The notes below the pieces were generated by a model. It saw nothing but the letters and a program-made list of their open reading frames with translations. It made no database searches and was not told the origin of the DNA. Shown here piece after piece: positions 1 through 64,000 of a stretch of DNA of 64,000 nucleotides. Source of the stretch: Eukaryota sp. GEM-RC1 (taxonomy: Eukaryota); contig JAUFOQ010000016.1 in NCBI GenBank assembly GCA_040285855.1, positions 1,302,001 to 1,366,000 of the forward strand, written 5' to 3'. Within the stretch, counting starts at the first letter, position 1. The number at the start of each line of letters is the position of its first letter. Position numbers and translations under genes: made by a program.

Positions 1-2073
1 ATCTTTCTGATTAGGTTTGGTTTGTTTTGTAATGAACTCTTTGTATTTGTCAGGTCTTGTTTGATTATTGTTATGTAACACCATTGCTTGTAATTATTTC
101 TGTATGTCTAAATATAAACCTTTCTTGGCGTTCAGCAATAATTTATCAACTCTAGTCGTTGTTTAATCATATACAGTATATTCTTTTTTAGAAAAGAGAT
201 GTTGGACTCGTTGTTCTAGGGTCTGGGAATAAATATTTGTATTTAATATTTAAACTAAATATGGATATTTACGGAAACCGGCTATTGATGGAGGGTACAA
301 AAATACATATCATAGTTAAAAAAAGTAAAAACAAATACATATCATATTAAAAGGAAATTATGTGAAAATGTGTTGTTCGCTAACTATTGGAAAAAATCCC
401 TTTGGTTTGACCACATTCTCGTTGAATAGATCACTGTGTCTACACTAAAATAATTCCTTCTTAACACTGAAACCTGTCTGGAATGTACACACAAAACCTG
501 CAGAGGTAGACTTAGAACGTGTTAGATTACGTTTTTGAAGTGTTGTGTTTTTCAAGAGGATAAGGGTACCAGTTTATGAACAGAAAATAAAGGATAAAGG
601 ATAAAAGTGAAAAAATGGTGTTAACTTGGGGCGGTAACATTGTGAAGTGTGGTGACTTCCTTATTTCCATTGAATAAATAATATAAATAAATGCAATTAT
701 TTATTTCCGCCAATATGCAATAACTCATATTGATTTAAGAGTTCTCTTCGATATTGTATTTCAATGTTTTTTCCTGACCTCTACTCTGTACAGTACAAAC
801 GACGTGAAAACAATTTATTGGGCTTGCAAGATTTTGATATGTGTAATAGTTGTTTTTGATTGCAACAAATTTTCCAATGATTGTCCATTAACAATACACT
901 GGCAATAATGCTTTGTTAAGAAATGCCCATTTTTTAGTCATTAACTTATTCAGAATGCTTAAAGACAGTTTATTGATGGAGGGGTACAAAAATACATGTC
1001 ATAATAAAAGCTGTGAAACACTAGACACCGAAAATTCCTGGTCAACAGTACCACAGTTTTTATACAACATTGTGGATATTGATTTAAAAATATTAGGCAT
1101 CATTTTTCAAAATCGACTTCACCAACACCCTTTGAAGCAGTACTTTCCTTCATTATTAAGGCTGTTCAAAAGACAGGATATGATCATCAGAACGTGGGTC
1201 AGGTTGCCTCACATTGGGTCTCGGGCTATGTCAAGGTATATCAGATTCGGTCTTCTCTGCTCAATGTCTGTGCTCTAGTTCAAAATTATGAAAGATTGAC
1301 ATCATACACTAGCTAAATATTCTGAGATGTGTGGTTTATACTATCTTGTAGAGGTGTGAATGACACAGTTTACAAGTTTACGATGATCAAGCTCTTGTCT
1401 GTCTGAGTGCAGGGTTAGAATTTGGTTTTGAATTGAAAGATATAAAAAGTAGTTATTTTACTATTTTGCTTTTAACTATTTATTCTAAATGTAATAGAAA
1501 AAGCAACTAAAATTTGATATCGTTAAAAGAACACCCTTGCTATAAAATTTTACAACAGCTTTGTCCACTTAGAAGGAACTCACAGCTATTACAGCTCTGG
1601 AGATGATTAGGGGAATTGTTTTTCCCACTGTTTTTCCACCCAACGTTTTTGAAAATAAGGTAAAAACAATGCGATTGATCCATAACATATGATCAAAACG
1701 TTTGTTCATCCTATTTTTTAAACTTATTTCCGAAATTGTATAAATAATTCAATGCACTTTGACCAAAGCGACCATAGATTGATACAGCAAAAGCGCATAA
1801 TTTAGAGCATCAATGATTCTTTGTCCTTAACCTGTTTGGCTTGTTCAGAAATGTCTAAAGGGGAAGTTTCAGAGTAAACATTCTTTAAGGATGTCATTTT
1901 ACAAACATCCACAGACACTACATCGAATCCATAGTTATCTTTCGAATAATTTTTCTTGTGTATATACATATTAATTCTGAATGCCATATGGACAATTCCA
2001 AGTTTACTTCCACAAAAGTCCAACTTTATTGATAAAAAATACAAATGTTTTGAGAAATTCACGTGTTTTAACT

Positions 2074-2550
2074 CTAAAACTGGGCGTGTTGTCGAGTGAA
2101 TTCACGTGCTTCCTTGAGATAAGTTGCTTTGTCAGATGCATATAAAGCCCCAAGTCTTTCGTCAAGTGGATCATCAGGATTAGGCTCCTGGAGAAGAGAC
2201 TGAATAGAGAGAAGAACAGAAGTAATTTGTAAAGCGCAACTCCAGTCAGTTTTGAGGATATCAAGACAGATGCGGCCAACATGGTCGATGTTCATGTGAT
2301 AAATAGGTGTAACAAATCGACATTTGGGAACTTGTAAAGGACTACGGTCAAAAGCAATCAAAAGATAGACAAACTATCCGTCAGGAAGAAAGACTTCAAC
2401 TGTGAAAACACCTTCTTCATAGGGTGAGTCTGGAGGTCCTTTTATTTGGCAAGTAAGAGAACGACAGTTGTCAGGATCTACCGAGACAGAGATACCATCA
2501 ATTTTCTCGCGTAGTAGTCGAGCAATCTCTTTGTTTATCCGGGCAGCCAT
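2074..2550 (-). CDS. UBC13: Ubiquitin-conjugating enzyme E2, Ubc13/UBE2N-like; one 33-nt intron (2342-2374)
   Basis: Removing GTTTGT...CCGTAG joins FLPDG-YPLQVPKCRF; active site YHMNIDHVGRICLDILK; SCALQITSVLLSIQSLL resembles Ubc13. Confidence 0.85.
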
Positions 2551-2611
2551 ATTGAGTCGTAGTAAGTGAATTATACACATTCTCCTATAATAGTCCCAGA
2601 CCAATGTTTCG

Positions 2612-3563
2612 ATGAACACCTTCAATGTACTGGCTATCACCTTTAATCTCAATCAACATACCATATCATCATCAGTTCATATTCCCTCTCTTTCTATATG
2701 TGATGTTGTAATTATAGCCACTCAAGAAGCTACTGGAGCTCAGCATCGTCAATTTGTTGAACTTGTAACATACCAAGCTGATTTAGTTCCAATCTACCAT
2801 ACCCAGATGCTTCTTGTTGGACTGTCTCTGTTATGCAGACCTTCTCTCTCAAACTCAATCACATGTATTTCCTCTAAACGTATCCCTGACGGTTTAGGCA
2901 ACTTCCCTAACAAAGGAGGTGTGGCTGTCCACTTTTGCCTTTTCCAAGTTCCCTTTTCAGCTTACAGTATCCACCTCCTTCACGGAGAAGATCCTTCTCG
3001 ATTTCCCTCAAGATGCCGTTCTCTCTATAAAATAGCCACCTCCCCTTCTCCTTGTTGTTCTCACTCTGGAACCCGACCTGATACTGACAGAACCTCTCTC
3101 TACCTTGGAGACTTCAATTTCCGTGTTCATGGAGCTGTAAGATCTCTAACAAACACTCTAATGACTAGGAACGACATTGATGTTCTCCTACACAATGATC
3201 AATTTTCTAAACTTAGTCGTAAACCTCCTTCTTGTAAAACTGAAAGGGAACTTTTATTCATTTCTCTTTTAAAAGAAGGGTCCATTGACTTTCCCCCCTA
3301 CTTATAAGTATGATGTGGGTACAAATTCATTTGATTCTTCAGTGAAGCAGAGGTGTTTAGCTTGGACAGATAGGGTCTTGATTAATGAAAGATGTGGAGT
3401 TAATGTTGACGTCGTTGAGTACAATTCTCTTCATGATTTGAAGTGTTCTGACCATAAGCCTGTTTATGCTCTTCTTTTGGTTGATTTAAGTAATGTTGAA
3501 TTGACCAATGTTGAAGAAGAACAGGGTGCAAGGATTGTTACGAGAACTTGTTCAATTCTTTAA
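2612..3563 (+). CDS. Inositol polyphosphate 5-phosphatase; frameshift in the C-run near 3295
   Basis: Motifs GNFPNKGGV, LGDFNFR, FPPTYKYD, AWTDRVL and SDHKPV span two ORFs joined at a C6 homopolymer. Confidence 0.9.
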
Positions 3564-4275
3564 AGAGAGAGTGGTTGACAGAGTTGTGGTTTACATCTTC
3601 ATTGGTTTCATGGGTTTTGAGTTTCAAAAACAAGATTGTATTTATAGTTCTTATCAGTTGTGAATATCATATATAACACTTTAAATCATTAACAAACATC
3701 CCGAAAATATTGGACCTAAAAATGTGGGATCGTACAATTGTATATACAGTATCGTTGGCGAATTAATTATTAATAGGAATTTGTGTTAAAGGAAGCCACT
3801 TTTTTTGAGAAGGATGCTGTCTATGTTGACATCTGGAATAAAAACCAACTTTTTTTAAACAAAAAACACTGATAACTTTATTTATTGAAAATAATGAGAC
3901 CTAGATAAAACATAAAAGCAGGCCTGATTAATCCTCACATTAGGTTAAACCTAAAAGAGAGACTCTAAAATTATTCCTTCCATTCATCAGATGCCAGAAC
4001 CAATCATGCTTGGAATGATTGTCCAATGAACATTAGTTAGGGTTACTATAATAATTATCAAGTAATTATTATGGACTATTGGTCTAAAACTTTTAAGGAA
4101 TTGAACTCAGTATCAAAATAAAAAAAATGGAGACTCATTGACAGAATTAACAGTATGTCCCTCAAAAACTCATCTGACAGATTCTTGAATATGTCAAAGG
4201 CCAAGAACATAACAATAATAAAATAGAATATACAACTAACAATTCCTCTTCATATTGATATTCTTCAAATTTTCT

Positions 4276-4887
4276 TTAACGACCAGCATTAATCTCTTTA
4301 AGAAATCTTTTCATTTTTCCAATCTTTTCGTAACCAAAAGAAATATCATTTTTTGTTAGAAAGTTCTCCAGAAATGATTTTACTTCATTAATTTCCTCAA
4401 TGCTAGCCTCACATTCCAAAGAATAGGAAACACTAAGCGGGAAGTGAGTTTCATCCATTTCAATACTATATGGGAAATGCAAAACACGAAGAACATATCT
4501 AATATTCAACAATGAACCTAGATATGAAACCTCATCGCTTGGCCTACACTTGGTAATTTCCTGAACAAAGGAATCACTCAGGAGATCATTGGGATGGCTG
4601 ATAAAGTGATCAATACAAGAAGAATCTATTGGAATCTCAAACTCGTCCGTTTGCGAAACACCCTTCTTCAATTTACCGTTCTGTTTGATGGTAAGAAAGC
4701 CAGACAGTGAAGATGTTGAATTGTCTTCTTCTAGGCGTAGACGTAGACGTTGATGTCCAGAAGAAAATTTAATGATAAAGTAATGATTTGTTTGTCTTAG
4801 GGTACGAACAGGAGGTCCAGCCAAAGATATCATTCGCTGGAAACCAGTTTCTGTTAAGGAAAGCTTCACTTCGATTTCAGATGGCAT
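4276..4887 (-). CDS. CYTH / triphosphate tunnel metalloenzyme domain protein
   Basis: N-terminal EIEVK (ExExK), QTNHYF, LRLR, LTIK, EFE, MDETHF, LECE. Confidence 0.85.
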   Translation of the reverse strand: MPSEIEVKLSLTETGFQRMISLAGPPVRTLRQTNHYFIIKFSSGHQRLRLRLEEDNSTSSLSGFLTIKQNGKLKKGVSQTDEFEIPIDSSCIDHFISHPNDLLSDSFVQEITKCRPSDEVSYLGSLLNIRYVLRVLHFPYSIEMDETHFPLSVSYSLECEASIEEINEVKSFLENFLTKNDISFGYEKIGKMKRFLKEINAGR

Positions 4888-5455
4888 CAGATAATAGAAC
4901 AAAATGTCAATCGAAAAGAAAGAGAAAAAATTGAAGAAAAAATGCAGAAATGTTATAAGTGTGCAAACTGTCCGAAATTAGAGGGCAATTCAGTTGAAAA
5001 AGAGTCAGACATTGTTTATTAACTAAAGACGCAGTAGAGCAGATGTAAAGAACAAGTAGAATGAGCAATGCATCTTATCAAAAATTTGCACACGTATAAC
5101 ATCACCCGAAAAAATGACATAGAATGTGAATCTAAAGAAATGGAACTTCTTCGAGATTTAAAATTGTTATGCCATGATGAGTCAATCTATTTATTCAGAA
5201 GGGTTAATAGTTCAGCAACTAGAAGCATTTGATTCAAGAATTGTACGATCTAAGCATTAAAGCTTCGATTATTCTTTTGTCTTTTGAAACTAGAAAAAAT
5301 ATTGATTATCATTTTCTGGAGTTTTTGTTGCAATTCAAGAAAGTAAAGTGTGACATCGCATAGAATTGGTGTTGAAGAACATTTCTGTTACAATGATTCA
5401 GCACTCGTCAATTTCCAGAGAATATCCCTACTACAACACCACAGTTTACATACAT

Positions 5456-6433
5456 CTAATAATCATTATCCTCAAAGTCCAGATTGCATATCTGGAAATG
5501 GTCACCTTCCTTATCCTCATAATGTCTGCCAAGAGATAATACAGCGCTAGATACAGAAGTCATCATCCCTTTAAAGATAGCAAACACAATTCGATTTTTC
5601 CAAAATCTAAGATCAAATGTCCTAGATGTGTTTTCTTTTACAATTTTCACAAAGATTTCAAGTAATGATGTTGTAGATGATTCACCTAAAGAACCGTACA
5701 GTGAAAATACAAAAGAGTACAACAAGTAATTCGAGTGTGAAGCCGAATTCAATAATTTCAATTTGGCACAATATTTTTATTTTTTAAATTTTTCACCAAT
5801 CAACAGAGCGTTTTTAGCATTAGATTTAGCAAGTTTCTTGTTGGAATCATTACAAACATCGATAGACATAACATCAGCAATAATGAAAGAACCATCGAGA
5901 CCAGGAAATATGACATCACCACGGCTATTTCCAAACGATTTGTCGACATCTGAATCATCAAACAAACCAGCCAGAACTCGTTCTAAAAAGGAAACTATTC
6001 CAAAAGATTTACACATACAATATAATTGATCCCTTACTGAATCATGAACCTTACTTCTAAAAGAAATAAAACGGTTACAATTCAATAAATGTGTAGGTGT
6101 TACAGATTGCCCACATTGGCATTTCAAATTATGTGGAAGGTTATCAGGCCAAATAAATGACCGTAAACACATGTTTAATGACCAAGAGTTATCATCAAGA
6201 TAAAGATCGTAAACTTGAGGGATTTGAGTAATCAGACATGAAACAGAGCTATTAGAAACATCCGGTAAGACATTTGCAAAAGCGGGATTTTTTTCCTTGG
6301 CCATACCAAGTCGAACAATATAATCCAAGCTTTCAAAAATATTTGTCAGTTTCTGTTGTAAACAGCTTCCAGGAATTTGAGACACAGATTCTGGGAAACA
6401 CTGAGACCAAACGTCAAAAGGTAATTTGATCAA
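5456..6433 (-). mobile_element. 5'-truncated RLE-type non-LTR retrotransposon (CRE/R2-like C-terminus), frameshifted
   Basis: CQCG...HLLNC knuckle, HDSVRD, RGDVI...ADV (PD-D-like), FSLYGSLG; homologous to the 7133-8354 and 60621-61490 copies. Confidence 0.8.
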
Positions 6434-6582
6434 CGCTTTGATTAATAACTAACAGTGTTAGAATTAGCTTATTAAACGATCAGTACAATGGACTTTAACG
6501 ACAACAAACAGATACACACGGTCCATTTACAAACATATAACAGAGGAGTACCATCAGATTCAACAACTATTCGCTACAAACC

Positions 6583-8925
6583 TGTAGGAATATTCCATAA
6601 AAAACCATCAAACGCAGTGCATAAAAGATGAAAATCATTGAAAAATTGCAAACACGGTTAAAGTGCGAATGAAACAATGGAAAACTTACATGTAGGTTTT
6701 TGTCGAAACCAATTAATGTAAATTACTGAATGTGAATCTATTAAGTATACTTCAATTGAGTTCTTTCCTTCAAGTAGAACCACCATCTTTATTATAATTA
6801 ACAGATATTGGACGTGTTGTGTATCTCACAAAGCAAGAATTTTTCAAAACCCCTAAATTCAACCAACAAATACACACAGACAATGTACATTCCACACACA
6901 GAGCAATTGCCACAGGTCATCGTTCTCGAAGATTTACAATAGAAAAACCCAGTTTGTAGCACGCAGAAATGCACTTGTCATTTTCATCAGAAATGCCGCT
7001 CACGGATCCAATAGTGTTGTCTGTAATGGACATCCTTTGCGGGAGCCTTTGTATGTATGTTGGAATGACGTGTCAGTCATCGACGATGAGCTGTCTTCCA
7101 CTAGACGGAGCCGCATTGACTGGTGAGCTGGAGGTTCTCAGATCCTCATCTTGGTGGTATTGGTTTCACTTCGTCTAAATGGTGGACCAAATCTGCTTTC
7201 ATTGGTGGTGGTAAGAATTTTGTCTTTGAGTTCTGTAGACGGTACCCAAGTCAAGAAAATCTTCTTGTTTCGACAAGTAGTTGTTTCTTGGTAAATTTGA
7301 GATCAGAATTGTCACTAATTTCACCTGACCTCTGGCAAACTTGTTTTCCAGCAGATATTTGTGAAATTCCAGAACGATGTGTCACCTCGTTAAAATTTGC
7401 TCTTAAGAAACTCCAAAAACACCTTTTAAAACATTTTGAATGTCTGGATTTTAAAATTCGACTTGGCTCGGCCAAAGAAAAAAATCCAGCTTTCGCAAAT
7501 TTTTTAATCGATTTAAAGGACAGTTCTTCAGTTGCTTTGATTAACCAAATTCCTCAGATTTATGGTTTGTTGTTGAATGATCATCAATGGACTACAACAT
7601 TCAGACTTCGATGTTTCTTGTGGCCATCTAATTTACCCAATGATCTTCAATGCAAATGTGGTAAATTAGTTACTTTTTCTCACCTTTTGAGTTGCAATCG
7701 TTTCATTACTTATAGAACTTGTATTCATGATGCTGTTAGAGATCAAATTCATGCAATGTGTAAGTCCTACAAAATCGAATCTTTCGTTGAGCCACTGTTG
7801 AGATCACTGGAAATCAATAATTCAAAAAATAGTGATTCTGATAAGACTTTTGGTAAACGAAGAGCTGATGTTATAGTTCCATCAGTTAATGATGAACTAA
7901 CCGTTGTTGATGTGATTACTGTGGATGTTTGCAAAAAAAGTGCATTCAAGGATGCTAAAACTGAAGTTTCGCCACTGAATTCTTCAGAACAATACAAGAG
8001 AAACAAATATGATGAACCACTGACTGCTCTCAAACATATTAGACATGTTGAGTACAAATTATGTCCTTTTGCAATTTCAATTTATGGTCGACTTGGTAGA
8101 GATGCTCTTTGTTTTCTCTCTGATTTTGAGAAAGTGGTCAAAAAAGAATGAACAAGAAATTTGATTTCAAATTTTGGTTGAATCGTATTGTTTTTACAAT
8201 ATTTAAAACAATTCCTATCATGATTTCAAAAGCTCTATTAGCTCTCAGTGTTTTTTATGAAGAAAAAGCTGATGTGAGTTTTAATGGCAATGATTGTTGC
8301 TTTAATGATATTGAATTCTAGTATTTGTGTTTATTTTAATGTTTTTAATAAAGGGGTGAGCTGGAAAGCGTGTCGGTCAGTGTGATGATTGTGGGGTATG
8401 GACGAGGCCAGATTGATGGAGCAGTCATCACCCACAGCCCTGGACTAGAGGAAGATCGCAGTTCATTTTTTTTTTGAGGTGTCGTGCGTCAGGAAAGCGA
8501 CTGTGTTTGTCCATGTGGACCATTCTCTTTGTCTAGCACTGTTGTGTATCCTCTGTTATTTTTGTTGTTGTGTGGACTCGATCACCAGAAATAAGTGATA
8601 TAAGACATCTCTTTATGACTATTTCAATAAAAGATCTGTACAGAACACATGTTTGCAATATCAAAACATGAGTGTTAGGAAAGCTTACATGTAGACACTT
8701 GGAGAAGCCATAACACAATCTTCTTTATTCAATGATTGAAACCATCGTTTCTGAAACTCCTATCTCTAACAAGGAGGTTCAAGAGGCAATCTCATTGTTC
8801 TTGGACAATGAACAGAATGGACTTGATGAAAAGACTTATGTATCGATACTCTTTATAATAGTCTTGCTGAAAGTTATTGAGGAATTATGAGTTGGTCCTG
8901 TCTTATCTCTGTTTTTGGTCCACAT
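6583..8925. repeat. Dispersed ~1.1 kb repeat of unknown class, interrupted by the RLE insertion at 7133-8354
   Basis: 6583-7132 plus 8355-8925 align colinearly with the uninterrupted copy at about 55565-56750. Confidence 0.85.
7133..8354 (+). mobile_element. 5'-truncated RLE non-LTR retrotransposon with 10-11 bp target-site duplication
   Basis: CKCG..HLLSC, IHDAVRD, RADV..VDV, KRNKY, PFAISIYGRLG; GGTGAGCTGGA duplicated at 7122-7132 and 8355-8365; empty site at 56100-56110. Confidence 0.9.
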
Positions 8926-9088
8926 TTTGTAAATCTTCAAAACATGACATAGGTTCGTACCAGGGATGTAGACATCGTTCGCAACACCAGATATATTTAG
9001 TTATAAAACACTGTCACCTCCAACTGGAAAATAAACACAGAATAATATTTGGTACAATTTTATTAACAAATTTGATTGACAGAGCGAT

Positions 9089-10300
9089 TTACCGGCTCTC
9101 ATCTATCTGTAGAGAAGAAATGTCAATCCGATCATTGGAATTCTTCGGTACTATTTGTGCTAATAATTCATTCCCAATGAATTGTTTTTCGTGGTCAGAG
9201 AAGTCAAACAGAGGCGGCAGTGTCATTCCATTAGGAAGTGCTACATTATCAGCTCGCAGCTCATCAAAATAATTATGAGCCAAAGCTTCATATGCTGTCA
9301 ATCGTTTCTGGGGTTGATAAACAAGGAGCATTGAGATGAGGTCAATGGCATCTTGAGGTGTTTTAGACCTAAAAACCTAAAATAAGCAAAAACAAGCAAA
9401 CATACGCTTGACCAATTAGCATGTGAGACTGAGGGAAAATGATAGTCAGAGTACTCTGGGTTCATACAATGGATGTCTTGCGGGGAAGGAGTTCCAAGAA
9501 CCTTGATAATTTCTACAAGCTGATCAACAGCGGATTCTCCAGGGAACACAGGTTGACCTAGGAACATTTCTGCAATGACACAGCCGGCAGACCAGACATC
9601 TACCTGTGTGGTATAGTGTGATGAACCAAAGATGAGCTCAGGGGCACGATAATATCTAACATTAACAAGAAAAATCAAGAAACATACCGTGAACATATAT
9701 AAGCAACGTTTCCTTCTGATGGAACTAGTCGTTTGGCAGACCCAAAGTCACATAACTTCAACCGTCCTGAAGCAGGATCAACTAACAGATTTTGTGGTTT
9801 AATATCACGGTGACAAATGTTGAAGGAGTGTAGAAAGCCCAGCGACCGTAGCAGTTGATAGGCATAAAGTTTAACAAAAAATGGAGCCAAGGTCTGTCGT
9901 CTTTTCGCATAAAACCGGACTATTCTGTACACAGTCTCAGGCAGATACTCCATAATTAAACAAAGATAGATTTCCCCATCATTGGATCCATTTGTATAGA
10001 ACCAATGTTTAAGATGTATGACGTTTGTATGACTTAACTCTCGCATAATTGCAAGTTCTCTATTTTTGAAATGACAGTTCTCTAAAGTCTTTTTCAAAGC
10101 TAGAGGTTCTCCATTGTCAGCTTTTCCATAGTAAACGGTACCTTCAATTAGTCAAGAGAGTGTTGAGACGTACCAAAGGAGCCCTGGCCAATAGTTCTTT
10201 CAAGTAGTAGACGACGTTTCCCCGAAGAGGAATCAAAAGTTATTGTATCGCCTAAGCGAACTTCTCGCATGTTGGGTTTTGGTAGAAGATCAGATGACAT
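9089..10300 (-). CDS. GSK3: GSK3/shaggy-like protein kinase; introns 10142-10173, 9656-9687 and 9377-9405
   Basis: [66 protein letters not shown]; three GT-AG introns restore the frame. Confidence 0.95.
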
Positions 10301-10423
10301 AAAGAAAGGAAGAAGAAAAGGAGTACTAGACGGGGTTGGTTGGTTGAAGAAATTCTGAAAAAGAACTTTTTCTGTTGTACTACTACAGTCGTAGTACAGT
10401 ACATTGAAGTAGATCCAGACCTC

Positions 10424-12229
10424 ATGCATCTGCCAAAACTGCATAATGAAGAAGTCTATCATACAGTGACTCATACACTTCTCAATAAAGCCACACCTTT
10501 TCAGCAATCAATTATCAGCCTTATCAATTCTAAACTTCTTGCTCTTAGTATTAATCGGTCTGGTACACATAAACCCAAAGACCTCCTACGTCTTATACAA
10601 GACTTCATACATAAAGTCGGTTTCGTTAGTCAACGTTTCTCTCAAACAATACTTCCGTCCATCAATCTATTTTTTTCCTCAAATACTTTTACCATTTCCC
10701 TAGACGATCTCCATCAATTCAAGACCATTGCATCTATCTTTGGAACACATCTCAACTCTATTAGACTTCTTTGTCATGTTGGTTCAAGCTCTGAATGGAC
10801 CCTTGACCAGTCAACTACTTCTTCTGTCACTTCTTTGTCTTGTGTCTACTGGGGACACCCATTTGACTTCCTTTCACATGCTTCTCCGTCTTTCTGTCCC
10901 CGACTCTCTGCACTAACCGTTGAACTTGATCAGTATTCGCATCTTCCTACTTCCTTAAAAGAATCTCTGTCTATAACCACCTCTGTGTCTCTTCTAACCA
11001 TCACTAATACTCATTTTGATGGTTCTAAACTGACAGATTTTGTGGATATATTGACTGTTAATAAGTCTTTGAGAGTTGTAAAACTTTTCTGTCGATTGAA
11101 TGATGCAGCTTATATCAACATTTGCAATGCTCTTTCAAAAAATAAGTTCATTAAAGAATTTTATTTCTCAGAACATGCGACTCGTATTGAGTTACCATTT
11201 GTCAAGCTATTAATGTCCAAAACTTCTCTTAAAATTTTAAAATTTCCCCTTTTTGGACACCAATGTCCTGATATATTGACAGCTTTGAAGTCAAACAGTT
11301 CTCTTTGTTCAGTTTCCTTTACAAATACGACCTTACTGTCGGAGAAAATTGCTCAAATTTTAATCAGCAACAGATTTTTGAAATCTCTAAAATTGCATGG
11401 ATGTACAATTCGTCCTGCATTTGGCTACCTTTTCAATACTCTCCAACACTCCGAGTCATTGCTAGAACTAAGCATAACAGATACCAATTATCCTCTTTAC
11501 TATGCAAAGTTCTCAATACCTGATGGCAATTCACTTGAAACAATGTTAAAAATGAATACGTCCTTACAGTCACTAGAGATATCAAACTTCTTCTTCTCTT
11601 GTAGTACCGTAATTTCTTGTTTTTTTAAAGGTTTGTCAACTAGTTCCACCCTTAAACACCTTCGACTGTCTGGGTGTAGTTTACAGTTAGTTTTAAAATG
11701 TTATGAGGCTTTGGTGAATAATTTAAATATTCGGATTGATCTTAGACCTCACTCACTTGATTTGCAGTCTTGTGTTATTGTTTACCAAGGACCTGTATTT
11801 GATGGGGACCTGAACACGTTGCTAGATGTGATGAAATCTGGAGTCTGTCTGTCACGAGTTGATTGCGGTGATTGGTCTAGAAAAGGTTTTGATGGATTTG
11901 TAGCTTTGTGTGAGCTTTATTCAATCAATAAGTCGTTGATTACTGTAGACCTTACCCCAAACGTAATCGACGTCGATAATGGTCTATTCATTTTTGACTC
12001 TTATCCTGCACATTCCTATTGGGAAATAGGTGACGTTTCCCAATCATATCTCACCAAAGATTCAGTAATTAATCTTCATTCAGTTATTCAAACTTTTGGT
12101 CTACAAAAGGTTGTTATAAGGAATTGTCGTTTTAGTGAAGATGCTTTTGAACTGTTGAAGACAGATACAACCACTTCCTTTTCTTTTCAAAATTGTTATT
12201 CTCGTAGTGAACGTATCAATACAGACTAA
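10424..12229 (+). CDS. Leucine-rich repeat (ribonuclease-inhibitor-like) protein
   Basis: Recurring L..N.SL..L.L units (LTVNKSLRVVKL, LKSNSSLCSVSF, LKMNTSLQSLEI); first ATG at 10424. Confidence 0.65.
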   Translation: MHLPKLHNEEVYHTVTHTLLNKATPFQQSIISLINSKLLALSINRSGTHKPKDLLRLIQDFIHKVGFVSQRFSQTILPSINLFFSSNTFTISLDDLHQFKTIASIFGTHLNSIRLLCHVGSSSEWTLDQSTTSSVTSLSCVYWGHPFDFLSHASPSFCPRLSALTVELDQYSHLPTSLKESLSITTSVSLLTITNTHFDGSKLTDFVDILTVNKSLRVVKLFCRLNDAAYINICNALSKNKFIKEFYFSEHATRIELPFVKLLMSKTSLKILKFPLFGHQCPDILTALKSNSSLCSVSFTNTTLLSEKIAQILISNRFLKSLKLHGCTIRPAFGYLFNTLQHSESLLELSITDTNYPLYYAKFSIPDGNSLETMLKMNTSLQSLEISNFFFSCSTVISCFFKGLSTSSTLKHLRLSGCSLQLVLKCYEALVNNLNIRIDLRPHSLDLQSCVIVYQGPVFDGDLNTLLDVMKSGVCLSRVDCGDWSRKGFDGFVALCELYSINKSLITVDLTPNVIDVDNGLFIFDSYPAHSYWEIGDVSQSYLTKDSVINLHSVIQTFGLQKVVIRNCRFSEDAFELLKTDTTTSFSFQNCYSRSERINTD

Positions 12230-12381
12230 GTTGGGAGAAACTGTTACGTACAGAAAATACCATATCAATCTCTAGATGATCTATCGCTACTGCTCGGAGT
12301 ATTCTGCATCAATTTCATCAAAAATAACTCAACGTGACAATTTCTGTAACTGAATTCTGATACATACTTCTTGTCATCCTG

Positions 12382-13071
12382 ATGCTCATCCATTCCTTCA
12401 ACAACCTTCTTACTCAGTTTGGGTCCATGACTGACAAGTCTTTTACTTCATTTCGTTGTCTATGGGAGTCTTTGGGGGGACCACTCTGGCTAATTAAAAT
12501 ACAACATTACCGTCCATCTGTTAAAACCTTTTGTCCAGATCAACCTGATGGCCCTTTAGACCTGAATTTCGTAGATCCTGAACACGCCGCCATCCAACAG
12601 TGCTTCCAATACGTCATTTCCACCCATCTCATCCCTTCTCTTCAGAGGGACCTGTCTTCTCTCAATGGGGCTGTTTTCCTTCTCTACTGCCTCTACTTTA
12701 CTCAATATCCTCCAGTGTCTCCTATTCTCCTCTCTCGAGAAGGAGCCAGATCACTCCTCTCCTTTGATAAAAATGAACTCGCTAGCAACCAAGACGTTTA
12801 TCTCTGTTTATGTCGATTGTTTACTGTTGGCGCCATCTCTTTGATTGACAGAGTATCACTTCCTCTTTCAGTTTCTGAACCTCCTGGTCAATGTACAGAT
12901 TACGAAAGCCTAACAGCATTCCCTTTGGATGAAGCCATTCCAATAGAAGAAGCTCGGGCCGTTGACCAAGCACTCGCTGCTTATAGATCGAGGGGTAATT
13001 TGTTTGACTCTTTGGTAGATGTTGGGTCTAACTTTGCCACGGATCTTTCTTTTAATACTAGGAATAAGTAG
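12382..13071 (+). CDS. SNAPC1: snRNA-activating protein complex subunit 1 (SNAP43)-like
   Basis: LLTQF...SFTSFRCLW and GAVFLLYCLYFTQ match the SNAP43 domain pattern. Confidence 0.7.
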   Translation: MLIHSFNNLLTQFGSMTDKSFTSFRCLWESLGGPLWLIKIQHYRPSVKTFCPDQPDGPLDLNFVDPEHAAIQQCFQYVISTHLIPSLQRDLSSLNGAVFLLYCLYFTQYPPVSPILLSREGARSLLSFDKNELASNQDVYLCLCRLFTVGAISLIDRVSLPLSVSEPPGQCTDYESLTAFPLDEAIPIEEARAVDQALAAYRSRGNLFDSLVDVGSNFATDLSFNTRNK

Positions 13072-14259
13072 AATTGGTATCTGGCAACGGACTTGTAAAA
13101 TTTCTTTGATTGATTGTTATCTAATCAGTTGAGATTGTTTATTCTTTGAAGGTTTGTTGATTTGTTCTTTTATTGTGTCAGTCAATAACCTAGACAAACA
13201 TTCTGTTTATTTAAATTTTGAATTTACTTTAATTAAGAAATTTGTAAATGTGATGAGATTGTATTAAATGAGGAAACATTGCAGTTTTGATGGTCATGTT
13301 TACTTTGATTGTGACGGCATTTCCAATTAAATTCCTAATGTCTTGATCTTTATTGGGCCGTGTAAATCCTCTAAATCTTTATTGGTGTTTTCATTTACAA
13401 AAAAAACAGGGTTTACATATTGTTATGTGGTATTTTTTTTTCTCGAATTGATTCTTGTATCGATGGTCATGAATTGAGCTCCATGTGGTTGTTAAAAGGT
13501 TCAGTTTGAACTTCTCTTTTTGTCTAGTTTGAATTTATTAGCTTGATGTGTATATACAGGTTATATCAGTTTACAAACTAATCCTTAGATTTAAACAGTA
13601 ACATCCATAATTATATTAAACTACGAAAATAAACTATAAGTCTACTAGTAGTCTACGAGTATAGGGTACGACACAGCCATACCCACTCAAACGAGTGTAC
13701 AAGCTCTACATTGAAGTGACCAAGAATGTCATTCTGACCGAATAGCTCCGAGTTGTCTCAAAAAAACCATGAGGGAATAATACGAGCTCTCAATCGACAT
13801 ATGTTCTTGGGCACTGGAAGCCATCAACAGTACTGGTTTAAGCCCGCTGGCAGCTTCGAGCGACGGATGAAGGGGAGACAACTGATGGAAACAAGCTGAA
13901 CCTAACTTTTAAGTAGAGGTCGCAGATATCTTTGCTAGATATCCTAATATGAGCCTGTTTACCTACATCTATATCTTATAAGCAGATGAACCAGCCACAG
14001 CTTCTATATTTGTAGTATGATGTCTGCCCTAAATGTTACCTGAATGGGTAGACATAACAAGGGGAAAGGATAATATGATTTATAATGAGACAACCTAAAT
14101 TCACAACTGCATGTTGTTACACAATAATCTTGTTACACAACTTCCCCAACTATTATCACATTGATGCATTTTGCCAGACTGTATTTCCAACTGTCATAGT
14201 AGCCTTTATTGTGTAGACTATTTATTTGTTTAATAAATGGATTTAATCTTTGCATTGTT

Positions 14260-14462
14260 TGAATTCAGTGGAGAAACTTGATTTTTAGCATCCTTGAATG
14301 CACTTTTTTTGCAAACATCCACAGTAATCACATCAACTACCGTTAATTCATCATTGACTGAAGGAACTATAACATCAGCTCTTCTTTTACCACAAGTCTT
14401 ATCAGAATCACTATCTTTTGAATTATTGATTTCCAGTGATCTCAACAATGGCTCAACGAAAG
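14260..14462 (-). mobile_element. Short internal fragment of the RLE retrotransposon
   Basis: Encodes LRSLEINNSKDSDSDKTCGKRRADVIVPSVNDELTVVDV, nearly identical to part of the 7123-8151 ORF. Confidence 0.85.
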
Positions 14463-14679
14463 AAATTAATCAAGCAAAATTTGAATTTATGCAACCTTAT
14501 AAGTTGGCTCCCTTAATTCTATGCACAGACTTCCGAGGAGAACTACTTCCTTTACAATGCTGTCTACATCGCTTTGTAAGATTTGTTCATTGGAGACATC
14601 CTGTCTAAGTTGCAGTTTTCCAAGACAAAATGGTTTTTGATTTCCATCAACACGAATATAATACTGTACTAATTTTTTC

Positions 14680-15564
14680 TAGATGAGTCGCCTCGACTCA
14701 ACTGCACTTTTTACGAGTCGACTCGACTCAACTGATGTAGCGGAGTCGACTTAGTCGACTATTTGAGTCGATTGCACAGATCTCTTTCCCAAGTCGAGTC
14801 GAGTCGAGTCGACTTAAACAATGTCTGAGCCGAGTCGAGTCGACTCAAGTCATTTATTACGTTGCATCAAATTATCCCACATGTGGTTTATATATTATCT
14901 TCCATTAAAAAGTTCAAGATTGAATACTGAAACAACACCAATTGACTTTCGTCTTTGTGGTTAAAAAAATCAAGTGTAGTATACTAACAACGTTACTACA
15001 TGTAGTGCTCAAATGATTTTTGTTAAACCAGTTTCTTGTTTCTGCTCTTTGAGTGTTTACCTCCAACAAAGACCTGTAGAATTCAGCTCTTTCTCCAGAT
15101 GAGAAATCTACTCTCAATCAAGGCCTAGAACTGCTTAAACCGTTCTTCGCTGTCACTGAAGCTATTTCGGGAGAATCGTACCCCACCATGAGTTTTCTCG
15201 TTCTTTGAGTGACGAAAATATTAGAGCATCTGCATGTTTGCAGTCATGGAGCATCTTTCTTGGTGATGAATTTGCGTTATAGGCTACTTCAGTACTTATA
15301 GACTGTATACTAATAGCTTTTCTTGTTTCTTGTTATAAAAAAATCCTGCATTTTGCATTTATTTAGACGAATGAATTTCAATGATTGGGCTATTGTTACT
15401 GTCGCTACTCAATAGTCGACTCGAGTCGACTCAAAGCCGAGTCGAGTCGACTCAGATAAATAATTAGTCGAGTCGAGTCGACTACACGATTCGTAGAGCC
15501 GAGTCGAGTCGACTCAGATAAATTTCTAGTCGAGTTGAGTCGAGTCGAGTCGTGCACAGGTCTA
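14680..15564 (+). mobile_element. Non-autonomous hAT element, copy 1, with an inverted left end
   Basis: Right TIR TGCACAGGTCTA; AGTCG/CGACT subterminal arrays; transposase relic LLKPFFAVTEAISGESYPTMS; flanks AATTTTTTC and AATTTTTC; near-identical to 35458-36308. Confidence 0.88.
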
Positions 15565-15596
15565 AATTTTTCTCTTCCATAACTTCTTAGTCCCCA

Positions 15597-17345
15597 ATGT
15601 CCTTGGTTGATAGAAAACGAGCTGGAAGCGCTCGACTTAACAGCGCTAAACCCAAGCGTTCTCTACCTTCTTTTCAGGATTTCGTTAATCAAAGAGACTG
15701 GACTGGAGCGATTTGCTTTCTCAACTTCTTAAAACGTGGTAACTTTTCTGTTGAAGACCTCTGTCAAGACGCCCCTTCTGGAATTGACGCTTCATCTTGG
15801 TTAGCCTATTGCCATTTTCACAACGGTGATTATTCTGTAGCACATGACAAATACATTGAACTCGCAAAAGAGGATTCTTCCTATCACAATTATGCTGCTT
15901 GTTGTCTTTATCATTTACAAGAGTACGCTGAAGCTGAAGAAGAAGCATCCAAAGCTCCTGATTCAGCCTTACGAACTCGTTTACTTTTCCTCTGTGCTTC
16001 TAAAGGAGGTGATGAGAACAAACTCCTCAAATATCATTCTGCTCTTGGAGACGATCTAGAGGATCACTTAGCTTTACTTGCAGTGAGACATCAACGGTCT
16101 CAGTATGCTGAAGCCATTGAATCCTGCAAACCCTTGCTCACCTCCAATCCCAACGCTCTTTGTCTTCTTGTTTATGCTGCTCTTTGTTACTATGGAAGTG
16201 ACAACTTTGAACTTACTCTCGAGTCTCTCACCCCTTATCTCAGATCCTTCCCCACTTCAGTTCTTGCTACTAACATCAGAGCTTGTGCTGCCTACCGCCT
16301 CTACAGTGGAGAAGCTGCTTGTCAGGAGCTCTCCCCTCTCTTTGAAACCATTGGCATCTCTGACTCCATCGATGGCTACCTGGACTACCTATCTTCCCTC
16401 CTCTCCAACAAGACCTCACCTGCTCAAATACTCCTTCATGCCACTCTTTTCCACAACATTATCGTGTTTAAGAACGGTGAAGGAGCCTTGAGGGTACTAC
16501 CAAAGCTAGTTCACGACGTCCCTGAAGCTAAGCTTAATCTGGCTATCTTTTATCTCAAAGCTGGTGACTATACAGAAGCTTACGAGCTCCTTCGTGAGTA
16601 TGAACCTCTAAAACCCTATGAATTTGTACTAAAAGGACTCATTTGCTTAGCTGTAGGTCAAGAGACTGGCAGTGAGGAGCACTTGGCAATAGCAGCTCAA
16701 TACTTTCAATTAGTTGGTACTTCAGATACTGAGGAGAACACCATTCAAGGAAGGCAATCGATGGCGATGGCTTATTTCCTAAATGGGCAGTACGAAGACG
16801 TCATCACGTATCTATCATCAATCAAGGACTTTTTCCCTAGTGATGATGACTTCCATTTCAACTATGGTATCACCTTGGCTATATGTGGACAGTACGATGA
16901 AGCTGAGCTATGCTTTACTTCATTAACTGACATTGAGTTGAAATCTCTCTCAGTGTATTGTTCATGGTTAATCAGATGCTTTATTTGTAATGGTAAACCG
17001 GAGAAAGCCTGGGACGTCTACCATGAAAACTCTCAAGTAGAAAGTGCTGATTCAATGTCATTTTTGATTTTGATTGCGAATGATTGTTATAAGCAGGAAC
17101 AGTACTTTTACTCTGCAAAGGCTTTTGAAGTCTTGTCACGCCTAGATCCGAATACAGAATACTTGCTGGGGTTGAAGAACAGTTGCATTGGAGTATTAAA
17201 GAAAGTACGTGACGGCAGTTTGAATGTTGAATTGTTGACAGAAGTTCTTGGTATATTGCAAGGAGCTAGGACTCGAGACCCGACTGTAACGAAGATAGCG
17301 ACCGTTGTTGCAAGGTATTGCCAAGCTAGTGGACTTTTGGTATAG
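15597..17345 (+). CDS. IFT56: Intraflagellar transport protein 56 (TTC26/DYF-13)
   Basis: TPR protein with QRDWTGAI, WLAYCHFHNGDY, HNIIVFKNGEGALRVLP, PEAKLNLAIFYL, FQLVG, TIQGRQSMA, IANDCYK. Confidence 0.92.
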   Translation: MSLVDRKRAGSARLNSAKPKRSLPSFQDFVNQRDWTGAICFLNFLKRGNFSVEDLCQDAPSGIDASSWLAYCHFHNGDYSVAHDKYIELAKEDSSYHNYAACCLYHLQEYAEAEEEASKAPDSALRTRLLFLCASKGGDENKLLKYHSALGDDLEDHLALLAVRHQRSQYAEAIESCKPLLTSNPNALCLLVYAALCYYGSDNFELTLESLTPYLRSFPTSVLATNIRACAAYRLYSGEAACQELSPLFETIGISDSIDGYLDYLSSLLSNKTSPAQILLHATLFHNIIVFKNGEGALRVLPKLVHDVPEAKLNLAIFYLKAGDYTEAYELLREYEPLKPYEFVLKGLICLAVGQETGSEEHLAIAAQYFQLVGTSDTEENTIQGRQSMAMAYFLNGQYEDVITYLSSIKDFFPSDDDFHFNYGITLAICGQYDEAELCFTSLTDIELKSLSVYCSWLIRCFICNGKPEKAWDVYHENSQVESADSMSFLILIANDCYKQEQYFYSAKAFEVLSRLDPNTEYLLGLKNSCIGVLKKVRDGSLNVELLTEVLGILQGARTRDPTVTKIATVVARYCQASGLLV

Positions 17346-17786
17346 TTTTTGTTGAAGAGAGTTTTCGAGGAGGAAATGCTGCATCTGTATTATATTGTTT
17401 TTCTCTATTGTTTTGAGATCTTCTGATTGTTTTTATCAATGATTGTTCTATTTCTGAAGCTAGATTCTTATGTGAATGTATTTAAATAAACTCAGATCGA
17501 GTTCTTAATTAACCTCTTCCGTAACAATTTAACAACTAAAAATATTAGTAGCGTTATGGCGTGTGAAAAATCGCGGCTGTTTTTGGGCCATTACTTTACA
17601 GAAGTGCTTCTACTTTTTGTAATAGATACGTTTTATTATAAATGTAATAGATCAAACAACTAAAATTTGATATCATTAAAACAACACCAGTCGCTATCAA
17701 AACTTACAACAGCTTTGTCCTCATAAAAGGAACTTACTGCTAATAAAAAAATAGCGCTTCTACAAGTACATGTACATGTAGTTAAT

Positions 17787-18611
17787 CAGGGATGCGAAAA
17801 AATATATATATTTAAATAAATTATTGTTCACGACGAAAATAAATATATTGGTATTGGCACATTTGGCAATAAATAAATAAATACATTGTCAATATTTCTA
17901 CGTAATCCAATGACTTCTTATTTTGTCGGCTGGCAATAAAATCTGCTTCATTTTCCAACAAACCAAGTCAGGAGTAAGTATTAAGTATTTAGCGAACAGT
18001 ATCTTCACCATAGATTAGAGTTATACATCAATAAACTGTGCTTTTCCAGACTTGATAAATGCAGTCTGGTGCAAAGGGTTTCAGCAGGCAACTTAGCACG
18101 ACTAGACAGTCTTTCGACTTGATTGGATGTACATGGCTTTAAAGTAGGATCAATGTAGCGAGATTTGGATTAATGACATTGACATTTTCCAAACGCTCTG
18201 CTCTGTGGTACTTGTGATTGCTGCACTCTGTACCACGCAAAAAGTTCTTCACTGAATGTTTCTCACTCTTACAGACATCAGTTTTCGATTGCCGTTTAGA
18301 CTACAGCAGATCAAAATCCAAACAGTAACCAAATTGAAGTAAAGCATAAAGTGTAATATTTTGTCTAGGTTTTTTTCCCAAAGCGAAAATTCTTCAGAGG
18401 ACTACTGCACCCACAACGCATCTTCTTTACTCCAAAATGGATCCAAAATTGAGTATAACATCAAACAAATGGATGATTTTAGTGATGAAAAATATTGTCA
18501 CAATAAACAATATTATTGCAATATTATTGATTATTGTTTTGACCAACAATAAATTTAGTGATAATATTTATTGCAATAAATAAAATAACAATATATTTTT
18601 TCGCATCCCTG
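17787..18611. mobile_element. MITE / non-autonomous TIR element (hAT-like ends)
   Basis: CAGGGATGCGAAAAAA...TTTTTTCGCATCCCTG inverted termini; GCAATAAA/CAATAT-type subterminal repeats. Confidence 0.75.
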
Positions 18612-18670
18612 TACTAGCACAGTAGTTAATAGACAAAAGAAAATTCTCACAGTCAAATATATCTTCTACA

Positions 18671-19661
18671 ATGTCTTCACCAGCTTCTCTAGCCATTATT
18701 CATCCCCTTGTCCTTCTTTCTGTATCTGATCATCACAAACGTGTTGCTCGAAATGCAAAACAACGCGTTTGCGGTATTCTTCTTGGTACCGTTAACAGAG
18801 GCGTTGTGGATGTCACAAACAGTTTTGCTGTTCCTTTCGAAGAAAATCCACGTGATTCTCGTGTGTGGTTCTTCGATCATCAATTCGTTGAAACCATGTA
18901 CAGAATGTACCAGAAAGTCAACAGTATGCTTTCGATCTTATCTTCATCTCAGTCCGTCAGAAGATCGTGGGATGGTATGCATCAGGCACAACTCCTGTTC
19001 AACTCGATCTTGCAATCCACAGAGTTGTGGAACGACTGTCAGATTCCCCACTGCCTCCGATCTACACTGTAGTTACTGTTACCCAAACTAAGGAGTTCCC
19101 TGCCAAAACATTTATAAAACAGACAACATCTAGAGTACCTGGGGAACAACCATCTGAAACCTTTGACGCTATTGAGACTCGCATGGGTCAAGAAATTGCC
19201 GAAGAAATTGGTGTTGAGCATTTACTGAGAGACATCAAAGGTCTTGACATTTCAGACCTTAAGGAACAACGTGATGCTAGAATTCGAGGTACTTATGCAC
19301 TGTCCCGGCAACTTAAAATCGCCAGTGACTATCTGCGGAGGGAGTGTGACCCGAAACTGGTAGAAAACCAAAAGCAGAAATTGTCAATATGCTCCAGGAA
19401 GTGTTGTATGATTTCCCACTGCTAACAGATGTGTTGAAACATGATTTATTACAACTTACTACTGAGAACCAACTCTCTGTCCTTATGGGATGTATAGGAA
19501 GAAGTCTAACATCTATTCATGATGTTATTTTGAACAGAGAGTCACAACAAGCATTGGAATCCAAAATAAGGGCAGAATTGGGGAAGAATTTAGATGTAAA
19601 AGTCAAGAAAGAAGAACCGAATGTTGATTTGAGTAAAGAAACAACTAAAATGGAGGAATAA
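18671..19661 (+). CDS. RPN8: 26S proteasome lid subunit Rpn8/PSMD7; 29-nt intron 18924-18952; frameshift near 19355
   Basis: HPLVLLSVSDH, RVCGILLG, DVTNSFAVPFEE, VWFFDH, IVGWY, AEEIGVEHLLRDIK. Confidence 0.93.
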
Positions 19662-20224
19662 AGTGATGTGCATATCTACAAATTATATCAATAATATACA
19701 GATCATAGTACATGTATATAGATGTGTGTGAATATTTCACAAAATGAAGAGCAATTTTTGGTGAAATCATCGGTGGTATTCCTTACAAATCCCAACCAAC
19801 AGTCCCCGATGAAGACATTATTTACAATTCCGATGTTGAAGAAAAAATTAGTATGACGTCTAGTATCAGAGGATATTGATTATTAGATGTATGCACACTG
19901 TAGTGTTGCTGTCAATAAAAATAAATTGAAAAAAAATCTAGTATCAGGATTTTGCCTTTAGACTTTGTGATTTTGTATAGCTTATACAGTCGTTATTGGA
20001 AATTAGCCTCAAGTAGATATCAGTAAATGCGTTTTGGGAAAGTAGTTGAAGACCAAACCCAAACGACTTCACCCTATCTGGAAAAGATTGCGTTTTTCGA
20101 AAGTAACTTTCGCACCAAACATGTAAGTTTTCACAACTAATCGCGAGAAAGAGAACGCATAGTTTTGGTAATTTTTGAATAAGGTACGACTACAAGTTTA
20201 CATAGCAAAAACAGTAAGATACTA

Positions 20225-20495
20225 GTAAGTGCAAATACTAGAACTCAATGTCAGCAGTGCAATATTCAGTGCCATTAAAACTCACATTTGCTGTTTCTTC
20301 ATAAAAATACTGAGAGCTAATAGAGCTTTTGAAATCATAATAGGAATTGTTTCAGATATTGTAAAGACAATTCCAGGCAACCAAAACTTAAAATCAAATT
20401 TCTTGTGCATTCTTTTTTTGTCAACTTTCTCAAAATCAGAGAGCAAACAAAAAGCATACTTACCAAGTCGATCATAAATTGAAATGGCAAAGGAC
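20225..20495 (-). mobile_element. Degenerate 3' fragment of the RLE retrotransposon
   Basis: FAISIYDRLGKYAFCLLSDFEKV..KKFDFKFWL matches the 8060-8330 region. Confidence 0.8.
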
Positions 20496-20994
20496 AATTT
20501 GATGGAAAATACAATACGGTTTTCCAATCAGACGTTCTAGAATTACGTTTCTTTCCTCAAACAAATTCTTTGAGAGCTCAAATGTCGTATTCAATATTTT
20601 TTGCAGTTTTCATACTGCGGAGGGAAGAGAGGAAATAATTCCTTTAGCAGTCTCCTTTAAGTTTGGAACATAGGTTTTTACACTGGGTTTGCAATCGCTG
20701 TTTTTACATTTTAGGGGATAATGATGATTCAAATATTAAATTTGTGTAAACCAAGGATGAGAAACTGAACTGAACTTCTCGAATTAACAGTCACAGAGGA
20801 CTTCAAAATCGAATAAGCAATTCTTGTATAGAAATGTTGATTCCATTTCGGCCAAGTTGTTTGGCGGTCACTTACTTTTCGTAACAGGTACAGTACTTCG
20901 TTTGATACGTCATTTTAGTAGTCCTTATTTATATTTACTAATATTTATTTAGTTTCTTGTTGTGTGTTTGTATCATACTTGGAAAATTCAGTCA

Positions 20995-21980
20995 CTCCCT
21001 GAAAAAAATACAGAAAATACAGAAAATACAGAAAAATACAGTTAATACAGAAAAATACAAAATTACTCGACCTTAGACAATTTTCGCAAAAGTCAGGGTC
21101 AGAACTTTTTCTGTGTAAAAATGACAATGACTAATATTATATGGGTTTCACAACCAAACTAAACATAACAAAACATCAAAAATACCTGAACAAATATCGG
21201 GAAGCCATTATTTAGTTTGCCGTCTTTTCTGAGCAGCTGCCTGTCCAACACACATTTTGAACCATTTCACAGGTTGAGATTCCCCAAAAACGTTGGTCAT
21301 TTTTCATCATCAGACGAGTTTGTGACAACAATATATAATAAATTCATCAAGAAGAACTACTGTACTTGCAATTTATCTTCCAAGAAAACACTGTTGTATG
21401 TGCTATCTTCATTGTCATCATCAAAGACGGCTTCGTTCTCGAGAAGAAGTACATCAACACGACATCTTTGACCATCCTATAAGTGCATACTGATACCTAT
21501 ATTGGTAGTTAGAAAAAGTTAAACACTGGTGTTATCTGTTTAGTAAAGTTGATGCAAATTAAATTGCAGGTCTAGAGAACTATTCAATGTTGCGTGTGAA
21601 GGACATTTCGGCCTTTTTGACTTTTTATTGGTCAAGATAAAACCAATTGTAGTCTAGTATGGTTCAGAATTCCGCCCAAGACGTAGAAATGGAGAAAACT
21701 GAACAGTACATATTTATGCAAAAATTGTTCTGGTACCATTTTAGCCATAAAAATACAGAAAATACAGTAATAATTCAGCTTAAAAAAATACAAAAAATAC
21801 AGAAAGTACAGAAAATACAAAAAAACACAGTATTTGTATTTTCCAAGTATGGTTTGTATCAGCACATAAATCCCCTATATTACCCAGAACCATAATTGTA
21901 AAATACACGAGTTTTCATTTGAAAAATACAAAAATACAAAGTAAAATACACACGTATCAATCTGCTAGCACCCTTCATGA
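20995..21980. repeat. Arrays of GAAAATACA-type 9-10 bp units, probably subterminal repeats of a degenerate TIR element
   Basis: Clusters at 21001-21060, 21750-21830 and 21900-21950; related units at 22360-22440. Confidence 0.5.
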
Positions 21981-22592
21981 CTACTCAATGATAACGGTGC
22001 AGTATAAGATTGGATTCGTTTCCATTTCTTGCAGGTGGTTACAACGATGTCCAACAAAAGTTCAAGGATGATCTCCACTAATTCACTGATTCCAGCATCT
22101 GCGTTCTGCACCACGTCCTCTTTCTTATGTTCAAGAAGTTACTTCTTGCAATGTTAGGATGAATTGAGGAAGAGACTACATCATAGAGAGGTTAATGAAC
22201 AAAATTGGGTCATTTTCACAGATTGAGTTTGATAAATGTAAGTAAATGTGAACCAAATTGTCTCGAAGATCTGAACCAAAGAAAGACTGCATTTGGCAAA
22301 GGCATTTGATAGCATTGTAATGCACAAAAATGAGCTGAAGAAGCACTTGTCATGCACATTGGAAAAATACAGTAAAATACAGTTCGTATTTTAAATCACA
22401 CTGTTTGAAAAATACATAAAATATAGAATTCTGTATTTTACAAGTATGCCTAGAACAGTACATACATGTACACTGTAGTACAGTGACTGTACATAAACAT
22501 GCACTGAACAAGTATTGACAGTTGTACATTAGTACATTTGCCAAATCAAATGATATCCGATCCGGCACTAGCATAATCTAGTAAAGGTTTAG

Positions 22593-23288
22593 ATGGATGC
22601 TGACAGTTTGCTTCTTCTTGCTGCAGAAAGAGATGATCTGACAGGTGCGGGACAGATTCTCTCAGCTGGTGGTAATATCAACTGTAGAGACTACAAGGAA
22701 AACACACCACTACACATTGCTGCAGCTCGATCAAACTGGAGAATGTGTAGATTTCTATTGGACTTCTCTCACTGCTACAAGAACCCAAGAAATGATACAG
22801 AAGACACACCATTGTCATTATCTGTGTTGAACAAACATCCTGAAACTGTAATGACTTTATTAGAATACAAATGTGATGTGAACACAAAAAACATTGATGG
22901 GGTCAGTCCTCTTCATATTGCTTGTCAAGTTAGGGATGAACAATCAGTGAGAATGCTTCTAAGCCATGGTGCTGATCCTTCCACTGTTGACAATGATGGA
23001 AATAGCCCACTTCACATGGTTTGCACAGATCCTATATCAGTTGAATTAGCTGAGATGTTGCTAATTGCTCACGCATCAGTTAATGCTAGTAACATTGAGG
23101 GGTTCACCCCATTGGAGTTAGCGGTACAAGAATCTGGTCACAATGTCAAGATCCTTGTTGATCTATTACTCTCAAAGGGGGCAATTGTAACTGAGGATGC
23201 TATTAGTAACGCTACAGATCACAATATCAAATCAATGTTGATCGAGATAGCGTGTTTAGAAGCAGGAAAACACAGTGAACTTGTGTAG
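22593..23288 (+). CDS. Ankyrin repeat protein
   Basis: TPLHIAA, TPLSLSV, SPLHIAC, SPLHMVC and TPLELAV repeats. Confidence 0.95.
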   Translation: MDADSLLLLAAERDDLTGAGQILSAGGNINCRDYKENTPLHIAAARSNWRMCRFLLDFSHCYKNPRNDTEDTPLSLSVLNKHPETVMTLLEYKCDVNTKNIDGVSPLHIACQVRDEQSVRMLLSHGADPSTVDNDGNSPLHMVCTDPISVELAEMLLIAHASVNASNIEGFTPLELAVQESGHNVKILVDLLLSKGAIVTEDAISNATDHNIKSMLIEIACLEAGKHSELV

Positions 23289-23303
23289 AAATCTTGTACT
23301 CGT

Positions 23304-23460
23304 ACTGTGAATTTCATTCCAAATGCATAAGGGCATAACCCTTCACATTTTCATGATCTCATGAGCAAGCTCGTAAGCAAACTCATGAGCAAAACTCACA
23401 GTTTGAACAAATAAATGTCCTCATTCGCAAAGTCTTTTAAGACGAGCTAACTTCATAGAT
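23304..23460 (-). ncRNA. Candidate Fanzor omega-RNA scaffold (guide predicted to continue from 23303 downward)
   Basis: Directly 3' of the Fanzor stop; two blocks identical to 63618-63734; identity stops at ...GAAATTCACAGT; 12-bp closing helix with the internal ACTGTGAGTTTT; nested AAGGG/CCCTT and GTCTT/AAGAC hairpins. Confidence 0.72.
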
Positions 23461-26343
23461 TCAAGATTCCTGATCTTTCTGGTTTACGTGTGAGTCCTTG
23501 GGTACATCTTTCTTAGGCTTATTTGGACAAGTTGTTTTGTTATGTCCAGGTTGAGAACATATACGACACTTGTTAGGACCTCTGACTTTTGTTAGAGGAC
23601 GCTTTGCTTTACCCTTACCCTTACTCACAGTCTTTTTCTTTGGAATCTGATCTGTATTCCCGCCATCCACGACAGGTGTTGTTTGAGATTTTGGTCTCTC
23701 GAGGATGGCAGGTCTACCTTGACCTTGAATGGTTCCATTTACAATATTGTAAATATTGATAGCAGAGTTGAAGTCTCTATTCCAGAGGACATGACATTTA
23801 GCACATTCAACTAAGCCCCATGGTGAGACTTTGTTGTTCTTCAATCTTTCTTTCGAAAATGTCAACTGGTCAGTCCATTCATCATCAAAGTTACGCTGCA
23901 CAATATTGTCTAATTGATTGTGTTCCATAATTTCCTTTTTTAATTCTTTCTCTTCCTTCTGTAACTTCTTCTTCCAATGAGGATCAGTGACTTTTATCCT
24001 TTCAGGATTGGAACAGATACCTTCGTCGTTTCTGGAAACACATGCAGAGCAACATTTGCTGGTCTTAAATTCATCAACTAGGAACACTTTAAATCCAAAT
24101 TTTCTTAATAATTTCCGAATTGAAGCACCTTTTACAGTAGATGCTTTACCTCTTCTTCGACGAAAAGCAGTGTCGTTCCAGTCTCCATACCCAACAACGA
24201 CTTCATCTGGGTTTCCAAACTGGAGAGCAAATCTGTGAAGCATGTTTTTCTCACTTCGTTCCTTTCTTGAATACTGTGTGAGACGATTCCTTCTAAACCA
24301 CTTTTCTTCGTAAATTCCTTCAGTATTTCTTTGATCAGTAGTGGGTGATCGTAGTAAAGAACAGGTAATTTCTTTACCAAGAACAAAAGCAGAATACAGA
24401 GTCAAATCACAAGATTTACTACCTGGCGAGTTAGAGCCCCATTGATCTAAAATTTGTTGCCCATTTATGTCAATGCGTCTGCCATCTGGAATGTGAATAA
24501 ATTGGGTAGAGTATTGTTGTAACCGTTCAGATTCAGATAAACGGTGGAGATTATATCGTCTTATTTTCTTCTCCAGCTTCCTCTTCTTTCTCTTAGCTCT
24601 TTTTCTTTCCTTCCTTGTTTTTTTCTTTTCCATGGAGACTTTTTAATATCGGCATTGCGCTCCCCAGCAGTGTATCTGAATACTTTCCAATCGTCACGAT
24701 TTTTCAACTTGACAGTTGATGGTTTGTCAATAGTGGGTGCGTCTTTCCAATCCTTCAATTCCTTTTTCAATTTTTTCAAGCTTCCTTTTTTCTTTGATGA
24801 TTTTGGAGAAATCTTTCTTCTTCTGAGATTGGCTGATGTATCGAAACCTTCGATTTTCTTTTCCTCCTCAGATTTTAAAGAAGCACAATACATCAAATCA
24901 TGCTGATTAGGGTCAATAACAACAATTCTTTTGGATTTCAAATTTAAGTTTTGAATTTCTGTGGAACTCAAAGAATCAATGTACCTTTCAGTAGCTGTGT
25001 AGTCAACTGCTTTCACCTTCTTATGAGGATTTCCTCTCCCATCAAGCAGATCTTTCCGCATCATCATTAAACTACAGCTAACTCCATCTGTAGAAATAGA
25101 ACTGTATTTGAAGTCATGAGACAATGACTTTGGAAGACACTTTGGTTTCAAAACTGAGTGCCAAATATCTTTTCGAACGTCATCAAAGCTACCTTTCATT
25201 TCTGATGCATAAACTTCTTTAAACCATGTAGTATCCAATCTGATATGATTAGGAATCAGTGATTTTGTTAGAGGAAAAGGATTATTGGCAGTAACACCAG
25301 GACAAGAGTCCTCAACAAGACGTTTCAAATACACTGCATGACTTAAGAATTTCAAAGGATCTACTTTTTCAGCATAATAGATTGTTTTCTCCATTTTACC
25401 TTCAAAAAAAGTAAACAAATAGTTAAAAAATAGTAAACTCAGTCTAGAATTGGGATCAGGAAACACTTCAACATCTTGAAAATTAATTTTTGAAATTTCC
25501 CCATTAATGATCAACTGTCTGACTTCATTAAGCTTTGTACACAACTCTTGTCGTAGATTCTTATCAGTAAGCTTGTTAAGTCTATCTTTTTCAGGGTAAC
25601 CAAATTAAATACTTGAAAAACATATTCATGAAAGTGATCACTCATGTTAGTCTTGTAATTCGTTATAATTTCAGTAGCCATGTAATGCAATATACGAGAT
25701 AAACGATGACTACTGGGAAACACAATCCTATCAAGTCCAACAGATCGAGCAGCTATTTCTAAACGAGGAATATAATACATCAAGAAGTGTTGAGCAAACT
25801 GATTTTGAGTTGAGCCATCATTTGTGTTAGAAATTATGTTTTCTAAAGATTCTTGCACAGTCTCAATATGATTCTGATTGTTTACAAGTTTGTTGTCCCT
25901 AATCGTCATCATAGACAACACTTGTTCCATTGATTTCAACGTAAAAAAATTCTTCCAGTCTGGCAATTCAATTTTGGCAGTTTGAATTTTAGTCCAAAGG
26001 TCAGGTTCAGGTTTAGGTTCATCACTCGCATCTTCAATATTTTCTAATTTAATAGGAGGAGTAGCAGCATGGATAGACTCTGAATGTACATCTGTTTCTT
26101 CATCAGTTGACTCATCTGTATCAGAATTCATTTCTTCCTTAACAGTTACATTTGGAACAGTAGCAGGCAGTAACTTCTGAATGTAACCTATAATACCTGA
26201 ATGGTGAAAATTATGAACAAAAAATGTTTCAAAAAGAGAGTACTACGGACTCTTACTTGGTGAGCTCTCTTAACACGAGATTCAATAAATTTAACCTTCG
26301 CTTTGGACACAACATTGTCTAGTCGTTTCTTAACCACTTTCAT
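23461..26343 (-). CDS. Fanzor1 (eukaryotic TnpB-like RNA-guided endonuclease) moiety, about 960 aa, with C-terminal CCHC knuckle; split by three homopolymer frameshifts
   Basis: ISTDGVSCS; RuvC-I VVIDPN (D 24912-24914); VGYGDW then LVDEFKTSKCCSAC (E 24070-24072); CAKC..WNRDFNSAINI (D 23773-23775); GRPAIL; N-terminal VKKRL..VKRAHQVRVRSTLFLK and YKTNMSDHF; CRICSQPGHNKTTC. Confidence 0.9.
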
Positions 26344-27300
26344 TGGTGACTTTGAACGTAATGTTTGTTTTTTGGGATCCAATAGGTCAGCCAACAAGTA
26401 CTCAATCAGAGGTAATTGTTGAATTGAGTTCATCAACAATAGCGGTCTTGTCGATTCCTTGGCCCAAAGTTCATTTACTTTCTCCAAATTTCTTACAAAT
26501 TTCTTTTTAATCTTATCGACCTTCACTTTGGGATTGTCTGGAACTAAAACATTAATACTGTCAATTATGCCATGCAAGTTTTGGACATTATTGACCAATT
26601 GAACTTCATCAGGATCAGAGTCATGATTAAGTTCTTCCAAGCGTTTGACAGTTTCATTTTTAGAAAAATTATTCATTTCAAGAAAAATTTGAACAACATT
26701 TTCCAAAAAACGGCCACCAGTAAAGACATAAAAATTCTTCAGTACAGCATTCAAATCGAGACTAAAAAACGGACCAAAAGTTGTTTCCTTACACCATTTG
26801 TTGAACCAAAAGGGAATGTAGGGTTTAAATTCTGGAAAAGTAAACGTTGTATTGATTTTGAGGACTTGACAACGTGATACAAGAAAGGGAAATGTATCTA
26901 AGTGAAAGTCATAACTCACAAACAATCGTGGACAATGTTGAGTAATGAAGGAAATGAAGTTTTTAAGCATACTGGATTCACTATCTGAAATATGTAAGGT
27001 ACACAAATCCAAGTTTGTAGTATCAAAGTTGCCATGAGAAAATAAATGTTTTTCATTAAACTCATTGTGATCAATGATCTCGATGAAAATTGATACAATA
27101 GGATCAACAGAAGAATCACGTTTAACTTCTAATTGATCTTCAGCTTCACCTTCAACAGTTTCAATGTCATCATCATCTTCTTGAACAAGTTGAACATTTC
27201 TGCCATTAATTCTTTCTTTTTGGCAAAATCACTTTGAACATGAATTAAACAAAAAGTTGGTAGATTGTTCCAAAGTAGAGGGGATTTAAGAAAGTCTTGA
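26344..27300 (-). CDS. Degenerate family-B DNA polymerase 3'-5' exonuclease-like domain, in frame with the Fanzor N-terminus
   Basis: DPIVSI, SESSMLKNFISFITQHCPRLFVSYDFHLDTFPFLVSRCQVLKI, SLDL, FLENVVQIFL; the same ORF (26188-27012) runs into the Fanzor N-terminal motif. Confidence 0.6.
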
Positions 27301-27337
27301 ATTTGTATTTCTTCTTCTATAGGCTCAGTGTGTAGAT

Positions 27338-28369
27338 TTACTTCCATTTTTGGATTTCTTCTTGAATTGGCGATGGATACGACATAATGGAGGCCTTAAT
27401 TTTGGGTGGTAGTTCAGATGGTGGTACTTCAGATGATTCCAATGTGGACATACGGCGGTGAGTCTTTCGTATTGGAGTGTCACCAGTTGAAACAAGGGAG
27501 CTGGTAGTTCTAAATTTATTTCGTTGAATTAAAGGTGAACCTCGTGGTGATGGAATATCAGAAATTTTGGCCTTTCTTTTTTTAGTGCTTAAACCAGTAG
27601 ATGCTTTAGTGCTAGCAAGACGCTTACCTGAGATTGGTGACGCAGAAACACGCGACAACTCAACAGGACTAAAAGTTTCAAAATGTTCCAAAATTTTACT
27701 TCGAGACTCGTGAACAGCAATAGTGGTATTACCCAGCAGTTCTTTAACATCAGTCCACCTTATGACCACAGATTGATCTAAATTCATTAAAAGTTCAATG
27801 TATTCGAGAACACAAAAACCAGAGTCAGTTAGAGTATGTTTGATATTTGATGGAATAAATTCTATATTTCTGGTTTCACACATTGACAACACTGAATAAA
27901 TTTTTGACACAATTGTAAATAAATTGGAGGAAGATGGTGCAACTGGCGTTTGGTTAACAGGAAATTCTCTGGCATAATCATCCTCAACGTAGGTCGGATC
28001 AATGAATAAAATATGACTTGTAGGAGATGAAATGATCAGAACAATTAAACCCCAATGACGACCATCAGCAGTAAGATCACACATTGCACTATTGACAGGA
28101 ACAAGTAGCATTTGTTGGTTGTTTTGACCACATTGGAAGAATTTCTGCGTCAAAAAATCTGAAAATGGATATTTATTATAGGGTTGGTCACCATATAATA
28201 ACGGATATAAATCAGTTGGCCTAATTACATAGTCATAAAAGATTAAACCTGTTGATTCCACAAGTATTTTGGAATATTTGATGAACAATTGATCGTCAAC
28301 ATAAGTAAACAATTTCTGAATCTGTTTACGGAGATCTGCAGCATTAAGTTCATTGTTAACTTCACACAA
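27338..28369 (-). CDS. Second Ulp1/C48-like domain (catalytic Cys replaced by Ser) plus basic, Ser/Pro-rich linker
   Basis: YVDDQLF, LLVPVN..GRHWGLIVL, FIDP, HTLTDSGFCVLEY. Confidence 0.72.
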   Translation of the reverse strand: MCEVNNELNAADLRKQIQKLFTYVDDQLFIKYSKILVESTGLIFYDYVIRPTDLYPLLYGDQPYNKYPFSDFLTQKFFQCGQNNQQMLLVPVNSAMCDLTADGRHWGLIVLIISSPTSHILFIDPTYVEDDYAREFPVNQTPVAPSSSNLFTIVSKIYSVLSMCETRNIEFIPSNIKHTLTDSGFCVLEYIELLMNLDQSVVIRWTDVKELLGNTTIAVHESRSKILEHFETFSPVELSRVSASPISGKRLASTKASTGLSTKKRKAKISDIPSPRGSPLIQRNKFRTTSSLVSTGDTPIRKTHRRMSTLESSEVPPSELPPKIKASIMSYPSPIQEEIQKWK

Positions 28370-28375
28370 CCTTTT

Positions 28376-29332
28376 TCAAAAAAAATCAGTCGATAGATTA
28401 GACAAACTTTCATGTGTTGTAAGAATTTGTAAGTACTTTTGAACATATGCAATGACATAAATTCCACAATCACTTGGAGTCTGAGATTTCGGGACGTTTG
28501 CATAACGTATCGTGAAACTTGGCATTTTTTCTCTGAATTTATCAACAATGTGGTTCAAAAAGTTGGAGTTCAGTATTGGATCAATAACTGTTGCAACATT
28601 TTGTACACAATCCAATAGAATAACACCCCAATGAGATCCTGAAAATGTGCGTGACGCAGACAGGGCAGTCATACCGTCATTGATAGGAGCAATGAGGAAT
28701 CGAGTACCGGTGGTTTTAGCAATAAGAATTTGACGATCTACAGTTTGTTTATGTTCAGGTGAAAGATCAGTAATTAATCCATTCATCACACTAGAGGGGA
28801 TACTGTATAGATCAAATGCTAGTCTAGCAGAGTTAAAAAGGTACTGACAATATTGAAAGATAGCATCGTCATCTATCCATTGGCCAGGATTCAGATACTC
28901 TAGGGAGTCTTTGGACAACGGTCCGGGATTGGATTCCACGTCACCATTTATGGTTAAGTCTTTTTGAAACGGAGGATGAGAAGAGATTAATAAGCAAGCG
29001 AAGGGACTAAAGCACGAGCAGCAACCACAACTTCCTACAGCATTACCTTTTCTAATGAGGATGCGTTCGGAAGAAGCAGCGAAGGGACTAAAGCACGAGC
29101 AGCAACCACAACTTCCTACAGCATTACCTTTTCTAATGAGGATGCGTTCGGAAGAAGCAGCGAAGGGACTAAAGCACGAGCAGCAACCACAACTTCCTAC
29201 AGCATTACCTTTTCTAATGAGGATGCGTTCGGAAGAAGCAGCGAAGGGACTAAAGCACGAGCAGCAACCACAACTTCCTACAGCATTACCTTTTCTAATG
29301 AGGATGCGTTCGGAGAGAGATGATTTTGTCAT
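28376..29332 (-). CDS. Polyprotein N-terminus: four Cys-rich 27-aa repeats, 2A-like motif, Ulp1/SENP8-like C48 protease
   Basis: DLTINGDVESNPGP; LNPGQWIDDDAIFQY, APIND..GSHWGVILLD, VIDP, SQTPSDCGIYV (His-Asp-Cys with oxyanion Gln). Confidence 0.82.
   Translation of the reverse strand: MTKSSLSERILIRKGNAVGSCGCCSCFSPFAASSERILIRKGNAVGSCGCCSCFSPFAASSERILIRKGNAVGSCGCCSCFSPFAASSERILIRKGNAVGSCGCCSCFSPFACLLISSHPPFQKDLTINGDVESNPGPLSKDSLEYLNPGQWIDDDAIFQYCQYLFNSARLAFDLYSIPSSVMNGLITDLSPEHKQTVDRQILIAKTTGTRFLIAPINDGMTALSASRTFSGSHWGVILLDCVQNVATVIDPILNSNFLNHIVDKFREKMPSFTIRYANVPKSQTPSDCGIYVIAYVQKYLQILTTHESLSNLSTDFF
28998..29314. repeat. Perfect 81-bp tandem repeat, about 3.9 copies
   Basis: Units start at 28998, 29079, 29160 and 29241. 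Confidence 0.97.
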
Positions 29333-29951
29333 GGGAAGAAAAAGACTAATTCACTGATTCACTGTAATCTGCAATGTAAGAACATCATACACTGAAAAAG
29401 ATATCCTAAAAGTTATAGTTCATCTGATTATTAACAGAAGAGCGTACGTCCATCAGTGAGATTGTCAAGACTAGGGGAATACTTTATACCTACATATTGT
29501 TAATCGATACTCGCACATCCATCATCATCCATTTTCAGCTTTATGTTAAGCGTACACATAAACCAATACTGTTGTATATTCACTAGCTACAATAAATTAT
29601 TTATTGGACTGAATCAGAATTTCTGAAACAGGCATGTAATTCTTATGTAACTCTACATCAGTCGAACAAAATGACTACAATCTTTCTCTTTCGGACGACA
29701 GTGATTTGTCCTTTGATACGTACGCTAGTGTTGCAATTATTAAACATATATCTCTATACAAAAAAATGAATCTCATGAAGAGATAGCGTGTGTATTCTGT
29801 TTGTTGGTGTTTTCTATAGTATATTGTAATAGTATAAGCTGTTCGATATGATAATTCATTACGTCTTTATTCAGACTAACGCAAAGAGAAGTTATAAACA
29901 TAGTTTTAAAATACAAAGCTACTTCCAGTAACTACATAACTGTAACATCAA

Positions 29952-32900
29952 TCAATCCATTAACTGTTTGATTTCATCAGGAACACAAATTTCCTTGGCA
30001 TAATACTGAATGTATTTTGTGAACAAATTTTTAATGTGAAAACCGTCGTCTTCAGATGTCCAAAGAATTTTCAATACATCAACTTTTACATGAAACGTAC
30101 ATAGTTGATTCACATTCGAGGGAATGTCATATATGATACAAACAAGACGCTTGTCAACAACGGATTGACTTTTGTTCAACAAATTATATGCGACCTGTGT
30201 TACTGCTACAAGAACTGCTTTCTTCGGATTTACCAAAAATTTTTCGAAAATATTGGACTTCTTCTTACCGTCGATTTTTTGTACAAAGTGAGTATACATC
30301 GAGTGGAAGCCTTCTTGACAATGATGCTACGAGTCCTCTGCCAGTTTCCACGTTTTTAACAGTGATAATGATTTTTTCTTCTGTTAACAAATGGCTGTGC
30401 AATAAGTGTTGCAAGTTGTTCAGTTTTGAGTCAGATACAATCAACTGTGATTTTTCCAAACATGAGGGAATTGATGGCGGTACAGTTGATGGCGGTACAG
30501 TTGATGATGGAGATAAAACTTCGTCAGATTCTTCTCCATGTGAACCAATTAAATCTCCATATTCGTCCTCTGAGTCATCATCAGGAATGACAACAAAATT
30601 TTGAGTTGTAACCTTTTTTACAATTGGTTGTTCAACTTCTTTAATAGATAATTGTTGTTGTTCAACTTCTTTAATAGATAATTGTTGTTCTGTTGCAACT
30701 CTTTTGACACTGTTTGTTTCACCTTTTTCATCTGTTTTTGATCGTCGCTTCAATCTTTCAGGTATTTCAGGTGGTGGTAATCTAAAGAACTCTTTAACTG
30801 GTGGTTTGTGATACTTAGGGGATACACATTTCTTTGACGAAAGGGAAGGTTGTCCATCAGGTTCTGCCCAACGAAGAGTCACAATTTTGCCAACATTGGT
30901 TACACAATAGATTTCTGGATTGACACTTGATGGAAAAATTTTAATGAAATTATTAAAAGGCGGTGGATCTGCAAGGGTAAAGCGCTCATCAACGTACAAT
31001 TCTGTGGTTACTGCATTGACAATACCAATATGTAACTGGGCTGAAACAAATATGATATAATTGGGATACCCAAATAAGCCACAAGCATCAATAATGTCAT
31101 GTTCAGTATTTACAATGTGTTCCACACTGACATTACTTTCGGAAATATGTACAATATATAAGGAATTATTAGCTATAACAATCCGTTGATTGCTAAAATT
31201 GGGATCTGGTCCAAATTTTGTGGAATGTAAGCCATCAAAGCAGTTAGATAAATCAATGAAATCGGTTGAATTTTTGGCATAACAAATTGATTTTTCTGTC
31301 AGCACCAGATGCATATATGATTTGGAAAATCTGATATATGTTGAATCAATGACATTTTCATTGTTTGGAAGATCAATCTTGTGAACATATTTACAATTTT
31401 CCTTTACAGCAGGCACACATACCAGAACACCATTTGTTTGACTGATATACACGTTTTTACCCACAACGATTATAGAACTATGTTCATTGATTGACTTCGG
31501 TTCTGTTTCCTTTAGCAAGTCAATATATGTTTCAGAATCAAAAGAGAAGAACTGAAGTCAAACAAACCGATAAGAACTTTGTTTTCTATAGGCAAAAACA
31601 CCCACATAGCAGTTGGGTAACCTGGAACATCGTTTTGAACCGCCATCGACAAGTAAGTATAATCAGGAAGCTTTAATGGATTCCAAAAACCTTGATCACC
31701 AACTGTCCATAACATTAACTCTCCTGCAAGAGTCAGAATAATGATGTACTGCCCAGATTCAGTGATAACTGCATTTTTGATTTCAGATGCACATGATTGT
31801 GTGTAACTATCTGAGAAATTCATTGTATTAATCTGTTCCGAAGTAATGGGCAACATGTCAGTGGTAACAAGGGGACATGGCGGCTGTTCACATGAGTAGA
31901 GGTATGTGGACTCTGGATCATATTCCAAAACTGACGTCTCAATTTCAAATTCTTTTCAGACTCAGAGAACAACGATTTTCCTGCGGCAGAGAATGTAGAT
32001 AGATATTTATACAGTACATCCAAGACTTGAAACTTTCCACAATTTGGACATTCAGTATTGACACAGCATTTGAAATTACTGTCGGCAGCAGAGTAATTCA
32101 ACAGAAAAGGCTGGCGTCCACCAACATCAATGGGATTCAGATCAGTAACTAAATCACGTTGGACATTAACGTCGATATCGTTTTCTTGAATCAAATTAAT
32201 TTGATGATAGAATATTGATGAATCAATTTTTAATCTTTCAGAGAGATATAAAACAATTCTACATCGATTGAGACAACCAATGACTTCTCTCAATTGTGAT
32301 AAAACATGGGGATCGTATACATATTCCATTTGATCTTCATTGTTGTAAATAAGAACCTGAGTTGATTGGATATATCCAAATGTGATATTAGAAAACATCA
32401 GTTGAATAAACAAATTCAATAATGAAGGTTAAAACTGAAGTTTCGCCACTGAATTCTTCAGAACAATACAAGAGAAACAAATATGATGAACCACTGACTG
32501 CTCTCAAACATATTAGACATGTTGAGTACAAATTATGTCCTTTTGCAATTTCAATTTATGGTCGACTTGGTAGAGATGCTCTTTGTTTTCTCTCTGATTT
32601 TGAGAAAGTGGTCAAAAAAAAGAATGAACAAGAAATTTGATTTCAAATTTTGGTTGAATCGTATTGTTTTTACAATATTTAAAACAATTCCTATCATGAT
32701 TTCAAAAGCTCTATTAGCTCTCAGTGTTTTTTATGAAGAAAAAGCTGATGTGAGTTTTAATGGCAATGATTGTTGCTTTAATGATATTGAATTCTAGTAT
32801 TTGTGTTTATTTTAATGTTTTTAATAAAGGGTATAATGAAGGTTGAAAGAAGCAGCACATAGAAGGAAATTGTTTTTGTGAAGACACGTAAACGCCAGAA

Positions 32901-33982
32901 TAATTGTGACAACTGGTTGCAGGCAAACGAGGAAAAAGAGAATTGTCAAACTTAAAATCAATGAATTTTACAGTGCCATTTAGAGCGTCACATTTAAAAG
33001 GTAGTTGATAGTAGACATTTTCAATATTCGGTTCCAATTGAACTTCAAAGTTGTCTTCAAAAGGGATAAGTATGCGTCTGTTTAACAATCGAGCAATTTT
33101 TGTGCTTGTGTCACGAACTACAGTATTGTTGTCATTCACAGATTGGAACTTTTCACCTGAGAAAGTCACATTACATTCCACACCACATATCAATGGAAAA
33201 AAGAATTTGTGATATCTTGAGGCAGACACATTTTCAAACATTTTGGCAAAAATAAGAGGAGTAATAGTTTCATTTGAATTTTTAAGGGTTAACATCAACT
33301 TATCTGGTTCTTTGGGTAACAACTGTAAATTAACGCTATTCTGTCCTGCAGATTGTAATATCTCATTCAAATCATTGACTTCATCTTTCAATAGTCCACA
33401 TTCAGATTTACAATGAACAGGCACTTCAGTTGTAGAACTTGTAATTGATAAATGTCTTTGACTTCGCAATACTATTGTATTGGTTGGATATGATGATACA
33501 AACAATAGAGTCAACTTTTTTGGTTCTGTGAGATCACAAAGTTCTTGCAAAAACATATGATCCATAACAGAAGACAACTTTTGTGTGAATTCGTCAGTTG
33601 GATTGGACTTGTAGAGACTAAGCAAACCCTTAACACGGTCTGCGTGTGCAATTAACTTTTGAAAAATTATGCTCAAAGATTCCATATTAGGGTCAGATTT
33701 TAACACGTCAAAATGATTCTTCATCCTTCGCAAAACACGTATTTTCGTGACAAGTGTATCACAAAACAGTTTTAGTGACTTAATATTAAAATATTTGAGA
33801 ATACGAACATTGATTGTACCAGACAATAATCGAAACAAGAAATTCAACATAATGATCAAATCTGAATGTTCATGATTAGTCTTATCAACATACAATTTCA
33901 AAAATTTACCGAACTTTGTAACCTGATTGACATTGTCTGTGTAAAACTTAAAATTGAACAACTTGACATCAAAAGCACACAA
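29952..33982 (-). pseudogene. Large orphan gene (about 1200 aa reconstructed) interrupted by a retrotransposon fragment
   Basis: Removing 32431-32832 and one TSD copy fuses ...FQPSL to LNLFIQ... in frame; remaining breaks lie at A4/A4/T6 runs; CCVNTECPNC motif and a beta-rich region. Confidence 0.7.
32431..32832 (+). mobile_element. 402-bp 5'-truncated RLE retrotransposon copy with 12-bp TSD
   Basis: Essentially identical to 7957-8355; ATAATGAAGGTT duplicated at 32419-32430 and 32833-32844. Confidence 0.93.
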
Positions 33983-34030
33983 CAGGATAATTCCTGGAAC
34001 TGATTGTTTTAGAAGAAAGCAATTAACTCA

Positions 34031-37000
34031 ATGGCACCAACCACTATACACAACATCAATCTCACAGATGACCAACGTGAGATCTTTAACGCAATCACTA
34101 CCAGCAGACACAACTTCTTTGTCACTGGTGGTGCAGGATCAGGAAAATCTTATCTTTTGCATGCTCTCAAATACTGGTGGAGTAACGTCGGATCTCGTCT
34201 CATGCGTGCTAATGGTGAAATCTTCTTCACTGCAACAACTGGGGTTGCCTCAACTGTTTTTGGTGGACAGACCATACACTCACTGTTTGGTTATAAGTTT
34301 ATGAAAGAAGAAGAATCCATACATGATGTTATTAAATGTATGCCATCAAATGTCAAATTATTGTTAAAAAAAATTACAGCAAGAAATACAATGTTAATCA
34401 TTGATGAAATTTCAATGTTGTCCTCCAAATTGTTTCAACGGGCGAGTGACATTTTGAGTGAGCTTATGTACACTCCAAAATGTCACTCCCCGAAGAAACC
34501 ATTTGGAGGAATTCAGATAATTTGTTTTGGGGACTTTCTTCAATTAGCCCCTGTTGTGAAAAGTCTTGATGGAAAAGGAAATCGAAAAGTGGTAATTTCT
34601 GATTTCGCTTTTTCATCAAGTGCTTGGAACAGTTTAAATTTTAAATATTGTGAACTGGCTGGTAGTATTCGACAGCAATCAGATTCCCAATTTTTTAATT
34701 TTCTAAATCAATTGAGATTGGGTCTGTTAGATAATTTTATGAAATCAATTCTGCGTACTCATTTCGAAACAGCAGAATCTGTTGAAAACCCAACAATTTT
34801 ATACGGAAAGAATACTGATGTTGCTAGAGAAAATTTTAAACAATTCAAACTTCTGGCCAAAATTCAGATTCAATTGAATTTGTAGCTGTTGACAAATTCA
34901 ATGAATCTGAATTAAAATCTCAAATCAGAAAAAGAAGTTCTAGATTTCCAGTCAATGAATCTAATTTGGAAAAATATTATGACATTGAAACTTCTGTGCT
35001 GACAAGTCGCTTGGATGACTTTGCTGAAAAAAAACTAGAATGCGTTGTGGGTGGACAAGTGATGTACACTCAACATAAGCCTGAACTTGGACTAGTTAAT
35101 GGTTCAAAAGGAGTTATTGTTAATTTTTCAGATTCATATATTGATGTTCGGTTCAACGCTGAAGCAGAACCGAAAAGAATCAGTCAGTCAAGGTTTGCTA
35201 TCGAACACTTGAACGAAATCGGAAGACCTGTTCAAGTGGCGAAAAGAATTCAGTTTCCGCTAAGACCTTGCTGGGCGATAACAGTGCATCGATCCCAAGG
35301 TTTAACAATTGACGGGATTGAAGTTGCTATCCAGTTTTGGGAATATGCCCAACTTTATGTGACCTTAAGTAGGGTTAGGTCTTGGAGGAGTTTAAAGATT
35401 TTAAGTATTGGAAGAAGTTATCCGGTACCAAATTTGGAATTGTACCAATGGTATTATTAGACCTGTGCAATCGACTCAAATAGTCGACTAAGTCGACTCC
35501 GCTACATCAGTTGAGTCGAGTCGACTCGTAAAAAGTGCAGTTGAGTCGAGTCGACTCATCTCTTTCCCAAGTCGAGTCGAGTCGACTTAAACAATGTCTG
35601 AGCCGAGTCGAGTCGACTCAAGTCATTTATTACGTTGCATCAAATTATCCCACATGTGGTTTATATATATTATCTTCCATTAAATAGTTCAAGATTGAAT
35701 ACTGAAACAACACCAATTGACTTTCGTCTTTGTGGTGAAAAAAATCAAGTGTAGTATACTAACAACGTTACTACATGTAGTGCTCAAATGATTTCTGTTA
35801 AACCAGTTTCTTGTTTCTGCTCTTTGAGTGTTTACCTCCAACAAAGACCTGTAGAATTCAGCTCTTTCTCCAGATGAGAAATCTACTCTCAATCAAGGCC
35901 TAGAACTGCTTAAACCGTTCTTCGCTGTCACTGAAGCTATTTCGGGAGAATCGTACCCCACCATGAGTTTTCTCGTTCTTTGAGTGACGAAAATATTAGA
36001 GCATCTGCATGTTTGCAGTCATGGAGCATCTTTCTTGGTGATGAATTTGCGTTATAGGCTACTTCAGTACTTATAGACTGTATACTAATAGCTTTTCTTG
36101 TTTCTTGTTATAAAAAAATCCTCCATTTTGCATTTATTTAGACGAATGAATTTCATTGATTGGGCTATTGTTACTGTCGCTACTCAATAGTCGACTCGAG
36201 TCGACTCAAAGCCGAGTCGAGTCGACTACACGATTCGTAGAGCCGAGTCGAGTCGACTCAGATAAATTTCTAGTCGAGTTGAGTCGAGTCGAGTCGTGCA
36301 CAGGTCTAGGTATTATTCAACTTTTCATCCTGTTAAACCATCCACTATTGATTTGTATGTTTTGGGAAATCAACATTGTCTTCAACGAGATTTCAATCAT
36401 TTTAATTCATTGTTTGCAAACTTTTGTGCAGAATCGAGTGAACCAATTATGGATGATGTTGTTGTTCCTGAAATTGTTCATGGTGTTGATGAAATTGTTG
36501 ATGAAGTTATTGTTGATAATGTTGAGGAACAAATTATTGAAAATAATGATAATCAAATTATTGACTTGGAAAAAATCATTTAAACCATTTCGAAAAATCA
36601 AATTTATTTGAAACAGAAGCACTACTATCAGGATCCGATTCTGGTGATGAATCTGATAGTGATACAATTTCAACAAGTTTAGATGATTTTGTTGTAAATG
36701 ATGAACTTGAAGAAGATGAAACTAATATTCCTCCCAAATTTATTAATTGTGACTCAATTTTTAACAAAAATTCCCCAGAGATTGGTGTCAATAAGTCTAA
36801 ACTTCCTCAGTTACCACGAGGCAACATTACTCTACCATCGCTTCCCCGTTTGAAGAAAACCCCTTTACCAACGAAGAATTTATTATTAAAAAAGAATGTC
36901 AGTGCTGGTATAGAAAGAAAAAGTTCCCAAGTATTTCCTCTTATTGATGATGAAAAGCGATTTTGTCTCAAGGAAGTTCAAACTGAAAGCTTTGAAAATG

Positions 37001-37491
37001 AAAAATGTGATTCCATATGTGAATATCAACAAACTGACAATATGCCTTATGAAACAATATCATTATCTCCTATTTTGGAGTATAATCGTGTTGCTACTTC
37101 AAAACAATTGAGAGTGGACTTAACTATTGGAATTCAGTCAATTGTCGATAATGTACTAGATTGTATTGGATCTGAATATGCATCAAGTATGGAAGTGAAA
37201 ACAATAAGAAACTGTTACATTACCGATGTGATTAATAGGGATAATGTTGATGAACGTTATTGTAGTGATGTGCTTGTGGAATTGTTTCATGTTTTGAAAG
37301 AGTATTTGAAAAATGATGAAAAGATTGGGATGTGTGTTTTATTTGAATTATATTTAATTTTGAAAAGATTGGAAAATATAGGTAATTTTGATAGTTTCAT
37401 TTTGTGTTACACATCTTGTAAAACACATCTTGTAAAACACATCTTGTATTACAAATCTTGTATTACAGATCTTGTGTTACACATCTTGTAA
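34031..37491 (+). CDS. Pif1-family (SF1B) helicase with long acidic C-terminal extension; interrupted by a hAT element and frameshifts
   Basis: TGGAGSGKS, TATTGVA..GGQTIHS, IIDEISM, FGDFLQLAPV, RQQSD, GLVNGS, QFPLRPCWAITVHRSQGLT, QLYVTLSRV; frame continues WYY-STFHPVK once 35458-36316 is removed. Confidence 0.9.
35458..36308 (+). mobile_element. Non-autonomous hAT element, copy 2, intact ends
   Basis: TIRs TAGACCTGTGCA / TGCACAGGTCTA; 8-bp TSD GGTATTAT (35450-35457, 36309-36316); transposase relic LKPFFAVTEAISGESYPTMS. Confidence 0.93.
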
Positions 37492-37585
37492 AACACATCT
37501 TGTATTACACATCTTGTGTTACAGATCTTGTGTTTCAAATGTTGTATTACAGATCTTGTAAAACACATTTTGTGTTACAGAAAGC
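37400..37585. repeat. 14-bp minisatellite (ACATCTTGTAAAAC / ACATCTTGTATTAC variants)
   Basis: About 12 degenerate tandem units overlapping the end of the Pif1 gene. Confidence 0.9.
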
Positions 37586-37767
37586 ACTTGTAGTTTTGTA
37601 AATTCTAATATAAAATAGTCAACAATTCAAAAGATCGAAGGTGTTCTTTTCAGTCAACTCTAGACATTAATAGTGAATATCTTTCTTGGCTGGGTTAACA
37701 CATTGATTAGTGAAGACAGATAAGAGTCATGTCTAGGTCAACAATTCATTACACATACGACACTTTC

Positions 37768-37995
37768 ATTACAAATGTTGTAGTTACAAATGTTGTAGTT
37801 ACAAATGTTGTATCACCAAATGTTGTATCACCAAATGTTGTAGTTACAAATGTGGTATCACCAAATGTGGTATCACCAAATGTTGTAGTTACAAATGTGG
37901 TATCACCAAATGTTGTAGTTACAAATGTTGTATCACCAAATGTTGTAGTTACAAATGTTGTATCACCAAATGTTGTCATTACAAATGTTGTACAT
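37768..37995. repeat. 15-bp minisatellite (ACAAATGTTGTAGTT / CCAAATGTTGTATCA variants)
   Basis: About 15 tandem units of two alternating variants. Confidence 0.95.
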
Positions 37996-38884
37996 GTAGT
38001 TATAACTTGGTGTCTTTGTGTCTTCTGATGAATGAAGCTTCATGGACTTGATGTCGTTGACCTTAGTCTCATTCCAGATAGCATCTGATAGAATTGAAAA
38101 ATGCAGTCAAAAATGACTGAAGACACAGCAGTGTATTACACTATCATAGTTGTAGCAAACCAGAAGAGTTGTAGCGAACCTTAGTGTTTTCCTTTGGAGG
38201 ATAAGATGTCAATGTGATGTATGTGTAGTAGGATGGTTGTACAACGTTGAGTTTATTCATGACATGGTTGAACACGGTTCACAAGTCTAAGAACGAACAC
38301 CTGCAAACACGTCTCTATCTTGAAAGAAGCTCAACACTGGATATCAAACGATGTATGGAATCCATCAAAGAAAGTATAAGTGAATCAGTTTGGGGATATG
38401 TGGTTATGGGGTGAAGAGTTTTTGGGGTAAAATGATTTTGGGGAGTATGCACCCCAAATGAATTCAACAGTAGTGTTAAAATATTGATTGGTCATCCTAG
38501 TCAGATCTTCCAAAAATAAAAACTAAATAAACCTCTGCAGTACAGTAGTCTTCAGAAAACACAGGAATAGCTACTGAAATGTGAACCGTCTTCACTATGG
38601 ATTAATCAGGAAATGGGCTCCCAGAACAGTAAATCAGGTCTGTAGATAGATGAAAGGGGGAACTGAAAGAAGTCTTACAGCATTGGCAGAGTGAACAAAG
38701 ACAATTGGTGAACCACATCGTCGCACATGAACACCAGAGAGGCAACAGTACTACACCCCCATCTACAGGGCATCTGCACGAAAAGAGAGAAGGACAACCT
38801 CTATAGAAGAGGGTTAACAAAGCAAAACTCAATCTGGCATGAGCCTTTTTCTAAGTCAAGTTCATCCTCCAAGAACAATCGTGT

Positions 38885-40906
38885 ATGAAACAATCCCTCT
38901 CGCGGTTTGTTAAAGAGCACTTCGGGTATGTGTCAGGGGTTTCTGTTGCGGTCCTGTTAATGGATCATCCTCTCGTATCCCCAGATGATTCGACGCATAC
39001 TTCGTCTGATGATCCCTGGTCACTCATTGGCGTTCACCAGTGTCCTATGACTCATCGTTTAGTGCTAATTTTGGACGCTTCCCATTTGCTAAACCGTTCT
39101 GATGATTTTTCAGTCATCACACTGCGAACTTTGCTGGTGCTGTCAAGTGTTGTGCTGTTTACCCCAGAGTCCTTCCTGGCTTTGTCACAAATCAATATTC
39201 CAGGTCTCGATGTTTTGTCTGTCTATTGCGCAGTTTCTAAGCCTCTTTGCCTCGTCTCGTACACTCCAACCTCTCTTCCTCGCTGCTCCACTTTAGCTGC
39301 CTACTTTGCAGGGTTTGAAACACTTTCGCCTTCAGATTGTGTTTTACCCAATCTCTCAACAACTCTAGCCAATATCTGCTTCAAACACACCAAGACAGAA
39401 CCTTGCGCTACTCACTTCTCTCCCGATTGTTTCTTCAATATTTGGGACACCCTGATGGAGTTTCCGTGTACTCTAGAGATCTCTTCTTCTTTTGCCAACC
39501 CTCTCAGCCTCCGTACATCTACATGGTGGTACTCATCCTTTCCAGAAAAGGTCTCTACAGGCTCTTTTCAATCCAATGCTTGCTACGAAATCTTTTCATT
39601 CACTGCTGTTATCACTGCCTGTCTTAAACATCTCATATCACTCTATCATAAGGGCACAGTGGCAGACCCCGAGCATGACGTAGGCCTATTTGAAATGATT
39701 GCTGTTTTGGTAGAGTTCTCTACCATTTCCCCTGCTTGTTTCTTTTGTGCTCTCATCATTTTAGACCGTTTACGACGAGCAGGAGCTCCACCTCACCTAG
39801 TTCTATCTATGAACAACTGTAATATTCTTTTCCCAGTTGTTCTAAATCTTTGTGCAAAGAGTTTTGAGAATACTACCGTGTCCTCAACTTATTACACTGT
39901 TCTACAAAGCTTTTTCCCACTCAAACTACGCCCTCTAGAGTTGGAGGTCCTAACCTTCCTTCGGTTTTCCCTTAGAATTGATCCTAAAGATCTAAGTCTG
40001 TACATTAGGAAGTCCACTTCCCATGTATTCTCCCAGCACTGTAAATATTGTTCATTCTTCATTAATCTTGCCAATACTAGGTCAAGTCAGGTATGTAAGC
40101 CTGTTGATACTCCTACTACCTGTGCTTTAGGCCACAGAGATTGTATTGTTCAACTGAGTGATTTAGGCCCACCACTTTCCTGTTCTGAGTGCCTGTCAAA
40201 TGATATCATCACGTTCACTCCTTCCGGATTCGTTAGGAGAGCTTGCTCTCAAGGAGTGCTTTATTCATTGATGTTGAGTCCTGAAGCAAAAGAGGCTTCT
40301 AATTTAGGACAACAACAACTTGAGTTTGAGTATTTATACAAAATACCTGGATTTGAGGTATTCTTGCCGCCTAAAATTATTACTAAATCTTACGAAAAAA
40401 CATATACCATCCGTATTGATTTCTTTGCAGACACTGTTGGAGCTCCCCTGTTTACCCTCCACTCAGACAATTACATATCTACTGTTATAAGTTCATCAGA
40501 CTGTATTTGTTCCACTGATTTAATGAAACAAGCAACCCAATCAGAGATTTATAGTCTCCTTTACTCAATTCTTATTGTATTTGAGACCCTCTGGAGCTAT
40601 GGTCCTAGTTTAGTTAGAGGCATGTATCCGTGTAATATGTTTGTTTCTAGAGGAAAAAGTGGTTTGCAGTTTAAGTTTCTTCCTTTTTATGCTGAGAAGG
40701 ATTTGTTGTCCTTTCAAATTTTAAATTTCTTTGACCGATCTCCTGAAGATCTTTGGAGTCCTTTGGGATTTGGATATTACTTTGGTAACTTAATTCGAAC
40801 GTTATGTCCTACAATTTCCCAAGAATTATCATCGTTATTGAATCTTTGCAATCAGACTGATGTCTCTCTTACTGCTTTGAAGAATTTCATAATGAAAATT
40901 CTTTAA
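38885..40906 (+). CDS. Large protein with a central Pho80/cyclin-P-like cyclin box
   Basis: ISPACFFCALIILDRL...NNCNILF..LNLCAKSFEN...LRPLELEVLTFLRFSLRI. Confidence 0.65.
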   Translation: MKQSLSRFVKEHFGYVSGVSVAVLLMDHPLVSPDDSTHTSSDDPWSLIGVHQCPMTHRLVLILDASHLLNRSDDFSVITLRTLLVLSSVVLFTPESFLALSQINIPGLDVLSVYCAVSKPLCLVSYTPTSLPRCSTLAAYFAGFETLSPSDCVLPNLSTTLANICFKHTKTEPCATHFSPDCFFNIWDTLMEFPCTLEISSSFANPLSLRTSTWWYSSFPEKVSTGSFQSNACYEIFSFTAVITACLKHLISLYHKGTVADPEHDVGLFEMIAVLVEFSTISPACFFCALIILDRLRRAGAPPHLVLSMNNCNILFPVVLNLCAKSFENTTVSSTYYTVLQSFFPLKLRPLELEVLTFLRFSLRIDPKDLSLYIRKSTSHVFSQHCKYCSFFINLANTRSSQVCKPVDTPTTCALGHRDCIVQLSDLGPPLSCSECLSNDIITFTPSGFVRRACSQGVLYSLMLSPEAKEASNLGQQQLEFEYLYKIPGFEVFLPPKIITKSYEKTYTIRIDFFADTVGAPLFTLHSDNYISTVISSSDCICSTDLMKQATQSEIYSLLYSILIVFETLWSYGPSLVRGMYPCNMFVSRGKSGLQFKFLPFYAEKDLLSFQILNFFDRSPEDLWSPLGFGYYFGNLIRTLCPTISQELSSLLNLCNQTDVSLTALKNFIMKIL

Positions 40907-41159
40907 CTCATGCACTGGTAGTTTTGTATATTCAAATATTATAAAATATTCAACAATTCAAAGAATAGAGCAGTCGACTTTCGACTGCTATAATAATAAT
41001 AATTAATTAATTAATAGTGAATGTCTCTAAAATGCTTTGTCTGTATAAACACGTTGACGAATTGACTTGGAACAATCAAAGACTGAATACTATTACTAGT
41101 AGTATCAAAATAGCAACTCTCACATCATCCTCATTAGTCCAATAATACAGATAGAATAA

Positions 41160-41919
41160 TTAAATTTTGGCCAAAAAATCTCGGTATTCTTTTTTAATAC
41201 TAGAAGGAATAAAATGACCTCCTTCATGAACAACAATGTATGGATCTATGAAGAAATCAGCCAAAACTTGACTGGCCTCCACAGGAATCTGCTGGTCAGA
41301 CTTCCCCATGCAGTGAAAAGAGGGAATGTGAAGAGGGGAGGAATGTTGTCTTGATGAAATATATATAGGAACTTTAGTGGAAGTTCCATCGTCTAGATTA
41401 TCTCTATAGAGAACCTCGAGTGTATCAGAGGGGAACAGTTCATGCATTGCGGTATTGAAACTATCAGAAGAGTCTGAAAAAGAGGGGAAATGGGGCAGGA
41501 ATCCTGCAAACTGCATACAGAAACGAAGTGGTGGGATATGACGACCACGACACAGAGTCTGGTAGTATTCATGTGCTGAAGAACCAGTAGGAGCATGACA
41601 CAGTGCAGATACAATTGCTGAAAGAACTGCTCCTTGACTGGAAACCCATTATGCCATGTATTGTTGTTCCTGATTGATGAAAATCGTTCAGTTGGTCAAT
41701 AACGTGCACTACACTAGTTTCCAGAGAATGAAGCTGATTCTCTAAAACATCATACCAACCCAATGCTGCAAATTCTGTCTCACAGGGAAGCTTTAAAGGA
41801 GCATCAATGAAGTGAAAGGAAGCAAGTGACTTCAATGCTTTACGAAAGCTGCCAGTTCTTATTCTAAATGAATTACCATTGCTGCGATAGCCATGAAGCA
41901 TTAAGATATTGAGGGTCAT
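41160..41919 (-). CDS. FSH1/OVCA2-family serine hydrolase; one frameshift at the GFSQG motif
   Basis: ILMLHGYRSNG, FIDAP, GIMGF(SQG), PSFHCMGKSD, HEGGHFIP. Confidence 0.88.
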
Positions 41920-41965
41920 TTTGCTCTTCAGAAAAGGCAGGGAACAGTTTCACATCTCCCATTAA

Positions 41966-42916
41966 ATGTCTTATTGTTTCATCACTGGAACTATTCACTG
42001 TGCAACACTAGAGCAGTTCTCTGCCTCTTATGGACCTCCTCTCTTCTGCTTAGGCATAACTGAACACAATTCGTATTCTATTCAGCTCTACAATTGGGAC
42101 TTAGCTAAACTTCCTGAGCCATATCTTCTTGCTCATGTATCTATTTCTTCCAAACCTGTATTTCTTTCATTTACGAATCCCGATTGCAAGTCTCTATTAT
42201 GTCTCACTTCAAATGGCCACATCTTAATTTTTTCTGTACAAATGACTCAATCTGGCTTCACACTTCAACCTTCACATGATCAACAACTACTACACTCCTC
42301 TGACTTCATCCAGTCTGCCGATCTTTCTTTCCAATGGCAGTCTTTGGCAATCGCCACTCACAAAGGGGTCTATCACGTAGACCTTTCCTCTCTATCTTCC
42401 ACACCAATCTTTCATCCTGTTCCGTCTTCTCCTGTTGTTTCCGTGGCAGTCACCTTCTCCAATGAAATACTTGCTGGTTGTCTGGATGGTATGGTGGTCA
42501 ATCTTTCTACTAAGACTTCAATACATCTTCATTCTCCCGTCACTTCCATTTCTGCTTCTCCTCACAATCCTCGTTTGTTCGTTGGCGGGCTTGCCAATGG
42601 TAAATGCTTAGCTTTACAGCTCACCGAGGCATCTAAAACAGTTCTCACCAAACTATCGTGTTTCTCTGTGTGTACATCTTCTCTTACCGGAATTCTGTTC
42701 ATGGGTGATGACGTCATCATTTCTTCATTTGCCGGCAAAGTGACACGTGTCAGTCACTCTGCTTTAGTCAATGAATCTGATATATCTGATGAAGGAATGT
42801 CGTTACTTCTTTCAGAAGAACCTTTAGCTCTGGTTGATACTAGTATTAATGGTTTAGGAAGTTTGCTGTTGACTGTTTCTGAAGCATCGTCAATCAAATT
42901 GATACCAATAGAGTAG
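41966..42916 (+). CDS. Probable beta-propeller (WD40-like) protein
   Basis: 316-aa ORF with blade-like segments (ILAGCLDGMV, SPVTSISASPHNPRLFVGGLANGK). Confidence 0.55.
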   Translation: MSYCFITGTIHCATLEQFSASYGPPLFCLGITEHNSYSIQLYNWDLAKLPEPYLLAHVSISSKPVFLSFTNPDCKSLLCLTSNGHILIFSVQMTQSGFTLQPSHDQQLLHSSDFIQSADLSFQWQSLAIATHKGVYHVDLSSLSSTPIFHPVPSSPVVSVAVTFSNEILAGCLDGMVVNLSTKTSIHLHSPVTSISASPHNPRLFVGGLANGKCLALQLTEASKTVLTKLSCFSVCTSSLTGILFMGDDVIISSFAGKVTRVSHSALVNESDISDEGMSLLLSEEPLALVDTSINGLGSLLLTVSEASSIKLIPIE

Positions 42917-43164
42917 CAAACCTTAAACTAAAATCCATTTATTTAGAATCATATTAAGACACTCGTCTCTTCTTTTTTAATATGTTTTAGTTGATCCTAA
43001 TTAGTCTCAAAAGAGTGTGGAATCATTGTGTTTTTTTGAAGAAGAAACAACGATTCCCAAAAGAACTTAAATAAATCGATCCACCTATCACTTGCACAGC
43101 AAATGAATGAAACAATCAAACAGCTACTTAATCTCAAAAAAGCACAGTTCAATAGTAAAGACCA

Positions 43165-44157
43165 TCAGCTCGAATCGTCGTCAGAATCAGAAGAATTAGA
43201 GTGTATCGGGGGCTTTGAGTTGGGATAAGAATGGGGGAAAGAAGTAGAACTGGAGAAGATATTCATTGGATTGAAAGGTATAATAGAAGTGTTGTGGGAT
43301 TCACTTCCATCAGAGTGTAACAACTTCTTATCAGCAGATTGGTTTGGTTGACTCGTGTTGACTGAAGGATTGGCGGCAGTGAAAGCTTGTATCCACTGTT
43401 GGAAATAACCCACAGTTTGATGTAGATGTCTGTTTTCTTGAGATAGAATAATATTCTGCTGTTTCAAGGATTCTAACTGAGCTCTAGTCTCAGTGAGTTC
43501 CTTTCTCATCACGTCAAATTCTGACCGTCTTCTAGCACGTGATTGAGAGGCAGAATTCCTATTCTTTAATAGTCTTCGTCTCTTCTTTAATTCAGAGATT
43601 TGGTCTTGAGAGAGACCGACAGGGTCGTTTAATAGAGACTCTACGACATCCAGCTCATCTGGAGCAGGATCTTCTTCCATTAACTTTTTATATTGTGGGA
43701 TTTTCAAGAGAGAGTTGGAAAGTTCAGATGACTTGCGTTTTCGTGATCGTTTAGAAGATTCTGAAGGTGAATGTGACGAAGAGGGGGCAGATGGGGTGTA
43801 AGGAAGGACGGGATCCGGATTGACATAAGGAGGCGGTTGGAACTGCAAAAGAGGAACATTGCCACCATTTGGAAGAAACTGGGTAGAAGGATATGTGGTT
43901 GGAACTAAGTTGGCTGTATTGACCCACTGGACATTTGGAAGAGTAAAGTTTGGATGAGGAACAATTGGGAAGGTCTGCGGTTGAGTAGAAAGAGCCATAT
44001 TGGTAGAGTCAGATTGTGTGGCATTGGAGTTGGAAACTGGTTTGTCACTAGATTCTGTGTCCACCGAGGTTGATGAGAACGTATAAGGTGTTAAAGGAGA
44101 TAATGGTGATAAAGGATGTTCAAGATCGTCGATGTCGTCAGTGAAGGTTGATGACAT
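43165..44157 (-). CDS. bZIP transcription factor
   Basis: KKRRRLLKNRNSASQSRARRR basic region followed by leucine heptads. Confidence 0.92.
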   Translation of the reverse strand: MSSTFTDDIDDLEHPLSPLSPLTPYTFSSTSVDTESSDKPVSNSNATQSDSTNMALSTQPQTFPIVPHPNFTLPNVQWVNTANLVPTTYPSTQFLPNGGNVPLLQFQPPPYVNPDPVLPYTPSAPSSSHSPSESSKRSRKRKSSELSNSLLKIPQYKKLMEEDPAPDELDVVESLLNDPVGLSQDQISELKKRRRLLKNRNSASQSRARRRSEFDVMRKELTETRAQLESLKQQNIILSQENRHLHQTVGYFQQWIQAFTAANPSVNTSQPNQSADKKLLHSDGSESHNTSIIPFNPMNIFSSSTSFPHSYPNSKPPIHSNSSDSDDDSS

Positions 44158-44335
44158 GTCAAGAAAAAGCAAAACAATGTCTTTTCTTGATGTGTACTAT
44201 TTCCCATACAGTATACCACTGTCCGACGGTTCTACAAAACACGTTGTAACTAAATTGATCATATACATTAAGACTTATTGATGTTTTGGAATTTACCAAA
44301 TTGTTAGGTAATGATTAATTAAAGCTTCAAACATA

Positions 44336-45464
44336 TCGTCGAGGTCCTAATACAAGCAAGGTCCTAATACAAGCAAGGTCCCAATACAAGCATAGAAGAG
44401 GATATGCTTGTATTGTTTCCCTAATAAACTCAAAGTTTTTTTAAACAATGATGGATTTCGATCTAAAATCTCAGTGGGACATTTTGCAAGAATTTTATAG
44501 ATTTCACTTACTCTGGTCCACTCAGTATGATTGTACACAGGTTGTGTGTGTAAAATGTGTAATTATAAGCGCGGCTCTGTATCAGATAACTTGCTGCACC
44601 AATTAACAAACAGAACCAAAAATAGACCAAAACTCTTGAAATACAACTTTGTTACTTGTTGTTGTTGTCATCTTTGATTAAATCAGATACATCTATATCT
44701 CATGCTTTTGTCGTGTTAAACCGGTGTCGAAAAAGCTGCTTTTGCAAACACCACATTTCAAGCACATGCAAAGTGTTAGCTCTTCGGTATCGTATTTTAC
44801 AGGAGGAGTCTGTTATCCATAGTTAATACACTAGCATTCAATAATCCAAAAATATACAGCCTTTTTAGTTTTGTTACAGAGTCACCACAGTGTTTGAGTA
44901 ATACACACCACCACCACTTTGTTGCTTTAAGAGGTACACTTAGAAATATGTTTTTTAAAGTCTATGTGTAGTTATACGGAGAACACAATGCTAACAATTA
45001 CTGGAAATTCCGATGTACAAGTAGAGAAGTAGCAATTGTTATCGTTATAGGAAATACATGTATTGGAACAATGAAGTTTCGAAATTGCCGCTACAAGTCT
45101 ATAAGTTCAATATAATAGACACTGGTCTTAGGGAAGTGACGCCTTCTTGAAGTAAATATGGCAGATATTAAATCTGTTTAAAGCCACACTTGTCTGACCA
45201 ACAAATTGATACAGTAGCATATGCATGTTTTAGTGTTTCAATGGATTAGTACTAAACTATCTTATAGATTGACAAAGATACCTAAAAGATTACTGATTGA
45301 AATTATACATACTAGTATTCAAATTCAATGTTGGGGTACTGAAGATTCTTCGATTATAGAAAAGAGGGATTTAAAGGTCCCTAATACAAGCAGGTCCCAA
45401 TACAAGCATAGTAAAGGGTATGCTTGTATAGTTTTTAAGGTTGCTTGTATTGGGACCTCGACGA
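44336..45464. mobile_element. Non-autonomous TA-flanked TIR element (Tc1/mariner-like)
   Basis: TA|TCGTCGAGGTCCTAATACAAGCAA ... TTGCTTGTATTGGGACCTCGACGA|TA; GGTCCYAATACAAGCA reiterated near both ends. Confidence 0.75.
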
Positions 45465-45672
45465 TATATATATGATTCAGCAATCAAATAACCAAAAATT
45501 ACAATATATGTAAAAGAGTACTTGAAATGATGGTTATAACCGAATATAGTGTTTGTGTCTATCAACTGAACATCTGAACTGATGACTTCTCTCTGTGTTC
45601 GAGTAGGGAAGGACACAGTTTAATGTTTAGAGCGAGCTAAATCAATGGCTAAGCACTGAAAATTCTAAACAT

Positions 45673-46101
45673 TTAAAATTCTTTTATAATTGGAAAACAA
45701 ACTACGAAAACTGTCGGACCCCAAATAGCCAGATTTTCTCCATCTTCAGTCTGAATCATAAGCCTATCCTCACCAGAAGCTGCTTCAGGATGATTTGGTC
45801 CTTTATAGCGAGTAATTGACACCTTTTCAATCATGTTGTCGACAAAATACTGTAATTGGGAAAGAACCTCTTCAGTTGCGACATTTACGATCAAACAATA
45901 GTCCTCTATTCTTGTTCGAAATCCTTGACCTCCCGAGCAAAATATTGGATATTTCTTACAGAGGTCTGTTTTCGTAGTTACCAGTTCTGTGTTGCGAGCA
46001 CGTGATTTCTTTGCAAAAGTTGTCACTGACAGTGATCGTTTGGGATCTATTGAGTCGGGTGTAAACACAGGATCAGATTCAGTAGCTAGTTGAAGACGCA
46101 T
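45673..46101 (-). CDS. Hypothetical protein, 142 aa
   Basis: ATG-started ORF with coding-like composition; family not recognised. Confidence 0.55.
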   Translation of the reverse strand: MRLQLATESDPVFTPDSIDPKRSLSVTTFAKKSRARNTELVTTKTDLCKKYPIFCSGGQGFRTRIEDYCLIVNVATEEVLSQLQYFVDNMIEKVSITRYKGPNHPEAASGEDRLMIQTEDGENLAIWGPTVFVVCFPIIKEF

Positions 46102-46183
46102 TAAACAAGAAAATCCTTTGCGAAGTAGTAAAGGCCTTCGTAATGTAGAGAAATCCGGTACATATACAGTGTATATTGATCAA

Positions 46184-47083
46184 TTAGTGAAATAAATCAA
46201 CAAAACTACTTCTGAAAAGCTTAAACCCAAGACTTTCAGAAATGAAAAAATTATTATCTAAAGTCACAGTAATATTAAGCTGAAATTGAACCTTAAAGTT
46301 ATCATCATCCGTACTCGAACAGACAAATAGTTTTGGAAAGAGTACATAGATGGGAAGCTCAATGTTACGGGGAGGATCGTCCATGGCCAGCTGAATATTC
46401 ATTATCTCAGTACTTTCAGTGGCTCGATCATTTATTGGTCCAATAGTTTCTATTCGTAGGACTTGAGCTTCAATTGACTTAATTTTGTTTTCACAATTTG
46501 TGATGGTGAGACTTCCTGTTAGAGGACGTGACAGGTCACAAAGACAGGAGTCCAGTTTCCCTTCAATTGAAAAATGAGGGAGAGCGTCTGCATCTGCGGA
46601 ATTACGTAAACTGTCTTTGGTGATAGAAAATGGCAGAGGTTTCGGATCGACTTGCTTAGTCACCGGTATAAGAATGTAGAATTCAGAGGTCTTTTCCATA
46701 GATTTGCCAAAGAGGCCTCCTTGAATATGGGCAGTAAGCATGTAATTTACAGAGACATAAACTCCGGAATATGATTCAAAGAGACGCTTTCCTTCCAATG
46801 GCTTTAGAGTGAGCTGGAAGGGGAATTCTACTTCGCCTTCTGGTAGTTTCCCTGGTTCTTCGACAGTGACTTCCTCCTCAAGTATCTTGTTAGAAGTTGA
46901 TCCAGAAGCGAAAGAATCAAGAACTCCATCTCTGAAGGCATGAAGATTAACTACACCCTCTGCTTTGACAGTGATGCCCATATGCTTGCGTTTTGAAGCA
47001 GATTGGATAACTACAAAGCCATCAAGGACATCGCCAGGAATAAAAGAAGCGTTTGGCTTGTTAAGACGAATGGACAAACTCAT
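46184..47083 (-). CDS. VPS26C: Retriever subunit VPS26C/DSCR3
   Basis: LFESYSGVYVSVNY, IKSIEAQVLRIET, TEIMNIQLA, PIYVLFPKLFVC. Confidence 0.88.
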   Translation of the reverse strand: MSLSIRLNKPNASFIPGDVLDGFVVIQSASKRKHMGITVKAEGVVNLHAFRDGVLDSFASGSTSNKILEEEVTVEEPGKLPEGEVEFPFQLTLKPLEGKRLFESYSGVYVSVNYMLTAHIQGGLFGKSMEKTSEFYILIPVTKQVDPKPLPFSITKDSLRNSADADALPHFSIEGKLDSCLCDLSRPLTGSLTITNCENKIKSIEAQVLRIETIGPINDRATESTEIMNIQLAMDDPPRNIELPIYVLFPKLFVCSSTDDDNFKVQFQLNITVTLDNNFFISESLGFKLFRSSFVDLFH

Positions 47084-47153
47084 TGTAGATTTTCTCAAAT
47101 CGAAGTCCTCTCATCTTCATTTTGGTTCCAGTTCTTAAGTCTTTAAAGAACAA

Positions 47154-48176
47154 ATGATGCCAAGACGACCCAAATTATGTCTCTCTTGTGCACCCGTGTC
47201 CTTAAGTATTCCAAACCACTTCATTTCTGCTACATCTAAATCTGAATTGTCTACTACCTACAATTATCTCACCTCATCTTCTTCTTTTCAGTATGTCAGG
47301 ATTGCCACTCAGTCTTTCAATCATGGCTGTTGGATCTATATCAACATCACCTGCTATCTGATACGTCGAAAACATCATCCAAATCATTGATCTCATTTGT
47401 TGATTTCTTCCAGATCACAATTAAACCACTTCTGTTTCTTCTTTTTGTATCTGGTTTTGCTTATGAATTACTCAATTGTCCTTTTGACTTTTCCTTCTCT
47501 TTGTCACTATTACTACAGTTTGTTATAACTTTGGTTCTTTTTCTGTGTTTATTGTCTAGGCGACTGTTTATTGTTGTTTTTATTGTTGTTACTGTTGTGG
47601 TAATTGATTACTTTTCTTTATTTAATACCATCGTTTATGCTAGTTCTTATTGGTTTTTTCCTTTATTAGGATTAAATATTCTTCTTTTTAAGTCACTTCT
47701 CAGAATTCATTCCAATGTAGACTTCTCGACCTTGTCCATCAGTACCTTTAATCACACTAATCATCCTTTTTGTCTGGAATCGTTTCTTCATTTAGTAAGT
47801 AACAGTTTTCAACGGATTAAGTTAGTGATCTTGACTTTGATTTCAATTTTAACTACTACAATTCGTTCTCTTTCATCAGAAAAGTTTTCTTTAAGTAGAG
47901 TTCATCTCTTCATCTCCTTGTCATGTTTACTGCTCCTTGTCGTTCTAAGTCCTCTGTCTCCTTTATTCTTCTTCCTTCTTGCTTCTCCTTCTTTTTTTGG
48001 TTTTGTTGGCAATCTCTGTTGATTTCTTTTCTTTTTCTCCCTTCCTTACACTTCTGTTCTTTTGTTATTCTGTTTGTTTAGTTATACTGTGGACATGTTC
48101 TTCTGTTCTTTCTGTAGTTTTTGTCACTATAATTGTTCTGTCTCTTTTTTTAATTGTCTTGTCAATTAATGAGTAG
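47154..48176 (+). CDS. Multi-pass membrane protein, split over three frames
   Basis: Overlapping ORFs 47154-47390, 47330-48022 and 47979-48176 with several hydrophobic stretches. Confidence 0.5.
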
Positions 48177-48745
48177 AACTAAAAGCTGAATTTTTCTTGG
48201 AACTCTCTGTAATGCTCGACATTGATCGAATCCACTTTTTCCTGAAATCGACTTTTAATTTAGTTATTTTGAATCCACAGAATTTTGTTGGTGTGTCTCA
48301 GCTTGTTGGATTTCATCTTTTTAGTGTGATAACTGTATTTTTATTGAACTATCCTTGAAAACTATTCTTTTCATACTAGAAAATAGTATTTTAGTTTTAA
48401 TAGTTTATTTGCCACAAACAAAATTCAAATGCATTGAAAGACAATGTAAGGGGTTAATTTTCTGACATGAAAACCAGGGGCCGTCGAATCACCACATTTG
48501 CAGAAAAATCAAAATTGTGTTATATTTAAAAACAGACTCTGACCAAATGCACCATACTAATTTATTTTTCCAATTAGTGAACCAATCAAACTCCCCAACT
48601 TCAATCAAAAACAAAAGAACCAGATTAACCACGTCAATTTATACATATAAACAAAACTAACTGTGACGTTCTAGATATCATGTTCATTCTAGAAGCGCAA
48701 AAAGTATGGTAATACCAACTACTCATAAATAACTAATAAATTATC

Positions 48746-49837
48746 TCATCTCCTATACACATCAGTCATTGATAGACAAGTTAAAGCCATATGAGGCTCC
48801 TGATCCGAATGACGTATTGATTGGTTTAAAAGGGAAGGTGAAAACAAACCTTCCTCATCAAAACACTTATACCAGCAAACCTTACCACTAGTATCAGCAG
48901 TAAAGACATGTTCACCATCAAAGGTACAAAGACTGTCTAGAATGGAATAACAATGAGGAGAAGGTGTGAAGTAAACCAGATCCATGGAAAACAGTTTAGG
49001 AGAGTCAATATCAGATGAAATAGACAAGTTATAGATAGCAACCTCCCCATGTAGTCCCCCAATTGACAGCACAGCAGAGGAGTTAGATTTACCAGTGAAG
49101 GCGGGGAATGAAGCGAGAGTAACAGTAGACACAAAGCGACACTTGGTATCGAAAATGAAGGGACCTTTCCACTGATTAGTAAAGGAACTAGTCTCTGGAA
49201 GCTTGTAGAGGACCACACGACCATCAGAGAGGCCTGCTACAAGGGTAAGAAGTTCGTAGCACAGTGAAAGCTTAGTGAAATAGGGACTTTTGACTGGAGG
49301 AAGTCCTGGTATTATTGAAGGTGTAGAAGGTAGGGGATCTGTAGTGGTGGTTGCATTTGCTTGGATATCCCAGTGTACGATTCCTTCGCCGGTAGCTAGT
49401 AGAAGTGACGATAGACATCTGTCTGGGGACAGTGGGATACAATGGTAAACACGAGAAGGAACCTGTACCTTTTGAGAAAGTTTTCGCTCTGCTAGATCCC
49501 ATATTCTGGCAGAACCATCGTCACCAGCAGTATAGATCATGGAACGTCGTGAGCTAAAATGACCAATGGTGTTGATAGCCGAACTGTGACAGTCTTCATG
49601 TATAGAGTAAGCAGGAAACACATTTCCAGGAGAAGATTCACGATCAAAGACATAAATTTGAGAGTAACACCCAACAGAAAGGTAACGACCATCAGTTGAA
49701 AAGCCAACTGAACCAACACTTCCTTTAGAACAAGGAAAAGACCGACTTCTAGTAACAGATGGTAAACTCCAAGTGCAGACCGTATTGTCTAAGCCTGCAG
49801 AAGCAAGAAGTACTTCACTTCTGAAGTCGCTTCTCAT
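48746..49837 (-). CDS. LST8: WD40 protein, LST8-like (TOR complex subunit)
   Basis: N-terminal VLLASAGLDNTVCTW and MIYTAGDDGSARIWDL resemble LST8 blades. Confidence 0.62.
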   Translation of the reverse strand: MRSDFRSEVLLASAGLDNTVCTWSLPSVTRSRSFPCSKGSVGSVGFSTDGRYLSVGCYSQIYVFDRESSPGNVFPAYSIHEDCHSSAINTIGHFSSRRSMIYTAGDDGSARIWDLAERKLSQKVQVPSRVYHCIPLSPDRCLSSLLLATGEGIVHWDIQANATTTTDPLPSTPSIIPGLPPVKSPYFTKLSLCYELLTLVAGLSDGRVVLYKLPETSSFTNQWKGPFIFDTKCRFVSTVTLASFPAFTGKSNSSAVLSIGGLHGEVAIYNLSISSDIDSPKLFSMDLVYFTPSPHCYSILDSLCTFDGEHVFTADTSGKVCWYKCFDEEGLFSPSLLNQSIRHSDQEPHMALTCLSMTDVYRR

Positions 49838-51028
49838 TGAAAAACAGATGTTATTGAGCAACTTTTACATTTGAGTTCTAATCCGTTTCTCAATTAAATT
49901 CTCAGAATCGTGACGCTACTAATAGAAATCACAGAACAGTACTGATTTTTAATCGAGCTGTCAAACGCAAGTCATACAAATTGTATGATACATTAACGGA
50001 CATCCTATCTGAGTTTCACTTGGCTTAGTCAAATGACTCAAGTCGTGTTGTGATTTGCACTTTATTCGAAGAATCTCAAAATCCAAGTTTACGAAAAAAC
50101 CAAGTTCATATTACGATCAGAGTACTGACTAGGATGGATAGCAGTGATCGTCAAACCGTACAAAATATATAGCGTACATATCATACCTATATAACGGTAC
50201 GGTTCCAACTGTTGCTTTTTTTAAAAAATAGAGTGTCTCAAATATATTTATCTGCAAAAGCGTATATTTCACTGATTGATCATCAACCCCATTTTTTATT
50301 TGTGATTCAAAGCAGGGGTGTGAAAACAATTTTGCAATAAATATAAACTTATTTTAGCCACAAAATAACTATTACAATTCTTCAACCAATATTGCCATAT
50401 TTCAGTATTGCAACAATAAGAATCATATTATGTATTTATCACAAACAAACCCACATATTCTGCTGTCCATCATCGTCAAACGTATCCGAAATAATATCAA
50501 TACCATTGTCTTCGTCTTCGAATTTTTTACTGCTCATGATATGTTCTAAAGTAACATCATCCCAAAAATATCTGTTGTATTTCATCATTATTTAAAGACG
50601 TATAGTATTTCAAGTCTGGAGGGCGTCAGAGAAAATCACTTCAACTGAAAGAATTTACATTGTACTTCAGTAAACACTCGAACTGAGCTCAAATGACGGA
50701 CACCATGACAGTGCAACAACTAGAAATCATTACCAATAAAACAGCTCTCACTAAATCTAAACATATAAATCAACAAAACTGGTTTTTGAAGTCCAAATGG
50801 AGCAGCAAAACACCGAAATGAACAACTACAGTACAAGTATATTGGCAATATTGCATAAATGCAATAATTAACCGGTGTAACAATAAATATTGCTCCACTT
50901 CAAAGAGCGGAAATAAATATTGGAGCAATATTGATTGCAATTTTGGAAAAGCAACATTGTTTTTATATTCCGATTGAAAGCAATTTGTGTGAACTAATTT
51001 TGTCCAACTTCTGTTCTTTTCTGATGTC

Positions 51029-52342
51029 ATGATAGTGTCGAATCGAAGGCTGTTCACCCGTAAAACCTTTCTCACTAAAATCATCCATGATTTCCGTAAC
51101 TCTCAAACCACGGCGGAATCTCCCAGATTGAACAATTCTCCTTCTGTTGCTCTTGCTACACCTCCTATAATAGATTCCCGCATGTCGTCACCACTTTTGA
51201 ACTCCATACGCAATAATTCCCCATCATCTATAACTCCTCTAAGGTCATCCCTGTCCATATCCTCAGAGGATTCACCTTCACCTACTACTGAGTCTCCTGA
51301 CAGCTCTCAATCCCTTTTATCACGTTTACTGGCCAAATATCCCACGTACTATACCAACGAAGTCCAACAATTCACCTTTCACATCAATCTTGTACATCCT
51401 GAACTTCCAGAAACCTCTCAACAGGTACAACTGAAGCTCTCACCGTCTCTGACAGTCTCTGCTGTCATCTCCACTCTTCTAGCTCATCTTAATGACTCTT
51501 TCCCTTCTAACTCCCCTGCTTTCATCCAAACACCTTCCTATTACGACCTTAAAATGATTGATGATTTTGCCTTTTCAGAAGATGATTATGATCTTCCTAT
51601 TGACCATTCCAGTCGATTATCTGATTTAGGAGACGACGAGTACATTTTGACCTTCTCCTCCCTACATCCTCTCCTAAAACAACTTGAGCTCTACATCGAC
51701 GTCGAAGGAGTGCACTTTCCCCTCAAAGTCAATGGTCAGTCTACAGGTGGTCATGTTCTGAGACTTCTTGAAGAGCAAGGAGTAGAAGTTGGGGGCAGAG
51801 TTCTGTTATGTGAACCAGGACCTTTAACTACGGTTCAAGCAGTGCAAAAGAACATTGTAGTTAATCCAATGGATACGTTGCTGTCGGTGATTAAGCCTTT
51901 TCTACATGATGATAGAGTTTGTCATTTCTCTTTGGTTGTACCTCAAGTACTAGCGGATTCATTGAAGTTCTATTTCAACGACAAGATTGTGTCTGAGTAC
52001 GTAGAGTATGCAGTAATTAAGATCAATCGGGCAGGTGTACGTCAGCATCGCATCATGGGGATTGACACGCAGAAAGTGCATAATATTTTACCCAGGGCTC
52101 AGGATATTATTAAATATGTGTGGAAAAGAAAAAGACCTGTAACTAGATTTTGGTTTGTTAGAGATATTGTTGATATTAATCTGTTAGGGAGACGGTCTTT
52201 TACAATTGTTTATAACAAGACTACAACGGTTAACAATAGGCTAGTTGTTCCTTATGAAGCTTACACGCAGAAGGACGCGCTGGAAATTGTTTATAGGTTG
52301 AAATATTTGCAGGAGAGAAAATTTAATAATTCTGGAACTTGA
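51029..52342 (+). CDS. SIN1: SIN1/Avo1-like TORC2 subunit (CRIM-like and C-terminal PH-like domains)
   Basis: LTVSAVI..YDLKMIDD..DYDLPID (CRIM-like); EYAVIKINRAGVRQHRIMGID..VHN and YEA..DALEIVYRLKYL (SIN1 PH-like). Confidence 0.68.
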   Translation: MIVSNRRLFTRKTFLTKIIHDFRNSQTTAESPRLNNSPSVALATPPIIDSRMSSPLLNSIRNNSPSSITPLRSSLSISSEDSPSPTTESPDSSQSLLSRLLAKYPTYYTNEVQQFTFHINLVHPELPETSQQVQLKLSPSLTVSAVISTLLAHLNDSFPSNSPAFIQTPSYYDLKMIDDFAFSEDDYDLPIDHSSRLSDLGDDEYILTFSSLHPLLKQLELYIDVEGVHFPLKVNGQSTGGHVLRLLEEQGVEVGGRVLLCEPGPLTTVQAVQKNIVVNPMDTLLSVIKPFLHDDRVCHFSLVVPQVLADSLKFYFNDKIVSEYVEYAVIKINRAGVRQHRIMGIDTQKVHNILPRAQDIIKYVWKRKRPVTRFWFVRDIVDINLLGRRSFTIVYNKTTTVNNRLVVPYEAYTQKDALEIVYRLKYLQERKFNNSGT

Positions 52343-53045
52343 GATTTGTTTTTTTAGTCTAAGTTTATTGGACGAGTTTTTGTCACGGTTTTGTATAGTA
52401 TGTTTGTTAAATCAAATAGATTGTTTAATGATTCAACTCCTTTTGCGTCATTTGATTATGCTAGTGGTTTATTGAGATTTTTTCTTTCACTTAAAGATAC
52501 ATTTGATAAAGATGTTAGTAATTTGAACTTTAATGCCTTCTTATTTTCTAGTGTTTGAATGTTGGTGTGTTACTAGTATATTCATCACCAATATTGAAAT
52601 TTCCGCTTTTCCTAACCGGGGCAAATTTATATAATGTACATTCGGTGCTCAAAAAGTAACATTGATTCGAAAATTTGAATTTGAATATGAATTTGTACAA
52701 ACAAAACACCAACACCCTCTCTCACTATCTTTTGGCCCCTTCTGATAACAGGATACGTTTTTTGATATCTTTCCTTTTGAAATGCAGACATACAAGTAAT
52801 GCAAATATTTCAGAAAGAACCCATTGATTATTTTAGGGGTCATAATCTTTGAGCAAGTTACAGACTCATAGGTCGACATTTATCGTAAAATGAACAGTAG
52901 AGTGCCTGTAGAAATACTAGACATTTAGTGAATACAGTGTATTACCAAATCAAATCAAAGTTGAAAGACTTTCCTAAAAGAGTAAGATTGGGTAAACAAA
53001 TGAAAATGCAATCTATTTAAACAAATAACCATGTACAATAATTTA

Positions 53046-53957
53046 TTAACAACTACAACTAGAACCTTCCGACGGCGATTCCTTTGTAGTATTAGTACAC
53101 CGTATTTCATCAACAGTCTTCGATTTAACAACATCTGAAGAACAAAACTCATCAAGATCCACATTCGAATACCTGTCAACATCTTTATCTTCACGTTTAC
53201 TCTGTTCCAAATGTCTCCACAGTAGTACAGATGCCATTCGATCAAACAGTTCTTCAATTCCATCCCCAGTTCTAGCGCTAACCTCCATATACTCCGCTGA
53301 AATCCCTGCTGCAACTTCCTCTCCTTCCTTCTTCGATACACATCCCCAAGCTCCAACATTACCTGAGCCATCATAATTAATTTCTGAACTGCTCCGTGAG
53401 TGTGGTGCAGGGGAAACTGAACGAGCAGAGGACGGTCGTAAATCAGTTTTAAGACCAGCAACAAATAACAGAGGTCTAGATTCATCGTTAGTACAAACAT
53501 CATCAACACGAGAACACCACAGCGGGACATTGGAAAGACTACGAGGTGATGATACATCAAAACATAGAAGAGCAGCGTTAGCCCCCCTAAAGTAATTAGA
53601 GGTGATACCAAGGGAGCGTTCTTGTCCTGCAGTGTCCCAGAGATGAAGTGTAACATTACAGCCTTCTATAACATACTGTTGCGTGGAGTAATCAACGCTG
53701 ACAGTGGCATGATAGAATGGAGAGAATTCCCCTTTAGTAAGTCTATTAACGAGAGTAGTTTTTCCGACTGCGGCATCGCCAATAATACAAACTTTGAAAG
53801 CAAAGTCATTACCGTTGTCGAGATCCGTTTCGGCTAGAAGACGAACAAGTCGAGTGGCAAGAGAAGGTTGAGATTCGTCATCTGTGGAGTCTTGGGGTTT
53901 ACCAGAACCTGGAACTAAACATCCTAAGGTAGGATAGCGTGTACCAACATTGCTCAT
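53046..53957 (-). CDS. Rab-family small GTPase with N-terminal extension
   Basis: GDAAVGKT, WDTAGQE, YFRGA, GLKTDL, EVSARTG, C-terminal CSC. Confidence 0.92.
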   Translation of the reverse strand: MSNVGTRYPTLGCLVPGSGKPQDSTDDESQPSLATRLVRLLAETDLDNGNDFAFKVCIIGDAAVGKTTLVNRLTKGEFSPFYHATVSVDYSTQQYVIEGCNVTLHLWDTAGQERSLGITSNYFRGANAALLCFDVSSPRSLSNVPLWCSRVDDVCTNDESRPLLFVAGLKTDLRPSSARSVSPAPHSRSSSEINYDGSGNVGAWGCVSKKEGEEVAAGISAEYMEVSARTGDGIEELFDRMASVLLWRHLEQSKREDKDVDRYSNVDLDEFCSSDVVKSKTVDEIRCTNTTKESPSEGSSCSC

Positions 53958-54267
53958 TAAGGATTACAAATACTGTGCTAAATTTTCCAACTTAAGAAAC
54001 AAAGATCATCACTTTCTTATGTTTTGTGTGTGCAGTGTAGAGCTTTTTGAACAGATGATATATCCTACCATTGATTTTATGACAAACTAAAATGCTATTA
54101 ATTCCAGGAATTAATAGCATTTTAGTTTAATATGTACCGTTTGTGTTCCCTGAATACTTTGATTTACGTCTCATGAGTGGATTTACACGCAACAAAGATC
54201 GATCCAATGTACATTATTCTGTAGATTGGATCGGATCGAAATTGCATTTTCCCCTTTCTTAGTCTTA

Positions 54268-55404
54268 ATGAAGCTTTTATACCTCTTTCTTGTTCTATTT
54301 ACCTTTACTACAGCGTCTCTAATGAACTCTCGTTTTGTATCCGTAACCCATGGGTCTGAGTTCGACCCTACATCTGGTGTGAGTTTGGGACATATACTTA
54401 AGGACGACATCATGACTCTTTATAGTGCTAAACTTCAACAGTGGAAACATTACGAAACTCTTTGGGATACCATTGTTGCATCTGCTTTGAAACAGATTTC
54501 CACTCATGCACCACGTTCTCTTCAAGAACTCAAGGGAATGGCCATTGGCATGTCTCACGACTCAAAACAGTCTGTAGAGTTCTTCATGAACGTTCTTTTG
54601 AGGCTAAACACCGAGTACGAGCTCCTTTTCTACTCCCAACAACACTCTTCCCCCGTCTTTTTCAATGAAGATGTTGGTAAGTGTACGGGCTTTGTGTTAC
54701 GACGTCAAAAGAATCCTACTTTCATGGACGCTTTCGCTGGTCAAAACAACGATGAACAACCTTCGTCTTGGTTAAATGGAACTCTAGACAAAGTAATTTC
54801 CATCCACTACGCTCATTCCAATAAGCACCACTTCATCTACACCCACCCTGGGTACCTCGCCTACATGGGTTCTAATAACGAAGGACTTGGAATACTATGG
54901 GAGTATGTTAATACAGGGGAATTAGCTGATTTGGAAGTTGGAGGAGTACCCACTCAATTCCTAATTAGAGAAGTTCTGTTTCTAGATAGTACCGAACAGG
55001 TAACTGAGTATTTAGCTAATTCTCCGCGGTTTATTTGTAACAACTTTCAAGTGGCTTCATTGAGTGGTGTGGCTAATATCGAACTGACGCCATCGAGGGA
55101 AAACGTTGTGTCCATGAATGTTGGGGATATTTCTCATGCTAATCACTATGTTTTTGATGACGAGATGATTGATAGAGATCTGGTGAAGTCTCCAACGACT
55201 GTAGATAGATATAAAATGATGAGGAAGCAAATGACACGTGTGCGAGGTGATTTTTCACTGGAACGTGGTAAAGAAGTGTTGTCTGTTGAACCTGTTCTCA
55301 ATTATAAGACATTAGCGTCAATGGTGTTTGATTTGAAAAGGAATATCATGACCATTAGATTCAAGGACGATAATGATTGGCAAGTATATTATATGCCTAA
55401 ATAA
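54268..55404 (+). CDS. Secreted peptidase C45 / Ntn-hydrolase (acyl-CoA:6-APA acyltransferase-like)
   Basis: Signal peptide MKLLYLFLVLFTFTTA; ELKGMAIG, LNTEYE, KC-T nucleophile, AGQNND, GSNNEGLGI, HANHY. Confidence 0.8.
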   Translation: MKLLYLFLVLFTFTTASLMNSRFVSVTHGSEFDPTSGVSLGHILKDDIMTLYSAKLQQWKHYETLWDTIVASALKQISTHAPRSLQELKGMAIGMSHDSKQSVEFFMNVLLRLNTEYELLFYSQQHSSPVFFNEDVGKCTGFVLRRQKNPTFMDAFAGQNNDEQPSSWLNGTLDKVISIHYAHSNKHHFIYTHPGYLAYMGSNNEGLGILWEYVNTGELADLEVGGVPTQFLIREVLFLDSTEQVTEYLANSPRFICNNFQVASLSGVANIELTPSRENVVSMNVGDISHANHYVFDDEMIDRDLVKSPTTVDRYKMMRKQMTRVRGDFSLERGKEVLSVEPVLNYKTLASMVFDLKRNIMTIRFKDDNDWQVYYMPK

Positions 55405-55564
55405 GGTAGCCCATATCTGAAATTTTTAAATTATTATTTATTTGCAACAATTAATTAAAACACTGATTGCAAGTACATTAGTTTAATTTTTCACAACAGC
55501 TCAGGAGTTGTCCTTGTATTGTTTTTTAGAATATACTTTGGAAAGCATCTATTCGGCACAAACA

Positions 55565-56750
55565 TGTAGGAATATTACATAAAAAACCATCAAACTCCTT
55601 GACATAAAAAAATCAAAATCATTGAAAAATTGCAAACACGGTTAAAGTGCGAATGGAACAATCGAAAACTTACATGTAGGCTTTTGTCGAAACCAATTAC
55701 TCTAAATTATGTGAATCTATTAAGTATACTTCAATTGAGTTCAATCCTTCAAGTAGAACCACCATCCTTATTATTATTAACAGATATTTGACGTGTTGTG
55801 TATCTCACAAAGCAAGCAGTAACAAAAGCCCTAAATTCAACCAACAAATACACACGGATCATGTACATTCCATACACAGAGGAATTCCCACAGGTCATCG
55901 TTCTAGAAGAATTACAATAGAAAAACCCAGTTTGTGGCACGCAGAAATGGACTTTTCATTCTCATCAGAAATGCTGCTCACGGATCCAATAGAGTTGTCT
56001 GTAATGGACACCCTTTGCGGGAGCCTTTGTATGTATGTTGGAATGACGTGTCAGTCATCGACGATGAGCTGTCTTCCACTAGACGGAGCCACATTGACTG
56101 GTGAGCTGGAAAGCGTGTCGGTCAGTGTGATGATTGTGGGGTATGGACGAGGCCAGATGATGGAGCAGTCATCACCCACAGCTCTGGACTAGAGGAAGAT
56201 CGCAGCTCTGAGATGTCGTGCGTCAGGAAAACGTACAGCATTGGCGACTGTTTTTGTCCATGTGGACCATTCTCTTTGTCTAGTACTGTTGTTTGTTCTC
56301 TGTTGTTGTGTGTATTCGATCACCAGAAATAAGTGATATAAGACACCTCCTTATGACTAACCCAATAAAAGATCTGTACAGAACACATGTTTGCAATATC
56401 AAAGCATGAGTGTTAGGAAAGCTTACATGTAGACACTTGGAGAAGCCATAACACAATCTTCTTTATTCAATGATTGAAACCATCGTTTCTGAAACTCCTT
56501 TCTCTACCAAGGAGGTTCAAGAGGCAATCTCATTGTTCATGGACAATGAACAGAATGGACTTGATGAAAAGACTTATGCCTTGCTTGACACTCTTTACAA
56601 TAGTCCGGCTGAAAGTTGCTGACGACTTTTTTTTGACTCAACGTCTAGTATTTATGGAACAAGAACACTAAGATAAACACAAATACTAGAAATATATTAT
56701 ATTATGCTGAGGACTTATGAGTTGGTCCTGTCTTATCTCTGTTTGGTACA
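55565..56750. repeat. Copy of the ~1.1 kb dispersed repeat lacking the RLE insertion
   Basis: Colinear with 6583-7132 plus 8355-8925. Confidence 0.85.
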
Positions 56751-56793
56751 CTGTCTGTAATATGTTGACATGTAGTCGTTTGATTATTCTGTA

Positions 56794-56913
56794 CACCAAT
56801 CGGTTTAATTAGTCTGGATAAAGAATTAGTCTGGTCCAGACTAATTCAAATTTTTGGACTCTAAAAACCTTTATAAGAGATAGTCTGGTCCAGACTATTT
56901 AAATCTATTGGTG
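56794..56913. mobile_element. 120-bp TA-flanked MITE with internal palindromes
   Basis: TA|CACCAATCGGTTTAATTAGTCTGGA ... TCCAGACTATTTAAATCTATTGGTG|TA; GAATTAGTCTGG-T-CCAGACTAATTC palindrome. Confidence 0.75.
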
Positions 56914-57174
56914 TAGTTTTCTTGATGTGCTTTTCCTCATTATGGTAGAGATAATTGCTTGTTTGAAATAGATCCTCACCCAATCCTTCATCGGAAAATT
57001 ACGAAGGTATACAAAATCCCTCTTTGGCAATGATATTTATCTGACAAATGAGAGGAGAATGATTTGCTTATATTTTCCTTCCGCATCAGTGATGTTAGAT
57101 GCACTGAACATACAATACACGTGTGTTTAATTAATAAATAGTAATTCTGAACCTATAAGATCATGTCAAAAACC

Positions 57175-58402
57175 TCAAACACTTTCATCTCTGTTCTCCC
57201 CTTCGATTGACTCTTCAATGATCAGCCTTCGTTTAGAACACAAACGTTTTCGATGAGATTTACTTTTAAAATGAACCTTCTCCAACTTAAAACCCATGCT
57301 GACCTCACAAACATCACAAAACTTCAGCTTCTCCCTTTCAATTGGACACTTCAAAGGGAACTCAAACTCATCAAACAGTCGTAAAATTTCTCGGCTAAGT
57401 TTAGAAATATTTAAATTCTCAGTGGCATCGACATAAATCACCGGAAGACCACTGATTTCCAGTCGTTGTTTAAACCACTTACGTTGACTTTTTTACATAG
57501 CGTTTGGTTTCAATCTTGATATTATTAACCCCTTCCTGTAATAACAATTGCAGTTGGTCTCTGGTAATCACTTGATTGCAATCAAAATCCAATCTAACCA
57601 GTTCTTTAATGATTTCTTTCACTCCAATTGCTTGAAAAACTCCTTGTTCAAATGTTTTGTTGGTAAATGAACCATGCTTCTTTAGATATTCTCTGTATAA
57701 AGCTAGGTTTTCCTCCAACAAACCCATCTTAACCATTTGGTCTACTCTCTTGTCGATTCTTTCAAACAGGACATCAACCTCAGCATCCACCCATATCAGA
57801 ACAGGCTTGACAGCCAAGCGACGTTCCCGTCTGGAAGCATCTACTTTTGAAGGAAAGAAGCCAGAACAAAGATTGATAGCAGCGTTCTGTAACTTACGAA
57901 CATCATTGGAGTGAATTAGTGATAAGATATCTGGATCGTGAAGATTTAATAGGTTTAAACAATCTTGAATCGAAGAAGAGTAATCAATGGTAGCATCAAG
58001 GTTCAAGTGATGAGCACAGTCTTCAGGAATTGAAGTGTCAAAAGAACATGTTCAAAGTAGTAAGAAGTGCCACCACACAACACTGGGAGTCCTTGGATGT
58101 TCTCAATGCAGGATTTAAGGGAGGAGGAAAATTGGCCTACATCCCAGACGTCTTCGAAACTGTCAAGGATGCCAAGTAGATGATGAGGAACTGATTGTTG
58201 CTCTTCAGGGGGTGATTGGTTGGTAGCAATAGGAGCATTGCTATAAACTTGCATAATATCAACGTTGACAAGCTCAGAAGATAGATGTTTACATAATTCT
58301 AAAGCAACCTTTGACTTTGATGAATGATCAAGGACGGGGACTTACTTTACCTGAAGCAGTTACTCCAAGAATGCAAACAACAGAACGCAAAGAGGAGGAC
58401 AT
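57175..58402 (-). CDS. TRIT1: tRNA dimethylallyltransferase (Mod5/TRIT1); 31-nt intron 58315-58345; frameshifts
   Basis: GVTASGKS after splicing, MQVY, VPHHLLG, PVLCGGTSYY, RIDKRVDQM, QAIGVKE, C-terminal CDVC..HFKSKSH finger. Confidence 0.9.
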
Positions 58403-58446
58403 TCAAAACGTTATTGTTCCTTTTACCTATTGGAAACTGAAGTTCT

Positions 58447-59169
58447 ATGCAACTAAGAACCTCTCGGCAGGTTCTAGGTAAAACCAATAGACGGTCTGTA
58501 GGCCCTTCCACTTCTTTGCTCTCTTGTTCAGTTAAGTCCGGATATACTTCTATTCCAACATCAAAATCTTGTGATCTATCATCGTCTCAATGCCTTTTCC
58601 AACCTAAGACCTATCCTTTTGCTGCACACGATGCTCACAAAACTCAAAAAACAGTTATACGTCATAGTCGTTCATCTCTAATCTCTGATCGAAATTCTCG
58701 TAACATATCACATCATGTATCTTCTACAGTTCCACAAAGGACTCGCTGTCATCGCCTAGCTGCAGATTCCAAGACCATTGAAGATTCGTCTCCCCATCGG
58801 CTCTCCATTAGACAAGAGAAGCTGGCTGTTCCCAAGAGAACATGGGAGGGGAGGTACAAGAATACAATGGACCACTTCAAACCATCGTCTGATTGCTCAG
58901 CCTTTTGCTCTGAACCAGATAGGTTTTCTCGGAAGCCTTCTGTTGGTAAATCTCCAGAAAAGCCCACGGGAAGACTAGAACGTATCAAACTCCACGAGTC
59001 TCAATTGCAGAGAAGGAAAGTTAATGACCTTATGATGTCTGATCAGAAGGATCAATGCCGATTGAAGCATCTTGCACAACAAAAGCTTGGGTATTTAGAT
59101 GCCATTGCTCATTTGGATCCACAATCAGAGAAAATAAGAACGACATGTCTTCCTGGTGTTCAACGGTAG
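58447..59169 (+). CDS. Hypothetical basic, Ser/Arg-rich protein
   Basis: 240-aa ATG ORF divergent from the tRNA dimethylallyltransferase gene. Confidence 0.6.
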   Translation: MQLRTSRQVLGKTNRRSVGPSTSLLSCSVKSGYTSIPTSKSCDLSSSQCLFQPKTYPFAAHDAHKTQKTVIRHSRSSLISDRNSRNISHHVSSTVPQRTRCHRLAADSKTIEDSSPHRLSIRQEKLAVPKRTWEGRYKNTMDHFKPSSDCSAFCSEPDRFSRKPSVGKSPEKPTGRLERIKLHESQLQRRKVNDLMMSDQKDQCRLKHLAQQKLGYLDAIAHLDPQSEKIRTTCLPGVQR

Positions 59170-59496
59170 TTTTGGTTTGAGAACACGTTTTAAGAAGTTG
59201 TTCTTTGCATATTTATGTAATTTATTTGTACATGTATCATATTATTTCATACTGGTAGAGTCAATTGAATTCACAAAATATATTGTATTTCCAGAAATTA
59301 GCGTCTTTCAATAAAACCAATTGAACAGTGATGTTGGCTGGAATTAATTGATGATATAATATCCCCAGTTACCGCATTCAAAAAAGCGTTCTTGTTCAAT
59401 TGTTAGACATGGGTGAAGCAGACAGTCCAACAAGTTCTGATTGGGAAAAAAGATATCTTTAGTCATTGATATCTTGTTTTTTGATATCTTGATTCA

Positions 59497-59860
59497 ATGT
59501 ATAGAAAAAGGAGAGATAGAAAAAGTGAAGAACAAGCTGTAGTGGAACCTTCAGTTTCAGGCATTGGTAGACCTCAATCAGCAAGAACAGATGAAGCTGT
59601 TAAAGACGAAAAGTGTTTACACTATTGTGTGAATGAAAGAGCATTGGCAGAAGAAGACGTGAAAGACAAATTTCTACTCGAACCAGTGCTGAAAGAACGA
59701 ACTTTAAGAGAACAATTTCAACGTATAGATACAATTCAAGAGCCTATCACAGGGGAAGAGGCAAAAGAACGAGAGAGATTAGAACTATTTCCAAACGAGA
59801 GCATCCTAGAGGATATACACAGAAGTTGAAGGAGGAGCTTGACAAGAGAAAACTATAGCA
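59497..59860 (+). pseudogene. Charged hypothetical gene or gene fragment
   Basis: 110-aa Glu/Lys-rich ORF with purine-rich coding-like continuation in another frame. Confidence 0.3.
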
Positions 59861-59904
59861 GCTAAAAAGAGCAAAACAAATTAAACATTATTTAAAGTAA
59901 GTTT

Positions 59905-60165
59905 CTCTTTATGGAACGTTTGGTTGCTTCGGTCAACAATTTCTCAAAGATTTTGGCAAACTGTGTAAGCAGTATTGAAAGAATTTTAATGAAAGTTACT
60001 GGGGAGGAAGGTTGTCGTTTTCCCTTTTCAAAGCACTGTTTAGGTATTTTGATTCGATTTTGAACCGTCTCTTTGCACTGAGACATGAATTTGAGCTGAT
60101 GTAGAGGTATGTTTATCTCATTTGTTAATATTGATGATAGTTTGTATTTGTCAGAGTAAATAAAA
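59905..60165 (+). mobile_element. Highly degenerate RLE retrotransposon 3' remnant
   Basis: Remnant VSLYGTFG...FLKDFGKLCKQY..NFNESYW resembles the end of 60621-61490. Confidence 0.5.
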
Positions 60166-60620
60166 GGCGTTGTTAAAGTAATCTAAACTACAGTACATCC
60201 AAAATAAACTCTACTACAACGGCTGTACATGACGAATTTAACACTCAGACACTTCCTGATAAACATTACCACTTGATGGTAATTGATTTAATAAGTTTGA
60301 GCACTGATCGTGTCAGAGAAAAATGAAATAGTCTTTGCCAAATTGATTAGTTGAATCTCATATTCAGAGACCCAAAAATTAAGAACTGAGAAGCCATGCC
60401 ACCAGTATTACCAAAAAGGGAAACAACAAATGGAACAGATATTAATTCTGATTGAGCTTACCAACTCCATTGGAAAACAACTCTGTTTGACGTTTTTCGG
60501 CTGTCTTTGGGTGGTTAAAACCTTTTGAAGTTATGATTTTGACATAAGTGTGAGCACATTGATCTAACATAAACCTAAATTGACTGGAATCAATTAAGAT
60601 ACCACGTAAGTCACCTAGAA

Positions 60621-61490
60621 TTGTTATTCAAAATTGTTTATTCCGAAAGCTTGGACTTTAAAAACCGTATTAGCTTGGCTAAGACTAAGAGTCCCGCTTT
60701 TTGTGCATTTTTGAATGATATTTCTTCAAGCGCTGCGTCTTCATTTGTTTCTCGTTTGCCAAGAAAATTTTGTTTTAATCTTAAGGACCATGGATGGCTT
60801 ATTAACATGAGACTTAGGTTAGGTTTATGGCCTTCAGGTCTTTTGAAGCATTCTCCTTGTCTTTGTGGTCGTTCAAAGGCTTCAAATTTTCATCATTTAG
60901 TTAACTGTCATCAATTTATTCATTTTCGATCAATAATCCACAATAGTATCCAGGATACATGTTTGGATATGTTTAATGCTAATGGTTTTCATGGAAAAAT
61001 TGAACCTTTACTTGCTAATCTTTCTGATCAGCCAAAAGTTGATAGAAGTCGTGGTGATTTGATTGGTCCTTGGTTATCTTGTCAGGAAATTATTATGGAT
61101 CTCACGACTGTTGATCCTTGTAATTCAAGATCAATTTCCAAAATTTTTGATGATGATTTTTCTGCTCTTGAAGTGGCTGAAAAGGGAAAAAATTCAAAGT
61201 ACTGTCACTTAATTAACCAATTGAATGTTGACAGGTACAATTCTTTTGTGTTTCAACCTTTTGCGATGTCGATATACGGTAATATTGGACCAGCTGCACA
61301 AGGTTTTTTAACTTCCTTTGGTAAATTGTGTTCTGAGTATGGTAAAGTTTTCAATGAAAATTTTTGGTTGAGTAAGTTAACGTTTGCGTTGTTTCGTTCA
61401 ATGCACAGATATTTTAATTCAATTTTAGGTAAGTTGTTCGGTGATGGACAGAAGGATCATAGTTTAGATACTTTAGTTAGTGTCTGTTAG
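60621..61490 (+). mobile_element. RLE retrotransposon C-terminal ORF, a third subfamily
   Basis: RLRLG, CLCG..HLVNC, IHNSIQD, RGDL..MDLT, KNSKY, PFAMSIYGNIG. Confidence 0.82.
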
Positions 61491-61797
61491 TTATTAACTT
61501 CTGCAAATGCATTTATTTCACTGACTGATCATAAACCCCGTTTTTTATATTCCTCATTTTGGAAAACTACTTATCAAACGGATGTTCATGTACCAATTTA
61601 TATGACTATTTTACATATAAGTCTGCACTTAGTCTGAAGTTACTATAATCATCCGAATACTTCTGCAAGACCAACAAAACAGTGATCAAACAGTACTGAT
61701 CATAACTGCTGAGAAAGAAGAGAGTCTGTTTAAGAAAGCTGAGAAGAGCGAGAGATTGCCTGTAAGAACTTAGGTTTATAACTACTGACCAAAGTTA

Positions 61798-62481
61798 CTA
61801 TTCGCAAAACTCCAACTCTAAGGGAAGACTATTGCATTTTAGACCATGTTGAGTAATATTAAACAAATTATTGACTTCTTTTGTACAATTATGGCACTGT
61901 GCTTTGACGCGAGTTCGTCCAGTCTTATTTCGAAGTTTGTCTTGAACATCATCAGTGAAATTGGAAAATAGCGCTGAAAGATGCTCGTCAATCAAATGAT
62001 GAGTGAGCTGTACATGGGTAAATTTATCAGAGGAGGAAGTACAGTAGGGACACGTTTTAGACGCTTTAACACTACGAGACTTTTTGCAGGGTGGCGGCGG
62101 TACATCACAACAACACGTTGATACCAATCGTTTTGTGGAGGTAGTACATGTCAGAGCTTGTGGAGACTCAACAGAGTGGTGGGGAACGATGCATGTATGT
62201 GATATTGCCTGCTGGAGTGGGAGAATAGAAGCACAAAACAGGCAGCGGAAGACAAATACATCAGAGGCGACGAAAGTGCGTTCTTGTTGAGAGGAAGACC
62301 AACACTCAAAAAGATGATGTAGAAAAGTGATAACAGAATGGTGTGAAAAGGCACAAAAGAAACACGAGAATGAATCCAAGACAAGATGGTGAGCTGTTAG
62401 TGGTACATGGGTGAGAAGGTGTTGAGCAAGGCCATTGATGTCATCAACTGTGATGGGGCAGAAAAAGCACGGGGATGTCAT
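61798..62481 (-). CDS. Multi zinc-finger (C2H2-like) protein
   Basis: CFFC..HLLTH, CFFC..HLFEC, CLFC..H.C, CPYC..HLIDEH, CHNC..HGLKC. Confidence 0.65.
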   Translation of the reverse strand: MTSPCFFCPITVDDINGLAQHLLTHVPLTAHHLVLDSFSCFFCAFSHHSVITFLHHLFECWSSSQQERTFVASDVFVFRCLFCASILPLQQAISHTCIVPHHSVESPQALTCTTSTKRLVSTCCCDVPPPPCKKSRSVKASKTCPYCTSSSDKFTHVQLTHHLIDEHLSALFSNFTDDVQDKLRNKTGRTRVKAQCHNCTKEVNNLFNITQHGLKCNSLPLELEFCE

Positions 62482-63617
62482 TACGGGGGTGTTGCCTGGG
62501 TGAAAAGTAATCACAATTGTACATCATTCAGCTTCAAGTCATTTTGGTTCAGAACCGGTTATTACGGTTCCCAAAACTGGCGGTTCAGGTTGCTGAAAAC
62601 AATGAATGAATGAATGAGCATTGATTTGTTTTAATCTATTGTCCTCCACATTTTACATGAGTGATTATAAACCATCGACATGCTACATTCACTGACATTG
62701 TAGATGACAAATGTTGTGGATACTTTCCATTTCTATGTTTGTCGGTTGAAGACGAAACAGACTATATAGTTTTGGAAATAGTACTGTAGTGCACTCAAAT
62801 CCAATAGTAAATCAATTGTTTTAACTGTTCTCAAACACTTAAAACAATTGACTGAAGAATGCAATTTCTTCTTAGAACACTACATTTCATTTCTAACTTG
62901 ATGTAGCCCGGTTGCGAAGATATAAGTGTTTAGGTACCGAAAATAGTATCATTCCTACCACAGAGAACTGCGAAAACAATTGAAAAGTACTAAGACTAAA
63001 TCCAAACGACTTCATCCATATCCGAGAAGGGCCTACGTTTTTGGACTTTAAATTCAAAAATTGTAAAGTTTATCAACTAAACCCGAAAAATGGAAAACAA
63101 TTTACTGTGTTTCCATTCACTCATTCTAAACTTACGCTACTGTTCTTTACATTGTTCTTCAAATGCTTGAACAACTATTCACCTGCAGTACTTATCGACC
63201 CGAAATAAGAAACAGAAAAAGGTTGAAACACAAATTTGTAGTGTGTAGTTCGTTAAATTATGACATATATTCATCTTCATTAAACAAATTTAGAATATCA
63301 ATTCCGATGTAGTTCTTCAACTTTGGAGTCATTCTTGGAATAAGAACTGAACTGTATTAGCACTTGTCTGCCAAGCAGCAGTCGTTTCCCATCTGGTTGT
63401 TTCGAATTTAGTTTATGAACAGTTTTGGTTTCTGTACATGACTCTTGGCTATCTTGTTGTTTTGGATTGTGTGTATTTCTGAGTCTGCTACCGCCCAGAC
63501 TGATACTGATCGATTTGTTCACACAGTGAACTATTTTAATCTGTAATATTCACAAAGGAAATGATTCCGCATCTCATCATACAATGATTTTAGAAGTCAA
63601 TTTTATTGTTATTTACC

Positions 63618-64000
63618 ACTGTGAATTTCATTCCAAATGCATAAGGGCATAACCCTTCACATTTTCATGAGATAACCCACAGTTGACAAAGTCCTCATTC
63701 GCAAAGTCTTTTAAGACGAGCTAACTTCATAGATTCAAGATTCCTGATCTTTCTGGTTTACGTGTGAGTCCTTGGGTACATCTTTCTTAGGCTTATTTGG
63801 ACAAGTTGCTCTGTTATGCCCAGGTTGAAAACATATACCACACTTGTTAGGACCTCTGACTTTTGTTAGAGGACGCTTTGCTTTACCCTTACCCTTACTC
63901 ACAGTCTTTTTCTTTTGGAATCTGATCTGTATTCCCGCCATCCACGACAGGTGTTGTTTGAGATTTTGGTCTCTCGAGGATGGCAGGTCTACCTTGACCT
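63618..64000 (-). mobile_element. Second copy of the Fanzor element 3' end (C-terminus plus candidate omega-RNA), running off the window
   Basis: Near-identical to about 23304-23725; different flank beyond 63618. Confidence 0.93.

Follow-up and report, generated by a model that had tools for sequence, protein, structure and literature searches.

A predicted omega-RNA stem at the right end of a multi-copy Fanzor1 element with a probable 2A-led polyprotein nuclease in a skoliomonad

We analysed a 64,000-nucleotide stretch of contig JAUFOQ010000016.1 from Eukaryota sp. GEM-RC1 (the window). The DNA is eukaryotic and gene-dense, with Pfam matches to an APC subunit, Vps26, Ras and SNAPC1. Two copies of one element lie on the minus strand, with right ends at 23304 (copy 1) and 63618 (copy 2). 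From the ATG at 29332, copy 1 carries a minus-strand frame that encodes, in order, a leader, a 2A-type motif, two Ulp1-like domains, a PolB-type exonuclease domain, Fanzor1 and a CCHC zinc knuckle (Table 1). Read through, with an X at each of six breaks, the whole frame comes to about 1,950–1,958 codons. A sigma-70 scan was set aside as not applicable to a eukaryote.

Table 1. Features of the two element copies, in window coordinates
Feature	Position	Strand	Evidence or remark
Copy 1 flank, predicted guide of predicted length and first base	23284–23303	−	diverges from copy 2 at 23303; unpaired in the fold
Terminal stem, equivalent of stem 2	23304–23402	−	RNA folding, pair probabilities, longer folds
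36-nt hairpin of copy 1	23357–23392	−	replaces the 3-nt bulge 63671–63673 of copy 2
Variable linker	23403–23416	−	14 nt in copy 1, 7 nt in copy 2
Upstream 3' non-coding block, candidate stem-1 region	23417–23460	−	identical in both copies
7-bp hairpin in zinc-knuckle codons, weak alternative stem-1 candidate (post hoc)	23541–23561	−	
Fanzor1 C-terminal piece	23461–24642	−	PF07282, E=3.4e-7
Fanzor1 middle piece with RuvC-I (24903–24917)	24561–25604	−	
Fanzor1 REC-region piece with acidic insertion	25511–26242	−	
PolB-type exonuclease domain (two frames), then start of Fanzor N-terminus	26188–27395	−	PF03104, E=5.4e-6
Second Ulp1-like domain and low-complexity linker	27338–28375	−	similar to the first, E=4e-7
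First Ulp1-like protease domain	28376–28918	−	PF02902, E=4e-5
2A-type motif D-V-E-S-N-P-G-P	28919–28942	−	same motif in relatives from both organisms
Tandem-repeat leader, 81 bp x4, open frame from ATG 29332	28992–29314	−	
Flank of copy 2, predicted guide	63598–63617	−	
Right end of copy 2, shorter scaffold and last codons	63618–64000	−	copy cut by the window edge

Judged by its encoded protein, the gene upstream of the flagged end is a Fanzor1. The C-terminal piece holds RuvC-II, the TNB, RuvC-III and the CCHC zinc knuckle (23527–23568) and ends at a stop codon (23461–23463). In the window copy, the motifs DPN (24903–24917), VDEF (24058–24078) and RDFN (23761–23781) supply the RuvC D/E/D residues, and the zinc-binding cysteines of the TNB (two CxxC) are there as well. 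A search of the PDB with a 644-residue sister protein (P0167) gave five matches at E≤10, the top two being SpuFz1 (E=1.7e-15) and PpFz1 (E=2.3e-10). The cluster containing the Fanzor C-terminal part has 26 members, 24 of them named; among the 15 members listed, all 13 that are named come from Eukaryota sp. GEM-RC1. With at least 26 near-identical proteins, the element belongs to a multi-copy family.

All five coding substitutions between the two copies fall within 31 nt of zinc-knuckle codons (23535–23565 in copy 1, 63809–63839 in copy 2), and four of the five are non-synonymous. Both zinc-knuckle variants, together with hybrids of them, recur in several sister proteins and are therefore subfamily markers rather than signs of decay; the pattern is what gene conversion between subfamilies would give. 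The same organism encodes more divergent Fanzor1 subfamilies (P0172, P0009, P0043 and P0051), of which P0172 likewise ends in a CCHC knuckle.

The 53 terminal nucleotides are identical in the two copies (23304–23356 and 63618–63670), and the flanks beyond them are unrelated. An earlier reading of this DNA, made from the letters alone (the sequence-only reading), had placed the shared ends at 23304 and 63618 with complete divergence outside, and comparison of the copies bears this out. A second common block begins at 23417 in copy 1 and 63691 in copy 2. The spacing between the blocks is longer in copy 1 by exactly 40 nt (33 net within the closing helix described below and 7 in the segment upstream of the helix), in agreement with the earlier estimate of about 40 extra nucleotides lying mostly inside the helix. 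A sharp boundary followed by variable flank is thus seen in 2/2 copies, a number that leaves the exact terminal base uncertain. The two predicted guide sequences match those named in the sequence-only reading, and neither has a second match within the window. Some fixed target-site bases may form part of the shared end, so that the start of the guide is uncertain by at least one base. One base further out, the plus strand reads CACTG at copy 2 (63617) and TA before CTGTG at copy 1 (23303). We take the former to resemble a CACTA/Transib-like start; with two copies at hand, either the CACTG or the TA/CTGTG reading, or neither, may give the true terminus. An exact 22-nt pattern of the end had no match in metagenome contigs. 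Copy 1 ends 15 nt past the stop codon of an opposite-strand ankyrin-repeat gene (23286–23304), a distance at which a 20-nt guide would reach that gene's last codons.

Folded as RNA from the minus strand, the right end forms a terminal stem that begins with a 10-bp closing helix (23402–23393 with 23313–23304), the outermost pair of which contains the last base shared by the copies. Inward of this helix lie a bulge (or the inserted hairpin), then helices of 4, 6 and 6 bp, the innermost hairpin being AAGGGU-UAU-GCCCUU at 23343–23329. In copy 2 the stem spans 63683–63618 and the stop codon lies at 63735–63737. Two claims of the sequence-only reading, a helix ending exactly at the element boundary and an AAGGG/CCCUU hairpin within it, are reproduced by this fold, and the A-U to G-U change it reported is real (23396/63677), with pairing kept on the minus strand only. 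Its 12-bp helix survives in part. That register is available in copy 1 only, where it is slightly suboptimal (−51.9 versus −52.2 kcal/mol); pair 11 of copy 2 is an A-A opposition, and the helix common to both copies consists of 10 bp, the bulge or hairpin, and 4 bp.

The sense-strand folds have energies of −41.6 kcal/mol (z −6.4) for copy 1 and −25.5 kcal/mol (z −5.2) for copy 2, z-scores that are flattered because the limits of the folded windows were picked after the helix had been seen. RNA from the opposite strand folds less well (z −4.3 and −3.0 for copies 1 and 2, respectively). None of 200 dinucleotide shuffles of the minus strand was as stable for either copy, and the 69-nt end of copy 2 ranked within the top 16 when 3198 windows of that length were sampled across the stretch. 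Pair probabilities over the last 10 bases were 0.77–0.96 in copy 1 and 0.80–1.0 in copy 2, and the terminal stem was retained in 6/6 longer folds. Within the family, represented here by two sequences only, none of the 48 predicted pairs has changed on both sides and one has changed on one side.

The insert of copy 1 is a 12-nt unit repeated 3.3 times, a tandem triplication that holds the palindrome CTCATGAG. Being a tandem palindrome, it folds by construction and so cannot count as a sign of selection. Together with a single wobble change it proves little, which makes this part of the sequence-only argument weaker than stated. For the non-coding block upstream of the stem, folding is no stronger than in shuffled sequences (z −0.8 and −0.6), and the structure obtained varies with the 5' limit. 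Two weak candidates for the first stem of Fanzor1 RNAs (SL1) lie in the 23417–23447 region and at 23541–23561, and neither is stable across folds and copies. Two of the five coding substitutions fall in the stem of the latter, a hairpin chosen after the fact, and both positions still pair as G-U; the hairpin is unstable in the folds of copy 2. No clear counterpart of the 7-bp Fanzor1 SL1 was assigned in the folds of either copy. A search of Rfam gave four matches at E≤10, none of them near the gathering score.

We compared the window ends with those of 160 distant Fanzor1 loci (L001–L160; the best 80 of 508 and the best 80 of 510), a widespread giant-virus-type family whose RNAs have a strongly covarying 7-bp stem 1, an A/C-rich linker and an inner covarying helix. 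Enough 3' sequence was present at 147 of the 160 loci, and 140 of these 147 have a common terminal motif followed by variable flank. Dereplication left 48 ends, which represent one related family and not 48 independent cases. At 42 of the 48, at least five of the last seven bases lie in a long-range helix; in both window copies, 7/7 terminal bases are paired in this way. The same pairing score was reached by 2–8 of the 48 at six shifted ends and by 52 of 300 random window positions. With the structure named by hand before counting, a choice that favours the closing helix over slid controls, the 7 bp of that helix in the distant family are 95% paired, mainly through one-sided C-G to U-G and A-U to G-U changes, and two of the seven pairs have changed on both sides; the 7-bp first stem of the same family covaries in all seven pairs. 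RNAalifold, run on the gap-rich alignment of the 48 ends, did not itself return the closing helix.

The likeness of the distant ends to the window lies in this layout: a closing helix flush with the end and varied by wobble pairs, a variable interior and a variable flank. Two covariance models built from the 48 ends gave 18 and 12 matches at E≤10, none overlapping the window ends, so that the likeness is one of layout and not of sequence. When both scaffolds were compared with the 160 loci by BLASTN, only short matches came up; the best (E about 0.03) lay at a distance from the gene end and on the wrong strand. The distant loci differ from the window in their low protein identity to it (23–35%), in having no detectable RNA sequence similarity to it, in their clear covarying 7-bp stem 1, in the presence at 22 of the 48 of an inverted copy of the end upstream, and in lacking a 2A motif, Ulp1 domains and a fused exonuclease. 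An AGAC loop in common with 12 of the 48 distant stem-1 loops was set aside as a four-letter coincidence. One distant locus, L007, has a duplicated end.

The best solved relative of the window family is SpuFz1 of Spizellomyces punctatus (Saito et al. 2023, PMC10432273; PDB 8gkh). Its 75-nt scaffold comprises two stems plus a linker, with stem 2 extending to A75 (an extent that we read from the listed contacts) and U76 as the first guide base; stem 2 tolerates loss of its distal part (PMC10432273). As in SpuFz1, the terminal stem of the window element closes at the element end, the flank follows directly, and the RuvC triad is present. The 3-nt bulge of copy 2 and the hairpin of copy 1 likewise recall the ghost and canonical SpuFz1 RNAs, which have a 3-nt bulge and a hairpin, respectively, in stem 2 (PMC10432273). 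Unlike SpuFz1, the window element has a 3' non-coding part of 157 nt (copy 1) or 117 nt (copy 2) and no assigned 7-bp SL1; Spu-1 has 30-nt inverted repeats, whereas no terminal inverted repeat (TIR) was found in the window. The proteins differ as well: SpuFz1 has 638 residues, against some 1,950 codons in the window gene, which includes 2A, Ulp1-like, exonuclease and zinc-knuckle parts.

For PpFz1 (PDB 9cf0), which also matches the window family, and GtFz1, the RNA region beyond SL1 is reported to vary in length and structure, in RNAs of 75–150 nt (Xu et al. 2024, PMC11423790). Each of the three solved Fanzor1 RNAs contains a 7-bp SL1 (PMC11423790), and none was identified in the window element; the passages of that article drawn on here mention no N-terminal enzyme fusion. 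The RNAs of insect-virus Fanzor1 elements retain a guide-adjacent stem-loop into which the TIR and the target duplication are built (bioRxiv 10.1101/2023.08.09.552727), hence the possibility that the end common to the window copies holds fixed target bases as well.

The Fanzor1 gene, the published layout of SpuFz1 and the helix of the distant family all support the omega-RNA that the sequence-only reading had placed at the element end. We consider it likely that the flagged stretch forms the right-hand end shared by copies of a multi-copy Fanzor1 element, that its terminal stem serves as stem 2 of the omega-RNA, and that the element's gene specifies a polyprotein nuclease. By analogy with the solved systems, the RNA end is probably a further example of a known Fanzor1 design.

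The same stem might instead be a DNA end signal, a subterminal inverted repeat or single-stranded hairpin recognised by a transposase or rolling-circle Rep protein acting in trans, with no role as RNA. The stem is flush with the element end and, treated as DNA, gives a good fold on either strand (z −4.2/−2.9 and −5.2/−4.7). A PIF1-like helicase frame (34031–34885, plus strand; PF05970, E=1.8e-32) lies 4.7 kb from the start codon, on the other strand and outside the element frame; it has a probable frameshifted continuation and may be a host or a mobile gene. Against this, G-U pairs make the fold stronger on the Fanzor sense strand, an end-flush wobble helix also marks the distant Fanzor1 family, in which 22/48 loci do have an inverted end copy, and none of 30 window frames scanned contains a transposase or Rep domain. 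In favour of such a signal, on the other hand, no TIR partner was found. The best local score for an inverted copy of the right end in 29001–34100 was 26, equalled by 3 of 100 shuffles and located inside another frame; 29319–29990 contains no inverted match of at least 9 nt and 29331–31000 no flank duplication of at least 5 nt, and no left end or asymmetric repeat was found upstream. Copy 1 may be 5'-truncated or incomplete. We regard a purely DNA-level signal as unlikely, and the two roles need not be mutually exclusive. Two specific carriers were not supported. For a TIR DNA transposon of the mariner, CACTA or hAT type, no inverted end copy, duplication or transposase was found. Helitrons have a 3' CTRR end, a hairpin shortly before it and a RepHel gene; here the end is CACAGT, the helix is flush with the end, and no Rep domain was seen.

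The coding region upstream of Fanzor1 begins with the repeat leader, which in sister elements is replaced by at least four other, unrelated tandem repeats ahead of the same 2A motif, a pattern that suggests leader swapping. The motif at 28919–28942 fits the D(V/I)ExNPGP consensus of 2A peptides and is predicted to cause ribosome skipping. The first Ulp1-like domain has His, Asp, Gln and Cys in place (the His-Asp-Cys triad) and ends at an in-frame TGA; the second has Ser at the position of the catalytic Cys and matches Atlas Peptidase_C48 clusters (0.94). Two versions of the first domain, about 44% identical, are attached to near-identical second domains (28376–28918 compared with P0183/P0184), which would fit swapping of this domain between subfamilies. 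Aligned with its relatives, the exonuclease domain of the window copy has degenerate motifs. Four sister proteins (P0184, P0188, P0196 and P0200) carry Ulp1 and exonuclease domains in one frame, and the nuclease is likely to be produced as one polyprotein behind the 2A motif. The order of its domains is observed directly; from the sequence we infer a single frame, 2A skipping and the activities of the domains.

A 2A motif of this form near the N-terminus is known from non-LTR retrotransposons (Odon et al. 2013, PMC3708506), and one could picture the terminal stem as a 3' mRNA signal for a host LINE reverse transcriptase, with the element as a retro-mobilised Fanzor cassette. A leader whose tandem repeat differs between copies and the want of a TIR would fit such a cassette. 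We think it very unlikely: neither junction has a poly(A) or simple-repeat tail, a reverse-transcriptase family is present in none of five longer relatives of the first Ulp1 domain, and the layout matches that of Fanzor1 RNAs from elements with TIRs. Unlike in non-LTR retrotransposons, the 2A motif of the window precedes a protease, an exonuclease and Fanzor, with no reverse transcriptase.

Copy 1 has six breaks in its frame (five frameshifts and one in-frame stop) and copy 2 has one frameshift. In copy 1 the five frameshifts all have the same sign and each falls within or next to an A/T run of at least 5, and the in-frame stop has the context T8-G-A5. Long-read sequencing under-calls homopolymers, which gives such one-sign frameshifts, and assembly error is the likely source of the breaks; A/T runs of this length occur in 25–47% of random stretches as long as the overlaps, so that the coincidence with runs is by itself modest. 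At three sites the frameshift state differs among sisters: the break near 27350 is read through in two of three other copies listed, that near 27220 in one clear sister case, and that near 24630 in four of five sisters listed. The break near 26230, at the junction of the exonuclease piece and most of Fanzor, is common to all four other listed copies that reach it, and none of the listed sisters spans the break near 25590; an intact GEM-RC1 polyprotein is thus predicted rather than seen. The 26230 break lies at a T run, with systematic sequencing error, a short intron and programmed recoding as candidate causes; for −1 recoding, nothing stands out in the fold downstream (−12.9 kcal/mol across 82 nt, a value taken without a control). 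Three of the 18 frameshift-like overlaps in the window lie in the element.

That the breaks are real, the copies dead and the scaffold a relic with no RNP today is most improbable, since the number of breaks, the one break common to all listed copies reaching it, the excess of non-synonymous differences and the degenerate exonuclease motifs are set against frameshifts that share one sign, adjoin A/T runs and vary among sisters, catalytic and CCHC residues that are kept, and knuckle variants that mark subfamilies.

Relatives with about 36% identity come from Eukaryota sp. TZLM3-RCL. GEM-RC and TZLM3-RCL belong to Skoliomonas (Metamonada), with SSU rDNA 88% identical, and TZLM3-RCL is the deepest branch (PMC11603281). 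Six of ten TZLM3-RCL members listed carry 2A, exonuclease and Fanzor RuvC in one unbroken frame of 1,394–1,494 aa without Ulp1 domains. In one of these relatives, a single 1,473-aa frame joins 2A, an exonuclease with intact motifs and Fanzor. The acidic residues of Exo I, II and III are present in the TZLM3-RCL exonuclease (FDVET, YNCDKFD and YCxND), which matches PF03104 (E=5e-13), Pol delta chains (E=4e-4) and an Atlas cluster (0.95). In a quick tree of 49 RuvC regions, the four skoliomonad subfamilies form one branch (SH-aLRT 94) with long branches. The tree comprised these four and, among the 93 proteins passing a motif filter once 17 near-copies had been removed from 202, the 45 lowest-numbered of the other rows.

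Exonuclease and Ulp1 profiles matched none of 151 other Fanzor representatives and gave one match in the 160 distant loci, in a separate downstream frame; no 2A motif occurs among the 151 representatives or the 160 loci. When proteins of 810–2578 aa were searched with the exonuclease region, two TZLM3-RCL clusters and one ordinary PolB were the only matches. A Fanzor fused to an exonuclease, to a Ulp1 or other protease, or to a 2A motif was not found in the literature searched; supplements to it, or further papers, may list such proteins. The passages of PMC6338049 drawn on here describe no such fusion, and the terms sought for the architecture are absent from the main text of a 2A survey (PMC13405545). 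Extra domains are frequent in Fanzors according to Jiang et al., who give a supplementary figure (PMC10530073). The same literature search found nothing on Fanzors in metamonads. The protein architecture upstream, rather than the RNA end, is the unusual feature of this element.

If the element works as SpuFz1 does, its transcript would run through the element end, and about 15–20 unpaired bases of flank would act as a guide specific to each copy. As SpuFz1 does, the nuclease may bind the stem base at its WED/RuvC junction, which would account for a helix base that is kept and a distal part that tolerates a 33-nt insert. The nuclease would cut, at TAM plus flank, an allele that lacks the element; repair would then use the occupied allele to restore it, in line with a proposal that vacated or empty sites are cut and then repaired from the occupied copy (PMC10530073). 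Translation through the variable repeat leader followed by skipping at the 2A motif could yield a fixed N-terminus whatever the leader, after which would come the Ulp1-like protease, the inactive-looking Ulp1-like domain, the PolB-type exonuclease, Fanzor1 and the zinc knuckle. The exonuclease domain might trim or bind the cut end, and the Ulp1 domain might strip SUMO from element or host repair proteins or process the polyprotein.

More tentatively, we suggest a skoliomonad Fanzor1 lineage without transposase or TIR that possibly encodes a 2A-released fusion of the nuclease with a PolB exonuclease, active in one species, dead and joined to Ulp1 domains in the other. One chain might then cut the target encoded by the flank and process the break, with the hairpin as a guide scaffold that has no canonical SL1. 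The possible surprise is a natural 2A-released Fanzor1–exonuclease fusion that has persisted across the deepest skoliomonad split compared and has gained Ulp1-like domains in one lineage. An active fusion would reveal how an RNA-guided nuclease of eukaryotes comes under regulation or directs the repair of the cut it makes, would bear on what Fanzors do for their elements, and would extend Fanzors to metamonads. The RNA end offers two scaffold–guide pairs, one long and one short.

The window holds other dispersed repeats: 14763–15564 recurs at 35459–36308, 6564–8875 at 55546–56617, and a further family comprises 7956–8355, 32430–32831 and 20232–20501. Some of these families have internal tandem repeats and strong folds.

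Follow-up and report, generated by a model that had tools for sequence, protein, structure and literature searches.

Transposase-less Fanzor1 elements are already on record (PMC3627910; PMC10711439). The non-autonomous examples SPu-1/SpuFz1, SfAV-1 and the Helitron2 elements CRe-1, CRe-2 and CRe-3, as described in PMC3627910, PMC10711439 and PMC10432273, share with the element described here a rearranged RuvC glutamate, a C4 finger, a gene near the 3′ end, a structured 3′ end followed by a variable flank, multiple copies and the lack of a transposase. Against the ~630–800 aa given there, the gene has ~1,950 codons here and 1,426–1,479 in relatives from TZLM3-RCL (hereafter RCL), with an N-terminal 2A-like motif, Ulp1 and PolB exonuclease domains, and C-terminal knuckles. 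Unlike SPu-1, with its 33-bp TIRs, it shows no clear TIR. The APE-type non-LTR retrotransposons treated in PMC3708506 (L1Tc, Ingi, Rex1, L2, CR1 and Crack) likewise carry D(V/I)ExNPGP near the ORF start, whereas here there is no APE or reverse transcriptase and the 2A-like motif precedes a protease or exonuclease plus Fanzor. DEDD/DnaQ-like exonucleases are described as accessory domains of transposons in PMC3627910 and PMC6338049; the domain here is of PolB/Pol-delta type and is directly fused to the predicted RNA-guided nuclease.

Helitrons and Helentrons (RepHel) also carry a Pif1-family helicase in a repeat, and some Helitrons carry Fanzor1 or Ulp1-type cargo, but at this locus no HUH Rep is fused to the Pif1-type helicase. 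Helitrons begin with 5′-TC and finish with a 3′ hairpin plus CTRR, between A and T; here neither end reads CTRR, and the right hairpin has a z of −1.4. Mutator-like elements have a DDE transposase, long TIRs and a 9–10-bp TSD. DDE transposons of the Mutator-like and Ginger groups, where described as carrying Ulp1, resemble the locus in combining an Ulp1 protease with a CCHC knuckle; here there is no DDE domain, long TIR or 9–10-bp TSD, and the knuckle is attached to Fanzor.

Composition of the 15-kb island

The window, the whole 64,000-nucleotide stretch of Eukaryota sp. GEM-RC1 DNA that was analysed, contains an island at 23304..38472 which a sequence-only reading had interpreted as a single giant mobile element. 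Separate repeats have likely accumulated here next to a helicase gene that is broken, and the island is likely not one giant transposon. We put at about 0.68 the probability that it is a chance cluster of a ~6-kb transposase-less Fanzor1 element, the tail of a broken DEAH-helicase gene, and one member of a multicopy Pif1 family, with a younger insertion in each of the latter two. The locus is regarded as a composite that holds a previously undescribed form of transposase-less Fanzor1 element, and what is novel is the Fanzor polyprotein rather than any 15-kb unit. The island lies tightly packed between two host genes. The features are as follows.

23304..29365, minus strand: ~6-kb polyprotein element with Fanzor1 and no transposase; the 3′ end is exact, the 5′ end a candidate
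23304..23402, minus strand: predicted omegaRNA scaffold, terminal stem finishing at the element end (fold against shuffles)
23461..26345, minus strand: Fanzor1 nuclease in frame-shifted pieces, RuvC D-E-D and C4 zinc finger intact (PF07282, motifs)
23527–23568, minus strand: CX2CX4HX4C (CCHC) knuckle at the Fanzor C-terminus (motif scan)
26605..27260, minus strand: family-B DNA polymerase 3′-5′ exonuclease domain (PF03104 at E 5e-6, which passes the curated cut-off)
27780..28375, minus strand: second, degenerate Ulp1-like domain, followed by a low-complexity linker (self-similarity to the first)
28376..28918, minus strand: Ulp1/C48 cysteine-protease domain with His, Asp and Gln-Cys motifs (PF02902, E 4e-5, above the cut-off)
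28919..28942, minus strand: 2A-like StopGo motif DVESNPGP (motif scan)
28992..29314, minus strand: leader with four 81-bp tandem repeats (repeat analysis)
29952..34027, minus strand: 5′-truncated DEAH/RHA helicase paralog pseudogene (alignment to P0192/P0193)
32431..32832, plus strand: 5′-truncated non-LTR retrotransposon 3′ end (12-bp TSD; 99.5% to 7956–8355)
34031..37491, plus strand: Pif1 helicase gene, multicopy, of ~870 codons once the MITE is excluded (PF05970)
35458..36308, no strand assigned: MITE with TAG...CTA ends, disrupting Pif1 (8-bp TSD; 94–98% to 14681–15564)
37398..37992, no strand assigned: 14-bp and 15-bp minisatellites with related quasi-palindromic units (repeat analysis)
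38385..38471, plus strand: G-tract and small hairpin, unproven as an element end (weak inverted likeness to the Fanzor end)
63618..64000, minus strand: second Fanzor 3′ end, shared with the 23304 end, running off the window

The presence of mobile DNA in the island was confirmed, and Pfam bore out the Fanzor, Ulp1 and Pif1 domains. We also agree that the island holds no DDE, HUH-Rep, tyrosine recombinase or capsid motif, as searches of Pfam, PHROGs and NCBIfam and a motif scan yielded no transposase, recombinase, Rep or capsid family there. None of the three supposedly very large open genes proved to be one ORF; the polyprotein is in seven, the "orphan" in five, and Pif1 in four frame-shifted pieces.

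The Fanzor polyprotein and its ends

The polyprotein is encoded on the minus strand in the order leader, 2A-like motif, Ulp1, Ulp1-like domain, PolB exonuclease, Fanzor1 and knuckle. The leader is variable: sisters have repeats of 99-nt units or none, and its length ranges from ~40 to ~210 aa. DVESNPGP conforms to the D(V/I)ExNPGP pattern of 2A/StopGo peptides, although such a motif by itself is insufficient for active 2A according to PMC3708506. The motif was absent from the sequence-only reading; NPGP is also found in three GEM-RC1 sisters and in three of four RCL relatives shown, the fourth, P0006, reading NLGP instead. The first Ulp1 domain contains SHWG, VID and SQTPSDCG, corresponding to a His-Asp-Cys triad and Gln oxyanion residue, and is a divergent variant of the sister domain (39% to P0198 over 282 aa). 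The second has Gly-Phe-Cys at the catalytic Cys position, and the sequence downstream of it is 97–99% identical to sisters P0199 and P0207.

The PolB exonuclease domain, which had been missed earlier, matches Pol delta; in P0001, PF03104 is recognised at E 5e-13. In the alignment, FDVET, GYNCDKFD and YCxND of RCL, acidic motifs which we take to be Exo I, II and III, stand against HVQS, YDFHLDTF and RNLE in the window. The acidic motifs are intact in RCL P0001, P0006 and P0187 and replaced in the window and in GEM-RC1 sisters, a pattern from which the exonuclease is predicted to be dead in the GEM-RC1 lineage. The Fanzor1 domain contains IDPNQ, VDEFKTSKCCSAC and CAKC..WNRDFN, with the glutamate about six residues before the C4 finger as expected of Fanzor1; the nuclease triad is intact in the copies checked, and the best PDB match of RCL P0001 is SpuFz1. 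The CX2CX4HX4C knuckle is present as claimed. Its resemblance to those of Mutator-type transposases is no evidence of such an enzyme: the knuckle is a C-terminal appendage of Fanzor whose number varies, GEM-RC1 subfamilies having one or two and those RCL and P9112 proteins that were checked having none.

Four of the six breaks in the polyprotein are read through by sisters P0199, P0207, P0143, P0150 and P0151, the break at ~24600 by P0143, P0150 and P0151. Those at ~25550 and ~26200 are spanned collinearly by RCL P0001 and P0187; none of the GEM-RC1 proteins seen reads through them, so the exonuclease-Fanzor join in this lineage rests on RCL collinearity. We infer that most breaks are homopolymer errors or decay within one ORF. 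Introns were rejected as the cause because frame-restoring GT..AG candidates would delete residues that align with Fanzor relatives, and because sisters read through four of the six breaks, an argument less firm at ~25550 and ~26200. The host introns seen are ~30–35 nt long, T-rich and start with GTATGT. Programmed frameshifting was rejected at the breaks that sisters read through. In the RCL relative, from a second species, the 2A motif, an exonuclease with intact acidic motifs and Fanzor lie in one ORF, an arrangement seen in the P0001 cluster of four and in P0187; 2A, protease or exonuclease add-ons were found in 0 of 123 viral or metagenomic Fanzor loci.

As stated previously, the Fanzor 3′ end is repeated within the window, with an exact match between 23304 and the copy starting at 63618. 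The 3′ end folds with z of −7.1 (copy at 23304) and −5.3 (copy at 63618), none of 200 shuffles being as stable, and the outer stem is the same in both copies with an A-U/G-U change. The common 3′ end and differing flanks of the two copies fit the structured end plus copy-specific flank of Fanzor1, and we infer that the folded 3′ end with flanking DNA may specify an omegaRNA with its guide; guides taken from the two flanks match nothing else in the window with fewer than 3 mismatches in 16. At the other side, the candidate 5′ end is an ACTGT direct repeat at 29361–29365 that carries a 4-bp inverted end and lies 29 nt upstream of the polyprotein ATG; it is weak because a 9-base match occurs at three sites in 40 kb, this one included. 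No long TIR was found for the element, nor a TSD of at least 7 bp from the left flank within 29330–38900; its 3′ end has no poly(A) or simple-repeat tail and is unlike that of the LINE in the window.

The RuvC region of Fanzor falls in a ≥90% identity cluster of 26 members, almost every one of which carries the name Eukaryota sp. GEM-RC1, and a second subfamily cluster has 14 members, so Fanzor is multicopy within a mobile element as expected of Fanzor1. The Ulp1/exonuclease cluster has 11 members. Many of the Fanzor copies are young, with 93–98% protein identity.

The helicase genes and the linkage of copies

The gene described earlier as an orphan is not one: it shows 35–50% identity to residues 514–1074 of the DEAH-box paralog P0192 and also aligns with P0193. 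These full-length paralogs match DEAH/RHA RNA helicases (DHX29, Prp43, HrpA/B; E 7e-25), whereas the window has the lineage-specific C-terminal part alone, the helicase core being missing. Both pieces form single-member clusters at 90%, and the fragment gave no usable match in Atlas searches. A proposed helicase C domain in its last 120 aa was not supported. P0192 reads across the LINE fragment inserted in the pseudogene.

The Pif1 gene extends to 37491, farther than first described, and consists of a Pif1 core, an acidic linker and a C-terminal domain of no assigned family, for which the Atlas search gave only helical-repeat leads scoring below 0.8. P0008 and P0181 bridge the break at 34860 and the MITE, and P0182 reaches into 36604–36858. 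There are 17 close sequences (14+2+1) plus five at ~58%, counts from which intact long copies may be absent since the search was limited to proteins of 159–508 aa; as the sequence-only reading supposed, this Pif1 is thus not the single-copy host orthologue. All close copies have their own Met start. Against PDB, it scored 111 bits to cellular Pif1 and 56 bits to Helraiser. The palindromes of the MITE, which we take to be hAT-like, gave only sub-threshold miRNA-like matches in Rfam. To the right, the two minisatellites lie at 37398–37579 (14-bp) and 37768–37992 (15-bp), as noted before; of the G-tract hairpin, the G-tract and a small hairpin are present, while the fold is no better than shuffles (z −1.4; 19 of 200 as good).

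That one ~15-kb element with imperfect TIRs at 23304 and 38471 carries all three genes, most other copies being deletion products, is quite unlikely. Such a single element is not supported, though its pieces are real. Ends, TSDs and linkage of other copies were judged from gene models and locus tags, with linkage defined as lying within 12 tags and with 22 Pif1 tags listed; the list included 13 of the 24 named proteins in the main Fanzor cluster. Models of the Fanzor element elsewhere are unlinked to a listed Pif1 (0 of 48: Fanzor 0/15, 0/14 and 0/9, Ulp1/exonuclease 0/10), in a test whose power is limited because in the positive control a listed Fanzor RuvC model stood within 12 tags of only two of 10 Ulp1/exonuclease models, and within 5 tags of none. 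Fanzor copies without such linkage are what the sequence-only reading had itself named as refuting its proposal. The unequal cluster sizes of Fanzor, Ulp1/exonuclease, Pif1 and the "orphan" pieces likewise favour independent units. The reverse search gave 0/17 and 0/5, and counts within 40 tags equalled the uniform null. DEAH paralogs do lie nearer than the uniform null to Pif1 tags (median 47, p 0.006) and Fanzor tags (median 26, p 0.013), in favour of a common element, at variable distances of 7–130 tags. The tight packing and the DEAH break only 4 nt from the Pif1 ATG also favour it, as does the inverted match of 23304 to 38445–38471 (20 of 27 bases), which came first, by 1 point, among 224 ACTGT-anchored sites; however, chance sites equalled or beat this match in a looser scan, and the candidate 5′ end by the polyprotein ATG is equally good. 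The missing left-flank TSD and the single-copy, coreless "orphan" count further against it. Two foreign insertions with TSDs lie inside the supposed block (32431–32832 and 35458–36308). A nest of insertions in a repeat-rich genome describes the locus better than the "giant transposon" does.

Possible modes of spread and significance

For the ~6-kb Fanzor element of the composite locus, ribosome skipping at the 2A-like motif would free a fixed-start enzyme from the variable leader. Fanzor may cut empty insertion sites, and repair from a filled copy would restore or spread the element, a restorative homing of the kind reviewed for TnpB. For insertion at new sites the element would depend on a transposase acting in trans from another locus; no mobilising transposase was identified. 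Where intact, as in RCL, the exonuclease may trim the cut ends, and in the GEM-RC1 lineage the predicted dead domain would at most bind nucleic acid. The protease might strip off modifiers of the SUMO or NEDD8 type, probably to counter host silencing; this step has the least support. As a whole, a transposase-free selfish element whose StopGo polyprotein combines a nuclease, a trimming exonuclease and an anti-silencing protease and which spreads by cut-and-repair is unlikely; if true, it would be a natural version of engineered Cas-exonuclease fusions.

It is likewise rather improbable that RNA-guided cutting, exonuclease trimming and host repair carry the element to new sites with no transposase at all. 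The lack of a transposase in or beside it and of a long TIR, the intact nuclease triad, the exonuclease intact in RCL and the many young copies are consistent with this, but the exonuclease is predicted to be dead in the lineage with most copies, homing requires flanking homology and alone does not explain new sites, and helpers for transposition exist because the host carries MITEs and LINEs.

Copying as RNA by a host non-LTR retrotransposon, with Gag-like knuckles binding RNA as in ORF1-only parasites, is very improbable, even though 2A-like peptides near the N-terminus are a feature of non-LTR elements according to PMC3708506. The one or two CCHC knuckles, the variable 5′ tandem repeats, the excess of 3′ (26) over 5′ (11) gene models and the active LINE-type insertions in the window would suit it, but the 3′ end has neither a tail nor a likeness to the window's LINE, no TSD of ≥7 bp was found, and RCL copies are without knuckles; the clusters behind the excess of 3′ models are of different pieces, and their sizes are not strictly comparable. 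Pif1, protease, PolB and Fanzor genes all occur in large DNA viruses, and relatives of Fanzor and Pif1 are found in viral contigs, but a remnant of an integrated giant or Polinton-like virus is highly improbable, as sequence-profile searches, to which remote folds could be invisible, gave no capsid, packaging ATPase, polymerase palm domain, full PolB or integrase in the island, viral relatives are only 23–35% identical, the gene set occurs in 0 of 123 Fanzor and 0 of 80 Pif1 loci, and the nine Skoliomonas Fanzors fall on their own side of a long branch.

This family bears on the role of Fanzors for eukaryotic transposons. It is a young multicopy Fanzor1 family of free-living metamonads, with a predicted-active fused exonuclease in one species and a predicted-dead exonuclease with exchangeable protease cassettes in another. 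It brings 2A-like recoding motifs into a DNA-type element as well and provides candidate exonuclease-coupled RNA-guided nucleases, and the contrast between the species makes it testable whether Fanzor elements direct how the breaks they make are repaired or oppose silencing that is linked to SUMO/NEDD8.

The predicted Fanzor1 polyprotein gene and its ends

By its gene content (Pfam: ankyrin, APC, Sin1, Vps26 and kinase genes) the window is eukaryotic; introns are short and repeats numerous. Among named relatives, those of Eukaryota sp. GEM-RC1 (88-95% identity) and TZLM3-RCL (RCL) come closest. In the available part of PMC11316075 both are described as Skoliomonas metamonads, with Illumina-corrected Nanopore assemblies and repeat contents of 48% and 28%. 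Other copies were assessed through protein clusters and the locus tags of their members. The sequence-only reading had placed three very large genes (polyprotein, "orphan" and Pif1) in an island at 23304-38472, between an ankyrin and a cyclin-like gene; no long open frame is present in that interval, where stop-to-stop ORFs reach at most 430 aa.

22593-23288: ankyrin gene, left neighbour of the island
29332-23461, minus strand: polyprotein gene, in 7 pieces
38885-40906: cyclin-like gene, right neighbour of the island

The polyprotein carries four 81-bp repeats followed by a 2A-like DVESNPGP motif, and generated Pfam hits for Ulp1 (E 4e-5), PolB exonuclease (E 5e-6, better than the cut-off) and the TnpB/Fanzor finger (E 3e-7). 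The Ulp1 sequence may be of the SENP8/NEDP1 type. Both the RuvC triad and the zinc finger are preserved in the window Fanzor, as they are in the GEM-RC1 sisters covering that part. We infer a single ORF of about 1,957 codons for the following reasons. Four of the six breaks are read through in sisters P0199, P0207, P0143, P0150 and P0151; P0001 and P0187 from RCL align collinearly over the remaining two; and most breaks fall at homopolymers, at which repeats with two copies in the window also differ. The first Ulp1 domain (28376-28918) is 39% identical to sister P0198 over 282 aa and 39-49% identical to the sisters, whereas the 2A junction and the parts downstream of this domain are 97-99% identical among sisters. 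Such a divergent cassette between near-identical flanks evidently points to module exchange among element copies; the leaders also differ between copies.

The Fanzor 3′ end at 23304 matches the copy at 63618 base for base, while the flanks differ. The last 99 and 68 nt of these copies fold with z of -7.1 and -5.3 and a shared outer stem, and as expected fit a predicted omegaRNA scaffold. Fanzor1 scaffolds include the TSD, according to the available part of PMC10711439. With ACTGT as the TSD, a candidate 5′ end falls at position 29361, which precedes the ATG by 29 nt; 9-base matches of this kind number 3 in 40 kb. At 38471, an inverted likeness to the Fanzor end ranked first among 224 anchored sites, one point ahead of the next, and was equalled or exceeded by others in a looser set of 2,631 sites. 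Neither candidate is decisive for the element end. In the whole window ACTGT occurs 99 times and ACAGT 127 times, often in intergenic sequence, where base composition predicts about 68 each.

The fusion in a second species, and a comparison with other Fanzor loci

P0001 (1,473 aa, in a cluster of 4) and P0187 each combine DVEANPGP, an exonuclease (E 5e-13) and Fanzor in a single ORF, without Ulp1; the P0001 matches are Pol delta for the exonuclease and SpuFz1 for the nuclease. The 2A-exonuclease-Fanzor order is common to two species. In the alignment, RCL retains the acidic motifs of the exonuclease, whose positions are taken by other residues in the window copy and its sisters.

The comparison covered 123 Fanzor loci, of which 43 are viral and 80 metagenomic (the best 80 of 141): none had an exonuclease, Ulp1 or 2A match, and no ORF exceeded 798 aa. 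One metagenomic locus has a Pif1-like gene nearby (L112:8997-10148, 27%) and one viral locus a DEAH-like match (L003:8748-8948), each in 1 of 123 loci, which we read as ordinary giant-virus neighbours. For a 78-row Fanzor tree, dropping ORFs below 500 aa and duplicates reduced the loci from 123 to 89 to 67, and 11 proteins were added. The nine Skoliomonas rows fell on one side of a branch with SH-aLRT 100; their branches are long, and six of the nine rows are less than half filled.

No published Fanzor fusion with an exonuclease, protease or 2A peptide came up in the literature searches, whose available texts included PMC3627910, PMC8788227, PMC10288648, PMC10432273, PMC3708506, PMC6338049, PMC12338488 (relevant terms absent from the available text) and 10.64898/2026.06.17.732966; supplementary figures, 2A tables or Repbase could already list such a fusion. 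The same searches yielded no work on Skoliomonas transposons. Extra domains are described as frequent in Fanzors in the part of PMC10530073 available, which cites a supplementary figure.

DEAH helicase remains, Pif1 and linkage

A profile-free search with the "orphan" among 1.84 billion representatives returned three matches, itself and two DEAH-helicase fragments. The full-length GEM-RC1 paralog P0192, which matches DHX29/Prp43 (E 7e-25), aligns with the window only from residue 514 onward (~50%), and its helicase core had no match in the entire window at E 1. Both "orphan" pieces found had cluster size 1, with 4 of 10 sequences looked up absent from the collection. The "orphan" is a DEAH-helicase tail without its core. 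It is interrupted by a 402-bp non-LTR fragment with a 12-bp TSD, 99.5% like 7956-8355. P0192 and P0193 represent an expanded lineage-specific DEAH family that includes two clusters, each of three near-identical copies; its C-terminal region is long and unassigned and contains a Cys-rich motif. P0192 has HEFH where the Walker B motif usually stands.

Other repeats in the window are as follows; the non-LTR 3′ ends we take by their look to be of the zinc-knuckle and restriction-like endonuclease type.

7434-8355, 14261-14463, 17632-17745, 20232-20501, 60807-61490: non-LTR retrotransposon 3′ ends, several subfamilies
44333-45467: MITE-like element, 27-bp inverted repeats 1,081 nt apart, 16-17-bp subterminal repeats

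A ~1.2-kb repeat (88-91% identical) lies at 6564-8932, split by a LINE fragment (7132-8355), and at 55546-56760. The GAGTCGACTC-repeat MITE recurs at 14681-15564, in a copy that is internally inverted at one end and has a short TSD of its own.

The Pif1 gene is not a single-copy host orthologue, which would have spoken against a mobile island: the protein search (159-508 aa) gave 14+2+1 close sequences, and five more at ~58% form a subfamily. All copies with a modelled N-terminus begin at the same Met and lack Rep. P0008 and P0181 bridge the break at 34860 and an 851-bp MITE with an 8-bp TSD, and P0182 extends the gene to 37491. The window Pif1 is nearer to cellular Pif1 (111 bits) than to that of the Helitron Helraiser (56 bits). 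Viral relatives (best 80 of 579) are 26-34% identical, and none of these 80 loci carries Fanzor, exonuclease, Ulp1 or the DEAH tail. Three Pif1 models are crowded into a span of 7 tags (6863-6869) and may be tandem copies. A near-perfect 93-nt hairpin (34419-34511; -55 kcal/mol, z -11.1) lies inside the coding sequence, and six residues are missing there in the ~58% subfamily. A 51-bp match (86%) between 37584-37631, past the Pif1 minisatellite, and 40912-40962, past the cyclin-like stop, is possibly a common 3′-end signal.

The truncated DEAH pseudogene and the Pif1 start codon are 4 nt apart (34021-34033), too short a gap to accommodate a promoter of its own or a terminal repeat. Since ten ORFs of at least 100 aa lie between the Fanzor RuvC and Pif1, linked copies are expected within about 12 locus tags. 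Within that distance no listed Pif1 was found near Fanzor models (0/15, 0/14, 0/9) or Ulp1/exonuclease models (0/10), against a weak positive control (listed RuvC near 2 of 10 Ulp1/exonuclease models), and no Fanzor model near Pif1 (0/17 and 0/5). The nearest distances were 17 and 20, and counts within 40 tags agreed with the null. Of the 24 named members of the main Fanzor cluster, the test covered 13; Pif1 was represented by proteins of 159-508 aa, with one Pif1 tag deduced from its accession. Tags of the six DEAH paralogs were closer to those of Pif1 (p 0.006) and of Fanzor (p 0.013) than expected at random, at variable distances, which fits repeat-rich neighbourhoods or decayed large elements. 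Linkage of other Fanzor copies to Pif1, whose absence had been named beforehand as a refutation, was not seen; the domains of the island hold, and a single ~15-kb giant element spanning it is improbable. We favour, at a probability of roughly 0.7, a composite locus holding a novel Fanzor1 element variant.

Proposed mobilisation of the Fanzor1 element

Architecture, copy number, the common 3′ end and nested insertions are direct observations, as is the lack of a recognisable transposase, on which this analysis agrees with the sequence-only reading. Restorative homing has been shown for TnpB, and for Fanzors cleavage only, according to the available part of PMC13565253. The Fanzor element may be mobilised in trans by a transposase encoded elsewhere. 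Empty sites would be cut in an RNA-guided manner and repaired from a filled copy, that is, by restorative homing. The 2A-like peptide would release the enzyme from its leader, the exonuclease, where intact, may trim ends, and the Ulp1 protease may remove a modifier.

Follow-up and report, generated by a model that had tools for sequence, protein, structure and literature searches.

Seven open reading frames of a flagellate Fanzor1 element probably form one long gene for a 2A-led protein with protease-like and exonuclease-like domains

To our knowledge, the Fanzors characterised so far are stand-alone nucleases. The elements MCi-2 of Mucor circinelloides and CRe-1, CRe-2 and CRe-3 of Chlamydomonas have variable 5' regions, a near-identical Fanzor-coding 3' part and no complete transposase; this variable 5' DNA does not appear to be described as being translated into the Fanzor through a 2A, and the words protease, exonuclease, fused and fusion are absent from the main text of Bao and Jurka (2013; PMC3627910). 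The ORF2 proteins of L1Tc/Ingi, CR1, L2 and Crack are single long ORFs with a 2A close to the N-terminus (PMC3708506), and some non-LTR ORF2 proteins combine a 2A with an N-terminal Josephin or OTU deubiquitinase (PMC13405545). C48 proteases are fused to mobile-element enzymes in Ginger1, Mutator, NeSL and Utopia (PMC2836005, PMC4640811).

We analysed a locus in a 64,000-nucleotide stretch of DNA from the flagellate Eukaryota sp. GEM-RC1 (the window; Table 1). As in the Fanzor1 nucleases SpuFz1, PpFz1 and GtFz1, it has the RuvC D-E-D residues, a GDW motif, a Glu before the zinc finger and a structured 3' end; it departs from them by roughly 1,000 further residues at the N-terminus (the 2A, both protease domains, the linker and the exonuclease), by inserts after RuvC-I and within its zinc finger, and by a CCHC knuckle at the C-terminus. 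In contrast to the non-LTR ORF2 proteins bearing a 2A, we detected neither a reverse transcriptase nor an APE endonuclease here, and the downstream enzyme is a predicted RNA-guided nuclease, and whereas the partner of the protease in Ulp1 transposons is a DDE transposase or a reverse transcriptase, here it is a Fanzor, with an active-type and a Cys-to-Ser copy in tandem. The exonuclease domain, of the type matched by PF03104 in the proofreading part of family-B polymerases, differs from these in the absence of a polymerase domain and, in the window family, in the loss of its acidic residues. A Fanzor combining such a protease, exonuclease and 2A was not described in the literature searched (articles without their supplementary files), in agreement with the original prediction; domain tables of Fanzor surveys and Repbase entries may contain such proteins. 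We consider it quite probable that the locus belongs to a multi-copy Fanzor1 element whose frame encodes no transposase, and that the seven ORFs of this copy are likely one gene of about 1,958 codons working as proposed below.

Table 1. Features of the Fanzor1 locus and the 3' end of a sister copy.
Feature	Position	Strand	Remarks
Variable leader	28985..29332	-	ATG at 29332; an 81-nt unit repeated 4.0 times in tandem (28992-29314), the frame staying open
2A-like peptide ending GDVESNPGP	28919..28984	-	motif 28919-28942; predicted skip between Gly and Pro
First C48 protease (Ulp1/SENP/NEDP1-type, clan CE)	28379..28918	-	intact His 28633, Asp 28582, Gln 28483, Cys 28468
In-frame TGA	28376-28378	-	between T8 and A5 runs; Glu at the aligned site in sisters
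Second C48-like domain	27670..28375	-	Ser 27823 in place of the Cys; His 28057 and Asp 28000 retained
Ser/Pro/Thr/Lys-rich low-complexity linker	27260..27669	-	holds break 27347-51
PolB-type 3'-5' exonuclease domain	26344..27259	-	holds break 27217-21; acidic residues lost
Fanzor1 nuclease	23690..26343	-	RuvC-I Asp 24912-14, GDW motif, RuvC-II Glu 24070-72, RuvC-III Asp 23773-75
C-terminal CCHC zinc knuckle	23527..23568	-	ligands kept in 11/11 family proteins covering it
3' non-coding end	23304..23460	-	predicted scaffold of an omega-RNA; common to both copies as far as ...TCACAGT
Flank differing between two copies	23289..23303	-	predicted guide sequence
Sister copy 3' end, leaving the window	63618..64000	-	extra A near 63914 breaks the frame where the window copy is open

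The locus consists of seven minus-strand ORFs, A to G (28376-29350, 27338-28375, 27129-27395, 26188-27228, 25511-26242, 24561-25604 and 23461-24642), with the TGA at junction A/B and A/T homopolymer runs at B/C (27347-51), C/D (27217-21), D/E (26219-24), E/F (25587-91) and F/G (24640-44). ORFs, runs and TGA were found as the original prediction had placed them, when it proposed that five added bases and one bypassed TGA join them into a polyprotein of about 1950 residues; with these changes, the frame starting at the ATG at 29332 has 1958 codons. Frameshift-aware alignment of sister gene models to the window DNA required precisely one added base at each of 27350, 27219, 26224 and 25589 and, for F/G, one at 24642 or 24627; the joins are more than chance. 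In open copies the F/G base was placed at 24640-44 in two (P0060 and P0069), and two others (P0067 and P0068) have it in the A-runs that follow (24618-29). Since variants that lack the first run (P0044, P0046, P0048 and P0056) are broken in the same frame, this downstream location is no less probable. The TGA is likely a miscount of both adjoining runs.

The state of each junction was then scored in the informative sister gene models (gene models rather than DNA or reads, the window's own excluded) of a family of at least 26 sequences. Junction A/B was open in 9/9, which carry another first-protease variant, 40-45% identical to that of the window; B/C was open in 3/4, C/D in 2/4, D/E in 8/12 and E/F in 5/10, and F/G in 4 of 17, being broken in the other 13. 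Every junction was thus open in some related copies, and for the five frameshifts the open ones were near-identical, named sister gene models with a single extra base each. P0056, which differs from the window in 1/239 residues of the F/G region, was open at two of the window's breaks; P0046 and P0056 were continuous from the exonuclease through RuvC-I, and Peptidase_C48 and the PolB exonuclease occurred within single proteins in P0016, P0022, P0025, P0033 and P0078. No protein among those examined spanned from the protease to RuvC-III, and of the three long relatives that a search with the last ORF returned, none came from the sister set. Gene predictors had bridged breaks by invented introns in P0077 and probably in P0025, and the ends of P0029 and P0037 have no homopolymer explanation.

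The assemblies of the named sisters were made from nanopore R9.4/R9.5 reads with Illumina correction (PMC11316075). On an 18-row tree the F/G frame state required three changes, against a mean of 2.9 after shuffling, a weak test because there was no starred branch and only three rows were open. Since no copy among those examined was open at all six junctions and the F/G state did not follow the tree, we infer that the six breaks are most likely homopolymer assembly errors. It is unlikely, though worth weighing, that the fused architecture is real while this copy and most of its sisters are pseudogenes broken by slippage at A/T runs, with a rare intact master copy elsewhere. The want of a fully open sister would fit this, as would ends lying off homopolymers, the occurrence of both base gains and base losses, and a divergence of up to 16/239 residues between copies; yet catalytic and zinc-ligand residues were kept in every family protein examined (RuvC D 19/19, E 12/12 and D 13/13; protease His 10/10 and Cys 10/10; window's own included), the same sites were open or shut in near-identical copies irrespective of the tree, and ten host ORFs of the window, picked for being open, contained 27 A/T runs of at least five bases with no break.

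Copy-to-copy conservation began at about the 2A. The leaders upstream of it were not conserved across subfamilies: we found five unrelated in-frame repeat leaders with periods of 27, 38, 33, 76 and 27 residues, and another in P0220 of a related lineage (the relative). Because the sequences before the 2A are unrelated between subfamilies, the leader was classed as variable leader DNA, and the Cys repeats that had been read as a domain of the polyprotein are one of at least five such tandem-repeat leaders and no functional domain. The predicted 2A fared better, its GD(V/I)ExNPGP motif being present in 11 of the 12 proteins checked and in P0078 and P0220 (P0006 has N-L-GP), with ribosome skipping itself predicted from the motif. 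The motif alone is insufficient for an active 2A and the upstream tract matters (PMC3708506, PMC13405545); the tract before the window's 2A has one Leu and two Pro. There was no in-frame ATG from the 2A to 28786.

The first protease matched Peptidase_C48 above the curated cut-off (E 3.9e-5) and has the clan CE fold with a His-Asp-Cys triad and an oxyanion Gln. With a model of mean pLDDT 56, Foldseek gave SENP5, Ulp1 and NEDP1 at E about 1e-6, matches that leave SUMO, NEDD8 and ubiquitin specificity undistinguished. The same fold is found in poxvirus processing proteases. The second domain had no Pfam match but was homologous to the first (BLAST E 5e-6, Atlas score 0.94), and with Ser in place of the catalytic Cys in 10/10 family proteins covering the site it is predicted to be catalytically dead; the proposed pair was upheld, as an active-type and a Cys-to-Ser Ulp1-family protease, by Pfam, Atlas, Foldseek and the residue census. 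The protease block is swappable, with three variants (that of the window forming a cluster of 1), or absent, as in the full-length proteins of the relative.

The exonuclease domain matched DNA_pol_B_exo1 above the curated cut-off (E 5.4e-6), with Pol delta, RB69 and archaeal PolB as PDB matches, and it is contiguous with the Fanzor N-terminus, both as originally predicted. The motifs of DEDD PolB exonucleases are ExoI D-x-E, ExoII D and ExoIII Y...D. To the original prediction we add that the acidic residues are lost in the window family (HVQ or EIK/EIE at ExoI, D-T-F-P at ExoII, no recognisable ExoIII), so that it looks like a dead pseudo-exonuclease, whereas those of the relative are kept: P0001, P0004 and P0220 have FDVET, YNCDKFD and YC(V/L)ND, the full D-x-E / D / Y...D set, their PF03104 match has E 5e-13, and this exonuclease appears intact. 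The ORFs of the relative, of 1473, 1479 and 1491 residues, run unbroken through 2A, linker, exonuclease and Fanzor and are collinear with the window.

In the Fanzor1 part, the RuvC D...E...D residues lie in IDPN, DEFKTSKCCSAC and CAKC...WNRD, with a split C4 zinc finger that holds a long insert; three of the breaks (26219-24, 25587-91 and 24618-44) fall within the Fanzor1 part. The Glu is about six residues ahead of the zinc finger, an arrangement used as a Fanzor1 criterion (PMC13565253), and the spacing of triad and zinc finger equals that of SpuFz1. Pfam gave Cas12f1-like_TNB above the curated cut-off (E 3.4e-7). When family members and relatives were combined in a profile, it matched only three Fanzor1 structures at E<=0.1, SpuFz1 8GKH (E 1e-35), PpFz1 9CF0 (E 4e-32) and GtFz1 9CER (E 7e-27), so the comparison of the RuvC region with TnpB/Fanzor profiles, put forward earlier as a possible refutation, and the claim of a Fanzor1 with all three acidic residues came out in favour of a Fanzor1. 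By these matches Fanzor1, rather than Fanzor2 or TnpB, seems to be the nearest group to the nuclease, which is predicted to be RNA-guided. All residues of the Bao and Jurka motif, D-X(125,275)-[TS]-[TS]-X-X-C4-X(5,50)-RD, were present, with a D-to-TS spacing of 279-283 that is just over the stated range because of the inserts. The CCHC knuckle scored below the Pfam cut-off (E 0.016) and was missing from the proteins of the relative.

The DNA might also form one frame from which the Fanzor is nevertheless made or released apart from the protease, by a start at 26343, a second transcript or clan-CE self-cleavage, in which case protease and nuclease would not act together. We consider this improbable: an ATG does stand at 26343, where the Fanzor N-terminal motif lies, the protease fold is also that of poxvirus processing proteases, and a viral scan with the Fanzor alignment found 10 Fanzor1 loci, none with an exonuclease, protease or 2A and with frames of at most 678 codons, but exonuclease and Fanzor share a frame in two lineages with about 30% identity, in the relative there is no protease that could cleave the chain, and the sole 2A lies upstream of all domains. 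A comparably low probability is given to a protease serving translation rather than acting on chromatin, by removing ubiquitin-like tags from ribosomes or nascent chains that have stalled at the 2A, with the model otherwise unchanged. The 2A-bearing ORF2 proteins with Josephin or OTU domains, and the viral OTU that relieved a 2A-related block (PMC13405545), would speak for this role, as does the position of the protease directly after the 2A in all three variants; against it, the relative keeps the 2A without a protease, and the fold matches SUMO/NEDD8 proteases at least as well as deubiquitinases. It is very improbable that the cell gets across genuine breaks by programmed ribosomal frameshifting, transcriptional slippage or small introns, for although some sites look like slippery runs and F/G is shut in most copies, hardly any product would survive six successive recodings, each site has open counterparts in related copies, the ORFs of the relative need none, and removal of a 60-nt GT..AG intron candidate at D/E, rejected on this account, would delete the conserved Fanzor N-terminal motif.

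Returning to the single-gene reading, the 2A-like signal would shed the variable tandem-repeat leader to leave a protein of about 1,820 residues, comprising a predicted SUMO/NEDD8/ubiquitin-removing protease, its likely dead copy, a likely dead PolB exonuclease, the Fanzor1 and the zinc knuckle. A translation start inside the leader would be needed for the whole first protease, and the 2A would yield a protein starting with Pro in every subfamily, whichever leader had been captured. The Fanzor would load an omega-RNA excised from the element's 3' end together with some 15 nt of flank, and would cut the empty allele, repair then copying the element back (homing); new insertions would need enzyme supplied in trans. 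The tethered protease may strip ubiquitin-like tags near the target or on the protein itself and so counter silencing or degradation; the ancestral exonuclease would have trimmed cut ends or RNA, as that of the relative may still do, and here would be a binding scaffold.

More tentatively, and less likely than not, this Fanzor lineage could be a modular delivery platform, with free leader swapping at the 2A and swappable enzymes on the nuclease: in one species an active 3'-5' exonuclease that processes the cut, in another an eraser of SUMO, NEDD8 or ubiquitin accompanied by a dead trap domain. If so, nature would have made guide-programmed machines for end-trimming and tag-erasing, of a kind not described in the literature searched. 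Selection has kept a Fanzor1 in frame with DNA-end and ubiquitin-like-tag enzymes in two related flagellates. This points to host barriers (silencing, degradation, re-ligation) and makes them testable, and the 1473-1491-residue proteins of the relative are a natural exonuclease-nuclease fusion ready to assay. The 2A motif here lies outside the viruses, retrotransposons and host genes described in PMC3708506 and PMC13405545, apparently as a leader-swapping adaptor. Whole Fanzor families may hide as fragments in long-read assemblies.

At the 3' side, the window copy and its sister share sequence as far as 23304 and 63618 respectively, and diverge beyond; the closing stem of the predicted 3' RNA (23402-23304) finishes at the last shared base. 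This end folded with z-scores of -4.6 and -3.3, the two copies differing within the fold by one A-U to G-U change, with zero compensatory pairs among 48. By analogy with PMC13565253, the differing flank is predicted to be the guide. Rfam gave one chance-level match (E 0.49) and NCBIfam nothing useful. The left end, a target duplication and a TAM were not found within the window, the second of these being a difference from the MCi-2/CRe set. As to a Mariner, MuDR, hAT, Helitron, Crypton or IS607 host transposon, there was no right-flank duplication of at least 7 nt within 29300-34100, no inverted copy of the right end in the window sequence compared, no transposase match in the element or the upstream ORFs scanned, and no reverse transcriptase match in the element ORFs or scanned sisters. 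A 16-nt match, gaatcagtgaattagt, near 29360 and 22085 was set aside, about one such pair being expected per 64 kb, and the upstream ORF 30265-31557, with a weak beta-propeller likeness, was left unassigned to the element.

Beyond the two lineages, a metagenome scan with P0068 gave 0/86 candidates, and one with the exonuclease alignment gave 15 loci, of which 10/15 matched an ordinary PolB and not one matched a Fanzor or a protease; the viral scan with this alignment gave 0/78, and a search for the origin of the exonuclease returned one unrelated PolB (E 8e-5). Among the best 150 of 527 matches of a representative search, seven long ones (814-1033 residues) had no extra Pfam domain, and eight of the 150 had the exonuclease.

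The seven minus-strand frames, the five A/T runs and the TGA all lay where the original prediction had placed them, and the feature proved to be real, largely as it had been described. When five bases were added and the TGA was passed, the frame that starts with the ATG at 29332 comprised 1958 codons, 1821 of them from the Pro that follows the 2A motif onwards. Above the Pfam cut-off, we detected Peptidase_C48 in frame 1, DNA_pol_B_exo1 in frame 4 and, in the final frame, the TnpB zinc ribbon; frame 2 was similar to frame 1 (BLAST E 5e-6), and 42% and 16% of the members of its nearest Atlas clusters (score 0.94) contained Peptidase_C48. The fused architecture is well supported.

The breaks were tested by means of related proteins. 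In NCBI proteins labelled Eukaryota sp. TZLM3-RCL (the relative), the 2A motif, a Ser/Pro-rich linker, the PolB exonuclease and Fanzor1 shared single uninterrupted ORFs (1473, 1479 and 1491 aa), two more members (935 and 1222 aa) being partial; these proteins were collinear with five window frames, and the linker gave a sixth, weak match. The near-identical sisters, which bear the label Eukaryota sp. GEM-RC1, formed clusters of 6, 11, 7, 18 and 26 sequences (15/18 and 15/26 members of the last two were among the matches listed). At the five frameshift junctions, every open sister copy had exactly one extra base relative to the window, and this lay at the predicted run. The unbroken ORFs of the relative and the one-base read-through in the sisters together indicate, at the sequence level, that the seven frames are one gene. 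Support is weakest for the A/B junction, where a different protease variant is present in all the sisters.

Junctions of the element and other features of the window (open counts refer to informative sister models and exclude the window's own model)
Feature	Position	Strand	Observation
A/B, TGA	28376-78	-	open in 9/9
B/C, homopolymer	27347-51	-	open in 3/4
C/D, homopolymer	27217-21	-	open in 2/4
D/E, homopolymer	26219-24	-	open in 8/12
E/F, homopolymer	25587-91	-	open in 5/10
F/G, homopolymer	24640-44	-	open in 4/17
Zinc knuckle	23527-23568	-	
Ankyrin gene	22593-23303		convergent with the element; interval includes the 15-nt gap between them
PIF1 helicase gene	34013-35460	+	frames 34013-34885 and 34840-35460; short A runs within the overlap (34840-34885)
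MITE-like element, two copies	14681-15564; 35459-36308		
424-nt copy of 7934-8355	32408-32831		between minus-strand ORFs 32807-34027 and 31820-32428
Retrotransposon-like ORF	5777-6448	-	
Retrotransposon-like ORF	7120-8151	+	
Retrotransposon-like ORF	60579-61490	+	
Tandem arrays, 14-nt and 15-nt units	37398-37581; 37768-37992		adjacent

The breaks are most likely assembly errors. The second copy in the window was broken at a site where the first reads open, and Illumina correction of nanopore assemblies commonly fails in multi-copy repeats. The named assemblies, which we infer from their labels to be those of these isolates, combined nanopore R9.4/R9.5 reads with Illumina correction, according to PMC11316075. 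Real decay appears improbable. None of the sister models seen was open at all six junctions; the product of the junction open rates is ~3%, so with some 26 copies the lack of a fully open one is to be expected. The F/G frame state required 3 changes on an 18-row tree against a shuffled mean of 2.9, a weak comparison with no starred branch. Gene predictors do invent introns across breaks, as in the related model P0077 and probably in P0025 (scored as not open at C/D), but such introns cannot account for the read-through at the five frameshifts, since the open copies need one extra base there. All four models of a second subfamily (P0016, P0019, P0020 and P0022) stopped at one point inside the exonuclease, reflecting either a systematic error or a real truncation.

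The first protease keeps His, Asp, Gln and Cys, and its model (mean pLDDT 56) matched SENP5, Ulp1 and NEDP1 with E about 1e-6; in the second protease domain, Cys was replaced by Ser in 10/10. One downstream body was associated with three first-protease variants (the window's, the P0016/P0017 type and that of P0078), the predicted dead copy being missing from P0078 and any protease from the relative. The "Cys repeats" originally listed among the parts are not a domain, because leaders are unrelated between subfamilies: the family has five in-frame repeat leaders with no relation to one another (periods of 27, 38, 33, 76 and 27 aa), and the Cys-rich peptide, encoded by 4.0 copies of an 81-nt repeat, is one of these. 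Two of the five are common to several copies, so a leader is a marker of its subfamily; three different leaders, including a repetitive one, occur in the relative. Conservation among copies starts ~20 residues upstream of NPGP, and the 2A motif was intact in 11/12 proteins checked. The next in-frame ATG lies ~45 codons into the protease, so a complete enzyme needs a leader start.

FDVET, YNCDKFD and YC(V/L)ND are present in the relative's exonuclease, and ExoI and ExoII are intact in P0112; the exonuclease motifs are lost in the window's family, P0080, P0094 and P0099. SpuFz1, PpFz1 and GtFz1 were the only solved structures matched by the family Fanzor profile, the RuvC residues were conserved in 19/19, 12/12 and 13/13, as were the CCHC ligands in 11/11. 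Judged by sequence and end structure, the element is a Fanzor1. Among 11 zinc knuckles, 4 and 5 represent two distinct types and 2 are a mixture of both, a pattern suggestive of gene conversion among the copies. The same knuckle is found in P0093, a Fanzor that belongs to a different subfamily and has an internal deletion.

At the right end, both copies in the window match up to ...TCACAGT and diverge beyond it. The terminal 150 nt fold with z -4.6 (sister -3.3), the stem closing on the last shared base and tolerating a 40-nt insertion in the window's copy; no compensatory pair was found between the two copies compared. The ankyrin gene stops 15 nt from this end, and the predicted guide would therefore cover exactly that gap.

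Domain order, residues, read-through in relatives, modularity and the shared end are directly supported. The 2A motif would shed the leader captured by each subfamily, leaving a uniform protein, and Fanzor, guided by an RNA that comprises the right end and its flank, may cut the empty site and so promote homing, as OMEGA systems are described to do in PMC13565253. The protease could strip ubiquitin-like tags locally, its dead copy could be a binding module, and the exonuclease may formerly have trimmed ends or RNA. The larger 3' clusters, a count confounded by fragmentation, hint at 5' truncation, for which CRe-1 offers a parallel (PMC3627910). The predicted passenger functions would be best tested on the unbroken proteins of the relative.

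A profile of the exonuclease and Fanzor N-half retrieved 527 representatives; eight of the best 150 had the exonuclease, and the rest of these resembled fragments or ordinary Fanzor1. Exonuclease, protease or 2A cargo was absent from ten viral Fanzor relatives, and metagenome scans yielded nothing or ordinary exonuclease matches only. Within reach of these searches, the fusion appears to be restricted to this flagellate lineage. Each passenger taken singly has precedent on other mobile elements: Ulp1 is likewise a passenger in Ginger, Mutator, NeSL and Utopia, 2A is present in non-LTR ORF2, sometimes with deubiquitinases, and a DnaQ-like exonuclease is carried by LTR polyproteins (PMC6338049); variable 5' ends likewise occur in MCi-2. 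No paper listed by the literature searches describes a natural Fanzor protease or exonuclease fusion, nor did such a fusion appear in the passages matched by term searches, with terms that varied by paper, in the main texts of PMC3627910, PMC10530073, PMC10432273, PMC10711439, PMC11423790 and PMC13565253.

The window is eukaryotic: a TPR protein, Vps26, Sin1 and an ankyrin protein are each encoded by an intact ORF. Three further ORFs, of which those scanned had no Pfam or NCBIfam match, look by eye like the end of non-LTR retrotransposons that carries the zinc finger and restriction-like endonuclease; they might supply mobilising enzymes in trans. The PIF1 helicase gene (Pfam PIF1 E 2e-32) is split between two frames, possibly by another assembly break, or may be a mobile helicase. 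The 424-nt copy may interrupt one gene. Finally, the two near-identical copies of a MITE-like element of ~800 nt bear AGTCG-rich repeats at each end, and the tandem arrays lie where an unannotated ORF of 308 aa ends.

Follow-up and report, generated by a model that had tools for sequence, protein, structure and literature searches.

The window, by which we mean the whole 64,000-nt stretch of Eukaryota sp. GEM-RC1 DNA analysed here, is gene-dense, repeat-rich eukaryotic sequence. In this anaerobic protist, the reverse strand of the window carries a multi-copy mobile element, whose first ORF joins a repetitive leader, a 2A-like (StopGo) peptide and a C48 (Ulp1/SENP8-like) protease. Downstream of the 2A, on the same strand, this protease is followed by a degenerate C48-like domain, a low-complexity linker, a PolB-exonuclease-like domain and a Fanzor1 nuclease (Table 1).

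Architecture of the locus

Table 1. Features at and around the 2A–protease–Fanzor1 element, in window coordinates
Feature	Position	Strand	Basis or remark
PIF1 helicase, one frameshift	34013-35457	+	4.7 kb upstream of element, opposite strand
Candidate 12-bp target-site duplication	29780..29791	.	Partner 23244-23255
Start codon of the leader–2A–protease ORF	29330..29332	-	Sole in-frame ATG from 29960 down that reaches the motif stop-free
Leader, four tandem 81-nt repeats, 27-aa Cys-rich unit	28992..29314	-	TRF 4.0 copies, 99%
Hexamer DLTING, variant of the DLTxDG StopGo class	28943..28960	-	Codons 125-130; comparison with relatives
2A/StopGo core DVESNPG/P, predicted skip G137/P138	28919..28942	-	Codons 131-138
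C48 (Ulp1/SENP8-like) protease 1, His234, Asp251, Cys289	28379..28921	-	Pfam PF02902
In-frame TGA inside a T8-G-A5 homopolymer pair	28376..28378	-	ORF reading; compared with other copies
Degenerate second C48-like domain; retains His-Trp-Gly and Asp, has Ser for Cys	27700..28300	-	Motifs read in P0001
PolB 3'-5' exonuclease-like domain	26839..27120	-	Pfam PF03104 E 5.4e-6; 1.1e-7 in P0071
Fanzor1 nuclease, split over four frames	23461..26360	-	Pfam PF07282
OmegaRNA-like terminal stem	23304..23402	-	Fold z -2.36; copy 2 z -1.62
Second element copy, 3' end, cut by the window edge	63618..64000	-	97.8% over 314 nt plus 53 identical nt

The ORF starts at position 29332 and reads as four copies of the 27-residue unit followed by CLLISSHPPFQK-DLTING-DVESNPG/P, the translation of 28919-28990 (-) being LISSHPPFQKDLTINGDVESNPGP. 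Counted from this ATG, D131 lies at 28942-28940, G137 at 28924-28922 and P138 at 28921-28919 (-). A preliminary description, made from the DNA letters alone, had reported an exact D-V-E-x-N-P-G-P at codons 131-138, and translation bears this out: a six-frame scan of the window returned a single D[VI]ExNPGP and a single NPGP, both of them DVESNPGP, where 2.9e-5 matches to D[VI]ExNPGP would be expected by chance. The motif lies, as also proposed, at the boundary between the repeat leader and the Ulp1 fold, with four 81-nt repeats upstream and a Peptidase_C48 domain (Pfam E 3.9e-5) downstream; the 2A identity and the 137-aa leader length likewise agree with the core motif and the ATG. In the window copy, the acidic position of the hexamer is occupied by Asn (DLTING), and two prolines stand immediately upstream. 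Judged by its sequence, the peptide at codons 125-138 is a real 2A/StopGo motif.

Every 81-nt unit of the leader contains an out-of-frame two-codon mini-ORF, ATG-CTG-TAG. A ribozyme or other structured RNA in the repeats was ruled out by the absence of an Rfam match at threshold and by ordinary fold scores (z +0.8 to +1.8). Leader composition correlates at 0.88 with host proteins and at 0.82 with off-frame reads, translated non-coding DNA having been considered.

Protease 1 combines a His-Asp-Cys triad with a C48 profile, its PDB matches being NopD, Ulp2 and SENP7. The nearest sequences from outside Skoliomonas look SENP8-like, and the BLASTP match to the SENP8-like protein P0053 (E 2e-11) starts at residue 2; the conserved Gln sits one residue nearer the Cys than in cellular relatives (alignment A1). 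Pro138 marks the start of the Ulp1/SENP8-like fold, at its first helix, and cellular SENP8-like proteins start where the 2A ends (alignment A1, BLASTP), so a product beginning at Pro138 would contain the fold from the first helix onward. The second C48-like domain has a weak self-match (E 6e-7) and no Pfam match, and is missing from some copies (P0070, P0071). The PolB-exonuclease-like domain is probably inactive, the ExoI Asp being absent by eye; a model of this region reached a pLDDT of 40 with no fold match at E<=0.001, and the weak rows were mostly B-family polymerases.

In the nuclease, the RuvC residues are kept (D 24912-24914, E 24070-24072 and D 23773-23775, all on the reverse strand), the Glu lies next to a C4 zinc finger, and a CCHC knuckle stands at the C-terminus. 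The window protein matches SpuFz1 (E 3.3e-7) and PpFz1 (E 5.2e-5), and its paralogue P0066 matches SpuFz1 at E 2.9e-10; by triad, zinc finger and similarity, the nuclease is a Fanzor1. Beyond it, the terminal stem closes at the last base common to both window copies (2/2), with variable flank following. In Fanzor systems an omegaRNA scaffold is followed by a flank-derived guide (PMC10432273, PMC13565253), and this long closing stem is what would be expected of an omegaRNA-like scaffold with a guide from the flank. An additional internal hairpin of ~33 nt (23345-23390) is present in the stem of copy 1 and missing from that of copy 2 (63660-63690), the closing stem being kept.

The preliminary description had taken the locus for a DNA element, which our searches do not bear out. 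There was no Pfam match to a transposase among 31 window ORFs, no reverse transcriptase (RT) in the element (Pfam) or in the paralogue proteins scanned, and no inverted match >10 nt between the right end and 29330-36000 that would indicate terminal inverted repeats; the class is therefore an assumption. The partner of the candidate target-site duplication (TSD) falls within the final part of an ankyrin ORF, 48 nt past the stem; a 12-base match, here noticed post hoc, is reached by 1.25% of 2,000 random window pairs. Another 12-mer recurs in the otherwise unrelated 3' flanks of both Fanzor copies (23270-23281 and 63521-63532, 22 and 85 nt past the stem). It is absent elsewhere in the window, is equalled by 0.1% of random pairs (again post hoc) and matches the final 10 bases of the element itself at 8 of 10 positions. 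This 12-mer may represent a sub-terminal repeat or else a true end, enclosing a variable guide region.

The PIF1 gene is divergent from the genes upstream of the element. As to Helitron traits, no Rep (HUH) domain was found, and the common 3' end reads CACAGT where the Helitron CTRR was looked for. A non-autonomous, hAT-like element at 35458-36308 is inserted in the C-terminus of the PIF1 gene and has a second copy at about 14681-15564; its ends are terminal inverted repeats, its internal repeats are rich in GAGTC, and its target duplication is 8 bp long. Neither Pfam nor Atlas returned a match for the upstream coding region at 29952-34027 (-), which includes ORFs 32810-34027 and 30268-31557. 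At 37398-37992, two adjoining arrays of 14-nt and 15-nt repeats follow an ORF.

Fragments at 7120-8355, 32430-32831, 20232-20501 and 14261-14463 are what we take to be 3' pieces of a REL-endonuclease non-LTR retrotransposon. Of these, the 402-bp copy at 32430 shares 99.5% identity with 7956-8355, carries an 11-12-bp target duplication and splits an ORF. With such fragments in the window, mobilisation through RNA is conceivable, and repeat 5' monomers, an N-terminal StopGo and an Ulp1 protease are all features known from non-LTR retroelements. That the locus is a transposase-free Fanzor element moving through RNA and copied by the genome's REL-type machinery, with the 12-bp duplication as its flanks and 48 nt of 3' flank carried along, is nevertheless a doubtful proposition.

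Conservation of the 2A peptide and exchange of modules

We took in 63 Skoliomonas-labelled proteins, 33 of which include the first helix of the protease (29 from GEM-RC1 and 4 from TZLM3-RCL, hence two species); 32 of the 33 have >=14 residues upstream. The representative search query included the 2A, which favours 2A-bearing matches; cluster members were not chosen by 2A. The strict motif D[VI]ExNPGP occurs in 29 of the 32 relatives, and the remaining three carry near-matches with degenerate cores (DTESNPGP, DVESNLCP and DVEAIPGP). The motif is thus conserved across copies rather than absent from related elements, and the 2A reading stands. The DLTxDG hexamer precedes the core in 29/33, with Asn at the acidic position in the window row alone. 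Across the five pairs that diverge most among those compared, identity is 50-65% over the 20-aa 2A and 24-39% over the protease; in alignment A2, whose rows were picked for carrying the motif, the 2A holds 9 of the 10 invariant columns.

All close homologues come from Eukaryota sp. GEM-RC1 or TZLM3-RCL, which are treated as Skoliomonas, free-living metamonads (PMC11316075). In scans with alignment A2, matches confined to the 2A came from 10 of 539 candidate stretches in metagenomes and 27 of 197 in viruses, the post-2A domains being found in 0/37; a viral scan with the RuvC ORF confirmed 0/7 stretches. A single origin of the 2A–SENP module was unsupported: a tree of 27 rows, with second domains treated separately, requires 5 changes, of which starred branches force 3, and the TZLM3-RCL rows form a separate group. 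More distant SENP proteins of both Skoliomonas species (P0081, P0037, P0047, P0058, P0062, P0052) are mostly 2A-bearing, and some of them have two intact C48 domains. A profile of the Fanzor N-terminus found no match in distant 2A–SENP proteins (P0081, P0058 and 9 others), so the 2A–protease module appears tied to Fanzor only in the subfamilies near the window.

Among leaders of >=25 residues we distinguish 11 families that show no relationship to one another; six of these contain tandem repeats 27-76 residues long. These leaders and the protease variants assort independently. P0001, P0028 and P0030 have the protease in common (92-99%) and unlike leaders (20-22%), whereas P0028, P0023 and P0071 have the leader in common (100% over the last 60 residues) and differing proteases (32-44%); two further leader families show the same independence, so that overall one protease (92-99%) goes with leaders at 20-25% identity and one leader (95-100%) with proteases at 29-44%. 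The crossovers map to the 2A stretch. Six other repeat-leader types contain 4-7 Met residues, and the window leader one. Independent swapping is to be expected of a 2A that frees the product from any dependence on the 5' module, as we infer.

A motif that is vestigial, having hitch-hiked from a virus or retroelement to persist as a recombination hub, or one that serves as a cut site of the C48 protease, is very improbable: the three degenerate cores and the crossovers within the 2A stretch would fit, but the 2A is better conserved than the adjoining enzyme across two species, the viral class is matched over 14 residues, and C48 proteases cleave after Gly-Gly, not at Pro-Gly/Pro.

Continuity of the protease–Fanzor1 reading frame

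The preliminary description had the protease and Fanzor in one chain. Paralogues uphold this in a single frame as far as the first RuvC motif; the window copy itself is not one ORF, being interrupted by the TGA and by five frame changes near 27351, 27221, 26224, 25591 and 24610. Each of the five is one base short and lies at or beside an A5, T6 or A7 run. With the window's own P0018 and P0027 left out of the counts, paralogues read through the first four in 6/7, 4/6, 5/11 and 4/4 cases, in that order. P0071 is unbroken between its leader and the N-terminus of Fanzor, and P0024 and P0066 begin shortly after the exonuclease-like domain and continue beyond RuvC-I, so that overlapping paralogues join leader–2A–SENP, the PolB-exonuclease-like domain and most of Fanzor1 in one frame. 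The fifth break (about 24610) is spanned by no paralogue, and only the unrelated Fanzor1s P0025 and P0026 match both of its sides in one chain. Searches for longer proteins gave no single protein >1,098 aa and no full-length chain; the closed frame of the window copy would be 1,958 residues.

Homopolymer errors are expected in the repeats of Nanopore R9.4 assemblies. The paralogues named here stem from an assembly of this kind, corrected by short reads (PMC11316075). Copy 2 of the element has an additional base in an A run, which indicates that some indels are not under-calls. On comparison of the copies, the TGA and the five one-base gaps are probably for the most part homopolymer assembly errors, and the protease is likely fused to Fanzor1 in one polyprotein. 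An intron over the TGA (33-nt and 66-nt GT-AG candidates seen by eye) is disfavoured, as either would remove a helix kept in paralogues; so is a programmed -1 frameshift near 26224, which would fall within the Fanzor N-terminal domain, where 5/11 other copies read through.

Alternatively, the TGA could be real in the window's subfamily. The 2A and the stop would then release a stand-alone protease of 181 aa, and the second C48-like domain, the exonuclease-like domain and Fanzor would be made by read-through or splicing or not at all, the copy perhaps being decayed. This would explain why all four copies with the window's protease variant end at the site or <=5 residues away, none of the three others reading past it, and the break near 26224 is common to 5 other near-identical copies. 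Yet the stop is itself formed by a homopolymer pair, the differing end of P0067 at the site is what a frameshift would produce, copies bearing the other protease variant continue directly into the same downstream sequence, and the coding segments contain no further in-frame stop and keep all catalytic residues. We therefore consider a genuine stop unlikely.

Role of the 2A peptide and comparison with known systems

The reading we regard as probable is that StopGo frees the leader and gives a protease–exonuclease-like–Fanzor1 product with a fixed N-terminus. Since the 2A is kept between interchangeable leaders and the protease, the leader is likely shed during translation: the ribosome would release the variable leader (137 residues here) at G137 and resume at Pro138, so that the protease, likely fused to the exonuclease-like domain and Fanzor1, would always begin at the same residue. 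The 2A may thus serve as an insulator: whatever the 5' module or the number of repeats, the product would be the same provided that an in-frame ATG is present, and such insulation would permit free exchange of 5' ends. The predicted product would unite a ubiquitin-like-protein deconjugase with an omegaRNA-guided nuclease; more speculatively, the deconjugase could plausibly counter host control based on ubiquitin-like proteins while Fanzor cuts empty target sites.

An active 2A might instead mainly attenuate expression through stalling, drop-off or reduced protein, limiting the dose of a potentially host-harming protease–nuclease rather than cleanly separating its parts. Of the retrotransposon 2A-like peptides tested, 59-70% lowered protein abundance (PMC13405545), and in 5 of the 12 leaders examined hydrophobicity peaks in a stretch whose end lies 20-22 residues ahead of the Gly, which is partly an edge effect of the scan. 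Attenuation alone leaves unexplained why every variant has Pro138 where the protease fold begins; moreover, the class that reduces abundance is Leu-rich at -19 to -10, where the window peptide has one Leu. We hold this explanation to be improbable beside release of the leader.

The peptide resembles StopGo motif 4, the viral DLTxDG class, in its core D(V/I)ExNPGP, in G at p11, D at p12 and S at p15 and, in most family copies, in an upstream (R/K)DLTx[acidic]G; it differs in belonging to a cellular mobile element, in being without the upstream WV and, in the window copy, in the Asn at the acidic position (PMC12846837). One tested representative of that class was almost 100% active in reticulocyte lysate and lost activity when its characteristic residues were changed (PMC12846837). 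The motif by itself is not sufficient for skipping (PMC3708506): some activity was seen in 14/17 class A peptides (PMC12338488), 7.4% of retroelement-associated 2A contigs were highly active and 56% mid-range (bioRxiv 2026.09.24.754024), and of three similar peptides two with DG-DVESNPGP were classed as skipping and one with DLTVDG as non-skipping (PMC13405545 supplement file 3). Skoliomonas names and six family peptides are absent from the four supplement files of PMC13405545 consulted, and in the literature accessible to our searches we found no paper on 2A function in metamonad ribosomes. The family itself offers about ten native 2A peptides, among them one in which Asp is naturally replaced by Asn. 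It is also a natural test of the N-terminal role of 2A: >=11 unrelated leaders and several variants of the protease have been reshuffled while the peptide between them stayed fixed, as would be expected of a 2A that uncouples the N-terminus of the product from the start site.

The nuclease shares with the Fanzor1 proteins SpuFz1 (8gkh), PpFz1 (9cf0) and GtFz1 (9cer) the RuvC triad, the Glu near the zinc finger and a structured 3' non-coding end followed by variable flank (PMC10432273, PMC10530073, PMC10711439). Unlike typical Fanzors of about 600 aa, the chain has about 990 extra N-terminal residues, comprising leader, 2A, one or two C48 domains and the PolB-exonuclease-like domain, as well as a C-terminal CCHC knuckle, and no partner transposase was found; the family thus supplies an unusually large Fanzor1, likely fused to a ubiquitin-like-protein deconjugase. 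The accessible parts of PMC3627910, PMC10530073 and PMC10432273 mention no natural Fanzor–protease fusion. The MCi-2 Fanzor family of Mucor circinelloides, which is unclassified and has no TIRs and 11-12-bp TSDs, likewise has subfamilies with differing 5' regions and a common Fanzor 3' part; unlike here, neither 2A nor protease is reported in the accessible text, and the TSD of our element is one candidate (PMC3627910).

Our literature searches, with subscription papers mostly outside their scope, returned no report linking Fanzor with Ulp1 nor, among the matches listed, with 2A, and none of a 2A-like or NPGP motif in Helitrons or DNA transposons. Transposons that carry Ulp1, with the C48 protease as cargo, include MULEs, Helitrons and NeSL-type non-LTR elements; here, by contrast, the C48 protease stands after a 2A and before Fanzor1, not with a transposase or RT. 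To our knowledge, natural use of StopGo is thought to be nearly confined to RNA viruses and APE-type retrotransposons. Known parts are thus combined in a layout that we did not find described for Fanzor elements in the accessible parts of the literature searched, and a conserved 2A heading a protease–Fanzor1 polyprotein would extend StopGo to RNA-guided-nuclease elements and to metamonads. As in the APE-type non-LTR elements L1Tc, Ingi, CR1, L2, Rex1 and Crack, an N-terminal 2A precedes the first enzyme of a long ORF, and some APE-type ORF2p carry Josephin or OTU deubiquitinases (PMC3708506, PMC13405545). The present element differs from these retrotransposons in that no APE or RT was found, the C48 protease comes next and Fanzor1 last, and the leaders, 40-310 aa long in the family and often made of tandem repeats, are interchangeable.
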